NCBI GenBank assembly: GCA_951804945.1
Contig: OX638156.1
Coordinates: forward strand, 49,786,001 to 49,850,000
Origin: Podarcis cretensis
Lineage: Eukaryota
Direction: 5' to 3'
Length of the DNA: 64,000 nt
A model generated the notes under the pieces. That model made no database searches and was not told the DNA's origin. It saw only the letters and a program-made list of their open reading frames with translations. Shown here in pieces: positions 1-64,000 of the stretch (within the stretch, counting starts at the first letter, position 1; each line of letters begins with the position of its first letter). A program made the position numbers and the translations under genes.

Positions 1-1400
1 GTCCCGCAGCCATCAGGCCGGCGCCTCCGGGGGCTTCACGCACCCAGACCAGCCAGCAGGGCCAGAGTTGTGTCCTTCGGCGCTCTCCACGGGCCCGGCT
101 ACCGAGGAGGAGGAGCAGGAGCAGGAGCAACTGCTGCTGCTGCAACCCTCCTCCCTTGCCCCGAGTCGCCTGCTTCCACGGGGCCGCTTCTCCTCTTGTC
201 GGAGCGGCGGCGCCGCGGTGCTAGTGGCGGGGCTGCCGCCGTCCCCGCCTCTTTTCAAGCCACGAGCAGGGGGACCCGATTGACGCCCCCGCCATGCCCT
301 GCAAGGCGCCCGGCCATTCACGCGAGCGCCCCTACAGCGGGAGGGCTCCAGTCTGCCGAGCGACGCCCCCGGGGATGGGAAGCAGCTCGGAGGGAGGGGG
401 GCAGTGGGCGGGGCCGCCGCCTCTTCCTCCTCCTTCTCCGACGTCGTACCCGACGAGGTCGGAACTCTCCAGCCGCGGTTGAGGGCTATGGAGGGACCTC
501 AATGAAGGTAACGCTCGCTTTAGGAAGTACGACTTTTATTGAGGTCCCTCTTTCTCCGGCGAGAGATCCCTCCGCCCGTAAAGTAGTTCCGCACAAACAC
601 AAAGCGCCCCGTGCGTCGCTGCACTGTATCTTGGAGAAGCCGCGTCGCAGACAGAGGGCCGGACGCTGCTAAGAACTACGACTATTGCTTTTGCTACTGT
701 CGCTGTCGCGCACCTCCTCCTCCTGAAAAGCAGAGAAGAGACGTATCCCTCCGCCTGCCCAGCTGAGGCTGGACCCGTGACGCCGCCAACGCCACCTTCG
801 CTGCCTGCCGGGACAGACGGAAACAAAAAGACTCCCCCCCGCCCCCGGGTAAGGCCGCCCCAGCTGACCGCCCTCGCTCGGCTCTGCGTTTTCCGGGGAG
901 CGGGGCCGTTGCCCTCCTTGGACGACTCGAGGTCCTGCTTCCCGCCGCCCTCACAAGCCTCCCCCGCCTTCCCGGTCGCCTTTCGCCCGAGGAACGGGCC
1001 GAGGCAGGGAAGGGCCCCGGGAAAGGCGAGAGAGGCCCGGAGGGTCCGCCGCCTGAAGCTGCCTTCGGCCAGCCGGTGGCGGGAGGTACGGGCGAAGAAG
1101 CGGCGCTTCCTGGTCCGTGGCTGGCGGGCTTGGCCTCTGCCCAGCCTGACCGCTCGCCTTCCCTTCCGGCTCTTGCTCCTGCCGCTGGCCGGGAATGGCT
1201 CCTCCTTGGGGCCTGTAGCACATCGAAACTGGCAGTCTGGGCCACGGGTCGGGCGGCGCTGGTGTTTCGCCTTTGAGGTCTCTGAACCCGGAGCGGGCAG
1301 CTGCCTGTGTCTAGCCGAAAGCGAAGCCGTTGCCGGAAGAAGAGTTGGGAATTGCCTTCGTGCCTCTGTAGTTCAACTACCTGCAAACTCCTCCACCCTC
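1..1400. promoter_or_regulatory. CpG island / promoter region of IST1, possibly bidirectional; candidate non-coding exon 1 ending at donor CGG|gtaagg (848)
   Basis: Very GC- and CpG-rich, with a GC box (gggcgggg ~406) and an ETS-type CCGGAAG (~1333). Lies 1.1-2.5 kb upstream of the first IST1 coding exon, which begins with a splice acceptor and therefore needs an upstream exon. Confidence 0.75.
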
Positions 1401-2014
1401 TTGGAGCAAATCCTCCACCAGCTCCCACATAGGTGGGAGCTGAGCTCTCTACCGCTTCCAGTGCTGAAAAGCGGGGCAGGTTTGTCCTCCAGGGATTGAA
1501 ACTGGTTAAAGAGATCCAAGGTTGTGAGCTGCCCCTTGTGCTGTATATGGTTGGGCCTGGCTGATCAAATCATGTACAAAAGGGGGGGAAACCAGAAATC
1601 TGTTGCTTGCACAGATGAAAGTGCTCTACACATACATACAGACAAAAAACACACACACAAAGCATTTCTTAAGTGGATAAATAGGTTTTAGCATACTGTA
1701 CTATTACACACACTTGAGTCTGTATGGACTCTGTTTAAAAATGGCTGGCATTTGTAGTCTATTCAAACATTTATTCTTGCTGTATACAAAAATTCACATT
1801 AAAATTTCTTATATTTGCTTGTTTGCTTTATTATATATTTGCAGCGGAGATAAAACATTACAGCTCGCAACCTTTCCACATTCAAACCAATCCAGATCCT
1901 GAGATCTGAGACCATTCACTGTCTGCCTCTCCAAAAGATGTTCAGCAGGTAGCAACAAGAGAACAGATCTCCCCCCCCCCTCCAATTGTGAAATGCTCCA
2001 GCACCATGCAAAAA

Positions 2015-2228
2015 ATAAATTGATTAATTAAAAAAATGTCCAGTAGCACCTTAGAGGCTACCTAAGTTTGTTCTGGGTATAAGCTTTCGTGCACATGCAC
2101 ACTTCTTCAGATACCTATGAAACCTTATACCCAGAACAAACTTAGCTGGTCTCTAAGGTGCTCCTGGACAATTTTTTTATTTTATTTCGACTGCGTCAGA
2201 CCAACACAGCTACCTACCTGAATCTAGA
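2015..2228. mobile_element. Penelope-like element terminal fragment in inverted (tail-to-tail) arrangement, containing a minimal hammerhead motif on the - strand
   Basis: Inverted arms ~2031-2083 / ~2124-2178 (gtagcaccttagag...gtttgttctgggtataag / cttatacccagaacaaac...ctctaaggtgct), typical of squamate Penelope ends. 12-bp direct flank accatgcaaaaa at 2003-2014 and 2229-2240. Confidence 0.7.
2076..2115 (-). ncRNA. Minimal type I hammerhead ribozyme motif (Penelope-associated)
   Basis: Reverse complement GGTAT CTGAAGA A GTGTGC AT GTGCAC GAAA GC TT ATACC gives stem I (GGUAU/AUACC), CUGANGA core, stem II, GAAA, palindromic AGCU stem III and an NUH site. Confidence 0.6.
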
Positions 2229-2557
2229 ACCATGCAAAAAGTTATTCTCAGCATTTGGACAGCGCTGATGATTGAGATTTTTGAGAATACTGGTGTCCTG
2301 CTTGTGTAGAGCAGGGAATATTGTGTTTAGATTAATTTTTGAGCACTTTTGGTGTTTTATATTTGTATCACTTTTTTGAATTTTAAATGTATTTTGTATT
2401 TTATTCTAAATAACTCTGGAATGGCTCTGAATGTGCAAAGCAATATATAAATATTACAAGTAGAATATATCTACACAGGAAACTGCTAGCTGTCTGCTTT
2501 TAACACACATGACAGTAGGCTTTTTCTCTCTTGTGTTCTTGGCAGGAATTCTACACC

Positions 2558-5500
2558 ATGTTAGGCTCTGGGTTCAAGGCCGAGCGCTTGCGAGTCAACC
2601 TACGTCTTGTCATCAATCGCCTCAAACTGTTGGAGAAAAAGAAAAGTGAGTGGACTTTCCTACCTAATTCCTTGACGTCATCACCAGAGTAGTGCTTCAG
2701 GAGGTTTCTGGTAGTCGTAGTGTCGCACAACACCATGTGCAGGCTATAAATTGAGAGATGCTTAATTTATAGCCTGCACATGTTGTTTCAGTGTATCTGA
2801 AGAAGTGTGCATGCACACGAAAGCTTGTACTACTCAGTTGGTCTCTAAGGTGCTACATTATAATTTTTAAATTCTTTTGGAAGGATTCTTTTAAAGACTT
2901 TCTTAGATCATATAATTTTTTTGAAGACTTGATTTTTTAAAGGGAGTTTTTAGGTTTTTAAGAAGTGTCTTTTAAAAGAATTGTTTTAATTTATTTTCAC
3001 ATGTCAGAGTGTAAGTGTGGAATTGCTTGTGTGTGTGTACTGTATTTCAAAGATGCTGAGAATTGTGGTCATTGGGATGGGGGTGTGGATTCTGTGAAGA
3101 GTTCTCAGGTTTGTGGACTTGTGTCCAGTTCTAGCCCCACTATACTCATTGAATGGACATGGTTACTTAATTTCAATATGTCTACTCTGAGTATAACTTA
3201 GTTGGAGACAACCCACAGTCCTTCTTGGTGGAGCCCCTCTCTTTGCATACACAAACACCCCAGGCAGGTCCAGGGCAGGCTTGTGGGCCTCCCCTGCTGC
3301 CCCATGATGAACCCTTTTCTTGCAGCTGAGCTAGCCCAGAAGGCACGGAAGGAAATTGCTGACTACCTGTCTGCTGGCAAAGATGAGCGGGCTCGCATCC
3401 GTGTGGAGCACATCATCCGGGAGGACTACTTGGTGGAGGCCATGGAGATCCTGGAGCTCTACTGTGACTTGCTTCTGACACGCTTTGGCCTCATACAGTC
3501 TATGAAGTAAGGTCTTGGCCTATGGGGAAGAGGGTGCTGGGTGCCTGCCACGTGTCCCCTCCCCTCAGTCTGCTAGGTCTGGGACCTCTTTGTCCTCCTT
3601 GTCTTTCAACTACTTGCTCACTCTTGCCTTACTTTGTGTCCCTTCAGGGAGCTGGACTCCGGCCTGGCAGAAGCTGTCTCCACCCTCATCTGGGCTGCTC
3701 CCCGACTGCAAGCGGAGGTGGCTGAGCTGAAAATGGTGAGTAGTGCCAGTTGTGTCTTGGCAGGCTGCTCAGCCTTCCTGGACATCTGGGGGCAGCAGTT
3801 GGGAAAACACTTTGATCTATCCTCACAGGATGCTCAGAGAACTTGGTGACTTTCTTGTTTGATCTGGGAGTTTAGGTTGGCTCCAGTCTCCAAACTCCTG
3901 AACCTTTTGTCCAGGGGTGCTGCGATAGTTGCTGTGCCCTGTCTTAAATAGAGGGGAGTCAGTGGTACCTGGACTCTGTTTTGAGTGTGCCATTTCCATA
4001 CTAGGTTGCTGACCAGCTCTGTGCCAAGTACAGCAAAGAGTATGGCAAGTTGTGCCGGAGCAACCAGATTGGGACCGTCAATGACAGGGTGAGTGGAATG
4101 GGAAGGGCATCATGGGGGTGAGATGGCAGTAAAGCTCTCAGGAGCTACTAACCACAATGGCTACGTCTTCCTCTGCTGTCAGAGGTGATCTGCTCCTGAA
4201 GTCAGTTGCTGGGAATCGCAGGTGAAGGAGAGCACTGCTGCTGCTCCACTCAGGGGCTTCTTGTTGGGGCATCTGTTTGGCCACTGTGAGGACAGGATGC
4301 TGGGCTAGACAGGCTGATGGCCTGATCCAGCAGGCTGTTCTTATGGGAGGGAACGACATCAGTGCTTCATAAAGATGAGTTGTTTGCAGCAGGAGGTCCT
4401 GTCTGTGGTGCTTCACCAGGCAAGGTAGAAACTTCTTTTTTCTGGCTTGGGTATCTCTTAGCTAAGTGTTCTTGACCTGCCCAGCTCAGTGAAGGGCTCA
4501 CTCTTCCCTCCCTCCCTTCCAGCTGATGCACAAGTTGAGCGTAGAGGCACCTCCCAAAATCCTAGTGGAGAGGTACCTGATTGAGATTGCAAAGAACTAC
4601 AACGTGCCCTATGAGCCAGACTCTGTTGTCATGGTGAGTGACTGGGAGGTGGTTCCACTCTCAATTCCCTCATTAGCAGCTCCCTTTCCCACATGTGACA
4701 TCAGCTTCTTCCTCTTCCCAGGCTGAGGCTCCCGCAGGCGTGGAAGCTGACCTGATTGATGTGGGATTCGTGGATGATACAAAGAAAGGTGGCCGTGGAG
4801 GTGGCGGCGGCGGCGGCGGCGGCTTCATGACCCCGATGGCTGGTCCTGATGGAGTAGTGCCAATGCCAATGCCCATGCCCATGCCGTCTCCAGCTCCCCC
4901 TTTTGCATACCCACCTCCAAAGGGACCAGTAAGTCCTATGTCTTGCTTGGAACAGGAGGGGAGTCTGTAAAGTTGGGCTTGGGGGTGGTGGGGGTGGGGA
5001 GGAAAGGATAGCAGTCTACTGTGGTGAGTTAGCATCTGAGTACACCTCAATACCTGCTGTGTGAACAAGGTTTTCCAGCTGTTCTGGCAGGTATTGCCTA
5101 TCTGATTCTGCCATTAGGAAGGGGTGCTGGTCTGACGTAACAATTTCGCCCTTTAGGAGCACTTCAACGGGCTACCGGTGGGCACCTACCAGCCTTTCAC
5201 CAGCCTTCACCCACCTCAGATTCCAGCTACACCTCCAACATACGAGTCTGTAAGTACTGCTGATGAAAAACAAAAGATGAATTGCTGGGAGGGCAAGTCC
5301 TCTCTGCTGGGACTGTTGCTGTCCCTAGTCTAGTGCTGGGTATTGGCCGGCCTTCCCACTTGGACTGACTGAGGAGTTGCCATCCACTGGATTTGGGCTT
5401 GCAGCAAACTTAATGTACCTTTGATTTGATTTTGATTTATTGCATTTCTATGTTGCTTTTCATTCAAATGATCTCAAAGCAGCTTACAAACAATAAATAG

Positions 5501-7461
5501 CCATAACATAATAAAACATAATAGCATGTCGCAAATACAGCGTACATCATATAAAATAATTTAAAAATTATCAATAAAGCTGTGGCAATCTATAAAAAAC
5601 TTAACAAAACAGCAACTAAAAAATAAGCTAAACCTCACAATTACAGCAAGTCATGTGATTAACAAATCAATTCGGCATTTGGAATCTATAAAACAATATT
5701 AAAAACATTAACAAAATAGCAATTAAAAATATAAGCTAAGCACTAAGTTCATTCACACAGTCTCTGCACCCCCATGACTCATAATCTTTCACTCTGTTCA
5801 GTTCATTAAAATACACATAAATGCACATAATGCCAGATGTTGCACTGGCTGGGGTCCTCAAGTAGTGGGCCATGGTGGAGATGGTGGGGCTCTTAGGCCT
5901 ACTGCCAGTGGTAAGGTGAATGTTGACTGCCTAGGCATTGTTGAGGAGAAACTTGCCAATGTCACTTTCAATAATCAGGAGTCCCATTCCCACTTGAGGA
6001 AATCCAAGACAAGCCTGTCCCTCTGAAGCAGTGAGTGGAAACTGCACTTGGTATAGAGGCCGACCAGGAGGTCCAGCAGTGCTCCTGCAGCCTGTCCACC
6101 AGGAACTGCTCCAGCTTCTTCAGCTGCACCTTGGTTGACATTGTGGTGGTGGAGGAGGCAGCCACTGAGGGGAGCGAGCAGGGCAGCTACTTGAGTCTAC
6201 CAAGCAGGAGGGAGGGGCTGTGATAATGATACCGAGGGAGCCTCAGCATGATCTCAGCAGCCTGGATGAGCTTGCAGGCAGTGACTCAGAGGTCACCTTG
6301 GTCTCAGAGTCCAGGCTGCTGTCCATGGAAGGCATGAGCGGAGGACGTTGGCTAGCAGGGGTGGAGGATGAGATGTGGGGGTGGGTTGAGCAGCTAGAGA
6401 GTGTGGAAATGGGGGGGTGTCCACCTTCATGCCCTTGTGCTTGTTCAGCTGCTGCTCTCCAGACTTTTGTGGTTGCTGGTGGTGGTGGTTCATGTCAGGT
6501 GAGACTGCCAGTGATGGTGAAGAGCTACAGGCCATCCTTGGGGGACGTAGCCAGGGCCGCTTGCTAGTCAGGTAGTCAGCCATGCTGAATGGCTCTCCCT
6601 CACCTATGGCACCACCAGGCCAGGCTCACCACCACTGCTTCCTCCTCCTCCAGATCCCTCATTTCATCCTTCCTTCTGCTGTCTGGCAAGGCTGCATGAA
6701 GAAGATGGGAACACCAGATACAGTGCTTCTGCTGTGCATGTAGGCCTCTGGGGAGTTGTCAGGTGGTGGTTCTGTGTGGGGTGCTCCATGCAAAGCCAGC
6801 TTTTTTCTGTTTCAGATTGATGACATGGGTGCTGACAAGGAATTGCCATCCCCACAGGTGACCGGTGAGTGCAAGGCCAGAGGGGGAGGCTGTGGAGCTG
6901 GCAAGGCAGTGAGGAGGGAGGGAGGTGGTGATGTCAGGGGAAAGCTGGTGCTTGTGTTTATTGTTGGTCCCCTTCACTCGTGTTCGCTCTTGAGTTGCTG
7001 AGGTAAGCGTGTGTGTGTGTGTTGCGGGCAGAGACTGGGACTCTGCATGGCAGAGAGCTTGGGCCCCTTTAGCAACTGGTAGGAGCTGCAAGGCTCAACT
7101 GAAGTGCAGCAAGTGCTCGCTTCTGCAGGACATATACTAACTGTAGTATAGCAAAAAGAAGAATGGTCCTACCCCTGCCCCTACTACTGTTAGGTAGACT
7201 ACTGTTTTCGCTGCCTTGAGCCTGCCCGCTGCTTGTAACCAGTCACTCTTGTCTGCTGCAGGACCAGCCCCAAAGCCACAGCCGAGGGGGAGGCCACCAG
7301 CTGCAGTTCCTAGTTCGGGCGATAATTTTGTGCTGCCAGAGTTGCCATCTGTGCCAGACACGCTGCCTGCCGCTTCTGCTGGTGCCAACACTTCCGCCTC
7401 AGAAGACATTGACTTCGATGACCTCTCTCGAAGGTTTGAGGAACTGAAGAAGAAAACTTAA
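2558..7461 (+). CDS. IST1: IST1 homolog (ESCRT-III associated factor), 9 coding exons, 366 aa
   Basis: Exons 2558-2645, 3326-3506, 3648-3735, 4005-4088, 4523-4633, 4722-4928, 5157-5249, 6816-6864, 7262-7461, all GT-AG and phase-consistent (1101 nt). Translation MLGSGFKAERLRVNLRLVINRLKLLEKKKTELAQKARKEIADYL...VLPELPSVPDTLP (MIM2)...EDIDFDDLSRRFEELKKKT* (MIM1) is diagnostic of IST1. Confidence 0.97.
2734..2782. repeat. Perfect 19-bp inverted repeat (hairpin) with 11-nt spacer
   Basis: catgtgcaggctataaatt (2734-2752) / aatttatagcctgcacatg (2764-2782). Confidence 0.9.
2793..2830 (+). ncRNA. Minimal type I hammerhead ribozyme motif within a Penelope fragment (~2785-2860), sense to IST1 pre-mRNA
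   Basis: GTAT CTGAAGA A GTGTGC AT GCACAC GAAA GC TT GTAC, followed by the Penelope terminus ttggtctctaaggtgctac. Confidence 0.6.
4195..4345 (+). mobile_element. CR1-type LINE 3' end fragment (degenerate)
   Basis: gggcatctgtttggccactgtgaggacaggatgctgggctaga...ggcctgatccagcaggctgttcttatg, a common squamate LINE 3' tail. Related pieces at ~21413-21520 (-) and ~59340-59440 (+). Confidence 0.5.
4803..4885 (+). repeat. Coding low-complexity repeats in IST1 exon: (GGC)7 poly-Gly and (ATGCCN)n Met-Pro repeat
   Basis: ggcggcggcggcggcggcggc and ccaatgccaatgcccatgcccatgccg, encoding GGGGGGGG...PMPMPMPMP. Confidence 0.85.
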
Positions 7462-8316
7462 AAAGAGCCCTTGAACTGGGGGCCGATGGGCCTGATTGCT
7501 GCTGCCTCCTCCTTCCCTCTTAGCACGGCCAAGTGCTCGTTCCTCTTCCTCCGCTTGGCCTTTCTTCCTTCTGTACTTACACCAAATGCCACTGCTTTTC
7601 TGACATTCTGCTCCAGGAGTGGGGGACTGCACAGCCTCTTTGAGATGGGAGCAGGAACAATCCCTCCGAATGCATTGCTCTGCAGTCTGCAGCCGGGCAT
7701 TAGAGGGGAAAGGGAGTGATGTAGGTGGCCTCTCATTTGGACAGACAGTGGTGTAGGGACACCAACCTGAAGATTCTGGGCAACGTAGTTGGACAGAAGC
7801 GCGCACCCCCCTCCAGGCATGTGCTGTGGAAGGGGAGCTGCTCTGGGCCCCTGATAGCTTTGTTTTGCCTGCCGCGTTCTCAGGGAGCCCTCCGGGGCCA
7901 TTATGACTTTCCTTTGGGGAGGGATGCTGTGGGGCACAGAAGTTGACCAGTCTACACTCCTTGTGGCTCAGTGGTCCTCCTGCCTCTGGCTTGCAGAGCA
8001 GCAGGCACATTTTCCTAGCTTTGAGTGAGCCCAGTTCTGCCTTAACGTGGCTCTGCATCAGGCTGGGTTCAGGGCCATTGCTTGACATGTGCCATCACTC
8101 CTGGTTCTCTAGCCTCTTCCCTTGCCTATAGGGCAAAGCCATGGGTGGTGGTGGTGACAGCAGCAGCAACACATCCAGCAACTTCTGCTGCTCTTACAGA
8201 CCAGCTGCATTGCCAGCAGCCAACCTCAGCTCTCCCATGTAACACTCTGTATGTAACTCTTTCATGTGGCTTTTCTGGGACAATTTGATTGGTTTGTATC
8301 TTCTCTATTAATTCTA

Positions 8317-8322
8317 AATAAA
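8317..8322 (+). terminator. Polyadenylation signal AATAAA for IST1
   Basis: AATAAA about 860 nt after the IST1 stop, preceded by TGTA elements. Confidence 0.65.
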
Positions 8323-9301
8323 GTTGAGGAATAGCCTTGACTGGATCTGTCTCAAGTGAAACATAATATTTCCTGGCTTCTGGCAGTGGTGGAGGAGAAG
8401 CAAAGGAGGCATGGTATGCTTACAACATGGAGAGGCAGCTGCCACCAGTTCTTACCATGGAGAGAATGGGTGTTCCTTCAGACTGACAGTCACACTTCCA
8501 GTCAAACAAGGAGTACTATTTATTGAGGGAAGGGGAAATATTGGCTAAAAGGAGCATGCAAATGTGTTGCCTTCACTTTGGCTTTGCAGTTATATTTCAG
8601 AACAAGTCCTGTCAGTTTGGATCACATACCTGAGGATCTGCAGTGCAGCCCACAACCACCTCCCACAGGCGAATTTATGAGGCTCCCTTTAGACTTGCTT
8701 CCCACAAGACATTGTGGGTGGTGGCAGCAGTGACAGCTTCAGAAGAGCGGGCCACCTGACCTGCAGGGCACGGGGAAGTGCCTGGGTGCTGAAGCAGCTG
8801 TCCTTCACTGCCGTGATGTGATAGAACTGTCAAGTCACCATTCTCGAGAAATTAGCCCTTGTAGGATTTATGCTGACCTCTACAGGTTGGAGTAGGGGGA
8901 TGAGTGCTTTCTGCTTGGGCCAGGCTGAAGGGTCCCCTCTGGATTAAGGTAAGGGCTGCTTAAGGATCCTTGCATCTTAGAGGTTGGCTGCCTTTAAGGA
9001 AAGGCAGGATTGGATTCCTGTCATGGATTTGATCTCTCCCATTGGGCAAACTGAGCTCTCTGGGTGGGGTGGGGAGGGGCAATAGTCACTCTTCTTCCCC
9101 ACCCACCCTTCTATCTCCTCCCTCTGGTTCACCTTGAAACAGTGTATCCTTTGTGCATCTCAACAGACCCCCCCTGTCATGTAAATTCTTCAAATCTGTG
9201 GCTGGGTAGGGGAGTGTAATCTACAATTCCCTGTTTGTTTGTCTCCTCAGAGGTTAAACCCTGCAACAGGTAAAGAGTTCCTCAGCGACATTAAAAATAA
9301 C

Positions 9302-9307
9302 TTTATT
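9302..9307 (-). terminator. Polyadenylation signal (AATAAA on - strand) for PKD1L3
   Basis: tttatt about 500 nt beyond the PKD1L3 stop. Confidence 0.5.
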
Positions 9308-9801
9308 TGTAAGGCTTAATTGATGTTAAGCACCAGTGAGTATTTGGGATTGGCAATAAATAAGAACAGCCCTCCTTTGCTCTGCCTCTTTGGGCAGAGA
9401 AGAAACTGGCTCCTGCTGTTTAGGGACTTGACCGGCCTTTGGGCTGGAAGCCAGTAAGATCGGTTTTGCTCTTCAATCTGCAGGGCAGCAGCAGGGGATT
9501 TCTGGGCAGTCAGATTTGTTCTGCCTTGGTTAGTCCCAACAACTCAAAGGCGTGTCAAGGATAAAGGAAGTAGGATGTAGCATGAGGTAATGTTGAGTCA
9601 AGATCACATGGTAAATTAGCTGAAGAGCGGGAGGGGCAGCTTAAAAGTGGGAGAAAAGCTATACAGATTTTCTTGCCAGCCCAGCTGACCTCTGATATTC
9701 TTAAAGATAGCATGTACATTAGTGATACTTGGGAAATGGTGACCCTTCCCATTTTAGAATAGAAAAGAGCTGTCCAAATGGGGAGGTGGGATGATGCCGC
9801 T

Positions 9802-12800
9802 TCAGTCCTGTGGCTCCTTTCGGGAAGCTGCTGGGAAGGGTGGCTGTTTCTTGATTCCAAACAAGGTGGAAATCTTCAGTTGAATCAGCTGCAACATGGA
9901 TTCCTCCTTGCTGGCCTGTTGTGATGAACCGAGAGAGAGAGAGAGATGCCTTATATATGAACTCGGATCCTGAGGGGTGGCTGCGGCACAAGCAGCTTCT
10001 CATGAAGGCTTAATTGCTTGAAGCTTGGCTGGTGGCTGGTGATGAGCAGCACCAGCCGCTTGGGCTTACACCTACCTTGGCAGCCTTCATCTCCCGACTG
10101 AAGGTCGTCAAAAGGGCAGAGACAAACAGGTTGATGATCACAAACACCATGGAGATGACGCTGGTTACAATCAGCACAGCACCAAACACAGGGTCCACAG
10201 CAATGACCTAAGCATGAAGAGCACAATTATGTCCCCTGTGTCTATATATGCACTTAGCAGAGAGCTGTTGGCCGTGCTGTGCTTTGCAGGGCACAGGGAA
10301 GCATGGCATTCTAGACCCAGAAAGCTGAAATCCATGCAGGTCTCTCTGGGTGCTGAGCTGGGAGCTGAATGGGGCTGGGGGTCTGCTGTGATCTGTGGTG
10401 TGCTGGAAGGGCAGCCTGGCAGTGTGCCTGGGCCTAAAGTGGGGCTGCATGGCACTCACCTCTTCATAATTAAAGATTCCAATGAGAAGCCCTACGATGG
10501 TCACAGCTGAGTTAAGGAAGGTCTTGTAGTCATCTACGCTCCATCCAAACATGAGGTTGCACTGATGGCAAGAGAGTGAAGGTGATGTAGGGGGAGGGGT
10601 ATAAGGACACAGGAAGGGGGGGCTCTTCCCTCCGCCCTTGGTTGGTTTCCCTGCAGTTGGCAGGTCTCTTCTTACCACAATGGCGTAACCCACAAGCAGC
10701 ACCAGAAGTGTGAGCAGGAAGCCCAGGACCTCATCCCAGGCTTTCTGCAGTGTCTGTGTGATGAGGTGCATTCTGGGATTTAGGCGCAGGAGGTTCCACA
10801 GCTTGATGGTTGTCAAGGCCACCAGAAAAGCAATGAGGTATGTCAGAGCAGAGTCAACTTCCACCATCTCATAGAAGCTGATGAACCTGGCAGGGGTGTG
10901 GAGGGAGATTTGCTTTAGGGTGTGTGAAAGCCGCCTCTGCTGAGTGGGGGTCTGCCCCTGCCCCTTGTTTCGGATGGTAGACACTCACTTGTTGCGGTCT
11001 TGGCGATGCTGCTTCAGGATGCCTTTTGCCAGCACGCGCCTCTTCACATAAAGGCCAATAGCTGCCACACTTATGAGGATGGTGCTGGCATCCAGCAGGT
11101 TTCTCTTGCTGCTGAAGTACTTCCACTTCTGCTGCTTCAACTGCCGGCCCTGCTGGCCCCATGGAAGAAGCAGGCTTGACTCAGGCAGCCACATGTTGGG
11201 GGGGGAATGCAAGTGGAAGGAGCAGTGGTGGTGTGATGCTCTTTCTCTGGCAATACAGCAACCTCCACACACTACCACCCTCTAAAACAGCCTTTCTCAA
11301 CCTTGGGTCCCCAGATGCTTTTGGCCTACAACTCCCATCATTCCTAGCTAGCAAGGCCAGAGCTCAGGGATGATGGGAGTTATAGTCCAACAACATCTGG
11401 GGACCCAAGGTTGACACTGCCCTAAAACAAGGGTGGGATGACCCTCCTGCAGCACTCCAGGTGCTGCTGGAATCCAAATGCCCAACTGCTCTAGGCAGCC
11501 AATGGCAATGGTCAGGAATGATGAGAGCCTAGCAGCACCCAGAGGGCCCCCGCAGGTTCCACATCTCAGCTCCCCTGAGCTGGTGCTGGCTGATACCTCC
11601 CGCTAACCCTCGGCACCTTGAGAGTGCTGGCTAAAGCTGATGGAAGTTGTAGTCCAGCAATATCCGGAGGGTGCTAGGCTAAGGAAACTAAGCTGGCTCA
11701 CCTGCACAAAGATGTAGTATAGTATGAGCAGGAGAAAGGTGATCTGGGCACAGATAAATTGGAGGACGAGCTGGAGGTCTGGATAGAGGCGGAGAATTTG
11801 CAACTCTGATTTGCTGAACAAGGCCCCTGCCACAGAAACAGGCACAGGGTCAAGCACGGAGGCTGCAAGCAAGGCTGGTTCCCAGGGAGAGGGAACGCCT
11901 TTTCTCCTTCTCCCTCCCCAACAGCCCCAGGACAGCCATCCTGCCTCTGAGGCCCATTGCAGGGCTAGGCCCCCTTTGTCTCTACTACACGCTCTTGCCT
12001 ATCCCATTGGCCTCCAAGATCAGTGTGACTGCGCAGAAGAGGTTGACATTTGCATTGTAGACAACAAACTCAATGAAGACGACTCGTGTGCTTCTGTCCA
12101 GCCAGTTGTTCCGTTCCAGATAGCGAAGGGTTCTGGTGGGGAATGGTGCAGAAAAAGTTGTACTGTGTTTCCACCTTGCAGTGGGAGAGAATTCTTAAGG
12201 GCTGCACCTAAATCTACTGGCGGCAGGGAAGAGAAACAACTCTAGTTTACTATTGCATGCCCTGCCCAGTTGATCAGTTCTCCCCCAAGTACCACCTGCC
12301 AGACTCCAGCTAGCCATGCCATATTCACTACTGTTAGCCAGGATTGTGGGTCTTTAGCTTTCACCTGCCTCTCCCACAGCTTCACCAGATCAGGAAATAG
12401 TGGGCAGAGACTGAGATACACCTGCCCAGAAAAAGCCCCTGGAGCTTTCGGGACCTGATGCCTGTTCTGCAGCTCCTTCAGTCCACATACCTCATGGCAT
12501 AGCTTTTGTTTCTGCCAAGGTTTGCCAGGTAGCCACTTCCCGGATAGAGAGCAAACTTCCCCCAGATGGGGTACTCTTGCAGGGTGCTCTCATTCTGGAA
12601 GACCCAGGCACTCGCCTGACCTCTCCCACCTGCAGCAGGAGGCCCCCAGCTGGCCGTGGGACCCTGCTTTCTCTCTTGGAGCGGGAGAAAAGCTGGCTCT
12701 GGCTTTGGCGGGGCTCCTGTGGCTCGGATCTGCCGTAGCCGCACGCTGCCCACAAGGAAAGAGTTTCCATCCATGGCCAAACCTGGGAGATCGAGAGAGG

Positions 12801-15800
12801 GTAGAAATGTGCTGCTTAGAAGCAAAACACACAGACGCACACCTGTTTGTACAGATGTGAAAAGCTGGGTAAATTTCAGGTTTCAGCTTTGGCAACACTG
12901 AAAAAGCCTAAAGAGGCCATGTTTTTATAATTTATACAGTGTGTGCCGCTGGGGCCACTGCCGGCACACCTTCCCTCACTTGAGGCTTCTGCCTTGAGCC
13001 TTCCCCACAATCCCTCCCATTGCAGTGAGTGAGCAGCAAAAAGAGACTTCCAGGCAGCGGCTCTGAGCAAGGGAAGGAACACTGTTTCAATTTATTCAGT
13101 CATTCATTTTGTGGTGACCCGCATAAAAGCAGTCACACACAAGTAGAATGCCCATAAGCAGAGGGCTGCCTGTATACAGAAGGATGTCTCTTTTATCTCT
13201 GTTCCTTGTGCTGCTCACCTTCAGAATTGCCATGGAGGCCAGGCAGCAAAATCACCCTGATCCACCCGTACAACTCCTCTGGGGTAAGGATGTCTTCCAG
13301 GTGGGATGTGAAGGTCCTCTGGAGGGCGTTGTTAAAGTAGAACTCATTGGGGCTTCTCTCGGTATAGCTGAGGACCATCAGCACAGCCAGGAACACAAGC
13401 TGCACTGGGTGTCAGAAAAGGGAAGTGGATCGAAACAATTTGTCCTGTTGGATTTTGCATCCCTACAGCCAGACGACGTGGGGAGAACAACCTCACAGGC
13501 CAAATTATAATCCCATCCAGATCTAAGCAACCCACCCGCTTGCAGGTATGATCGGGCGTAGCTAGCTGCTCCGACACCCGGAGCAGCGGGAGCGGGCGGC
13601 ACCGCCCATGGGGGCGCCGTGGTGATCCGCCTGGGGGGTGGCGTGGTGATCTGCCCATGGAGTCCGTTTTGGGCAGCGCAGGGCCCTGAGCCACTGCATC
13701 ACTCCCAGGAAAGACACGTGGCTTGGGCGCACTGCAGGCCAGGCCTCACGTTGTCACCCTCCTGCGGTGTGCCATTTTGTCACCCCCTCAGGAATGACAC
13801 GCGGGGCAGACCACACACACACCCCGCACACACACCCCTTTCTACGCCCTTGGGTATGATGTTCCCTGCTGGTGGTTTAAATTTTGCATATTACATCTGA
13901 AGATTTGTCATGAGCAGATTCTGCACCCACTCAGTTATGTATGGTTTATAGCAGTGGTTCCCAATTAGCTAATTACAGTGGTACCTCGGGTTAAGAACTT
14001 AATTTGTTCCAGAGGTCCGTTCTTAGCCTGAAACTGTTCTTAACCTGAGGTACCACTTTAGCTAATGCAGCCTCCCACTGCCGCTGTGTGATTTCTGTTC
14101 TCATCCTGAAGCAAAGTTCTTAACCTGAGGTACTATTTATGGGTTAGTGGATTCTGTAACCTGAAGCGTCTGTAACCTGAAGCATCTGTAACCCGAGGTA
14201 ACACTGTACTGAGGACCCCCTATTTTTCAAAAGCCAAGCCATGGACCCCCTACTTTTGAAAATTTTGCTAACTCTATGGTAGTTACCTGTGCAAAGCAAT
14301 TTTTTGATGAAAATGTAAGGTAAGCCCAATGTTCTGACATGGTATGCGACAGTTTTTTCCTATGTTCCTAGAAGTGACTGCCGCTCCCACCATTCTGACC
14401 TAGGCCTTGGTATCATTCTCTGTCTTGCTTGCTTCCTTAACCACTGATGCTTAGGAGTGTGAATGCTGAGCATATTTCACCCCTGCTTGGTGCGGGGAGG
14501 GAGCAGGAAGTGTTGCACAACCCATCCACGCCCTTACTGGCCTTCACGCCTGGTCTCACCTGCAATCTCTCTGATCAAGGAGTACAACTTCTTGTCTTTC
14601 AAGGCTCGTTCCTTTGGCCGCACCATTGGCTGGAGGGCAGGGGGTCTGTAAGCTGGGTCTGCCCAGTCTCCCCGCCCATAAGCTTCCAGTTGTAGGCCCC
14701 TTGCTAGAGGGAGAGGAAAGCTGGAGTCAGTCCCAACCAAGAGGAAAAAGGCCCCCTTTGGTCAGAGGCCACTCAGTCAGATGCCCTATCGAGCATTGCA
14801 GATGGAGGCGCGGGGTGGGGTGGGGTGGGGTTGGAGAGCTTGAATTACCTGTGACGAGGCCCAGGGCCCACCAGAGCTGCTGCTCCTGCCCCTTGTCCTT
14901 CCACAACTCCCTCTTGTGCAGCAGTGAGAAGAGGAAGGTCAGAGCCAACACCTGGGAAGGAGGGAGAACAGGGTTGCCATTGGGGGGGCCCCACCGGGCA
15001 GGTGTCTGGGGCCCCTCTTAGAAGAATATGCAGGAGGTGCCCCACCACAAATGGTTAGTAACACTACACGCATTACCAGTGCAGATTGGGGGAGAGATGG
15101 ACAAGTATTAAACCCAGAGTCTGGACTTAGGTGGGGTCTGAGGATCCTTGCAGACCTCTGACCCTGCTGTGTTGCTGCAGAATCACAGAACACCAAAGAC
15201 ATTTGTAGAGGCAGGGAGAAGAGGGGAGATGCTGGCTCTGGCAAGGGTGTGGGGAGAGGTTAGCTGCACCCCAGATAGGACCAAGTTACCTTCAGGGGCT
15301 GCATTACAAAGATGTTCTGTAGCACTGAGAGCAGGATGTTGATGGCCCAGTGCCCAGCCTCGTCCCTGCTCATTTCTAGGCTGTAGAGCACTGTGAAGAA
15401 GGCCGAAACCAGGCTGATGCTCCCCACTGTGAGCCAGCAAGCGAAGCTGAATCTCCTGGGGAGACAGTGGGAGAACGGCGGCCTCTCCTTGTCAGGGTCT
15501 TCAAGTGGGAAACTGCTGAGCTCGCTCCTGGGCCCGGTGGGCCTGAGACACAGAGACAGGAGAATAAATGGCACCTCAGCCTTTGGGAACACCAGTGGAG
15601 GGAGGGAACTCTGCAGTGGGGAGGGCAAATGTCCCACAGACCAAGCAGAAAAAGCAATAGGCAGTTAAGAAAAAGACCATTATTGGGTGGGCTGGGAAAA
15701 CTGGCTGGCTTTGGGTCTGCGTGTGACACGGGACCAGACGCGGAGTCCTCTGAAGATGAACCAGATACCCTATAGATCCAGGGGCCCTCCAGGTTAGTAC

Positions 15801-18800
15801 CTGATGAAAAACTCCTGGAACTGTCAGAACAGGAGGTGGAACAGCTCCCCCTGCCAGTCTCAGGAATCAGAGGCAGCAGTCTGCTTGTGAGGAAGCAGTC
15901 AGTGGCTGTGGTTGAGTGTAGTTTAGGAGACAAGAGTACATATATAAAGCCTCCCTAGTGAGCCTTCTAGTTGCAGGAAATAATACAGCTCTCTGGTGCC
16001 TTATTTCCTGATTCTCATCGCCCTGCCTTGCTGCATTGTACCTTGCCTGAACTCGACTGCGGTGGTGACCTTGTGCTGTTGCCTCACTCTGTTTCTGGGT
16101 CACATTTGAATGCTCTGCTGCATATGCAACCCCCATCCTCACTGGTGAGTCCTGGGGGGGGGGTAACTTCTATCTCCTGTAACTGTGACCTGCCTCCTCG
16201 CCCAGCCCCTGAAGGCATTCCCTGGAGTGTGAAGACATCTGGTTAGTTTCTTCCTGCAAGCTATTTCATGGAAGGAACTTTGACCTTAGCTAGGTGTGTT
16301 TCTTTGTGTACATACGTAGGGTGTGTACAGTAGATGCTGCAGAGTTTCACAGTGACTTACAAATGAGGATCTTGCTCCCCAAGTATTATTTTGGGTTTGG
16401 AGCAATCTCTGCCAAATTTGACCAGGAAATGGGGCCAGGAGAGTGGGGAAGAGATAGATGAGCGGAGCTTCCAGATGGGGGCTACCTGCCAGGCCCCTCA
16501 GGGCTGGGCCAGGGCTGGGCCTGCTGCTGCTCCAGGTGCTGCTGGACTCTTCGTAGTTGGTCCACTGCATGCAGATGGTCATAGGGGTTAGGGAAGCTGC
16601 ACAAATCCAGGCTGCAGAGCTGAGTCCCCAAGTCATTCAGCACATGGCTCAGGTAGCTGTGGAGGTTGAAGCGCCTCTCTGGAAACAAGTACAAAGAGGA
16701 ATCACTCTCATCCTCCAGAGCCTTAATTCCCCCTCATTTTTCCAACTGAGTCAAGGGTTGCTCAGCTCCCCAAAGGTGCAAGCTGGTGCACAGAGCATGA
16801 GGAAGGGTGGCGCACTCTCTGTCTGAGAGGAAGGGAGTGGTATTTGCATCCGTTGCCAAGGCAAGCTACTCTTACCCTGAGGGGGACCTTCCAGGTCCTT
16901 CTGGTGCTGGAGGTGGGACTCAATGAGGTCACACAGAGCAGCCACAAGCTCTGGTAGTTGCTCACAAGTCCCAGGGAACTTGTCCATGGCTCTGCACTGG
17001 CAGAGGCTGTTCTTGTAGAGGAAGCCCAGGGTCTCCTCCAGCTCCTGCAATGGAGAGAGCAGGGCAAGCACTCATCAGGGCGGAGGCTGACCGCTCAGAA
17101 CCTCTTGCTGACTGGAGGGACTTGTGAGGAGGGGGTCTCACCTGCTTGACTCGTGTGATGGGCATCACCTCCTTGGGGGGCATCACAGTCTGCAGGAGTT
17201 CGGAGCTGGCAGCCGGAGGCTTTGGGGCTGGAGGCTGGACCAGCTGGAAGATGTGGCTGATCAGTAGGCTCACTGGCATTAGGAAGATGGCTGTTTCCAC
17301 ACTCACCAGCAGCTCGTGCCAAGTCACCATAAAAGGCCCTGTCTCGGAAGCAGGGGGAAGAGAGGAGGGGCAGACAGAGACCTTCAGTCAGGAGGAGGGG
17401 GTGGCCAGAAGGATCACTGCTGTGGCTGAGGCAGTTTCGATGCCAAAAATGCTGGGCGGCGTCCAAAGGGGGACTCCCAGCTCCATTGTGAAGCTTAGAA
17501 TCCTCAGAGCAACTTAGAGACATACAAGCCCTATGCATGGAAGGTGGAGCATGGGGACAGGAGCAAAAATACAGGACTCTGCCTTGGGGGCTGTGAGCCA
17601 TGGCAAGTGGTGGGAAACCAGCCTCTTCCCTACCCCACCCACTCACCTGCCCCCAGCCCAGCGCCCACCTGCATCGTGTTGGGGTGGGGGACAAGGAAAG
17701 GCACTGGCTATGCTAGTCTCCAGCTGGCAGCTGACTCACCAGCCTCGGGGCTTCTGGACGCTGCCTCTTTTCTCCAGAACATGATGTTGATGAGGAAGGT
17801 GCAGCAGAGGAGGGCCAGGCAGCAGGAGAGCCTCTGCACACGGGTGAAGGGGCTCCAGGGCGAGCAGGTCACCACCGACAGCCACAGGTGCTCCTGCGTC
17901 AATTTGTCCACCAGCCCTGACCAGAACTGGTACCTGGTGAAGTGGGATAAGAGATGTATTTGGTGGGGGCTGAGCCAGAGAGGGTCAAGGGCCAGGAGCA
18001 GGGTGGGACCTTTCCTGCTGCACCTAATTTCTGAATGGACAGGAGCTGGAAGCTGCATCACACTCTCTGACCTGGAAGGAAGACCCAACTCCCAGATGAG
18101 TGGGAGAGAAAGGCCCTCTCTGTGTATAGTCAAAGGAACTTTCTGCACTGGGTCTGAGATTTGTCATTCCAAGCAGATTCTGGGACAGAGCCTGCCGTTC
18201 CCTGACTTTTTTTTTTTTGATGTCTGATTATTGCTTTTTCACACAGGTGTTCTTAGCATAATTCAGTCAAAGGCAAGGTACCTGTTGGGTAAATCAGGGG
18301 CAGAAACACCCCAAGGGCAAAAACACATTCCAGAGATGCCACAAACTGGCAGGTGGTGGGTGGGTGGGGCTTATATTTACCTGAAGGACAGGAGATCCCT
18401 CTCAGAGGCAGCAGCAAAGACTTTATCCACATGGCCGTCATCCAGGTCAGCTGCCAGCCAAGAGTCACACAGGAAATGCCACTTCTTCTTGGCAGGCAGG
18501 TCACAGACAACCAGCCGCCTCACAAACCTGCAGGAGGCTCAGGCCTTTCAGTCATTTGCCCACACATGGGTGGCACTGCCAAGCAGTCATGTGGTGCCCA
18601 TTAGCTGCAGCCAAGGGATCTGCCCCCACTCCCCCATCACTCAAGAGCTACAGGTTAAAGGGAAGCAGTGGGGATCTTTTCCTTCTGCCCTCATCACCTT
18701 GCCAAAGCAGAGAGCTGCATGTGGCTTCCTTCAAGCACAAGGGAAGCTTTGCTCCAAGTTAACCTATACATAAAGCGTCGTTTGCCCAGCAGCTTTGGGA

Positions 18801-21800
18801 AAAGACTGGAGATGGAAAGGTATTCCCTCCCTGATGTATCCTTTATGTTTGGGGGTTCAGACCAAAGGTGGGTCATAATGCATTATTTTACATGACAATG
18901 TGGCCTCTGGAGCCAAAGCTGGCCTTTAACATGGTGAGCATAAACCTTGGGTGGGACAAGACATGCCACAGTTCCATCGTCCCCCTGAAATGTCCAACTG
19001 ACCTGCAGCTAGTTTTGCTACAGTTGGACAGGGATGTTGTGAATTTCTTCAGCATAGGCTTGAAAGAGGTATCTTTGAGGACCTGAGAATTCTGCATGTA
19101 TCCAGGTCCTGGCAGCACAACCCCATGGCATGGGAGGACTAGGTATGCCAGCTGCAGTGTCCCTTCGCCTACTAGCATCTGATAAGGTCTGGTGCTGCCA
19201 ACGGACTCTCCCACACCAGTCATGTGCTTCCAACCTCCTCCTTGCCTGGCATCCAGTTGCAGTCTGGTTCACTCTAACCCCACCCTCTCGGCCCCCACCC
19301 TCAGCCCTCGCTGGGCCATGGACTTACCAGCTGGGGTTAGGCCCAGTGTTGTCGTGCCAGAGGCGGATGGCGTGGAGGTTGCCCAGGGACTTCTGAGTGG
19401 CAAGGAGGAAGGCATCCCGCCCACCTCGCTCAAAGGAGGGCCCCTGGGGGTGCTGTAGCAGGTGTGGCTCACTCCGGCCCTCTGCCCCATAGAGGGTCAG
19501 GATAACCTCAAGCCAAGGAGGAAGAAGGGGTTAATCAAGGAAAGGGAAAAGAGGGTGGGTGCTGGGTGGGGTTCATGGATTCCTTCCTTTCCTCAGTTCC
19601 TTGCCCAAGCAGGGAGCACATGAAGGATGTCATCAAAGACAGGCTTTTGCACCCCACACACCCACTCCCCGATAGGGAGAGATCTGCCAGACTCGGCCCA
19701 GATTCTGTGGGCAGGAGCCTGAGGTCACGGAACTTGATGGGCAGCACTTGTAGCATCAACAGTACAAAGTGGGCCTGCAGGAAAGTGAGACCCTCCCCTA
19801 CCTTAGCAGAGGTCCCAGCCCCTCGGCGGTAGCCTGTGAAGACTTGCACCAGGTAAGGGAAGCAGGCGGTGGCCTCATTATCTGCTAGGATTGTGACCTT
19901 CACCTGGAGGGGGGAGAGACACACATGGGGTGGGTGGCCCTAGAAATGGCCAAGCCCCACTTCAGCAAGTTGGCTTTTCCAGGGTGTCTGGCTCTCAGCT
20001 GTTTGCTGGATAAATATCTCATTGTTCCTCATTTCAGCACATCAGACAAGAATGGCCTGAATGAGGGCAGATGGGGGGAGTGTCTCTGGCCTGCAAATGC
20101 TAATAACCCCAAACAACCATCATAAATCTTTTGCTTGCCCTTTCCCCTCACCTTCTTAACATCCGTTCTCTGTCTCCATCGAGCCCAAACAAGGGCAACT
20201 CCATAGCCCAGCAACAAGCTGCTTAGCAAGGCCAGCCCGGAAGGGTTCTGGCCCACAGTGCTCAGGAGCTTTGCAGTGTTGTGAAGGTCAATCAGGTGTG
20301 GCAGGACCAAGGCGATGCACCCAAAGAAGGTGAGGTGGTTGCACAAGCACTGGGTGCTATGGAGGGTGCTTTGGGAGCCCACCTGGGAGGGAGGGAGGCA
20401 CTGATGCATTAGAAACCAACACAGGAGGATGAGGTCCCAATAGTTCTGCTCCGTTTGGTTCCCCATGACATTCCGCCCTACTTTTTTTTCTCCCAGCATG
20501 GAAGCAAAGGCTTGCTTGCCTGCCCTGCAGCCCTCTGGCCTGGTTGACCCTACTGCATACCCGACATCCATCACTTCTCCAGGCCTGATGCTGGCTGGAC
20601 CAGTAGTAGCATCCGGAGATGATGGTGTGAATGGAGAGGTTCCAGGGGCCCTGAGAGAGGGGAGCCACCTCTGCAGAGATGTAGTAGGTGCCCAGGCCAT
20701 GATGCTGCAGCTCCTCTGGAGGAATCACCCATGTGTAGGTATCCTCTGAAGCAAGAGCATGAGTCAAAGAGAGCAAAGAGGGACCACACCCACTGACCTC
20801 ACCCACACATTCCCCCACTGGGGGAAACAGTCCTGCCTGGCCCCAGCTCTTCAAGCCCCTCCCTCTGTGCCTACTCCCAGGTGCACAGATTTAAATCAAA
20901 GTGGTTTGGTCAATTATGTAAATAAAGAAACGGGCTGATTTAACTAAGCGATTTAAATCAAATTTCCCATTGATGTTTCCCACAGTGCAAATCTGACCAC
21001 TACACCATGTTAATTTGCAATTAAATGAATTTAATGGGCAATTAAATAATTGAAACACAGCTGATTCAATCTGTATACTTTTGCAACTTTCCCTTTTTAT
21101 TTATAGAGGTAAATTGTTCCCGTACAGCAGGCTTCCTCAAACTCAGCCCTCCAGGTGTTTTTTGGCCTACAACTCCCATGATCCCTAGCTAGCAGGACCA
21201 GTGGTCAGGGATGATGGGAATTGTAGTCTCAAAACATCTGGAGGGCCGAGTTTGAGGAAGCCTGCCATACAGGTCATGTCTTATGGTTGAAACCCAGAAC
21301 AGCCGGTGAAGTTAACAGCTCAAAGCTATGCCCATTTACCCGAGAGTTACCTCACTGAACTCCAATGAGACTTACTTTTAAGGGGATACATGCAGCATTG
21401 TGTTGTATGTATGAGCATAAGAAGAACTTGCTGCATCAGGCCAATGGCCATTCTAGTCCAGCACTATTCTCCTAGAGGTCAGTCAGATGCTCCAATAGGA
21501 AGTCCCAAAGCAGCACCTGCCCTCTAGCTTCCTTCTAACAAGTCCTCACCCTCTTGCCATCCGCTGCTGGACAGGGTGGTGTTGAGGAGGCTGCTGTTCT
21601 TGTTGGGCTGAGGTCGGAGGCCCAGGTGCAAGGTGATCTGGACCACTGTGCTGGATTCCACCGATACTAGCAGGGCATCCTCTACTGATGTGATGTTCAC
21701 CACAATGTCAAAGTTCCTGACGTTGCCAGTCAAGTGAGTGTGAGGGGCCTCAGCACTAGCCTCAGCACTGAGCCCAATCTGGAAGCAGACAGAATGCCTA

Positions 21801-24800
21801 TGGTCAGCCCTGCAGTCCGTCCGTCCCCCCACTGGTCCTTGAGCACATACTGTCTCCCATCAGGCCATACAGCACAAAGGGCTTATCTCTGATCCAGAGC
21901 CGGACCTTGGACAGTGCTGCTTCTCCATGCCACTTGGGTGCTGAGAGAAGAGTCCCCCTGATGAGAGAACTTTCCAGTACAGTATCCATTCTCACCTCTA
22001 TTTCCTCTGCAAGATTGTGGACACCGATGGACTCTTCGCTGGCCATGAGAGCGATACTTGCCGTCCTTTTGATTGGCTTCTCATCCAGGTGCCGGAAAGG
22101 GTTGAATGCAAAGGAGGCCACCTAGAGTGAAGATGAGAGCAAGAGCGAGCTGTGGGGGTGCCCTCTGCCCCATCTCCACGCCCTGCCAGCCCTGCACTAT
22201 GTCCCCCTACAAGGACCCAGTGGACAGCAAGCCACTACCACCTTACCTGGACTTGTACATGAGGGTGCTGGCTCAGAACTGGCTCCAGAGCAGAGCTGGA
22301 TGGGAAGGTTACATTCAGGCCCCTTGGCTGAAGCAGGTGGAAGGAGGCATGGGGCAGGGAGGCTTTGTCACACCTGGTAGGGAGTGGGGAGAGGGGTTAC
22401 TGTTGAAAGTTTGAGTGCAACTCCATTTTCAGAAGAGGGGTCTTGCGTAGGTTAGGACAGATAGAACAGAGTTCAAGACCTCCAGATTCCCAGACTACCT
22501 TTGTGTCATTAACCTCTTCAGCTCACCTCTCTATCTCTTTTGATATTCTCAGGCTGCACTCTGTTTCACAACTTCCTGCTCCTCTCACATTTCTCTCTCC
22601 AAGAAGAATTATCCTCTGAGATAAGACAGGAGCCAGCATGGCTACCATGCTCTAGTACAGACTTGTTAGGCTAGAACTTGGAACTTTTCTATCCAACTAT
22701 GTGGTTAGAGTGCGAGACATGGACGTGGGAGACCAGGGTTCAAATCCCCGCTCAGCCATGAAACCCAATGGGTGACTTTGGGCCAGTCACTATCTCTCAG
22801 CCCCAACCTACCTCGCAGGGTTGTTATGAGAATAAGATGGAAAAAAGGAGAAGTCTGTGAGCTATCCTGAGCTATTTGGAAAAAAAGTGGGTTATAAATG
22901 TAGTAATAATTTTAAAGATAATGTAATAGACTCCTTTATTATTTATCTTAACTACAAACATCCCTGTGTGTGAGACTGTAACTCATAAAAGTCTGTCCCC
23001 TAACCAAGATGCATTCTCTGAACAATGTCTTACTCTGCGTACCAAAAGGATTCCAATAGGTAATTGGCAACCAAACAATTCATTCAGTTCCCCAGCTGCC
23101 CTGAGCAAGCCCCCCCCCCTTCTTCAGTGCCTAGGAGAGAGGAGACTGGTACCTGCTGAGGGTGGTGCTGAGCACAGGAGACACCACAGTTACTGTGGAT
23201 TCCTCCATGGTGGAGCTTCCCAACAGGAGCCCCGTCTGGATCAGAGGAAGGGCTTCCAATGCTGTTTCCAGGACCTTTGGTTCCTGCTGCAGAAAAGCCA
23301 GGTGTGGTCAGGAGCTGGGCAGAGCCAGGGTGGGGAGCCGGGAAGCTCAGCTCCCTTCCCATGGGCTCAGAGCAATGGGAAGGCCTGGACAAAAGGGGGT
23401 GCCTTCAGAATGAGACCCAGCCATGCAGCAGGCCTGAGCTGGCAACCCCATCCTTCTGAATAGCCTCCTCCACCCGACCCCTGCAGGTCCTCTTTCTCCC
23501 CCACCTGTTGCGGGCCGAAGCTGGGTGTCTGGCTGCCTGAGGCTTGGAGGAGGTTGCTGAGGGCCTGGAAAAGAGCCTGTGATGCGAGGTCTAGGCAGGA
23601 GGCATTGCTGGCAGGGTGGTCCCTCAGTAGCTGAGAGCTCAGGGAGAGGAGTGCCTGGCTGGCAGAGGCCTGTAGGAACAAGGCAGGGCTGGTCATCTGG
23701 CGGGGCTGATTTGGGGGTGCAAGGGCGAGGCTGGCTGTGCCAAGCGGCAGGCTTGCCTCTGTACATAGCCTGGGTAGAGCCTGGTTCAACCAAGGACTGG
23801 GAGAATAGGCCGCAGTGGACAGACCCTTAGATCAGGGGTGCCAGCCACCCACCCTCCCTCCCTCCCTGCCACATGCCAGTACCTGGGCATCGTCTGAGAG
23901 CAGAGCATGGAAATTTGTCAAATTCTCCAGCATCCGGGCTGCCTGCTCCAGTGCCATAGGGTGGTCTGGAGTCTGCACAGCCTGGCTGAACTGGTGCAGC
24001 ACCTCCTCTAGGGCCTGTGGGAAGACCCTGAGTGAGGGGCTGGGGGAGAAGGGGGCCTGGTTGCCCTATTACGCTGTCAGTGAGCCTGCAAGTAGAACTT
24101 ATCGCTAAATCTCTAATTCTAGGAAGGCTCCTCTACCCTATAGGGGGAAGAACTGAAAAGGCAGCTAGGCGGGAGGGAGCCACACATCCCCCCACACCTC
24201 CCCAGAGCCACTTGCCCCCCTTTCTGCTGTGGGCAAAACCAGTCTGGAAATCACTCACTAAGTGACTTTGGATCCCTGGGAAATCACATACGAGTCACAC
24301 TCATCTTTGATCTGCACCTCAGCGTTGGTTTTTCCAGGTGCAAAGGAAGAATCCTGCAACGCACACAACACCCCCACCTCCTGGCATCTCCGGAGCAGGG
24401 TGTGGGGTATGGGACAGAGAGAGAGAGGAGAGCCTGTCTGGACAATGTGCCACCAGGGTGGGGGCAGGTGCCAGTCCAGATGTCTCCCTACCTTCCCCTG
24501 GTCCTCAGGGGGGAAGTCTCTAGGGCTGAAGGTGAAGGAGTCCAGGCTGGTGTTGGACTGGTGGCTTTTGGTACCCCCCGAGGTGGTTTTGCTGGTGGGC
24601 AGCGGCTGAGTGCTGGGCCCTGGGGCTGAGGTCTGAGAGTTGGGGCGGGTCTGGCTGCTGTTGCTGGCTGGCCAGGTGCTGGATGCCGACTTGGGGCTGC
24701 TCGGCGGATGGCGGGGAGTGCCGAGTTCTGGCCTGGTCCCAAGGAATGACTGGATGTCAGCGGTGGTCGGCTGGCGAACTGTGCTGCTTCCTGGAGGAGC

Positions 24801-26486
24801 ACTGGGCGGCGGAGGAGTCGCGGCGGAGGGCTGGGCGCTCAGAGGAGCAGTCGCCGTCGGCTCTTCGGTGAGGATGGGCGTCGCCTCCGTCGGGCCGCAC
24901 GTCAAATGCTGGCAGGTCGTTCTCTGGGAGACAGGGAGAGAGAGTCACCAGGGCCGGCTGCTCGGTGGTGCGCTGCGGTCAGCCCAGGGGGCGCTGCGCA
25001 GCGACGGCGGCCTAGAGAGCCTTCGCCCGTTCCTGTTCGACGGCTGCGCAGGCACCTGCTTTGGCGGGAACTTACCACCCAGGGCGTGGAAGTCTCTCGG
25101 GGCGTCCTCGGGGGGCCTGTAGCGGACAGAGAGCAGAAGGGGTTGAGCTCGGGAGGATTCATGGAAGCGGCGCTTCCGGGGCGGCAGGGATGGTTCTAGG
25201 ACCTGCGACGGCCCAGCCCAGCCGCCTCGGGAGAGCCTGGCCCTGGCCCGGCCTCCGGGGTTGCAGCCACCTCGAAAGGGCGTGCTTCGTGGGGGTCTTC
25301 CAGAGGCGTGCTTCCAGAGAGTCTCATCCTCAGCTCAGCCACGAGGTCCTTCTCGCTCTTTGAAGCTGGAGGCCCCCTGCCCAAGCCCCTGTGGGTGCGG
25401 AATGAGGGCACGAACTCCCACCCCGGGGGGCGGGCAGACTCACGCACCAGATTGGCAGATGAAAAAGTGCTTCTGGTCACACTCCTCCCTCCGGGTATAG
25501 AATTGGTCCCCATTCCGGACGAGGACTTTGCAGTGGTCTGCGGAGAGTAGGCGCCGCCGTCAGACACGGTTATCCCTCTTCCCCGCCACCCCACACTCAG
25601 CACCAGCCCGCCAGTTGTTTGCCTTTGAGGGATTTTCTTAGGATAAGGCTTTCCGGCTGAGGCTGCCCTGAGCGCCCCCTGTAGGGCTCCGCTCCATCTC
25701 CAGACTAGAGTCTCCCAGTGGTGGCAAGTGGTTTAAGGGGAGCCTTTGCATAGGGTGAGTGCCTGGTAGCAAACCCTCGGACAGCCTTGCATTATTATTA
25801 TTTTTAACCCTCCCCACTCCTTGACTGCCTGTCACAGACTGCAGAGCTGAGCCATCAGCAGCGGGGCTTGGCATGCGAGGATGGTTGCCACCCTGGGTGT
25901 CCTTGAAACGCTGGTGGGCGGGGTCCCTCGACGGAGGGAAGGGTCTGCAGGGCCTGGCTGGGCCCTTGAAGTGAGAAGCTTGGCTGCCCCGCCTCGATCC
26001 CCACGAGGAGACGGTGGTCCCACATTGTGTAGGGAGGGTGGCGGTCTTGCCCTGAGGGGTTTGGCGTCTGGGCGAGTCAGAGATGCTGAGTGGGGAATAA
26101 CACACATCCCGGGAGAGTATCCTGGAATTGGCTGCTGCTGCCCCTCTTCTGCGGTGCTGCTGTTGGGCCTCTGCGCCCCCGCCCGCCCCGCTCTCACCTT
26201 TGCCAGGGTGGCTCACTTCTGGGAGCGCCTTTGCTGCAGCCCCGATCCAGGTTTTGCTCCTGTCGTCCAGGCGGTCGCGCAGGGCGTCCTGGATCTGCTG
26301 GTTCCACGTGTGGAGGAGCCGGCCGTGGGATCGTCCGCACAAAATCACTGCACGCAAGGCGGGTTGTGGCCACCGGAGCAGCCGATAGCAGTCCTCTCCT
26401 GCCACGGGCAGGCAGGCGGGCTCCGATTCCTCCGAAGAGACCTGTGCGGCCCAGAGCCAGAGCCACATCCCTATAGGGAGCCCCAT
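9802..26486 (-). CDS. PKD1L3: Polycystin-1-like 3 (PKD1L3), full length, 31 coding exons, ~1772 aa
   Basis: Exons (- strand, 5'->3'): 26486-26198, 25537-25448, 25116-25076, 24923-24492, 24014-23883, 23669-23505, 23286-23153, 22373-22247, 22121-21996, 21778-21550, 20745-20561, 20382-20152, 19903-19802, 19506-19328, 18527-18381, 17933-17740, 17338-17142, 17044-16876, 16678-16486, 15542-15290, 14951-14849, 14703-14560, 13404-13219, 12782-12491, 12132-11999, 11826-11702, 11149-10989, 10886-10676, 10561-10460, 10207-10076, 9915-9802; phases are consistent (5319 nt). Signal peptide, C-type lectin (CYRLL...[10 protein letters not shown]), GPS ([21 protein letters not shown]), PLAT ([33 protein letters not shown]), [10 protein letters not shown], and polycystin channel domain ([38 protein letters not shown]). 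Tail-to-tail with IST1, as in mammals. Confidence 0.9.
11288..11419. mobile_element. Short palindromic hAT-type MITE
   Basis: cagcctttctcaaccttgggtccccagatg...catctggggacccaaggttgacactg; near-identical 8-bp flanks ctctaaaa/ccctaaaa. Confidence 0.65.
13553..13852. mobile_element. hAT-type non-autonomous DNA transposon
   Basis: Terminal inverted gggcgtag / ctacgccc; exact 8-bp TSD ggtatgat at 13545-13552 and 13853-13860; CpG-rich interior. Confidence 0.7.
13976..14206. mobile_element. Tc1/mariner-pogo (Tigger-like) MITE, copy 1
   Basis: TIR cagtggtacctcgggtta...taacccgaggtaacactg, TA on both sides, internal taacctgaagc repeats; same family as 48105 and 50780. Confidence 0.8.
21128..21264. mobile_element. 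Short palindromic hAT-type MITE
   Basis: caggcttcctcaaactc...gagtttgaggaagcctg long inverted arms; 8-bp flanks ccgtacag/ccatacag. Confidence 0.75.
22700..22905 (+). mobile_element. tRNA-derived squamate SINE (Squam3-like)
   Basis: A-box gtggttagag, B-box gggttcaaatccc, then gggtgactttgggccagtcac...caacctacctcgcagggttgtt and an A/T-rich tail. Confidence 0.65.
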
Positions 26487-26540
26487 GCCGCTCCCTCTTT
26501 GGAGCAAGCTGGGCCTGGGTCACCCTTTAATAGTCTAAAC
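24640..26540 (-). promoter_or_regulatory. CpG-rich 5' region of PKD1L3 with TATA-like TATTAAA (26532-26526) about 40 nt upstream of the ATG
   Basis: High CpG density across exons 1-4; - strand reads ...tttagacTATTAAAgggtgacc...ATG(26486). Confidence 0.45.
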
Positions 26541-27250
26541 TGGGGGCCCCCCCACACACACACCGTGCACGCTCAGCCCACGAACTGAGAAAGCAGGTGG
26601 GGGAGCTGCTGAAAAGAGGAGCAGAGCAGCGCCACACCCAGAGGCTGAACAGGTGCAGCACCTGGCGCTCCAGCTGGAGATGGGCCCTCTTGTTTGCAAA
26701 GAAGAGGATGCCATTGTCTGCACCCCTGCTAGGAAGAAAGGAGGAGCAACTGCATTGTCTGCTGCATAAAAGGCACGCTGGCAGGCAAATGTTGAGAGCC
26801 CAGGTGGCACATGCCATTCCTCTTGCTCCAGAGAACAGTATGATAACCAAGCAGTTCGGGTGACAAGAAATGGGATTTCAAGGGGTTGGGGAGTGGGGCA
26901 GACAGGAAGGTGGCAGACTCCCCTTCATTAGAGGTTTCTAAACGGAGGTGAAGGGACCCTCCTTCCAGGGAGGTTGTGCTAGTGGGATTCCTCAGGAGGT
27001 AGGAGTAGATGACCCTCACTGTCCCTTCCAACACTACAGTTCTATGATTCTTCTGGACAAGTGCTGGCGAGTCTCCAGCCAGCCACATGAGGTTTTACAG
27101 TTTACTGCATGTCATTGCCAGGGGGCCACCATGGTGTTTGTAGTGGGAATGGGTGTCTGGATCTGGGCCTGGGCCCCTGAGCAACCAATTATGATGTCCT
27201 CAGAGAGTGAAAGAGAGCTTCCACAGACACCACTGACCTGTAGCCTGCCA

Positions 27251-27413
27251 TTTATTCGGTGTGGGCCATGCCTAGTGTTGAATCACTTTGCAAGATAGCA
27301 CACAGCTTGGAAGCTGACCTCACATAGACTTCTTACTGGGGAGAGGAGGCTTGCCTTCATTGCAATCACACACAGAGTACTTAAAATTGGAATATAATAA
27401 AGCTCCATTTATT
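27251..27413 (-). terminator. Candidate polyadenylation signals (AATAAA on - strand at 27413-27408 and 27256-27251) for the truncated polycystin gene
   Basis: Two tttatt hexamers between the truncated gene's stop and the PKD1L3 start. Confidence 0.45.
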
Positions 27414-28854
27414 ATAAGAAATATATACTTGGATAGAAAAGAGTTACTAGTTTTAGCTAATTAATCTTAAAGCTGCAAGGGAGTCATGCTTGCTCTTTAC
27501 TCTCGGCAGAGATACATCCATAGATGTCCTCTCTCCTTCAGCTTCAGAAGGAAGAGGGGGAAGCAGGAAGTTTGGTCACTGTCAGGAACCCTAAGAAAAT
27601 CAGTCTAATAGTAAAGGAAAGGTCATCACAGAGATCAAAGGGCAGTTAAACAATCTTGGAGGTTCCCTTCTCTATCCACTTTAACCTCATGCAAACCCTC
27701 AGCAAGCTGAGTTGCATCCCAACTCTTTCAACACTCAGTGAGTTCAGGGTTGGCTCCATTGGCAGGTTACAGAATGGGACTTCGCTGTCCCCCTCCCATG
27801 CTGTGCCCTCCCGTTCCTCCAGAGAGATGGTCCTGGCCTTTGTACAGGTGTGGGTGACATCATGTTGGAGAGGCTGATTAGAGGTCTTGGGCACATGGCG
27901 TGGCAAAAGCCAAGGTGGCCTCGCAGAAATTTGTCCTCCCATCACTGGAAAGAGCACAGCCTGCAATCACAGAGGTCGAAGATGTGGGTCAGGATGGGGC
28001 CCTAGGACTGCTTCCCAGCATATTTTCTACTCCCTTGGCCCCAGTCCTGGAGCTGCAGTGTCCCTTAGGATGGTTAAATTACTGGTAACCTAATATGTCT
28101 GCTCTAGTCTGACTGGCAGTGGCGTTTCAAGGCCACGAGCAAAGAGAGACTACTCGAGATCTTTTTAATGGGGAGTGTCAAGAGTTAGGAAGGCAGGGGG
28201 CCTGCAAAGCAGCTGCTCTGCCACTGGGTAGTGACTCCTCTCCACCCCCACTGTGTACATGCCAGTCACTACCTTTTAGTCCTCCCCAATCTTCTCCCCT
28301 TCCACAGGGGACAGTCCCAGTCCTGCCCTTGCAGGGGCTCCAGTTCAATGTGTTTCCTTCCTGTTTAGCAAGCCCAGGAGATGCCTAGTGTAGCCACTCT
28401 GCATCCTCTGCCTCTCCCAGAGCAGGCCCTGGGCTACCTGCTCTTGGCAACCAGAGGTGCCCACACCAGCAACTGGTTTCCTCCACCAAGCCTGCATGCC
28501 TTGCCGGGCCAGCCAAAGCAGCAGAGGAATGGTCCAGGTGGGCTCCTAGTCATGCCGATCCAAAGTGGAGAGGCGTGATTCTTCTCTGTGTGTGCATAAC
28601 CTTCCCTTACGGGAGGTGGAAGAGGGAACAGACGTAGTACTGAAAACCCTTCCTCTTGTCTGGCCCCTGTCTTGAAAGGAATTTTTTGAACTTGAGTTTG
28701 TTTTCTGCAGTTGGTGCGGGACATTCTCAGTGCCACCTTTGCCTTTCTCTACATGGAGGCAGTCCAGGTCCCCACCCTCTCTGGAGAGGCCCCTTTCCCT
28801 TTCCCTCCTTCAATTCATCCTGCCTTTCCACTTCTGCAAGCCTCCTTCCTCCCT

Positions 28855-31800
28855 TTACCGGTCTTCCAGGTCCAGGGCTGCCTCATCTTCATCCTCTGCT
28901 TTCTTCAGTATCAGGGCACAGAAAATGGCAAAGCTTATCACCTGCATTGGGTTTCATGGAAGAAGAGGGATGGGCAGGATCCGCAGCCATTTTGCCTCCC
29001 CCCATCCATAAAACAGAGGGAGCATCTGCAGGCTTCCCTTTCTCCAGATGAGCCAAGCCCCTCACTTTGTGCCAAAACACCACAACAAACTGGTGTATGT
29101 GTGAGGGTGCTTTGGTTAAATTCTCCCCCACCCCCTTGAAATTCATGGGAGGAAGAGAGGAGATGCAGTGGGTGTTTGCAGTGCTCCAATGCCAGACACC
29201 TGTCCCAGCCAGGCAGGTGGCAGACACATACATGAGATGAGGAAGAAGTATGTGCACCATGATTTCTGCTGCTGCTGCTGAGATGTCCCTTCCCCTACGG
29301 GTTGCCAGTTGAGGAGTATCACAGACCCTGAGATTTCAGGGCCCAAAACTGAGACCTAGGGGCTGCCCCTGGTGGTGTCAGGGGCACAGACCCTGGTACG
29401 TATAGTCACAAGGGTCCTAGAGACAGAGGTTAATTAGGAGAAGAGTGGAGGTAGTCCTCCAGAGTGTCTATGCTATAATTTGCATCCAGCTCCTGCTGGT
29501 CCAAAGTGTGCACCCTCTATACACAGTCTTCTGTGTACACACACACACCACTGGAACTCTCACCCATCTAGCGATTCAAGCCCTTCACCTGCCACCTGGA
29601 GGGTACTAGGCAAACCTGAAGACTTCAGATCAGACTTAGAGGTCTGGCAACCCGACCTCTCATGAGAAGGCCCCCCTGGAATGCTGGGTTTGCTCAGCCT
29701 GGCTGGGAAGTACCTTGAGGGGCTGCAGGACGAAGAGGGCCTGGCCCATGGAGATGGCAGTGGAGATGAGCCAGCGTTCGGTGCTCTCCTTGCCATAGTG
29801 GAAGCCATAGAGCAAGGAGAAGAAGGTGGCCACTGCGCTGAGGGAGACCAGCAGGGCCCACCCCACCCAGGCGCCCCACCAGGGCAAGTGCCACCTTAGG
29901 CTGTGGAGGAACAAGAGGAAGGCATGAGGAAGAGGCTCTGCAAGATAGGCTTCCCTGCCTGCTCACAGAGCCTGTCTGAGCTACCTACATGGAGCGAGAC
30001 TGGATGGGGCTTGCTAGCTCGAGACGCCTGGCCATCTCCTCCACGCGCTGCTGCAGAGCCGGAGGGTGCTTGGCTGTCGGGACTCCTGGTTCCAGCTCCC
30101 CCAGGAGACAGGAGATGTGCCGCAGCTTCAGGAGGAGGTAGCGGTTGCAGTAGGTCTGGTGCAGCGCATCAGGGCTGGGCGCCACACTGGAGATCTTGGG
30201 CTCCCTCCCTGCAAGCAGAAGCCGCAGCGTCACCATCCTCTGGGGGTCTAGCAGGGCTGCCCAAGGCAGGCAGGCAGGCATGGCTGGGCTCTCACCTGCT
30301 GCCTCCTCTTCCTCCCCAGGATCAGGGTGGATAAAACGAGCCAGCCACTGCAGAAGCTCCTCAAGGTCCATGTCGGGATGTAGCAGCTGTTGGCTCTGCT
30401 TGCTGGCTTTGCTCAGTGTCTCCACTGCCCCGCGCAGGCTCTAGGGAGGGAAAGACAAGCACAGGTAGACGGGAGAGTGGCAGGCGACTGGGGCACAAAT
30501 GCACCCAACAGGCTGAGGGTAAGGTGGGCAAAGCTGGGCACAAGAAGATGTAGCAGATAGGAGAAGTGCTGTGGGAGATTTGCAGCCAAATCTAACAATG
30601 CATATTTTTGTGAGTTAGCATGTGAAGGGGTTAAGACCATAGGGTCACATTATTGATAGAGAGACTCGGACCATAGAAATGTAATTGGTAGAGATGGTTC
30701 TGTGTGAGGTCATTTTCCCTCCTCTCTTGGAAATGAAGAATCAAAGTATTTCCTGTTCCTTCCCTCTCTCTTTTCTCTTCAGCCAGTGATGGAGCAGACA
30801 TATATCCTATCGCTCCAGCATTGGCCACATGCCTCAAGCTGTTCATACTGTAAATATAAGTATTTTGCCTGCATTTATTTTACTGCTGTTGCTGCTGAGA
30901 ACAATTGCATGACTATGAGTAAGTAAACATATTTTAAACTTACTTCTCAGTCTGTGTCTGGTTCTTTGTTAAGGGGCAACCAGCTTGCTTTGTGGCTGCA
31001 CTGAATTTAATGAATGCTTCACAGCCTTTTCCTATGCTTTCTATTTTTCTGCTGAGGATGAGACTTTGAACTCTGCTCAGCCCTGTGCTTTAAACGAAGC
31101 GATAAGCTGATCTCTTTGTATGTTCAGCCCACAAATGTGGGCACCTGGAGGGATAAATTATCATTAACATATCCTCTCCTACCTATTAAAAGCCATCCCA
31201 TAACTGCCACAGAGAAAAATCTCTGGCAAGCCAGTGCTTGCTGTATCTGCAAATGCAAAAACGTCTCCCTGGGACCAAGTTCACTGGTGCAAGAAGGATC
31301 CTGGGGGACGTGGGGCTTCGGGGATCGGGTGGGGGTTCTTCTCCACTGCCAGCTCAGCCGTGGCCTTATTCCAAGGGGAGGCACAATGGGGAAAATGCCC
31401 TGGGTCCTGGAGAGCTCTTGTCCCTACCTCATGCACAGTGTCCAGGGTTGTTGGGCTGGCAGGGGCACTGGGCACAGCCGTTGCCAGGCCGGGCTTTGCA
31501 TGGCTCTTGCGTGGTTCAGCGTGGCGGAAGATGAATACAAGGAGCAAGTTGACGGGGAAGGTAATCAAGGCACTCTCCACACTGATCATGATGTCCTTCC
31601 AGGAGAGGGAGAAGCAGCTGCCTGTGTATCAACGGGGGTGGGGGGGTGAAAGTGCCTGCAAGTGGACCTACCAGTCACTACTCTTTGTGCCCCAAGGAAG
31701 CTGGAAGGAGGCACCAACTGCTACCTGCACAATCAGAGGCAGGATACCTCTAGATTCAGGGGGTGGGGGATCAAATTTAGGAGAGGAGCCTTGCTTGTGC

Positions 31801-34800
31801 GCTTCCCAGGAGGCATCGGGTAGCCATTGTGTGAGAAGATCCCACCCGCAGTTGGCCTGATCCAGCTGCACCCAGGCTCTTCTGAAGTCCTAATACATGA
31901 ACGTCCCTCCGGCCGGCCCCAAGGGTATGACTGCGTTTGTCTCTCCAGTTGTGGCAGGAGGGACTTTCCTCTACTGGCAGAAGTTGGAGCAGAGGAGTTG
32001 CACAGCCCCCTTTTCCATGCCAGTGGCCCTTGGGAGATATCCCATGTGGCACAACCCTTACCAACACTTAGGAGCTCGGGTGAATCATGGGGCACCTCCC
32101 AGAACATGAGGCTGACAAGGGCAGAGCAGAGGAGGAGGCAGAAGCCGCAGGAGAGGCCCTGGACCCGCGTGACGGGCCGCCCATGGCCTGTTCGGGTCAG
32201 TAGCACTGTCAGCACTGTGTGCTCCTCCCGAAGACCGCTCAGAGTCCTTTGCCGGAAGATGGGCCTGCAGAGAGAGTGGTAGATAGATGGGTGGGAGCAG
32301 GACCCAAGGCCAGGCTATGGGAGAGCCAGAGGAGGAAGACAGATGGAGTCTCCAGCTCTGCCTGGGAGGAGGGGGTTCGGAGATCCCTGCTAAGTTCATG
32401 CACAGTGGGCAGGTGGGGGCTGAGGACACCCAAACAGACTCCCCCGTCTCTTGGTAAGCCTACCAGAATGCTGTTAGCTGGTGCTGTGGAGCTGCTAGGA
32501 AATGCTGGGCGGTGCTGTGTGGGGCGCCTGCTGCTGGGATGTGCCACGGCTGGCAAGAGAAATGGAACCTCCTACTTTGCTGCAGGTCTCGCACTGTGAT
32601 GTGGGCGGTATGCCTGAGGGAAGGGGATGGGTAGTGAGTGCCAGGCAGGAGGCTGGTGCTTCTAGTGCCCCACTTGGAAGAAAGTCCTGCCAGGCAGAGG
32701 CAAGAGGCCTCCCTGCTGGATGAGTGCCAGGTGTGCTGACCCCCCCAGCCCCGCCTCCTCTCGGATGCCTGAGGATGGTCACCCTGACACAATAACCACC
32801 TCTGCCCCATTCAGAGAGAGGGGGAATTGTGGCATGTCCAGCAGAGGCAGGCTGGCACCCCATGGCAGGTGGGCAGTGTCCGAATGCCGGCACAATGTCT
32901 CCAAGTGGTATGTCACCCACCCACCCTACTTCTGGGCAGACTGACCAGGGCAGCTGTGGGGTGGAGTGGGGCTCCTGCCACAACCAAATACTCTGGAGCT
33001 CTCCCAGTGGGTATGGCTCCCGTAGGAGGAAGAGGCTGGCATCCAGGGGCAGGCGCCGAGGCTTGCTGACACCAGACGATCCCTGCAGGCAGATGCAGAC
33101 CTGCTGGAGATGAAGGGGCTGGGTGAGCTCTGGGGCAAAGACCAGGCACCCCACCCCCTCCATCACTCAGGGCAGACCACTCACACAGGGGCTGCCTCCG
33201 GGGGCCTTCTGCTGCCCATGCAGGGAGATCTGGAGAAGGTAGCCATACTGGGCACAGGGATCATCATCGGACAGGAGGACTGGCCCTGCCTGGGAGAGGG
33301 AGAGGGGCGTGAGGGGTGGCGTTTCTAGGGTCATGCTCTGCCATGGAGCAGCACAGGAGAGCAGAGAGCGCTGAGGCCCCATACATACAGTTGTCCTTCC
33401 CACTTGGCCCCAGTGAAGACCAGAATAAGGGGATCTCTTTTGCTGGTGAAGAGATGTGCAAACCTTAAATCCACATGGAATCGTTAGACAGAACAGAGTT
33501 AGCTGCATCTGACTCAGCTGTATGTTTATAGAGAGCAAAATGCAGTCATGACCATTTGTAGAAAATAAGAAGCCTTCCCCGCCCCTAGCCAGCCACACCC
33601 TTTAGGGGTGGAGGGTGAGGAGATCAGAGTCCTTTGTTCTCCACATGGCGTGGGAGAGCCCCTGGAGACCCTCCAAGAGTTCAGTCTCCAAATGGTGGCT
33701 GTTGCTGCATGACCTGCCCTTCTGAGAGCATCACTACCTAAGAGCTGCCAAGGGCATGTGAGTTTGTGCTGCTTGCTGCCAGAACCGGCCCCCCCTTACC
33801 TCCGGCCCTCTCACCCCCAACAACTTACCTGGTGCAGGGGGCGTGTGTCCAACCAGCGGGCCCAGGCCACCCCCACCAAGTAGAGGGCACAGACGACTCC
33901 CAGGACCACGACCAGAACTGGGTTCTTGTTCACCTGGCTAAAGTACTCTGCTGTGCGCACCACATCCAGCTGGACTGGCGCCACCCAGAAGCTGCTGCCA
34001 AAGAAGGAGAGGTGGGTGCAGAGGCAGTGGACTTCCGCCAGGCTGCTGCTCTCTCCTACCTGCAAACAGGGTGGGATTAAGGGTGCTTCTGGGCAGCAGA
34101 TCACCTTGGATATTTCTCACAAAACAGAGATCCAGATGCTTTAAATAAAGAAGCAGGCAGTATGGTCTTGAAATGGGATAGAAGTGTTATTAAGGACCAG
34201 AGGCAGCTATTCTGATTCTTCCCTGCCTCTGGCAGTAGGGGGCGCAAGGTACCCAGATTCCCTTTGTTTCTTGAACGCCAAGACTCACCTTGCAGCCTGC
34301 CTCTCGCCACTGGGCATCAGGCAGGTGCCGGGAGACGCACTGGATCCCATAGGTGCTGACATGTAAGGTGGCAGGACCCTGGCTGGCAGAGAGGTTCAGT
34401 GGCACCACCAGGAACTGAAGGGCTCCTCTCAGGTCACGAAGAACTTCCTCCTTCACTAGCCAAGTGTAGCCATCTGCAGGAGATGGGGGGGGGGCAACAC
34501 AAAAGGGAAACCATTTTAGGAAGAGGTCCTCACACTCCCCAGGCCAAAAGTGGAAGCAGAAGCCAGCTCTTCTGTCCCCCTGCTATACCCAGGCCAACGT
34601 TGGGCTCAATGGGCTCCCGGAGTTGCTCGCTTGGCTGCAGGAAGAGCTCCAGAGGCCCCACAGGGTCCAGGTGAGCGTGGATCATCAGGGATCCCCCTGT
34701 CCATGTCACGTTCGCAGTCAGAAGGAGGGCCTCCCCTGGAGAGAGGAAGGCAGCTGGCTCGGCAGGGGCTGTAGGCCCAACCCGGGGCAGGAAAATCTGG

Positions 34801-37800
34801 GATGGGAAAAGAGAGCAGGATGTCACTGGCTGCTACTGCACCACCACAGTGAGATGAGCAGCTGCCTCAGGCTCTCATCCGGAGCAGAGGCAGCCTCACT
34901 GATGGAGGTGAGCTGCAGCGGGAGAGAGGGAAAGATGATGACAGAGAGACCAGACCCTGTACTGTAGGCTCTCCCAGGCTAAGCGGCTGGCCTACCTGGT
35001 GGCTAATCCAGTTGATCTCCACACTATGAGATCCTGCCATGAGAAATGATCCTGGAGGGCTGTCCTTGCCCTCTGGAGATGCTCAATAGCCCACCCCCTT
35101 ACAGGGAGGAAGGCTCCACTCAGCCCAAAGTCTCTAGGCAGGACATACCTGGACAGGGGTGCTCAGGTTGCTAACGCTGATCTGGCTGCCCTCAGAAAGG
35201 AGGTTCAGTTCAGCTACAGCTCCTGTGGCCCCTTCCCCAGAGCTCGGGGGAAAGGGGCTGCCCAGGAAGCTCACCATCTAAAGAGAGAGGGAGAGAAGAA
35301 GAAAGGGCAGCGCCACTGCTGAGGGGGCCTGACCCACCAGCCATGCCTGCTCGGCCACATGGCCACACTCGGCAGGATGGCTGGGCGCTCCCCCCCCCCT
35401 CACGCTCTGCTCCCCATTTTTGGAAACATGGCTGCTTACTGTTGGAAGCACTGGGTAGGTAGATTGAGTAGGGCCAAGTCAGGGGGCCTTGGTTGCAGGG
35501 GTGTTGGCAAGGGGGTGTCATGAAATGTTTGGAGTCCAACCCAGAAGCATGAGGCTCCAGAAGAGGGAGGGAGGGAAGATGCCTCTGGGTGCATCATCAG
35601 GCTGATCTGAAGGAGCCAAGTCGCTTCTGAGTGCTGGGCCCCAGTGCATTCCACAGCACAGCAAGTGACTCGTTGCCTGGGTGCTCTCTGCCTTCCTTCT
35701 CCTCCTGGGGTAGCAGCAGATGCCAGAGGAGAGTTTGCGTTTCATGGAAAGGGAAGGCCCCTGTGCCCAGTCCAAAGGAGAGGGCCAGCCACACACTCCT
35801 GCTCCGTCTTACCTGCACATCCACTGGGATATTCTGTGGCATGACGGCGCCCAGTGCAGACTGCCCTGGCAAAATGACTCTGGCTGCCCATGGGTTGCCA
35901 GGGAAGGAGAACGCCATATTGCCCAGCCTGGAAGAGTTCACCCTGAGCCAGGGAGACAAAGAGAGTTAGGGTTAGAGCCAGGGCACAGCAGATGGTGCCT
36001 GGGATCAGGGTGCCTTAGGAGAGTTGCCAATCTGCAGGACAGCCAGGCAAATGTGAGCCAGCTGCCATGATGAGGGAAGGGCAGATGGCTACCTCAAGGC
36101 CTTTTCCCTTGGACACTTCCTGCCAAGATCTTTCTCCCTTCCCTTCCCAGACCAGTCAAGCTTCCTACCTTCCCCGTTACCCAGTGGCTGCAAGCCTGGT
36201 AGCTTACCTGTGTGTATAGATGCTGATGAGAGGCGTCTCCATGGTGATGGCATCACTGCTGCCCCCCAGTTCCTGAAGAGCTTGCTCCAGCTTGTGAAGG
36301 ATCTGCATCAGAGTGCCAGTCAGGGCCTCATGCTGCTGGAGGGAGAAGTGGGCAGTTACTGGGCACTCAATCTCCATCCAAGATGGGGCAATATGGGATG
36401 AAGGGACCTGTCCCTCCCCACCAGGGCACCCGGGAGTGTGGCATATCCTCACCTGGATGTTGATGTTGGGTGAGCAGGGGCCCAGAATGACCTGCAGGAG
36501 CCGGCTGGTGCCATGGACTGCCAGGAGGTTGAGGAGGTGCCAGTGTGGGGAGGCTGGAGGCCTCCTTTTCAGCAGGTCCTCACTGACAGCCTGAAGAAAC
36601 CCCACCTCCTCTTCCTGGCACGCAAAGGCACATAATGTTAATGTTCCTCCATGCCCATGCATTGCCCATGACCCTCAGCACTAATGGGGATCCCTCGACT
36701 CCTTCTATGAGATGTTCCCCATTACCTCTCTTGGAGGAAAGAGCTTCTTAGGACTTGGCCTGACTCTTTCTTCAGGTTCCCCATGGGAGCTACACAGCCT
36801 TTGGAGTTGGGGCTCAGTCCCTTCTGGGGCATCCGCCCTCCCCATGGGCCCAATCATACCAGCTCAGAGGCACTCCAGGCACCATTGTTCACCGGCAGTG
36901 TCAGTCGCTGGAGCAGCTCCTGCAGGCAGAATCAGGAGTTTGGGCTCAAATGCTGGCAGGCAAATGCAGATCACTGAATAAGGGATTCCCGGCCTACATA
37001 AGGCCTGTGCTAACCACCAGAAGAGAGGTTGGCTGTCTTGAGCCAGAGGAAGGTTGGTGGCTCTGCTGTGGGCCTCAATGGGGCTGGGCTGAAGGGGGTC
37101 CCCTCCCCAGATACTCCCTCCCAGTGGGGCTCTTTTACCTGCTGCCAGGTCCTGGGAACAACATCCTGCAATGCCTCCCTGATTGCTGATGTCTCTGGAG
37201 GCAAGAGGAGAAGTATGAGCAAGAGTATTTTCTCCCCTCAGGGTCTGCCTACACAGAAACAGGCTTTTTGGCCTCCATAAACACAAACTCCTTGCGGTGA
37301 GCCTGTCTCAACAAGCTGCTTCCTTTCAGGGGAAAACCACTGCCCTGACCGGCAAAAGGATCAGCCTCATGATAAGGGAACCACTGGCTACTAGTTATAT
37401 TCCTGCTTTTACATTATTACAGTTGCTTATTTTCATCCTGAGCATTGCTTCAGGCTCTTTCCATGGAAGAGGTAGAACATGGCAATAAAAGTTTATCTGA
37501 AATAAAACTTGTTAAAAACAGTTAATCACGGGTGCCTTGCCCCTTGGGCACAGCTTAAACAAATACCATTTGTAAATGTTGGAGTTGTAATTCTGTACAG
37601 GCAGACTGAAAACATATATTTTGGTTTTGCTGACATCTACAATCTTTTGGAAAAGATGGTCTATGAGAAATAAGATAAAATACCCCTTTCAGCCCCACAA
37701 ATATTATTTTAGGGCATTTAAAGGGTTTGTTAAAATAAGCAGAATGACCCAAGATGATCAGCCTCTCACAATTGCTTATAATTGCAGATGACCTACTCTT

Positions 37801-39234
37801 CAATGCATTATTTCAGAAATCAATAAATCCCCACATCACCTGGGTACTTCTGCTTATCACCCAGATGCCGCCGCATGAGCCTTTGTGGCCTCTGCCCCAT
37901 GGAGGTCAGATCCTGGAGGCAGACAGAGAAAAAAGAGTGGGACAGAGCAGTGCCACTGTGCCAGGTAGGATATGTCACCCAAATAGCTTTCTTGGAAGGG
38001 GCAGGGCAAAGAGTTCCCTGTTAGGAGCTTGCCCAGGAATCATGCCCAAAGGAATTGTCTGGAGGGTGGCTAAGAGGTGGCAGACAGGCTGTTTTTATTG
38101 CCCCCCCCCCCCTGCCTTGGTGCATCTGCTGGAGTTTGGTTTCAGGCAGCAGGAGGGAAAGCCTATTTGCTTTGGACTTGGAGGGAAGAGAACTGGCCAC
38201 CATCACCTACCAGCTGAGCCTTCTGTTTTTGCCAAGGCCTGGAGCTGTTGGCACTCCTGGCCACTTTGACTGGGCATTCACCTCCCTCCACAGGACCTGC
38301 AAAAAAGACCATCCTGAAAGGGAGCCCCTCCTGGGTCAGGAGGAGCAATCTCTGTCCTCAGAGGTGGGGTGGAGTGGGGGTGTCACAATCCCACCCTGGC
38401 AGCCCAGCTGGCCTCTCACCAAATTCGCAGATGAAAGGATGCCTCTGGCGGCACGTGGGCCCGGTAGCCTCCTGCAGCAGGCCCAGGCTGGAGAGGAAGG
38501 TGCAGGTGGGGGGCTGATGGTGAGCCCCATGCAGATGAGGCTGGGCTCCTGGGCAAAGACACAAGAGGCTGCCATGGGCATGGTGGCAAGCTGGGCAGGG
38601 CAAGGTGAGGGCCTTGCCCTCTTGTAAGATCTGACCACAGTAGGCAGAGCGGGGTGGTATGCCCTTGACAGAGCAGATGAAAATAAGCAGAATTCTACAC
38701 TACAAGCAAAAGAGCCAGCTCTCTGCAGCACAGTGCCCCCCACCTCCACACCCTGCCCCTCAATGTGGCTCCCCAAATCCCAGCCTTTAACCACAGCCAA
38801 GTCAGCTGTGTAAAGGGACCTGGCCTTTGTGATAGAAACCAGGACGCACCCTCCACCCTCTGGAGTAGAAACAACTTCCCACCTCTGCCCAGCCCTCTCT
38901 GGTGCCCCCACAGGACTGACTTACCTGCCACCGCAGGCTTGGTTGGGCCCTTGGAGACCCACCAGCCTCCAGAGGGCCCTCTCAGCTGCCCCCTCCTCCT
39001 TCTCAGAACACCCCATGTCCCTGTCACCTCCCAAGGGACCTGTGCCAAGTGCCCTCCCCATCGGCCACAGGCAGCCTGGGCATCCTCAAAAGCCAGTCTT
39101 TCCTGAGCAAGCTGGTAGCAATATCCTTGGTGCTCCCTTAGCACAGCCTCAGGCGTGGTGACAGGCACAGCAGTCCTGCACAGGGCCCAGAGCAGCAGGG
39201 CTAAGCCGGGAGCTGTCTGTCGCCTCAGTGCCAT
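28855..39234 (-). CDS. Second polycystin-1-family gene (PKD1L2/PKD1L3-like), C-terminally truncated after TM5; 22 coding exons, ~1123 aa
   Basis: Exons (- strand): 39234-38925, 38548-38420, 38296-38211, 37912-37840, 37194-37139, 36919-36860, 36614-36453, 36335-36208, 35942-35813, 35277-35149, 34796-34589, 34473-34289, 34059-33829, 33289-33185, 33100-32946, 32613-32464, 32264-32062, 31621-31428, 30440-30296, 30247-29989, 29900-29714, 28941-28855; all GT-AG, phase-consistent, no internal stop found (3372 nt). Signal peptide MALRRQTAPGLALLLWALC, C-type lectin (CYQLAQERLAFEDAQAACGRWGGHLA...CRQRHPFICEF), GPS (WREAGCK..HCLCTHLSFFGSSF), VTRVQGLSC, LPWWGAWVGW, QPLKVISFAIFCALILKKAEDEDE..DR*. The two GPS exons are the same size (185, 231 nt) as in the adjacent PKD1L3. 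Confidence 0.8.
30621..31115 (+). mobile_element. Putative solo-LTR-like repeat (related copy at ~47115-47540)
   Basis: Both copies start tgaaggggttaa(a)gacca(t/c)ag and carry an aagtaaa...tttaaacttact polyA-like block; AT-rich compared with the flanking gene. Ends and TSD not resolved. Confidence 0.35.
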
Positions 39235-41499
39235 CTCAACCTGGCAGGATAGGCAAGATGGTCCCAGCAGGGATCTGCTTGCTCCTCTGGCTAGAAGCCC
39301 ACATGAAACACAGGAGAAGGAAGAGGCCAAGCCCTCCCGGTGTCTCTGTTTGCCCATGGAAATCAAGGGGGCAGCTGGGCAGCTTCCACAAACACTGGGC
39401 AGGGAAATTTGACTCTAGGAGGAAGAGGAGGATGACAAAGCTTGTGGGCCGAGATTGTGGTGGGGAGGGCACATAGGAATAGATCACATCTGCAATCTTT
39501 TTGGAAATAGGTTCCAGGGAAATTTGACATTATTTTTTGCCATCTTAAACAGAGTGTGGACACCATCACCAGAGAAAGCTTCTCTACTTTATTCTCTCTT
39601 TAAAATTATGTATACCAGCCTTGCCCAAGCCGGTACCCTTTGGACTACCACTCACCTAGTCCCCAGCTGGCACAACCTTGTGATACTAGAACTGATGGGA
39701 GTTGTAGTCCAAAGCATCTTCAGGGCACCAGCTGGGAGAGGGTTGATGTATGTCAAATGTGACCTTGAAGTCCCAGGCTGTTTTGCATTATTACATGTTG
39801 TTTCCCTTTAAAAATATAGTCCAAACACACAGCAGCCTTTCTGGGGAGAAACCCCTGCCTTCAGCCTCATATATTGAATGCGCTTCTTTGATCACAGTGG
39901 TTAGATAGCAACAGTTCTGCTGTAAAAATCTGAGTGAAATTCAAGATCTCCACCAGCACACAGGAGCATTATCTTTTGAATGTTTTTAATTCCTGTTTTT
40001 AACAGTCTCCTATTGTTTGACTTTAATTTTAATTAACCACTTAGATATTTTATTACAATCAAGTGGCATGTGGGTTTTGTTAAATAATTAAAGTTACCCT
40101 CAGAAGTATGTGTTCCTATCGATTAGTATAAAATAATGCCCTCCAAAATGTTATGAGGTTGATCTGATACCAATTGCTCCTGCTTCTCTCACTGTGCTGC
40201 CATGTTCTCCTCCTCCTCACTCCCAGGTTTATTGCTCTCGCACTGGCTCCCCAGTCTCACATTTGCAGGAAGGGGAGGCTAGGAATGCATCTGGCTGGGA
40301 AAGTGTGGTTTGCAAAACAACAGGAACTGTGACAACAACAGGCTGGAGCTGGAGGCAGGTAAATTTTTTTGACTGTGCTCACCTTGCTTTTAGTAAACAA
40401 AGTTTTTATTCCCCCCTTTCAAAAACCTGGCAAACCTGGTCAACCAGAGACAAGAGTAGAAGGAAAGAATTGAGTACAAACACCATTAATGGTTTAAGAT
40501 GGGAAGGATGTAAATAATAAAATTATTATTTTTTATTAATTACCTGTCTCCAGGCTGTTACTGTTTGGGGCGTGGACTTCAATACATTCCTGGCAAATTG
40601 AGGTGGTGCAGTTCAAGTGGATTGGGCCCTCTTACATATGAAAGCTGCTTCCAAATAAAAAGGGATTTTTGTAGTAAGGAAAGCGCTGGGGCAATGCCCT
40701 GGAGAGTGTGGTATAAAAAAAATGCTTGATAAGGTATCATACAACCTCCCACAAACAAATCAGGAAGAACGTTCAATAAACAGGTTGTCTACCGAAATCA
40801 ACCTGTTGCTGTTCCTCTCTCTTAATTAGTTATTCTCCATCTTCCCTGAGTTCTGGAAAACTGAGGCCTGTTGTGAACTGGGCAATTTGTTTTAATTTTT
40901 GAGATACGAGTTTTCCAATATACCACACTTGCACAAAACAGTGGTTTTTTAAAAAAGTGAGTGTGTTGCCTCAGGCCCATGGAGGCAGTTTGCCAATGAA
41001 AGTACAGGACTTAGTAACAGAGGGTTACTAGAGGGTTAATAGAGGGCATCCAGAAAAAACATCACCAGGTTTTTTTTATAATAAAAATACTCGTCCACAC
41101 AATGTTGGCCTTTTTTCCCCCTACGAAATTTTCTTTATATCCTTTGCTGCGTTATCTGTATATTGGGGAAATCCAAATTAAAGCAGCTGTGGGTAGGATT
41201 CAGGCTGCCATTTGAATGAGGACAATGTGTGGCTGCACTGAATCCACTTTAAACTGCTGTGTGTACATATCCCACAAGAGGGTGCTGAAGAGCAGGACTA
41301 GGAAGCAGGTGATGATTCCTCTCTTGGCAATCCAGCAAAGGCTTGAGGGTTAACCCGTTTAGCCTTGGCTCTGGCCAACAGATGAACAGCATCATGGATG
41401 GTTCCCCCCCCCCCCCGCTTGAATCTAGTCTGGTCGTAGGTATGAAGGGAGTAATGGCCAGAGACCTGCTTGGCCAGAGTGTATTGCTACAAAACAGGC

Positions 41500-41608
41500 A
41501 TTATTATTATTATTTGACTGATGTTTTAACGTATTTTTAATATTTTGTTGGAAGCCACCCAGAGTGGCTGGGGAAACCCAGCCAGATGGGTGGGATATAA
41601 ATAAATAA

Positions 41609-41647
<39 letters not shown>
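41500..41647 (+). mobile_element. LINE (L2/CR1-clade) 3' end with (ATT)n microsatellite tail at ~41609-41647
   Basis: ggaagccacccagagtggctggggaaacccagccagatgggtgggatataaataaataaa followed by about 13 ATT units. Confidence 0.6.
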
Positions 41648-42767
41648 GGCACACACTTCCTATAACATTCAGGGCTTAGCTCAGGGATGGGGAAATGTTC
41701 TGCTCTTCACTAAAATAATCCCAGAGCAGGGTGTAGCAAAATACTGACTCGAAATTACATGAAGTCAATAAGAAGATTAAAACATCAAAAACAATACAAG
41801 TCACATCATGGATCCAGCTAGTAGGGATGCCCACCTTCTTCATCATGAGAACATGATGCTGGACTATTCGCATACTGGAGGTTGCTGTTAGGCTCTAGTT
41901 TGGCACAACTAACAGATCTTTCAAAAAGTCTTTGGGGAAAGTTGTCACATTGTTATGCTTCCAAAAGGCTGTAATGAAAGTGGAACAGCCATTTAAACAT
42001 GGCGAAACACCTCACGTGTAGGACTCTTTCACCTTGGGCACCAGAACGGGTTTGTTAAACTGGTTTTATTACATGAATCATGAACACTATCCTTGGCCAG
42101 GGCGGATACCCGCAGGGAACAGAGCACATGGGTGGAACACCAATAAATTACCTGTTCTGCATTTAAAATAAACACCTGCTGTCATCCACTTAAAGAGATC
42201 CTAACTGTGCTCCTACTACACAAGCAAAATATCCGTTTAAAATTCAATGTGAGCTTTGCATTTCCATAGCCTTGCGGAGTTCCAGAAATAGCTTGCTTGC
42301 AGCATTGTCATATCTAGTCCTGTTGGAAAAGTGTATTTTTTAAAAAATTAAACGTGCAATTGCAAATCATGAAAGCTTCAAACGCTGTAGTTGGGAATTA
42401 CTTTTTAATTAATGTTTGAAAGGTTGTTGTATTTCCCTTTCTGGGGGCTGCATGTTCTGTTTGCAGATAACAAAGATAGCAGAGGTGTTGCCTTCCTTCC
42501 TTTATGCTATAAAATCTTTGGGATACGGGTGGCACTGGGGAAGGGTGGGGTACCGAGAGGGCTAAATGCCCACCAATGGAATTGCTTGCCCACCATGTGT
42601 AAATTAGAAAGACAGTGAAAAAGGCTTGTTTCTACTCCAGAAGATGGTCATCTGCCAGACCAAGCTCACCCTCTGAGAGCTCCACTTGCCTCTTTTTTTG
42701 CCCACCCTGCTGCCTGATGCAGCTGCCTCACTCTGCCCCAATTGCACCACCTTATTCTCATCACTAT

Positions 42768-43134
42768 GGGACGCAGGTGGCGCTGTGGGTTAAAGCCTCA
42801 GCGCCTAGGACTTGCCGATCGAAAGGTCGGCGGTTCGAATCCCTGCGGCGGGGTGCGCTCCCGCTGCTCGGTCCCAGCGCCTGCCAACCTAGCAGTTCGA
42901 AAGCACCTCCGGGTGCAAGTAGATAAATAGGGACCGCTTACCAGCGGGAAGGTAAACGGCGTTTCCGTGTGCGGCTCTGGCTCGCCAGAGCAGCGATGTC
43001 ACGCTGGCCACGTGACCCGGAAGTGTCTCCGGACAGCGCTGGCCCCTGGCCTCTTAAGTGAGATGGGCGCACAACCCCAGAGTCTGTCAAGACTGGCCCG
43101 TACGGGCAGGGGTACCTTTACCTTTACCTTTACC
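42768..43134 (+). mobile_element. Sauria SINE, full length, young
   Basis: gggacgcaggtggcgctgtgggttaaa...ggttcgaatccc (A/B boxes)...(accttt)n tail; 13-bp TSD tattctcatcact (42753-42765 / 43135-43147). Confidence 0.9.
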
Positions 43135-46100
43135 TATTCTCATCACTTATAAATTTATCTGTGTCAAGATGAGCTCTTGTACTACAGAATTTACCATTAT
43201 ACCACTATCTATTAAGCTAAAGGAGGCACATTTTCACCAGTTCACGTTATGCAGAAAAAGAGTTAGAGAGAGCAGCTGTAGCTATTGGCAGCAAATAAGG
43301 TGCTGGATCCAGACAGCCGTAAGAGCAGGCCCATTGAACTCAATGGGACATACTGGATCCAACAACTTTGACAAGATGTCAGCTGTTGCTTGTCATAACT
43401 TCTGCAGTAGGAATGGAGCGAAAAGAAAACTTCCCTTCTTTTTAAACAACGTGTCTCATTCTAAGTGTTATTTATTTGTGTGTCAATCATGCTCCTCTCC
43501 CCACTGTTTTATAATTTTCCATTTGGCAGGCTCTGGTATAAGTATGTGTTTTTCCTCATTCTTCTTCCAGTGAGCTATGGAATGGGGAGTTTCAGCTGAG
43601 GCCCAAGAGAGATCTGTGGAATTCCCTCCCCCTTCATATTCTTTGACAGCCACTGAGGGAAAGGGGTAGGAGGAAGACAACAGTGGTGGGGTCCATCTTG
43701 GGTCTTATCAGGCTAGTCAGAAATGAGTAAGTCACACACATCCCAAGCCTTTATTTCCCAGGACTCCCAACTAGGAGTTGTGTAGAAACTCTGTTCTCAT
43801 AAAGGCAGTGGCATTCTCAGGAAAAAAAACAAAAAACAGTTTCTATCTTTTTTCTTTTCTTTTTAATAGTAACTGAAGAATTATGTGGGATTGTGTAGCA
43901 CTGGCCCAACAGCACAGCCCATTCAAGTGGTGCCACTGCTTACCCTAGGACAGTCTTTGCCAACCCGTCGCTCTCCAGATGTTTCAGACTTCAGCTCCCA
44001 TGAACCCCAGGCAGCATGGCCCTATGATGCTGGGGCTTATAAGAGCCATGTCCACAACATCTGGTTGCATCCAGTAGTGAAGCCTGCTTGAGGCTAATGG
44101 GGTGGCCAGCTGTCAATGCCTGAGTGTACTTGCTTGAGACAGACATGGGATGGTGCTTTCTGTCAGCTCTGATCTGAGAGCTTCCCAGAGCCACTTCGTG
44201 AAACAGTTCTGGATGAGGTGGCCCATCACAATACAGTCAATCAATTGTTATGTATTCATGGGAGACAGTTTTGAACTCATACACTAAACTACTTAGGAGC
44301 AGGAACATGTCACCTGTGGATCAGGGAATTAGGATACAGTGGCCCATTCCCATGGATGTTTGCCTCAAAGTCAATATAACTGTGTTCAGTGAGGTTTGCT
44401 TCCACTTAATTCTGCAGAGGATTGCTGCAGACGTGATATAAATAAGGACAATCGTGTAAAACATAACTTTTTTTCAGTCCATAAACTTCTTGCACCACCA
44501 GGCCTGTTTTGTCTCCAATCTCCAAAAGGAAAAATTTTAAAAAATTAATTCGTTTATCTGAAAACTTTGTTTCCACCATCTGATCAGGTGCCTTTGGTGA
44601 CAATAAACACACATGAATACAGTATGACGTTCTTTCCCTCAAAGAAGTGGCACACACACACAATCCGGTTGCTAATTGTGTTATTCTTTATCCAGCATGG
44701 TCAGCAGTGAGATAACTGTCAGCATCCTACTACCTCCTGGCACCTCTAAAAAGAAAGCAGGGAAGGTGGGGGAAGAGTCACCAGGTTGATGTCCACTCAC
44801 TCGCCTTCTGTTATGGTGTCATCATCATTCCCAGCCAAGAAAGTCTCTGGTTTTGCTGTGCCAAAAATGGGCCAGGAAGAAACAAATTACAGTCATGTTT
44901 TTGCTTGTTGTCTTGGCTACATGATTTATGAGCCTCAGTGCAGCGATTAGAGATGAAAGAAAACATTCCAGGCCCAGGACCCACACATTGCTAAGGTCTT
45001 GTGTGCCTGGCCTTCTGCAGGAGTTACTGTAAAAGCAGGCGGGAGGGAGGGGGTCATAGGAAGTGACCCCACCCTCCCAAAAGGAAAATTACAAGGGGCA
45101 CACTGGTGAGCACATATACTGGGTGCCAAGTGCCTCGTGGCTGCTGCTGTATGAAACTATCCCTGCCTGGAGAGAATCAAGAGCATTTTCTAGGCCCTAC
45201 TGTGGGTAACAGCTATGCAATTATTGGCATCAATAAAGGCAACATGGGAGAGTAAGCTACATGCATATATAGATACATAATTGTATTTGTATGCTGCCTT
45301 TCCACAGTTCAAACCACGCTCAAGGCAGTTTACAACATGAATATGTAATTACAACATAACAAAAGTCATGAACAATAAACAAAACATTAAAAAAATACAC
45401 AGAACCAAACAGAACAATGTCCACATAAATCACAACAAGATCTAAAATAAAGATACGAAAAACCAAGAGCAAGCCCCCCCCCCCGCCAGAACATTTTGTG
45501 AAGCTTCAGCTTTTGTTGCTAGAGTCAGTCAGGGGCCCACCTTCCCAGGCCAGGTGGAAAAAAAGTCTGCAAGGGAGGGATCAGGACATCTAGGACTCAC
45601 AGCCAAGACGGAGGAGTTTGCATGTGGAGAAACGAGAAAGTGGGCTTAAAGGTCTAGCCAGAGAAGATTCTTCTGTATGACAAAGTTGACAATGGTCATG
45701 ATCCTCAGCCCAAATGCCAAATTCCTTCGATCCTTCTCTGTCATAAGACCACATGCTTAACTGTGAACAAGAGGGAAGGGCAGGAACATAGTTAAGGTTG
45801 CTGTAGAAAGTGGTTGGTTTAATGGCTGTGGTTTAACAAGCAGAGGGAAATAATCTTTACTTAAAGAATAAGAACATCAGAGAGAGAGATTTTTGAGGAG
45901 TAAACATCAGAGAGACAAAGGTCAGCAGCATTATCATCAGAAAGAAAAATAGTCTGCCATCTCTTCTCCTTACCTGGCTCAGTCAACCACTTCTCCCTTA
46001 TGTCTGCTTATCCATGACAGAAATTTGTTGCCTTTGAAGGGCCCTGAGCACATGTATAGGGTGTTGCTGATGGAATGATTTCCAGCAGGATCATGCCCCA

Positions 46101-46623
46101 GAACCACTCTTATTAGTAATAAGCCACTATTTATTTGGTATGTCAGAGGAAGTTTCTGCTTTCTGCCAGAGTATTCCACAGGAACAAGGACAGTAACTGG
46201 TTTGAGGAAAGGTTTGATCTACTCCATAAGACATCAAACCACAGACGAGAAAAGTGTAACTCTGGAAGGTAGTAAAAGGACTTAAGCAAGAGCAACTACC
46301 TCTAATTAGCAGATCTACGTAGAGGAAAAGACAAAATGGCAAATAAGGTAGACCTTGCTGGTGTAATTATTTAGGCATAATTCTCTGTTCTAGCCTTCCA
46401 CAAATTGGTGTCCTCCAGATGTTTTGTACTATAGCTCCCACCCACCCCAGCTAGTACAGATGTAAGCTGTGCTTAAAAACATTTGGAGGGTGCCTGGTTG
46501 AGGGAAATTGTTCTGTTGCATCCTACTTAGGGGCTTATTGATTTCATGTCTGGTTTTTACAGCTGCTGCTATCATCTGTTTTATAAGTACAATTGGATTT
46601 TTGGTTACCACTAGCATGAGCCA

Positions 46624-46990
46624 GGGACGCGGGTGGCGCTGTGGGTAAAAGCCTCAGCGCCTAGGGCTTGCCGATCGAAAGGTCGGCGGTTCGAATCCCC
46701 GTGGCGGGGTGCGCTCCCGCTGCTCGGTCCCAGCGCCTGCCAACCTAGCAGTTCGAAAGCACCCCCGGGTGCAAGTAGATAAATAGGGACCACTTACTGG
46801 TGGGAAGGTAAACGGCGTTTCTGTGTGCTGCGCTGGCTCGCCAGATGCAGCTTTGTCACGCTGGCCATGTGACCCGGAAATGTCTCCGGACAGCGCTGGC
46901 CCCCGGCCTCTTGAGTGAGATGGGCGCACAACCCTAGAGTCTGTCAAGACTGTCCCGTACGGGCAGGGGTGCCTTTACCTTTACCTTTAA
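46624..46990 (+). mobile_element. Sauria SINE, full length, same subfamily as 42768
   Basis: Near-identical to the 42768 copy; 9-bp TSD catgagcca (46615-46623 / 46991-46999). Confidence 0.9.
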
Positions 46991-47114
46991 CATGAGCCAA
47001 GTTGGTAACCTCCATGTTTTCTATGGCCAAGTCGCTGTCCATTTCAACTGGGTAATTATTGTGGGAGTTGTTTGCAGTCAAAGCTAACAATGCATACCTA
47101 TGCTAGTTAGTAAA

Positions 47115-47540
47115 TGAAGGGGTTAAAGACCACAGAGCTGTAAATTACTAGAGAAGGGACAGATAGGTCACACCCCCTCAGATTTGGGAATAAGTATTGT
47201 CTGTTTCTTGTTCCTTTCCTTCTTCTGTTGAACCATGTAAGCTGAGCAGAGGTTTGAGACTTGGACTCCAGACTTAGGCCGCATGTTTGAGATTAGTATT
47301 TGCCTTTTGTAATCAATAATCTACTGCCTGAGTTGTTTCTGCTGTTGTATTGAACAATGCATGAGTGAGACATGTGTTTACTGTAAGTAAAGCATTTAAA
47401 CTTACTAAAGTTTGTGGTCTATTCACTCCGAGAAAGCTAGAGGCAGAAGAGAACTGTAAGCACATTGCACTTGGACATTTAAAGGTCTAATAAGCTATAT
47501 TTCCCACACTTTGCAAATGCTGCATAGATCTGAGTTTTAA
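47115..47540 (+). mobile_element. Putative solo-LTR-like repeat
   Basis: Shares start motif and internal layout with 30621-31115; boundaries approximate. Confidence 0.3.
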
Positions 47541-48104
47541 ACTCTTCTGGGGGCTGTTTTGGCTACAGAGTGCGTAAAGTCCCATGTTTGTTTGTTTTTA
47601 TTCTAAGCAGTCAGCCGTATTTTCTTTGTAGTTCCCCACACAAATGGGACTTCAGGAATAACTAGCATTCCCCAGTTATTTCCCAACAATTATGATCTCA
47701 ATGGGCTTGTTCATTTGACAGCTCTGGTCTTATTCCTATGGGTAGTTTTCAAGATCCAAGTCCAATCTGTGGTAAAGCACAAGACTGAGTAGGACAACCA
47801 TAAATTACATTTCACTCTGCTTGAATTTGTGAAAGGAATGTGGAACTGTTAAGGCATTTTGTATGGCTGACCCTTGGTGGGGCTGAAACTCCCATGATCT
47901 CAAAGCAGCACCTGTTATGTAGCCATCAGAGTAGGTATCAACAATGCAGATATTAGGTACAGGATGTGTGGAAGGCTTCCAGCAGAGAAGGAGTAATATT
48001 CATGAAGATCTAAGAGCTAATTTTCAGAAATGTTTTGAAATAGAAGGACTGATGCCTTTAAGATGTAGCACTCATACCTGAGCCCATGTGAATGTTTATA
48101 ACTA

Positions 48105-48319
48105 CAGTGGTACCTCGGGTTACATACGCTTCAGGTTACAAACTCCGCTAACCCAGAAATAGTACCTCGGGTTAAGAACTTTGCTTCAGCATGAGAACAG
48201 AAATCTGGCGGCGGCAGTGGGAGGACCCATTAGCTAAAGTGGTGCTTCAGGATAAGAACAGTTTCAGGTTAAGAACAGACCTCTGGAACGAATTAAGTCC
48301 ATAACCAGAGGTACCACTG
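48105..48319. mobile_element. Tc1/mariner-pogo (Tigger-like) MITE, copy 2 (opposite orientation to copies 1 and 3)
   Basis: TA|cagtggtacctcgggtta...taaccagaggtaccactg|TA. Confidence 0.8.
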
Positions 48320-49197
48320 TATAGTAATTCAACACAGAATTGGTGAGTTAGACAGAAATATTGTTGCTCCCCCAAAGAATCTCATAATATGGTTTGAAAG
48401 ACAAGGGGGCAAATTCATCCCCTCCTCACTCACTCCACCCCTTGGAGGGCTTTCCAGAAGCCCCAGATAACAACACTCAGGTCATCTTTCAACAAATAAG
48501 TCAACTGCTGTAATGAAGGGAATAGAACTACCCTACCTACATTTTTGTTTTTATGACTGCAGATAAGCTGGAGCCACCGTGCAGATATGGAAGCATCGTG
48601 ACTGTGCGTCTCTGGCCTGTTGTTATCTCAGCCCATTCCAACCCTCTGCAACTTGATGGTAAATAAATGAAGAGGCTGTTGGGCTGCCCTCCAGCTCATG
48701 TGGTTTAACTTGCTTAACTGGAAAATAAAGAGAAATGCACATTTCCTGTGAAAATGATGGCTTTCCACACTCCCCTCAACCTGAAAATATTTCCCGTGAC
48801 TGAATAAACAGAAGACAGGAAGGCAAGGCTGTCATAGGGGGATAATCAGGCAAAAAGAGAAACACACACCCCATAATTCATACAACTTTTGTATCTGAAT
48901 GTGGTGGGGCCCCTTTCCCACCCATCTCCCTTGTCAATAAGAGCAGATGAAGAACTAGAGATCACGTCTCAAATACTCAGCATATTGGCAAAGTCGTGTA
49001 ATGTTACTCCGAAAGCTAATGCATGTACTTGGATCAATCGCGTTCTTGCCCTCATATGCCAAGATCCATTTGTGCAGTGATGTGAATCATTGCTCAATTC
49101 AGCTTAACCAATTGCCAAAGCCCAGAAAGCTTTTGAAATGTAGCTGCACTTTGTTGGTGAGTTTCAAATGGATGTGTGTCCTTAGTTCAAACATTTC

Positions 49198-49547
49198 TTT
49201 TTTAAAAAAGATATTTATTAGAGTTTTTCACAACAAAACAAATATCACAATCAAAAAACAGAAAAGAAAAAACAGAGAAAAAGACAATCAAAAATACCAT
49301 AGCAAAAAACAACAAAAAACAAAGAAAAAATTATTCCTTACTTACTATCTTTGTAACCCTCTTTCCTGACTTCCTCACATCTCCCTTTTCTGTGTTCCCC
49401 TTTACACAATCAAATTCAGCAATTTCCTACCCTCTTTCCAATCTTATACCCTATTTATGCATTTCAACCTATTATACCTTTGGTTTCTTTTCCTTTCCAA
49501 TTAAGTCATTTATCACATATTCTTTCTAACTTAGTCCCTTATATCAT
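49198..49547 (-). mobile_element. 5'-truncated L1-like LINE 3'UTR fragment
   Basis: Poly-T then aagatatttatt (polyA tail and signal on -); 16-bp TSD ttagttcaaacatttc (49182-49197 / 49548-49563); related to 62787-63025. Confidence 0.65.
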
Positions 49548-50779
49548 TTAGTTCAAACATTTCACTGCTCAGAGACCCATGTATACATGGGGAAACAGTG
49601 ACATGCACAACTCCTAGGCTTGTATCTGCTTTAAAAGTGTGTCCGGCTGCTCAGGATACAGGTTCAAGCATTTATATCTGCCCCACACCTTCAATTTGTA
49701 TTTTTTTAAAAAATCCAAAATAGATTAAACTGGGACATGCAGCAACTGTTTCAGTCCAGGGTTCTGGTTTCTCTTCACCTTCCTCAACCTCCGTCTTCCT
49801 GTTCCAACCCCCACCAACTTGCAATCCATCTCAGTTCTGATAGGGCTGTTTCTGGGGTCCACACCATGTTCCCAGCTTTTTGTTTCTCCCAGCTGATCAG
49901 TTCCTGTTGTGCTGATGCTACTGTTTTGACTGCATAAGAAACCAGCTTCACAGCCTGAAGACTGGAAACAGAGGGTATGGTTGTGGTGTTGTATGAGGAT
50001 AAATGTACAGAAGAATAATTAACAGTGTAAAAATATTTGGCAAGTGAGTCACATTTATTTCAATCAGTACTGATCCTAAGAAAGCATGCCTAGGTTTGTA
50101 ACTAAGCTTAAAGAAAATCCAAATAAATTAGCAAGATATATTCTAAATATAAGTAATTTTGTAAACTGCTTAGATATTTTCTTTCAATCAATTGGTATAT
50201 GAATTTTGTTACATAAATAAAATAAATAAATGTATTTAGGACTGACAGTCATTTCCACACCATATGTTGAAAGTACTCTCACAGCACTTTAACTGTTATG
50301 GCTCCCACCAAAGAATCCTGGAAACCAGTTTGTTAAGTGTTCTGGGAATTGTGGCTCTGTGAGGGGTGTCCTAAAAACAACAAGAAATTATTTTGAAACA
50401 GGTTTGTTCTAATGTGTTTGTGAAATGATTGTTGATTAGTGTTTTCTAAGTTATGTTTGAAGCTCTGTTGTGTGTCCCAATGTAGTGGAGGTGGCATCTA
50501 CATAGACCACTTACATTCAGTTGCATAGCCTTTGGTATCCTGGTACCTTCTAGGTGTTTTGGATGACATCTTTGGCTGTTATGGGAGCTGTAGTCCAAAA
50601 CAACTGAAGGGCACCCGGTTGATGAAATCGGCAATAGCAAGTGTTGCACTCTTCAAGCTCTTTAGAATTATTTCAGCCTGAGGGTTCTTCTGAAAACTCC
50701 TATGTGGACTCCTGGTGCTCCCTTCAAATCCCAGGTAAGGCAGAGGTGGAAGGATATAACTCATTTTCTCATTCACTTA

Positions 50780-51017
50780 CAGTGGTACCTCGGGTTAAGT
50801 ACTTAATTCGTTCTGGAGGTCCGTTCTTAACCTGAAACTGTTCTTAACCTGAAGCACCACTTTAGCTAATGGGGCCTACTGCTGCCGCCGTGCTGCCGGA
50901 GCACAATTTCTGTTCTCATCCTGAAGCAAAGTTCTTAACCTGAAGCACTATTTCTGGGTTAGCGGAGTCTGTAACCTGAAGCGTATGTAACCTGAAGCGG
51001 ATGTAACCTGACCACTG
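50780..51017. mobile_element. Tc1/mariner-pogo (Tigger-like) MITE, copy 3
   Basis: TA|cagtggtacctcgggttaag...gtaacctgaccactg|TA. Confidence 0.8.
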
Positions 51018-51098
51018 TATTTTAAAATATTCTTAGGTAATATTGAGTCCCCTTCCTGGATCCAGAAAACCTCCCTGCCAGCAGAGTCCTTACACATA

Positions 51099-51403
51099 GG
51101 TAAAGGTAAAGGGACTCCTGACCGTTAGGTCCAGTCATGGATGATTCTGGGGTTGTGGCGCTCATCTCGCTTTATTGGCCGAGGGAGCCGGTGTACAGCT
51201 TCTGGGTCATGTGGCCAGCATGACTAAGCCACTTCTGGCGAACCAGAGCAGCGCACGGAAACACTGTTCCTATTTATCTACTTGCACTTTGACGTGCTTT
51301 CGAACTGCTAGGCTGGCAGGAGCAGTGACCGAGCAATGGGAGCTCACCCCGTTGTGGGGATTCAAACTGCCAACCTTCTGATCGGCAAGCCCTAGGCTCT
51401 GTG
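51099..51403 (-). mobile_element. Sauria SINE (slightly 5'-truncated) flanked by ~80-bp direct duplication
   Basis: ggtaaaggtaaaggg tail on + side, reverse complement of the 52938 copy; flanks 51018-51098 and 51407-51489 are duplicated. Confidence 0.85.
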
Positions 51404-51889
51404 ATTTATTTTAAGATATTCTTAGGTAATATTGATGGTCCCCTTCTTGGATCCAGAAAACCTCCCTGCCAGCAGAGTCCTTACACATACCCATTGTCAT
51501 AAGGTACGCATCCTCCTACCTATATGACACCTGCTGAAAGACTTTTTGTTTTGGTAAGCCTTTCTAGACATATATAGTTACCTTTATATGTTTTAAGTTT
51601 TATTATTTTCAATCTGTGTTAAAATGGTTATGCTTTTATGATTTTTTAAATTGTTTTGAGTATATATTAGTGTATCAGCTTCTCAGACCTGTGTATGTGT
51701 ATATAATTTATATTGAAGAGTGGGAAAATATCATACATACACCCCCCAAAAAATCAATCCATCATTTCCATACAGGTTAGGAACCAATTAATATGCTATC
51801 TGCCTGTCTACGCTGATGCCATTCCTCTCAAAAGTCCCGTATGAAGCACATCCTAGTCGTACGCATTTACTAAGAGAAAAACATGCTTT

Positions 51890-52330
51890 GTTTCCCACCC
51901 CCGTCGGCCGCCTCATGAAAGTAGACTATTTCATTGGCTGACAAAGTCAACGGCGCGTCGTTCCGATTGGCCTCTGAGCACTATGCCCTCCTCCACCTCA
52001 TCCCACCCCCCGCCTCGCCACCTGTTTGATGAGTGGGAGTGGCCTAAGGTACGGCGGCCTCGGAAGCCCAAGAATCCCCTTCGGTCGAGGCGAGCGAGTC
52101 TGAATGGGGTCGATGAAGGAGCACGGTAGCGGCGGGGACGCGCCGGTGACCCCCGAAAGGAGGCCCGTCTTCACCCTGGACGAAGTGGCGAAGCGAAACA
52201 CCGACAAGGAGACCTGGCTGGTCATCAGCGGGCGCGTCTATGACGTGACCCGCTTCCTCAGCGAGGTGGCTATGCTAATTTATGCAAATGACGCCCCCCA
52301 CCCTCAGGAGGGAGCTGTTTTCCGCGATAC
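51890..52330 (+). promoter_or_regulatory. CYB5B promoter / small CpG island with paired inverted CCAAT boxes
   Basis: ATTGG at 51933 and 51966 (33 bp apart, NF-Y-type pair), GC box-like cccccgcc ~52008, CpG-rich, about 140-170 nt upstream of ATG 52104. Confidence 0.65.
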
Positions 52331-55300
52331 GGGAGCGGGGGCTTGTGGGTGGACCCACTCCCGCCCAGGGACTTCCTGGGAGCAAGGAGGGAGATGCGGG
52401 GCCTTGCTGAGATCATGAAGGCCTGGAGGGGCCGAAAGGGGAGACCCCAGCTGGCCTCTGCCGGACGGGGTGAGGGGGCTGGAAAAGGCTAGCCTGCAGG
52501 CTAAACATGGCGGGGTGGTGGTGGTAGGGATGGCTAGGCCCTCGAGGGAGCCTCTTCCAGCCTCCTGGACTTTCAACTGCAAGCGGCCTGTAGATTGGGA
52601 AAGGCAGAACACAACGTCATAATGTCCAGGCTAACTTCTTCCAGCTCCTGACAGACACAGGGCGTTGCTTTGCCATAGCATCCCCTGCCTTCCTTCTAAG
52701 GCTGTGGGCAGGTTCACCCCGTTCCCACAACTTCAGTGGGCTGAGTTTCCTCAGTTATCCTTTGAAAATGTTAAAAATGTATACATAAAAAGTAGCAATA
52801 CACAGAGAGTAAATCTAGTCAGCCAGAGTCAATTGGAGGACCCACATGGGAATGGGGATAAAACAAATGCTTTGCATGTAGGAGGCATGCAGATTCAGTC
52901 CGCAGCATCTCCAGTTTAAAGGGTGGTACACTCTAAAGGGATGCGGGTGGCGCTGTGGGTTAAACCACAGAGCCTAGGACTTGCCGAGCAGAAGGTCGGC
53001 GGTTCGAATCCCCGTGATGGGGTGAGCTCCCGTTGCTCAGTCCCAGCTTCTGCCAACCTAGCAGTTTGAAAGCAAGTCAAAGTGCAAGTAGATAAATAGA
53101 TACCACTCCGGCAGGAAGGTAAACGGCATTTCTGTGCGCTGCTCTGGTTCGCCAAAATTGGCTTAGTCATGCTGGCCACATGACCAGCTGTACGCCAGCT
53201 CCCTCGGCCAATAAAGCGAGATGAGCGCCGCAACCCCAGAGCCGGTCACGACTGGACCTAATGGTCAGGGGTTCCTTTACCTTTACATTCTTGCCTGAGA
53301 TGTTGGATGGCCAGTGTGAGGGGGAAAGGGCTAGGAAAAGCCTTGGAGACCCACTGCATGACACTTTAGATAAAGGGAAGGGCAGGAAATTATCTGAGGC
53401 CCTATAAGTATTTTCAGGCTCCCAACTCCCATCAACCCTAATGACCTAATTATCCCAGTGGCCTGGGATAATAGGAACTCATTGATTTACTTCTTTATTG
53501 CATTTATATCTCACTTTTTTCTCCATGGAGCTCAAGGTGGCTTACATGGTTCTCCTCATTTAATCCCAACAACACCCCTGTGAGGTAGGCTAGGCTGAGT
53601 GAATGGCCTAATGTCACCCAGGGAGCTTCATAGCCAAGTGAAAATTTGAACCCTGGTTTCCCATGACCTAGTTCAATACACCGACAACTATTTCACACTG
53701 GCTGTCCAAAAATATCTAGAAGGCTGCAAGTTTCCCTTCCCCTTGAAGCAGACAGTACTAGGCTAGTGGACCCAGGGGTTGACCACTTGGCGGCTTTGTA
53801 GGCATACACAACTGCTTATTGACTTCTCTAAATGAGAACAGGATAGGAGCAAATGCTTGTTAACGGTTTGCAAAATTCAGCTAACCCTCTGTGTGAACAT
53901 ATCTTATGTTGCAGCCTCTATTAAGATTTAGGATCTCACAGGGTTGATGTGAACATTTATATGAAAAGGATTTTCAACTATTTGGAACACTAAAATGTTA
54001 TAGAAATAATTATTAACTGCTAGCAGCCTTGTACCTGGAATTGCTCAGGAATTCTAAGAAATCAAAACATCAGTGCAGTTTTGAAAGGTCCAGTTCAGTG
54101 TGCCATCTTGATTTCTAATGGCTTCCCATTGTACCCAAACAAAGATAAAAAACGCATCCTTGATCTCAGGAACCATTTTGCAAAATTTGGTTACAGTGTC
54201 TTAAGAGGTGTCCAAATGCATAGCAATCAGACAAACCATTTTCCAAAATACCTAATAGATGCCAGTATTTTAAAAAGCAAGGTAAGTTTTGCAGGAAGTG
54301 GCCACTGTATTGGAAATATCCATATTTCAGTGTCTGGTACCTAACATATAATATTGTCTTAAGTCTGATTAATTCCTCAACTGCTTATGAGCTAATTCCC
54401 AATTCTGGCTACTCAGTGACTTTGAAGTTGCTGTTTACTTCCCAGAAGTACTGATTAAGAGGGTTGGGGGTGGAATTGTGTGTGCACACAGACACACATG
54501 ATCACTTTCCTCTTTCCCTTCCCAGCAGTCCACAGTGTCTTAAGACAAGACAAGACAAGTCTTAAGCTTCTGGTAAATGCACATCCACACCATAATCTGA
54601 ATCAGATCTAGATTGCAATACCATCTGCAAAAAGAGTAGTCTGGAGACTGAGGACTGTGGGTGGTCTAAATTACTGTTTATTTCACTTAAGTTTCTAGAC
54701 CTCTTTTTATTGCCTATCTAGAGCAGTTAACAATCACCACATAAAAGCAACATAAAACTATATTAAAGTAATTAGTGCTTCATTTTTAAAAAATCGATAG
54801 CTAATCACAGAGATAAAAGGAAATTTAATGAAAACATTGTAAATTTGCAAAAGAGCCTCATAGGTTTGTCCTAATATAAAATGCCTTTAGGCCAATTACT
54901 AGCTACTTACATGCTTTGGCCTCTTTGATAATGTAGTCTAATGGATTGAGGCCACCACTGAGAAGACCCCGCTGTGTGTTTACACTTGTGTGCCTGTGTG
55001 TGAGTTTAACCAAGGCCTCTTCTACTGTTTTGAAAGGATGGATGAGCTCACAAGGAAAGAGAAGTGCTTTCTGTAGGTCTTCTGTTGAAGCTGTAGATGG
55101 TACCTTTCAGACTCCTAGTTAGTTCAGTAGTTCCTAAACATCTTCCCCCATGGACTGCTTGAAAAATTCCTGTAGTCTTGGAGGACCACTTATTGATCTT
55201 TCTGCCTATTTTAGCAATTGTACTGCAATGTTCTTCAACCTGAAACTCTTTGTGCTTTCTTGCTGCATGATACATGAGTGAGATTGTGGTTCAGCCTGAA

Positions 55301-58300
55301 GTGCTACCACAGGCTTGTTGCGTAAAGCAGAGGAGGCCTCTTTGCAAAGAGATAATTGTGTTCTGCTCCTGGGGCTCCAGCAGATTGTCGGTCAATGGGC
55401 CAGATGCTGATTTAGTCCTTGAAGCCTGCCAATTGCAGCAGGGATTACATAAATCCAATTCTGTTTAGTAATGTTGCAGCAAAGATTACATATTAAAGAA
55501 TGAGACGTTAGACTTTCATGTGATAGAAGCACATTGGAATGAGGGAGACCTGGAGCTCCAGAAAGCTAGGAATTGAATTCCTGGGTAGCTCAGAAGCTGC
55601 CTGGGAACACCAGATGGGTACCCATAATGTATTTCAAGGGAGGATGCACAGGAATGCTTGCTTTTGTGCCCCTTCTCTTGTGTGCCAAATTCTGGGCCCT
55701 CACTATGTCTCCTGCTCTAAATGCAAGTTGCTACGAGACTTTGGAAGATTTAAAATCAAACGTCTGAATAGCATTAGCTCCGGCAAAGAGCTTTGGGTTC
55801 CTATTCTTCCCTAGGCTGGGGGCATCTTTGCTGGGTACTTTCCAACTTGGTTTGGCATTCTGTTCTCTACTGTTTGCTTGATCACTTGGAGAAAAATTTT
55901 CTGGATGTAAATGGCCTTTTGGCTGTGGATGAATTCAACTTCTCAAACTGACTGTATATCAGATCATCTATCTTATTGATCCAGCTTTTCTAAGTGACAT
56001 GGAACGCCAAAACTGTTCTTTAAGGAGAAACTTAAAACCAGAAGATACCAAGAACTTAAGGCAGCATGACACACACTAGCCTAATTCAAAAGCTACCTTT
56101 GTATTTGTCTTCTCTCTCCTTCTCTCTGGTAGTATGGAAACCAGATTCAATGCCTGAGAGATTAGTTAGGGCTGAATACTATCCATTTTCAAATAAGCTT
56201 TGCTTAACTTCTTTCCATGCCCATCCTTAACTTTGCAGTTCATAAAGACAAAGGAAAGAAGTCAATTGCTGGTGGCTTAAATCAAGCCCTTTTCGCTTGT
56301 TGTCCATTTCTAAGGCCTTCAGTCTCCACACCTCTTGTGTCATTCTGGGGAGAAATGTGAGCTGCCAAAGGGGGAAGCTGATGACGTCAATCAGAGATTA
56401 CTCTCATCACCTCTGCCCCCTGCCTCGCCCTTGGAGGCTTCTTCTTTTTCTTTTTTTTACCCTGGGAGCAATATCCACCCCAGGGATCCTTCCAGCACAT
56501 TGAAGGTGTGCCTGGGCATGTTTTGACTGCACTGTACTCTCTGACCTGAGATGCTGTATGTGGCTCCTGCTCTGCCAAAAGTCAGTGGCATCTACAACCC
56601 AAGGGAGAGGTAGCAGGAGTCCAAACTATTGGAAGTAAAACACAGATAGTGTAGGAAGCTTCTCCTTTTAGCACATTGGGCAATTGACCACCTAGCCTCA
56701 CACTATTTATTCCAGCTGCAAGTATCTGTCCACTATTATTGCTATTGTTTAGATTTCTTACCTGCCCTTCACCATAAGGTCCCAGGATGGGCTGCAGCAA
56801 TGTAAAATATAGTTAAAAACAACTTTGAATCAGAAGTATAGGGTGGGCCCTAAAACATTTATTTATTGAATTTATATATCTTCCTTCTAAGGGTGCCCAG
56901 GGAGACAAACATACACACAAGCAATAAAAGACCAAATATCAATTTGAGTACAAATGCAGACAGACAGACAGATAGATAATCAGATGAAGATAGACACATC
57001 TATGTGAGGAGGGAATTCAATAGCTATGGGGCTGTCCTAGAGAATGCTCTTTTCCGGCCTGCTGCTATCCATGTTGGGATCAAGTAAAGGGTTTTTGTTT
57101 TAACCAAAGATGCCAGCAGGGATTAAATCTGCGACTTTTTGTATGTAAAACGTGCTCATTCCTTGCATCTGTGGAACCAGAAAGCACCGTAGTAATCATA
57201 GCGATTCTACTTTGCTCATCCTGGCAACCCTCCATCCCACTCTTTAACTCAATCTTCACCGACCTGGTGGTTCCCACAGTTGTTCTGGACCAGAGCAGAT
57301 GGGTGTCCTTGGGTGGAAAAATGGCTGTTAATATCAGAGGTACAGTTTAAAAAAATCAGATGGGTCTTAAGTGGTGCTGAAAAACATAGCATTTGTTTTC
57401 TTTTATTATCTTACATTTATATCAAAGAATACTCAAGGCTGCACATGATTAAAATACAAATACAGTACTGTAAATCTCCAGGCACCTGATGTGTGTTTAA
57501 GGGACCAACATTAATGCATTTCCAGACCATGGGTAGAAGGAGTAAAATCCGCGGACCTCTTGCTTGCCACTACTAGGCTTCCAGGTTCTTGGATGGCCAG
57601 GGCCTTAATTTTTCAAGCATGTTTAAGGAAACTGGATGGAATTCTTGAGGCTTCCCATAGTGGAGATGGGACATTAAGGCTGCAATCCAACTACACTTAC
57701 CTGAGAGTAAGTCCCATTGAATTCATAAGGACTTACTTCTGAGTAGATAAGTATAGGATTCAACCGAGTGCAGTCCTTTGCATGTCTACTTGGATATTAT
57801 TCCCACCGAGTTCAGTGGGACATGCCTTGGGTTGTCAGTTGTGTATATGCTGAGGAAGAGAAGCTGGTGTGTTTTTCTTGCTGCTTTTCGTTTTCATAGT
57901 TCCTATGTTGTTCTTTGCAGCATCCAGGTGGAGAGGAGGTTCTGCTTGAACAAGCTGGTAAAGATGCCACTGAGAACTTTGAAGACGTTGGCCACTCTAT
58001 GGATGCCCGAGAGATGCTTGACCAATACCTTATAGGAGAGGTTCATCCGGTGAGGTCCTACTATGGGGGGGAAATTGGGAATGTTTGTAGCTTTTATTTA
58101 ATAAGAATATCCACCTTTGGGTACAGGCTGTGGAGCTCCAGAGAGAAGGTGAGGCACAAACTATTCTTTGCCTCTTTTGTCAAAGAGCTTGTTGTGGGTT
58201 TGGGTGGGGGAGCTGATTAATGTAGCAGCATGTGCTCTCAAATGACTTGAACTCAGCCTTTGCTCGCCTCCTGCCCTCCAGTTTTGGACTACAACTCCCA

Positions 58301-58615
58301 TAAGCCCCAGCCAGCACAACTGTGTTGGAGTAGAAAGTATGACCATGCAAGCTGGGGCTGGTGGGAGTTGTCATCCAAAACAACTAGAGAGTACCAGGTT
58401 GGCAAGGCAGCGCTAATGTCCTGGTTTTAGTAAATAAGAACTTTGCTCCCAGTTCATTTCTGGGAGTGAGAAGTGAAGGATGCCAGGTACCTCACGTGGC
58501 TTGGGCTCTTTCTTGCATGCCAGAAATATTTTCTTCCAGGAGCTTAACATCCTTTCTCTTCTTTCTCTTCCTTTTCTTCTCTCAACAGTGTGACCGTAAT
58601 CCTAATGCCTCCAAG
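52104..58615 (+). CDS. CYB5B: Cytochrome b5 type B (outer mitochondrial membrane), coding exons 1-3; 3' exons not identified in window
   Basis: Exons 52104-52265, 57921-58049, 58589-58615 (GT-AG, phase 0). [32 protein letters not shown]|[43 protein letters not shown]: both heme-ligand His present; [15 protein letters not shown] and EVLLEQAG match B-type rather than A-type b5. Confidence 0.92.
52938..53285 (+). mobile_element. Sauria SINE, full length (second subfamily), in CYB5B intron 1
   Basis: gggatgcgggtggcgctgtgggttaaaccacagagcctagg...ggttcgaatccc...cctttaccttta; short flanking repeat tacactct/tacattct. Confidence 0.9.
53494..53702 (-). mobile_element. tRNA-derived squamate SINE (Squam3-like)
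   Basis: Reverse-complement similarity to 22700-22905 (caacaacacccctgtgaggtagg...gtcacccag...tttgaaccctgg). Confidence 0.6.
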
Positions 58616-61451
58616 GTAAGTCACTATCCTGGTGATCTCCCCTACCTCTCTTTATTCTAGCATGGAAAAGGTTTTGGGGCACTTGAAAAGGTTCAGTGAG
58701 AATGGGCATGTTGTGTTAGTAGAATGCACCTACTCCTCGGTGAGCAGAGCTCGCCTCACTTTGACTTCAGCAGTGGTAAAACAGCTGAACATAGGGTGCT
58801 GCAATGAGAGCTGCCCTGCTGCACTAGGGGTGTTTGGTTGGTTTCTGCCCTTAATTGGTCAGATTGGGGATGGGGGTGCTGTCTGTGGGCCTTTTCCTCT
58901 AGAGAGCCCAAGGCCACTGGTGTTCTGGCTGCAGGTCTTGTGTTCTGCCTCTCACGTCCTCTCTTTCTACCTTGGGGCTTCAGTTCAATGAAGAACTCTC
59001 CTTCTGCAGTGGTTCTGTGCCATGCTGCCTTCAAACTTGACTATAAAATTGTCTGTAGCACAGTACAGGCAGATCAATGCCTATCTGTGTTCAGAGGTGA
59101 TATTCCTCAAAGTACAAGTTGCCAGGGAAGCTGAATAAGAATGGATTGTTGGTCTTACTAGGGTTGTTGTTAGGTCTTTAAAGGATGTGGAATGAAAATG
59201 TGCATATGCTAATTTATATGTGTAGGTGTCTCTGGGCAGTGTGTGTGTGTGTGTGTTAAGTTTTTTAAATGACTGAAGGAAGCAGAAGATTTGAGGCCTG
59301 GTGCTTAGTCCCTCTGGGCTACCAACTCCCTTGCCCTCCCTTGGGAACTTCTTGATGGGACATATGGTTGGCCACTGTAGGAAAGAGTCTGCTGGGCCCC
59401 CTTCAGCCTGATCCAGCAGTAGCTGCAGGGCTCTTCTTACTTCCCTCACAAGATATTAAGTTCTGGGTTAAAGGTCCTGGGTTTCAGGACTGTTTACCTT
59501 TGCTGGAGGAAAGAGGATTTCTTTGTTCTGCACACAACAGCTTTCAGTTGTAGCTGGTTGAGTGGGTGGGGCTGAAAGCACTCTAGGTATGGAACACATC
59601 AGAATACCTGAGCAGCCCCTTCCCAGCAAGTCTACCCGGGAGCTGACCTGGCAAACTCTGTGCTGCAGTTGTTGGGAGAATTCTGAGCCTGTCATTGAAG
59701 AGCAGTTCCCACGATTGGAGAGGAGCAGTGGGAGCCATCCGCTGGCTATGTAAACACAGCCATTGTGGGTTGCCCAAGTCCCACTGTGTGGTGCCCAGCA
59801 GTTCAATCATTTACGACGAAAGGATTATAACATTTCTCCTACCTAACTCGAAGCCCATTCTGTGTATTATCCTCTCTCTCTCGTCATGCTCCCTGACTTG
59901 TGTCAACAAAGGCTTGGGGTGAGCATGAGGTCCCAGCCAGCAACTTGTTGAATTTGTCCTGAGAACTTAAGCATTTGATTCTGTGCTACACTTTGCCCAG
60001 AGATGTGCCCCTCTGCCACCAGGGAGCAACCTCAGGTTATTCACAGAAGACCTAAGTAGCTTCTCAGCTGCCTTGCTTCTTGGTCCAGAGTTGGAAATGA
60101 CTTTATATGGGAAACACCCACTCCCTGTCCTTCATCTGTTGTGTTAGTGTCTCAGGAAGCTGTAAAGTCAATACCTTTCTGTGATTTATGATACCTGGGC
60201 GAGAAAAAGAGTCTTCACAATGTTTTTCCTACAAACATAAAAACACATTGCAGTAGTTTCATTTATAGAACCACCCAGATTTAAAGTTTCAGAGTGACTG
60301 GTGCACAAGGAAATATGTGGTGTGTGCGTGTTAGCTAGATGAGTGTGGCTAGTTTGATTACTGCAGTTTGATGCAAGCCAACATGACAGTTACTGGGTTT
60401 TCTACGTATAGGTCCCCATTTTGAAGGGGGGGAAAACAGGAAAAAAACAAAATTCTACAGGCAAACATGTTTGTACTTTTTTTCATAAGAAGAATGCCAG
60501 GCAAACTTTTGTGGCAGGAACATTGCAAAGAAAGAAAAAGTGAGTCCCACTTAAATCTTGTCTAGGTGTCACTCCTTTCTGACAAGTGAGGGTTTTTTTT
60601 CCTTAGGAGAGGCATGGAGTACTGTGGGTGGCCTCAGCCCTATCCCTGGAGCAAAGCCCTGGTTGGCCCATCTGAAGAAATGTGCCCAGGCATACCCTAT
60701 TATTTGGAAATGACTTCTGTCTGCTCTGCATTGTCTAATGGCTTACTTGAAACAATTACTAAAAGAAGGGTTTAGACACTGAGGAAGAAGCTGATGACGT
60801 TTCTGGTCCTCTGCCTTTACACTGATTCCCCCACCTACACTTTACTTGCCCTGAAAGGGAGTCCTGTTTTCCCCTTTCAGGATCCTGATGGCATGGTTTG
60901 CATCATAATTTTCTGGACTGTTTACATAGGAGACCATGGTCCTTTTGTAGCAGAGCCAACAAATGAGTGCTAGCCCTTTGCATATATGTCATATTTAAAT
61001 GGCCCCTGTGTTTTCTGTCTCCTTTGCCTCTGCAGAACTTGAGGTACCCCCTCCCCCCTTTGCTCCTCAAGCCTTTGAGCCTGTTTTCTGTCTTTTCTTC
61101 CTCTGCCAGGCCTAACCAAAGGCGTTGCTTTTGTTTGCTCACCGCTTCTTCTTCTTCCCTAGCTGCTTCTTCAGTGTTGGTTTTCTGCATACTCAGCAAA
61201 AGCAACTTGTGTGGGTCTCAAAAGCTAATGATATCTTCTGTAGGGGAAAACTCAATGTGTTTAGTAGTGTTTACTCCTGCTTTTTCCTTTTTTAAAAATA
61301 AATAAAATCATCATGGCTAAAGAAGGAAAATGGTCCCTTCACCTGGGGGCCTATGCAGGCATTGCCTCTTCCAGTGGTAAGGAGACATGGAGGAAGGGCC
61401 TTCATAGCCATAGAGAGTGGGAGTTTGATCCAGGCATAGATAGTGGCATTT

Positions 61452-61823
61452 GCAGGAGCTGGGACAGAGCACCGGGAGCTCACCCCCTTGAGCAGGTTCG
61501 AACCACTGACCTTTTGATCGGCAAGCTAAAGAGACTCAGTGGTTTAGACCACAGCGCCACCCACTCGAATGTATGCTATGCTCAAAAGCATACCATTGTG
61601 AATAGATAAATAGGTACTGCTACGGTGGGCAGGTAAACAGCATTTCCATGCACTCTGGCACTTGTCACGGTGTCCCGTTGTGCCAGAAGCCGTTTAGTCA
61701 TGCTGGTCACGTGACCCGGAAAGCTATCTGTGGAAAACGGTGGCTCTCTCAGTGTGAAGCAAGATGAGCGCCACCCCCCATAGTTGCCTTTGACTAGACT
61801 TAATCATCCAGGGGTCCTTTACC
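61452..61823. mobile_element. Older Sauria SINE with inverted 5' segment
   Basis: 61452-61566 is the SINE head on the - strand (ggttcgaacc...accacagcgccacc); ~61580-61823 is the SINE body and tail on + (agataaataggtac...ggggtcctttacc). Confidence 0.7.
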
Positions 61824-62786
61824 TCCCCCCCCCCCCCACAATAGTGGCATGGCAGGAGGTGGCTTGGTGTGAGGAGAAGGGAACAAAAAGAGATAGACAG
61901 CCCACAAGAAATCAGCTCATACAAAATGGGCAGACTAGGAATATGGTGAAGTGGAGGGAAAGAGCTGATTGGGGTAGAGAGAGGGGGCTTTTACAATCGC
62001 AACAGGGATCCATTGGAGAGGGCCTTCAATACTGAGGGCTATAGTGCTTTCTTCACAGAAAGCCTTTGATTGGATTGACTTGATATAGACTTGGATCTCT
62101 TCTTAAGACTTCTCTGTTTGTGCTGTCTCTCTCTCTGCTGATGTCATTGTCTGTCATGAGTAGCCACCAAAAAATGTGGCTATTTCTAAATTGCCCTTAC
62201 TGGAATAGCACCCTTCCCGCTCATGGATTGGGTTTCTTTGCTGGTGCGGCAAGTTTCTGTTTGCGAAAGGCTTTTCTTGGTTTCCAAAGCAGACCTCTCT
62301 GACTTACAGGGGCACCTCAGACGGTCTGCTGCATTGTCCTTCCAGCTTCATGTCTCAGCCTGTGGAATTCAGCTCAGTGTTGTTGGTCCTTAAGTCTCTT
62401 AGCATCTCTTCTCAACTTTCCACAAGGTTCTTAGCTTTTCACCACAAATGCAACTGTCTTCTTGCCACTACCTCTGAAATACAGCATTGCTTAATCTGTA
62501 GGTTGAATGCAGATTAGTGGATTTCTCTTGGGCATCTCTTTTTGCACTTTATGTTGGGCTATTTTATAGGGGGGAAATGATGAGAAGACTCTTTGTCATA
62601 TAGCCCCCCTGAAAGGAGCTATCCATAATTTCTGTACTGAACAATCTCTTTGATCAACAGAAGTAGGGCAACTCCTAGAGGCAGGTAAAAATTCCTTGTT
62701 CTGGCAGTAGTACTTCCATCTTTGATATCTGCTCTGATATTCTGTATTTCAGCCTTCCCCATCCTGATGTCCTCTAGATATTTTGG

Positions 62787-63025
62787 GTTTTTTTTATAAG
62801 ATATTTATTAAAGTTTTCAAAAATAATACATTGTGAAACAAAATGAAAAGAAAACACAAAAATACAAAAGTACAAAAATACAAAAATAAAAGCAAATTAA
62901 AAACACATAGAGTTTCATTTTCCAGACCTCCTCATACCTCCCTTTCTTATATTCCAATTCAATTTGTTTGTTTAGCAAATCCTCACCACTAATTCTTTTA
63001 GTTATTTCAAAACCTTATTTTCCGT
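62787..63025 (-). mobile_element. 5'-truncated L1-like LINE 3'UTR fragment nested in a hAT-type MITE
   Basis: 17-bp TSD tcctctagatattttgg (62770-62786 / 63026-63042); poly-T plus agatatttatt; removing it restores cagccttcccc...agatattttggactacaac MITE sequence. Confidence 0.65.
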
Positions 63026-64000
63026 TCCTCTAGATATTTTGGACTACAACCCACATCATTCCTAGCTAGCACAGTTGGTTGCTGTATGCTGTAATACGGA
63101 GTGTGTGTGTGGGGCGGGGATTCTCCCAGTCTTCTTGTAGCCTTCCCTTTTTCAATAACCTTTGCATGTAGAAACAAACAGCAGTCATATAGCCTACCAC
63201 ATAGTACAATACTGCAAGCAAATTGCTTCTGTGCTTGGTGTCTTAGGCTCACAACATTTTTCATGGTCAGTATATTTATTTGCACTGCCACAGGCCACCG
63301 TAATTTTAACAAGTTAAAAACAAGGTTCTGTTTCTGTAGAAACTTATTAAGTTCAGACAGAATTGGGCAATGTTTATTGACGATAGGTATAACAAGGCAC
63401 ATTCTTGACATAATCCAAAATATTTATTAGAGATGACATAATATATACCATTATTTTTAATGTAATACTTGCAATTTCTTTATTTTTTCTTAACTTTTCT
63501 TTGTAAATACATATGGTTTTCTAAAGGTGAATACAAATTATAAATAAATTAAGAACAAGTATTTGATAGTCACTTCTTGCCATACAATCCCTCTTGGCTT
63601 ATGCCTGCATCCTCCAAGGGGAATTGGATAAGATTCTCCTCTCCCCTGGGCTTTTTTGCCCCATCCCAGTTTCTTATCTTTGCTACAAGAAGCAAAGTGA
63701 TCTGCCAAACACGAGGTACAAGAGAGAATGCCAGCCACTCTTTGTGGTCAAGCTGCTTGCATTGGGTGCACAGAAAGGCTACCTGAACTTGGTAAAGCAA
63801 AGAAGTTACATTATTTCAGCAAGCCTCCTTTAGCATTGCTGCTCAGAGCTCAAGCGACAGATTGGAGAGACATGGGATGGGTGCCAAAGGAAGGCTTAGG
63901 GCTGGCGCTGGCGCTGGGAGTGTTAAATGGAATCTCATTAAGGAGTTATGTGCATGTTTAACAATTGGCTTCTCTTCACGCTTGGCTAGGAGATTTGGCC

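What the first reader, a model, noticed from the sequence alone, without database searches (positions are those of the whole stretch)
28855..39234. Channel-less polycystin-1-family receptor in tandem with PKD1L3
Seen: an intact 22-exon reading frame (~1123 aa) with signal peptide, C-type lectin, GAIN/GPS with an intact HL|S cleavage motif, TM1, PLAT and TM2-TM5, ending ...ILKKAEDEDEAALDLEDR* at 28855. If the CG|gtaaag donor is used instead, the best acceptor I could find (28585) also stops after 13 codons. Only ~2.3 kb remain before the PKD1L3 ATG. That gap holds two AATAAA signals and none of the TOP or channel motifs (RLRQ.R, Y.G.GY, W.D..TR....EF..YN.N.NLF) that occupy ~5 kb and 10 exons in the neighbour. 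Known: polycystin-1-family proteins have 11 TM, made of an N-terminal TM1-5+PLAT module and a C-terminal TOP+6-TM module that assembles with PKD2-family subunits; GAIN/GPS autoproteolysis is shared with adhesion GPCRs. Inference: truncation exactly at the module boundary, with all upstream exons kept in frame despite strong divergence, suggests a selected 5-TM lectin/GAIN receptor. It could not form a channel and might signal through its tethered stalk or modulate PKD1L3/PKD2L1 sensory complexes. I do not know of this architecture in mammals.
Basis: partly seen in the sequence, partly recalled or inferred. Interest (0 to 1): 0.85.

Follow-up and report, generated by a model that had tools for sequence, protein, structure and literature searches.

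The report
Channel-less polycystin-1-like gene beside PKD1L3
This lizard window holds an intact gene for a polycystin-1-like membrane protein that lacks the whole ion-channel half; the same short gene occurs in frogs, bichirs and teleosts, where it had been dismissed as a decaying PKD1L3 remnant.

Summary
On the minus strand, 39234 to 27942, there is a 23-exon gene. All introns are GT-AG, and the reading frame of 1116 aa has no internal stop. It encodes a signal peptide, a C-type-lectin-like domain, GAIN/GPS (CLCTHL|S), TM1, PLAT, TM2-5 and a short acidic tail.

One correction. Annotated lacertid orthologues use the CG|gtaaag donor and add a 19-nt last exon (27960-27942, ...EDRLCSFQ*). They do not use the read-through stop at 28855. 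Either way the protein ends about 20-25 residues after TM5.

No TOP or channel exon lies between this gene and the PKD1L3 start (26486).

The gene is not special to this lizard. NCBI labels the orthologues 'polycystin-1-like protein 2' in lacertids, agamids, Sceloporus, at least 10 frogs, bichirs and teleosts. All are about 950-1200 aa and lack the channel. They form one clade (100/100) that mirrors the species tree and is separate from both PKD1L2 and tetrapod PKD1L3.

England et al. 2017 saw the fish version and called it a 'partial pkd1l3' that was being lost. Its coexistence with full-length PKD1L3 in tetrapods, together with site-specific constraint within lacertids, points instead to an old, maintained gene.

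Function is inferred only. No RNA reads or orthologous DNA could be obtained.

The parts
38925..39234 (-). Exon 1: ATG at 39234, signal peptide, first part of the C-type-lectin-like domain
   Evidence: 88% identical over 104 aa to the Zootoca vivipara model P0185, and the same start as the agamid models. Donor GTAAGT.
38420..38548 (-). Exon 2: second part of the lectin-like domain (ends ...HPFICEF)
   Evidence: Lectin-domain HMM built from relatives scores 45 bits on exons 1+2, versus at most 1.4 bits for shuffles.
36208..38296 (-). Exons 3-8 (38296-38211, 37912-37840, 37194-37139, 36919-36860, 36614-36453, 36335-36208): linker and helical GAIN subdomain A
   Evidence: Junctions refined against lacertid orthologues, all GT-AG. 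Helices 58-138 in the AlphaFold model of the orthologue.
34289..35942 (-). Exons 9-12 (35942-35813, 35277-35149, 34796-34589, 34473-34289): GAIN subdomain B
   Evidence: Beta-sandwich in the model matches latrophilin and BAI GAIN crystal structures. Paralogous to the neighbour at 20890-20360.
33829..34059 (-). Exon 13: GPS motif CLCTHL|S (cleavage between 34009 and 34008), stalk FFGSSF, TM1 (33918-33862)
   Evidence: Motif conserved in all short-clade members. phmmer of this exon found the family. Hydropathy peak 2.73.
32464..33289 (-). Exons 14-16 (33289-33185, 33103-32946, 32613-32464): PLAT domain
   Evidence: Clade profile hits lipoxygenase PLAT domains and polycystin-1 in the PDB. PLAT sandwich in the model. 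The Pfam PLAT model itself does not reach E 0.01 on the two squamate proteins scanned here.
31428..32264 (-). Exons 17-18 (32264-32062, 31621-31428): TM2 and TM3
29989..30440 (-). Exons 19-20 (30440-30296, 30208-29989): cytoplasmic loop; the 87-nt intron between them is in frame and open
   Evidence: Orthologue lengths fit the spliced form.
29714..29900 (-). Exon 21: TM4 and the conserved ...QPLK motif at the start of TM5
28859..28941 (-). Exon 22: rest of TM5 and acidic tail ...KKAEDEDEAALDLED, ending in donor CG|gtaaag. Read-through gives the stop at 28857-28855.
27942..27960 (-). Exon 23 (coding part): ttgcag|G CTG TGC TCT TTC CAG TGA, giving ...R-LCSFQ*
   Evidence: Matches the C-termini of the Podarcis, Lacerta and Zootoca models. 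Pogona and Sceloporus end in a similar ..S.Q*.
27251..27413 (-). Two AATAAA signals (27413-27408, 27256-27251): likely polyadenylation sites, 3' UTR about 0.5-0.7 kb
   Evidence: Sequence only; no reads.
9800..26486 (-). Tandem neighbour: full-length PKD1L3 (ATG 26486; TOP and channel exons at about 15-9.8 kb)
   Evidence: Collinear with residues 1052-2754 of the Phrynocephalus model. Channel tails hit only here. Collinear paralogy with the short gene at 28-37% identity.

Best explanation
The stretch is an intact protein-coding gene for a channel-less member of the polycystin-1 family. Its layout is: signal peptide, C-type-lectin-like domain, GAIN domain with a conserved GPS autoproteolysis motif, TM1, cytoplasmic PLAT domain, TM2-5, and an acidic tail about 20-25 residues long. 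It has none of the TOP domain or the six channel-like helices.

It is the lacertid orthologue of an old bony-vertebrate gene. That gene sits in tandem with PKD1L3 in the lizard and frog loci that could be inspected here. It is distinct from both PKD1L2 (its automatic name) and PKD1L3 (its name in the fish literature).

Shown here: the architecture, the orthology, the absence of channel exons, and signs of continuing purifying selection.

Inferred: the protein is cleaved at HL|S and sits in the membrane as an adhesion-receptor-like two-fragment molecule. Its 5-TM and PLAT module works on its own, in ligand binding, trafficking or signalling, or in association with other polycystins. It cannot be the pore-lining fourth subunit of a PKD2-family channel.
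For: Gene structure:
- 23 exons, all GT-AG, 1116 aa, no internal stop.
- 92-96% identical to the NCBI and Ensembl-type models of Podarcis, Lacerta and Zootoca, which have the same end.

Channel-less relatives, all ending 30-45 aa after the start of TM5:
- agamids and Sceloporus
- 10 frogs
- bichirs, plaice and Albula
- One frog-like 1060-aa product sits on a 5.3-kb Logan contig, too short to hold an intron-containing gene, so it is probably a spliced mRNA.

Phylogeny:
- The careful ML tree gives a short clade at 100/100 with species-tree topology. It is separate from tetrapod PKD1L3 (100/100) and from PKD1L2.
- The AU test rejects fish-short plus tetrapod PKD1L3 as one clade (p = 0.029).

Domains:
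- Pfam finds GPS and PLAT but no Polycystin_dom or PKD_channel in frog and fish members.
- The clade profile hits polycystin-1 6a70_B at E = 2.5e-56 over TM1-PLAT-TM.
- The AlphaFold model has GAIN, TM1, PLAT and TM2-5, mean pLDDT 70.5.

Absence of the channel: no channel homology in 26500-28900.

Constraint: within lacertids, 4.0% of deeply conserved columns vary, versus 14.9% of the others (p = 4.8e-6).
Against:
- Squamate copies are very divergent. Pfam PLAT and Lectin_C fall below threshold in Zootoca and Pogona. Only 64% of the columns that are at least 90% conserved in frogs and fish keep that residue in lacertids.
- Annotated lacertid models disagree at the 5' end. Only the Zootoca model includes the signal peptide and the lectin-like domain.
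- The Amia calva model in the same clade carries a TOP and channel tail. A single ancient truncation is therefore not proven.
- The AU p-value is modest, and the test group was named after the tree had been seen.
Confidence: 0.78

Rival explanations
1. It is a decaying remnant: a partial duplicate or truncated PKD1L3-type gene drifting towards loss. This is how England et al. 2017 read the fish 'partial pkd1l3'.
For: Published view for teleosts and gar (PMC5318412). Long squamate stem branch (0.89) and domains below Pfam threshold in Zootoca and Pogona. Inconsistent 5' ends among lacertid gene models.
Against: The 23-exon frame and every splice site are intact. The same architecture is kept in lineages that separated more than 400 million years ago (divergence time from general knowledge). 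GPS, stalk and the TM4-5 motifs are invariant. Within-lacertid changes avoid deeply conserved sites (p = 4.8e-6). The neighbouring PKD1L3 shows a similar squamate acceleration, so speed alone does not mark decay.
Confidence: 0.07
2. The exons are not a gene of their own. They are the 5' part of a long read-through or fusion transcript with PKD1L3: either a 16-TM protein or an alternative N-terminal module.
For: Fused gene models exist for Phrynocephalus forsythii (2765 aa) and Pelobates cultripes (2401 aa). These cover both tandem genes. Only about 1.4 kb separates the stop from the PKD1L3 ATG.
Against: NCBI models in Podarcis, Lacerta, Zootoca, Pogona, Sceloporus and Pelobates fuscus keep the genes apart. 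A conserved terminal exon carries the stop, followed by AATAAA signals. Splicing the exon-22 donor (phase 2) to the exon that follows the equivalent PKD1L3 exon (phase 1) would be out of frame. According to England et al. 2017, ray-finned fishes have the short gene but no full PKD1L3.
Confidence: 0.06
3. The channel half exists but is missing here because of an assembly collapse or a rearrangement.
For: The Amia calva model of the same clade has Polycystin_dom and PKD_channel.
Against: The window has no N runs and nothing channel-like in the gap. The same end appears in many independent assemblies and species. The Amia tail has a branch of 1.17, against 0.21 for its N-terminal module. That suggests relic exons or a stitched model.
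Confidence: 0.02

Closest known systems
'Partial pkd1l3' of zebrafish, other teleosts and spotted gar (England et al. 2017, PMC5318412)
   Same: Same architecture and size: zebrafish 1083 aa with Lectin_C, GPS and PLAT but no polycystin cation channel domain. In the paper's Figure 4E it lies in the PKD1L3/dhodh neighbourhood. Plaice (1084 aa), Albula and bichir proteins of this type fall in one 100/100 clade with the lizard and frog genes.
   Different: [quoted passage not shown] Here it coexists with a full-length PKD1L3 in the same locus, so it is a separate paralogue. The zebrafish sequence itself was not in my tree, so the link runs through other fish.
PKD1L3 (the tandem neighbour; partner of PKD2L1)
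   Same: Same N-terminal layout (lectin-like, GAIN/GPS, TM1, PLAT, TM2-5). Collinear exons at 28-37% identity. The two clades, together with a chondrichthyan clade, form a 98/96 group.
   Different: PKD1L3 continues into the TOP domain and six channel-like helices (window 15-9.8 kb). The short gene stops after TM5.
PKD1L2 (the name NCBI gives these proteins)
   Same: Family membership and an acidic stretch after TM5.
   Different: True PKD1L2 of mammals and teleosts forms its own clade (95/94) outside the group that holds the short clade. It is 2300-2460 aa long and has the channel.
Polycystin-1 N-terminal TM module in the PKD1-PKD2 cryo-EM structures (6a70, 9l0w)
   Same: The clade profile matches TM1-PLAT-TM of 6a70_B at E = 2.5e-56. 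Foldseek aligns 539 columns to 9l0w_A.
   Different: In polycystin-1 this module is covalently followed by the channel-like domain that joins three PKD2 subunits. Here it stands alone.
Adhesion GPCRs (latrophilin, BAI) and sea-urchin REJ proteins with few TM helices
   Same: GAIN fold and HL|S/T GPS motif. From my own knowledge, some sea-urchin REJ proteins also lack the 11-TM layout; I did not check this in the paper (PMC1934368 appeared in the list).
   Different: No 7-TM class B2 domain. Five TM helices with a PLAT loop instead.

Membership tests
Polycystin-1 (PKD1-like) family | GAIN domain with GPS motif directly before TM1 | tested here: met
   CLCTHL|S is conserved. Pfam GPS scores 17-20 bits in squamates (below the cut-off) and 36-42 bits in frogs and fish. 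The GAIN fold is matched by Foldseek.
Polycystin-1 (PKD1-like) family | PLAT domain in the loop between TM1 and TM2 | tested here: met
   The clade profile hits PLAT domains and polycystin-1 in the PDB. The AlphaFold model has a PLAT sandwich. Pfam PLAT is significant in frogs, bichir and plaice and precomputed for Sceloporus, but not in Zootoca or Pogona.
Polycystin-1 (PKD1-like) family | Eleven TM helices, with a C-terminal TOP (Polycystin_dom) and six-helix PKD_channel module | tested here: not met
   Five TM peaks only. No Polycystin_dom or PKD_channel in the orthologues. No homologous exons in 26500-28900.
PKD1L2 orthologues | Falls inside the clade that holds mammalian and teleost PKD1L2 | tested here: not met
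   It lies outside the PKD1L2 clade (95/94). It groups with PKD1L3 and the chondrichthyan genes at 98/96.
PKD1L3 orthologues | Falls inside the clade of tetrapod PKD1L3 | tested here: not met
   The two 100/100 clades are separate. Both genes are present side by side in this window. The AU test rejects joining fish-short with PKD1L3 (p = 0.029).
Channel-less 'partial pkd1l3' of ray-finned fishes | Orthology with the fish gene of Lectin_C-GPS-PLAT architecture that lacks the channel | tested here: met
   One clade with plaice, Albula and bichir proteins of that architecture. The zebrafish protein itself was not available, so identity with the published gene rests on matching length and domains.
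Adhesion GPCRs | 7-TM class B2 domain after the GAIN domain | tested here: not met
   Five TM helices with a PLAT loop. PDB hits to adhesion GPCRs cover only the GPS/GAIN part.

The most novel reading that the evidence does not exclude
The polycystin-1 N-terminal unit (GAIN/GPS, TM1, PLAT, TM2-5) is an autonomous receptor. Bony vertebrates have kept it as a stand-alone gene for more than 400 million years, next to PKD1L3. It has been hidden under the labels 'PKD1L2' and 'partial pkd1l3', and no mammalian or avian copy turned up here (their genomes could not be searched). It would then be a natural experiment on the channel-independent function of polycystin-1-type proteins.
Probability: 0.5. 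Interest if true: 0.7.

Novelty: new variant of a known kind. Interest (0 to 1): 0.55.

Why it matters
Polycystin-1 is the main gene of dominant polycystic kidney disease. What its GAIN, five-helix and PLAT half does apart from the channel half is still debated.

A gene that encodes only that half exists here. It is conserved from bichirs to lizards and sits beside a complete PKD1L3. This suggests the half can work alone, and it offers tractable models for testing that, since Xenopus and zebrafish carry it.

The result also corrects two labels. The gene is neither PKD1L2 nor a dying PKD1L3. It also changes the picture of PKD1L3 history in ray-finned fishes: on this reading they lost PKD1L3 and kept its short tandem paralogue.

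Tried and rejected
- Pfam and PDB phmmer on single exon frames gave nothing. The exons are too short and too divergent. The whole-library phmmer of the GPS-TM1 exon opened the case.
I therefore had no orthologous DNA, no dN/dS, and no direct synteny check in other species, including Amia.
- A splice from the exon-22 donor into the PKD1L3 exon that follows the equivalent exon is out of frame.
- My first junction search chose a GC donor for exons 19/20. I replaced it with the canonical 30296|30208 junction, which fits the orthologue lengths.
- The search for homologous proteins returned few hits because of its word and length limits. The lack of turtle, bird, crocodile or mammal hits says nothing about their absence.
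- The joined spliced protein of the window was built only inside local scripts, for frame, hydropathy, lectin-HMM and conservation checks. Searches used single exons by reference or public orthologues.
Full report
**What is there**

The window has no assembly gaps. On the minus strand, between 39234 and 27942, I reconstructed a gene by matching the window to annotated lacertid proteins (ungapped tblastn) and refining each junction.
- It has 23 exons, every intron is GT-AG, and the CDS is 3351 nt (1116 aa) with no internal stop.
- Exon 22 (28941-28859) ends ...LDLED + CG at a good donor, CG|gtaaag.

**Correction of the 3' end**

The closest database proteins are gene models from lacertid lizards:
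- Podarcis muralis, isoforms X1-X4, 936-938 aa
- P. lilfordi
- P. raffonei, 1107 aa
- Lacerta agilis, 975 aa
- Zootoca vivipara, 1209 aa

NCBI names its models 'polycystin-1-like protein 2'. They are 92-96% identical to the window's product, so the window comes from a Podarcis-like lacertid. All of them end ...LEDRLCS[FL]Q*.

The window carries the matching acceptor and a 19-nt coding mini-exon, ttgcag|G CTG TGC TCT TTC CAG TGA, at 27960-27942. AATAAA signals follow at 27413 and 27256. Pogona and Sceloporus end in a similar ..S.Q*. So the donor is used in the annotated orthologues.

**Domains**
- Single exon frames were too short and divergent for Pfam or PDB searches.
- An HMM built from the lectin-like domains of relatives scores the window's N-terminus at 45 bits, against at most 1.4 bits for 200 shuffles.
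- The domain is compact. It keeps the cysteines and the WWV and FICE motifs. By eye it has no EPN/WND-type sugar-binding motif, so 'lectin-like' is the safer term.
- The GPS motif CLCTHL|S and the following FFGSSF stalk are conserved in every clade member examined.
- Hydropathy gives five TM peaks.
- A profile of 18 clade members hits polycystin-1 (6a70_B, E = 2.5e-56) over TM1-PLAT-TM. It also hits lipoxygenase PLAT domains and adhesion-GPCR GPS regions.
- An AlphaFold model of the P. muralis orthologue has mean pLDDT 70.5. It shows GAIN-A helices, the GAIN-B sheet, TM1, a PLAT sandwich and four further long helices.
- Foldseek matches latrophilin and BAI GAIN domains, PLAT domains and polycystin-1.

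**No channel half**

I used seventeen TOP and channel tails from across the family as tblastn queries with relaxed settings. Significant hits fell only at 9-15 kb, inside the neighbouring gene. Nothing better than E = 0.44 was found in 26500-28900.

The neighbour is a complete PKD1L3 (ATG at 26486, last coding exons near 9.8 kb). It is collinear with the short gene at 28-37% identity over the shared half.

**It is an old gene, not a local accident**

Proteins of the same clade that end 30-45 residues after the start of TM5 occur in:
- agamids and Sceloporus
- ten frogs, including Xenopus laevis and Ascaphus
- bichirs, plaice and Albula

Pfam finds GPS and PLAT, but no Polycystin_dom or PKD_channel, in the frog and fish members.

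One frog-like 1060-aa product lies on a 5.3-kb Logan contig. That is too short for an intron-containing gene, so it is probably a spliced mRNA.

A careful ML tree of the GPS-to-TM5 module (36 rows, 616 columns) gives these results:
- The short proteins form a clade with 100/100 support. Its internal order follows the species tree: bichirs, then Amia, then teleosts on one side; frogs and squamates on the other.
- Tetrapod PKD1L3 forms its own 100/100 clade.
- These two clades plus a chondrichthyan clade form a 98/96 group.
- PKD1L2 lies outside that group.

An AU test rejects placing the fish short genes with tetrapod PKD1L3 (delta lnL 26.4, p = 0.029). The test group was chosen after seeing the tree.

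So the earlier scan note calling the gene 'PKD1L2-like' is right that it is not a recent copy of its neighbour, but wrong about PKD1L2.

**What was already known**

England et al. 2017 (PMC5318412) reported a 'partial pkd1l3' in zebrafish (1083 aa; Lectin_C, GPS, PLAT), other teleosts and gar.
- The gene lacks the channel domain and lies near dhodh.
- Their tree used the channel domain, so this gene could not be placed.

I found no paper on the tetrapod gene. The catshark genome paper names chondrichthyan pkd1L4.1 and pkd1L4.2 outside the L2 and L3 clades. These may be the chondrichthyan clade in my tree.

The new points are these:
- The short gene coexists with full-length PKD1L3 in lizards and frogs.
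- It is orthologous to the fish gene, not to PKD1L3.
- It is therefore a separate, long-lived paralogue.

**Is the lizard copy alive?**

Squamate copies are very divergent:
- The stem branch is 0.89.
- Pfam PLAT and Lectin_C fall below threshold in Zootoca and Pogona.
- Only 64% of the columns that are at least 90% conserved in frogs and fish keep that residue in lacertids.

The squamate PKD1L3 sequences show a comparable acceleration and the same odd amino-acid make-up. That fits the GC-rich setting of both genes.

Within lacertids, columns that are deeply conserved vary in 4.0% of cases, against 14.9% for the rest (Fisher p = 4.8e-6). Neutral drift would not produce that difference. The frame and all 44 splice-site dinucleotides are intact.

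**Unresolved**
- The Amia calva model in the short clade carries a real TOP and channel tail.
- In a channel tree the tail sits as sister to tetrapod PKD1L3 (support 90). Its branch is 1.17, against 0.21 for its N-terminal module.
- It may be a set of relic exons stitched in by homology-based annotation, a fusion with a neighbouring gene, or a true full-length copy. In the last case the truncation happened more than once.
- The lineage-specific peptides after the acidic cluster (squamate ..S.Q*, frog ..DETAL*, different teleost and bichir ends) fit either history.
- Fused models in Phrynocephalus and Pelobates cultripes are most simply annotation mergers. NCBI splits the two genes in Pelobates fuscus, and the paralogous splice would be out of frame.

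**How it probably works (inference)**
- The conserved GPS and stalk suggest autoproteolysis into a lectin-like/GAIN ectodomain held on a 5-TM stub.
- The PLAT loop would face the cytoplasm.
- Without the S1-S6-like helices the protein cannot take the polycystin-1 position in a 1:3 complex with PKD2-type subunits.
- Whether it signals by itself, traffics cargo, or attaches to PKD1L3/PKD2L1 or other polycystins is open.

**Surroundings**
- IST1: plus strand, about 3.2-7.5 kb, convergent with PKD1L3 as I recall it is in human.
- A cytochrome-b5 gene (CYB5B-like by eye): plus strand, 52.1-58.2 kb.

Noticed in passing
window 3202-7458 (+): IST1 exons (Pfam Ist1, E = 1.7e-22; C-terminal ...DIDFDDLSRRFEELKKKT at 7198-7458), convergent with the 3' end of PKD1L3. 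From memory this is the human IST1-PKD1L3 arrangement.
   Followed up: partly
window 52104-58217 (+): Cytochrome-b5 gene (CYB5B-like by eye): first coding exon at about 52104 in a GC-rich island and a heme-binding exon at about 57900 (Pfam Cyt-b5, E = 6.8e-14). It lies upstream of, and divergent from, the short polycystin gene.
   Followed up: partly
window 30209-30295 (-): The 87-nt intron between exons 19 and 20 is in frame and has no stop. Retaining it would insert 29 residues into the cytoplasmic loop without breaking the protein. This may explain the length differences among models.
   Followed up: partly
protein P0019 (Amia calva, 1158 aa): This is the only member of the short clade whose model carries Polycystin_dom and PKD_channel. 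The tail has a very long branch (1.17), while its N-terminal module has a short one (0.21). It may be relic exons, a stitched model or a true full-length copy.
   Followed up: partly
proteins P0002 (Phrynocephalus forsythii, 2765 aa) and P0003 (Pelobates cultripes, 2401 aa): These gene models fuse the short gene with the downstream PKD1L3 into one protein with two GPS-TM1-PLAT modules. They are most likely annotation mergers of the tandem pair.
   Followed up: partly
frog orthologues P0162, P0008, P0204, P0203, P0208: Several frog proteins end in ...DETAL, ...ETMF or ...ETIL, which resembles a class I PDZ-binding tail. Squamates, bichirs and teleosts have different ends.
   Followed up: no
window 24000-40000 versus 40000-64000: GC content is 0.51-0.63 across the two polycystin genes and falls to about 0.40-0.47 upstream. 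The squamate proteins of both genes have an unusual amino-acid make-up in the trees.
   Followed up: no
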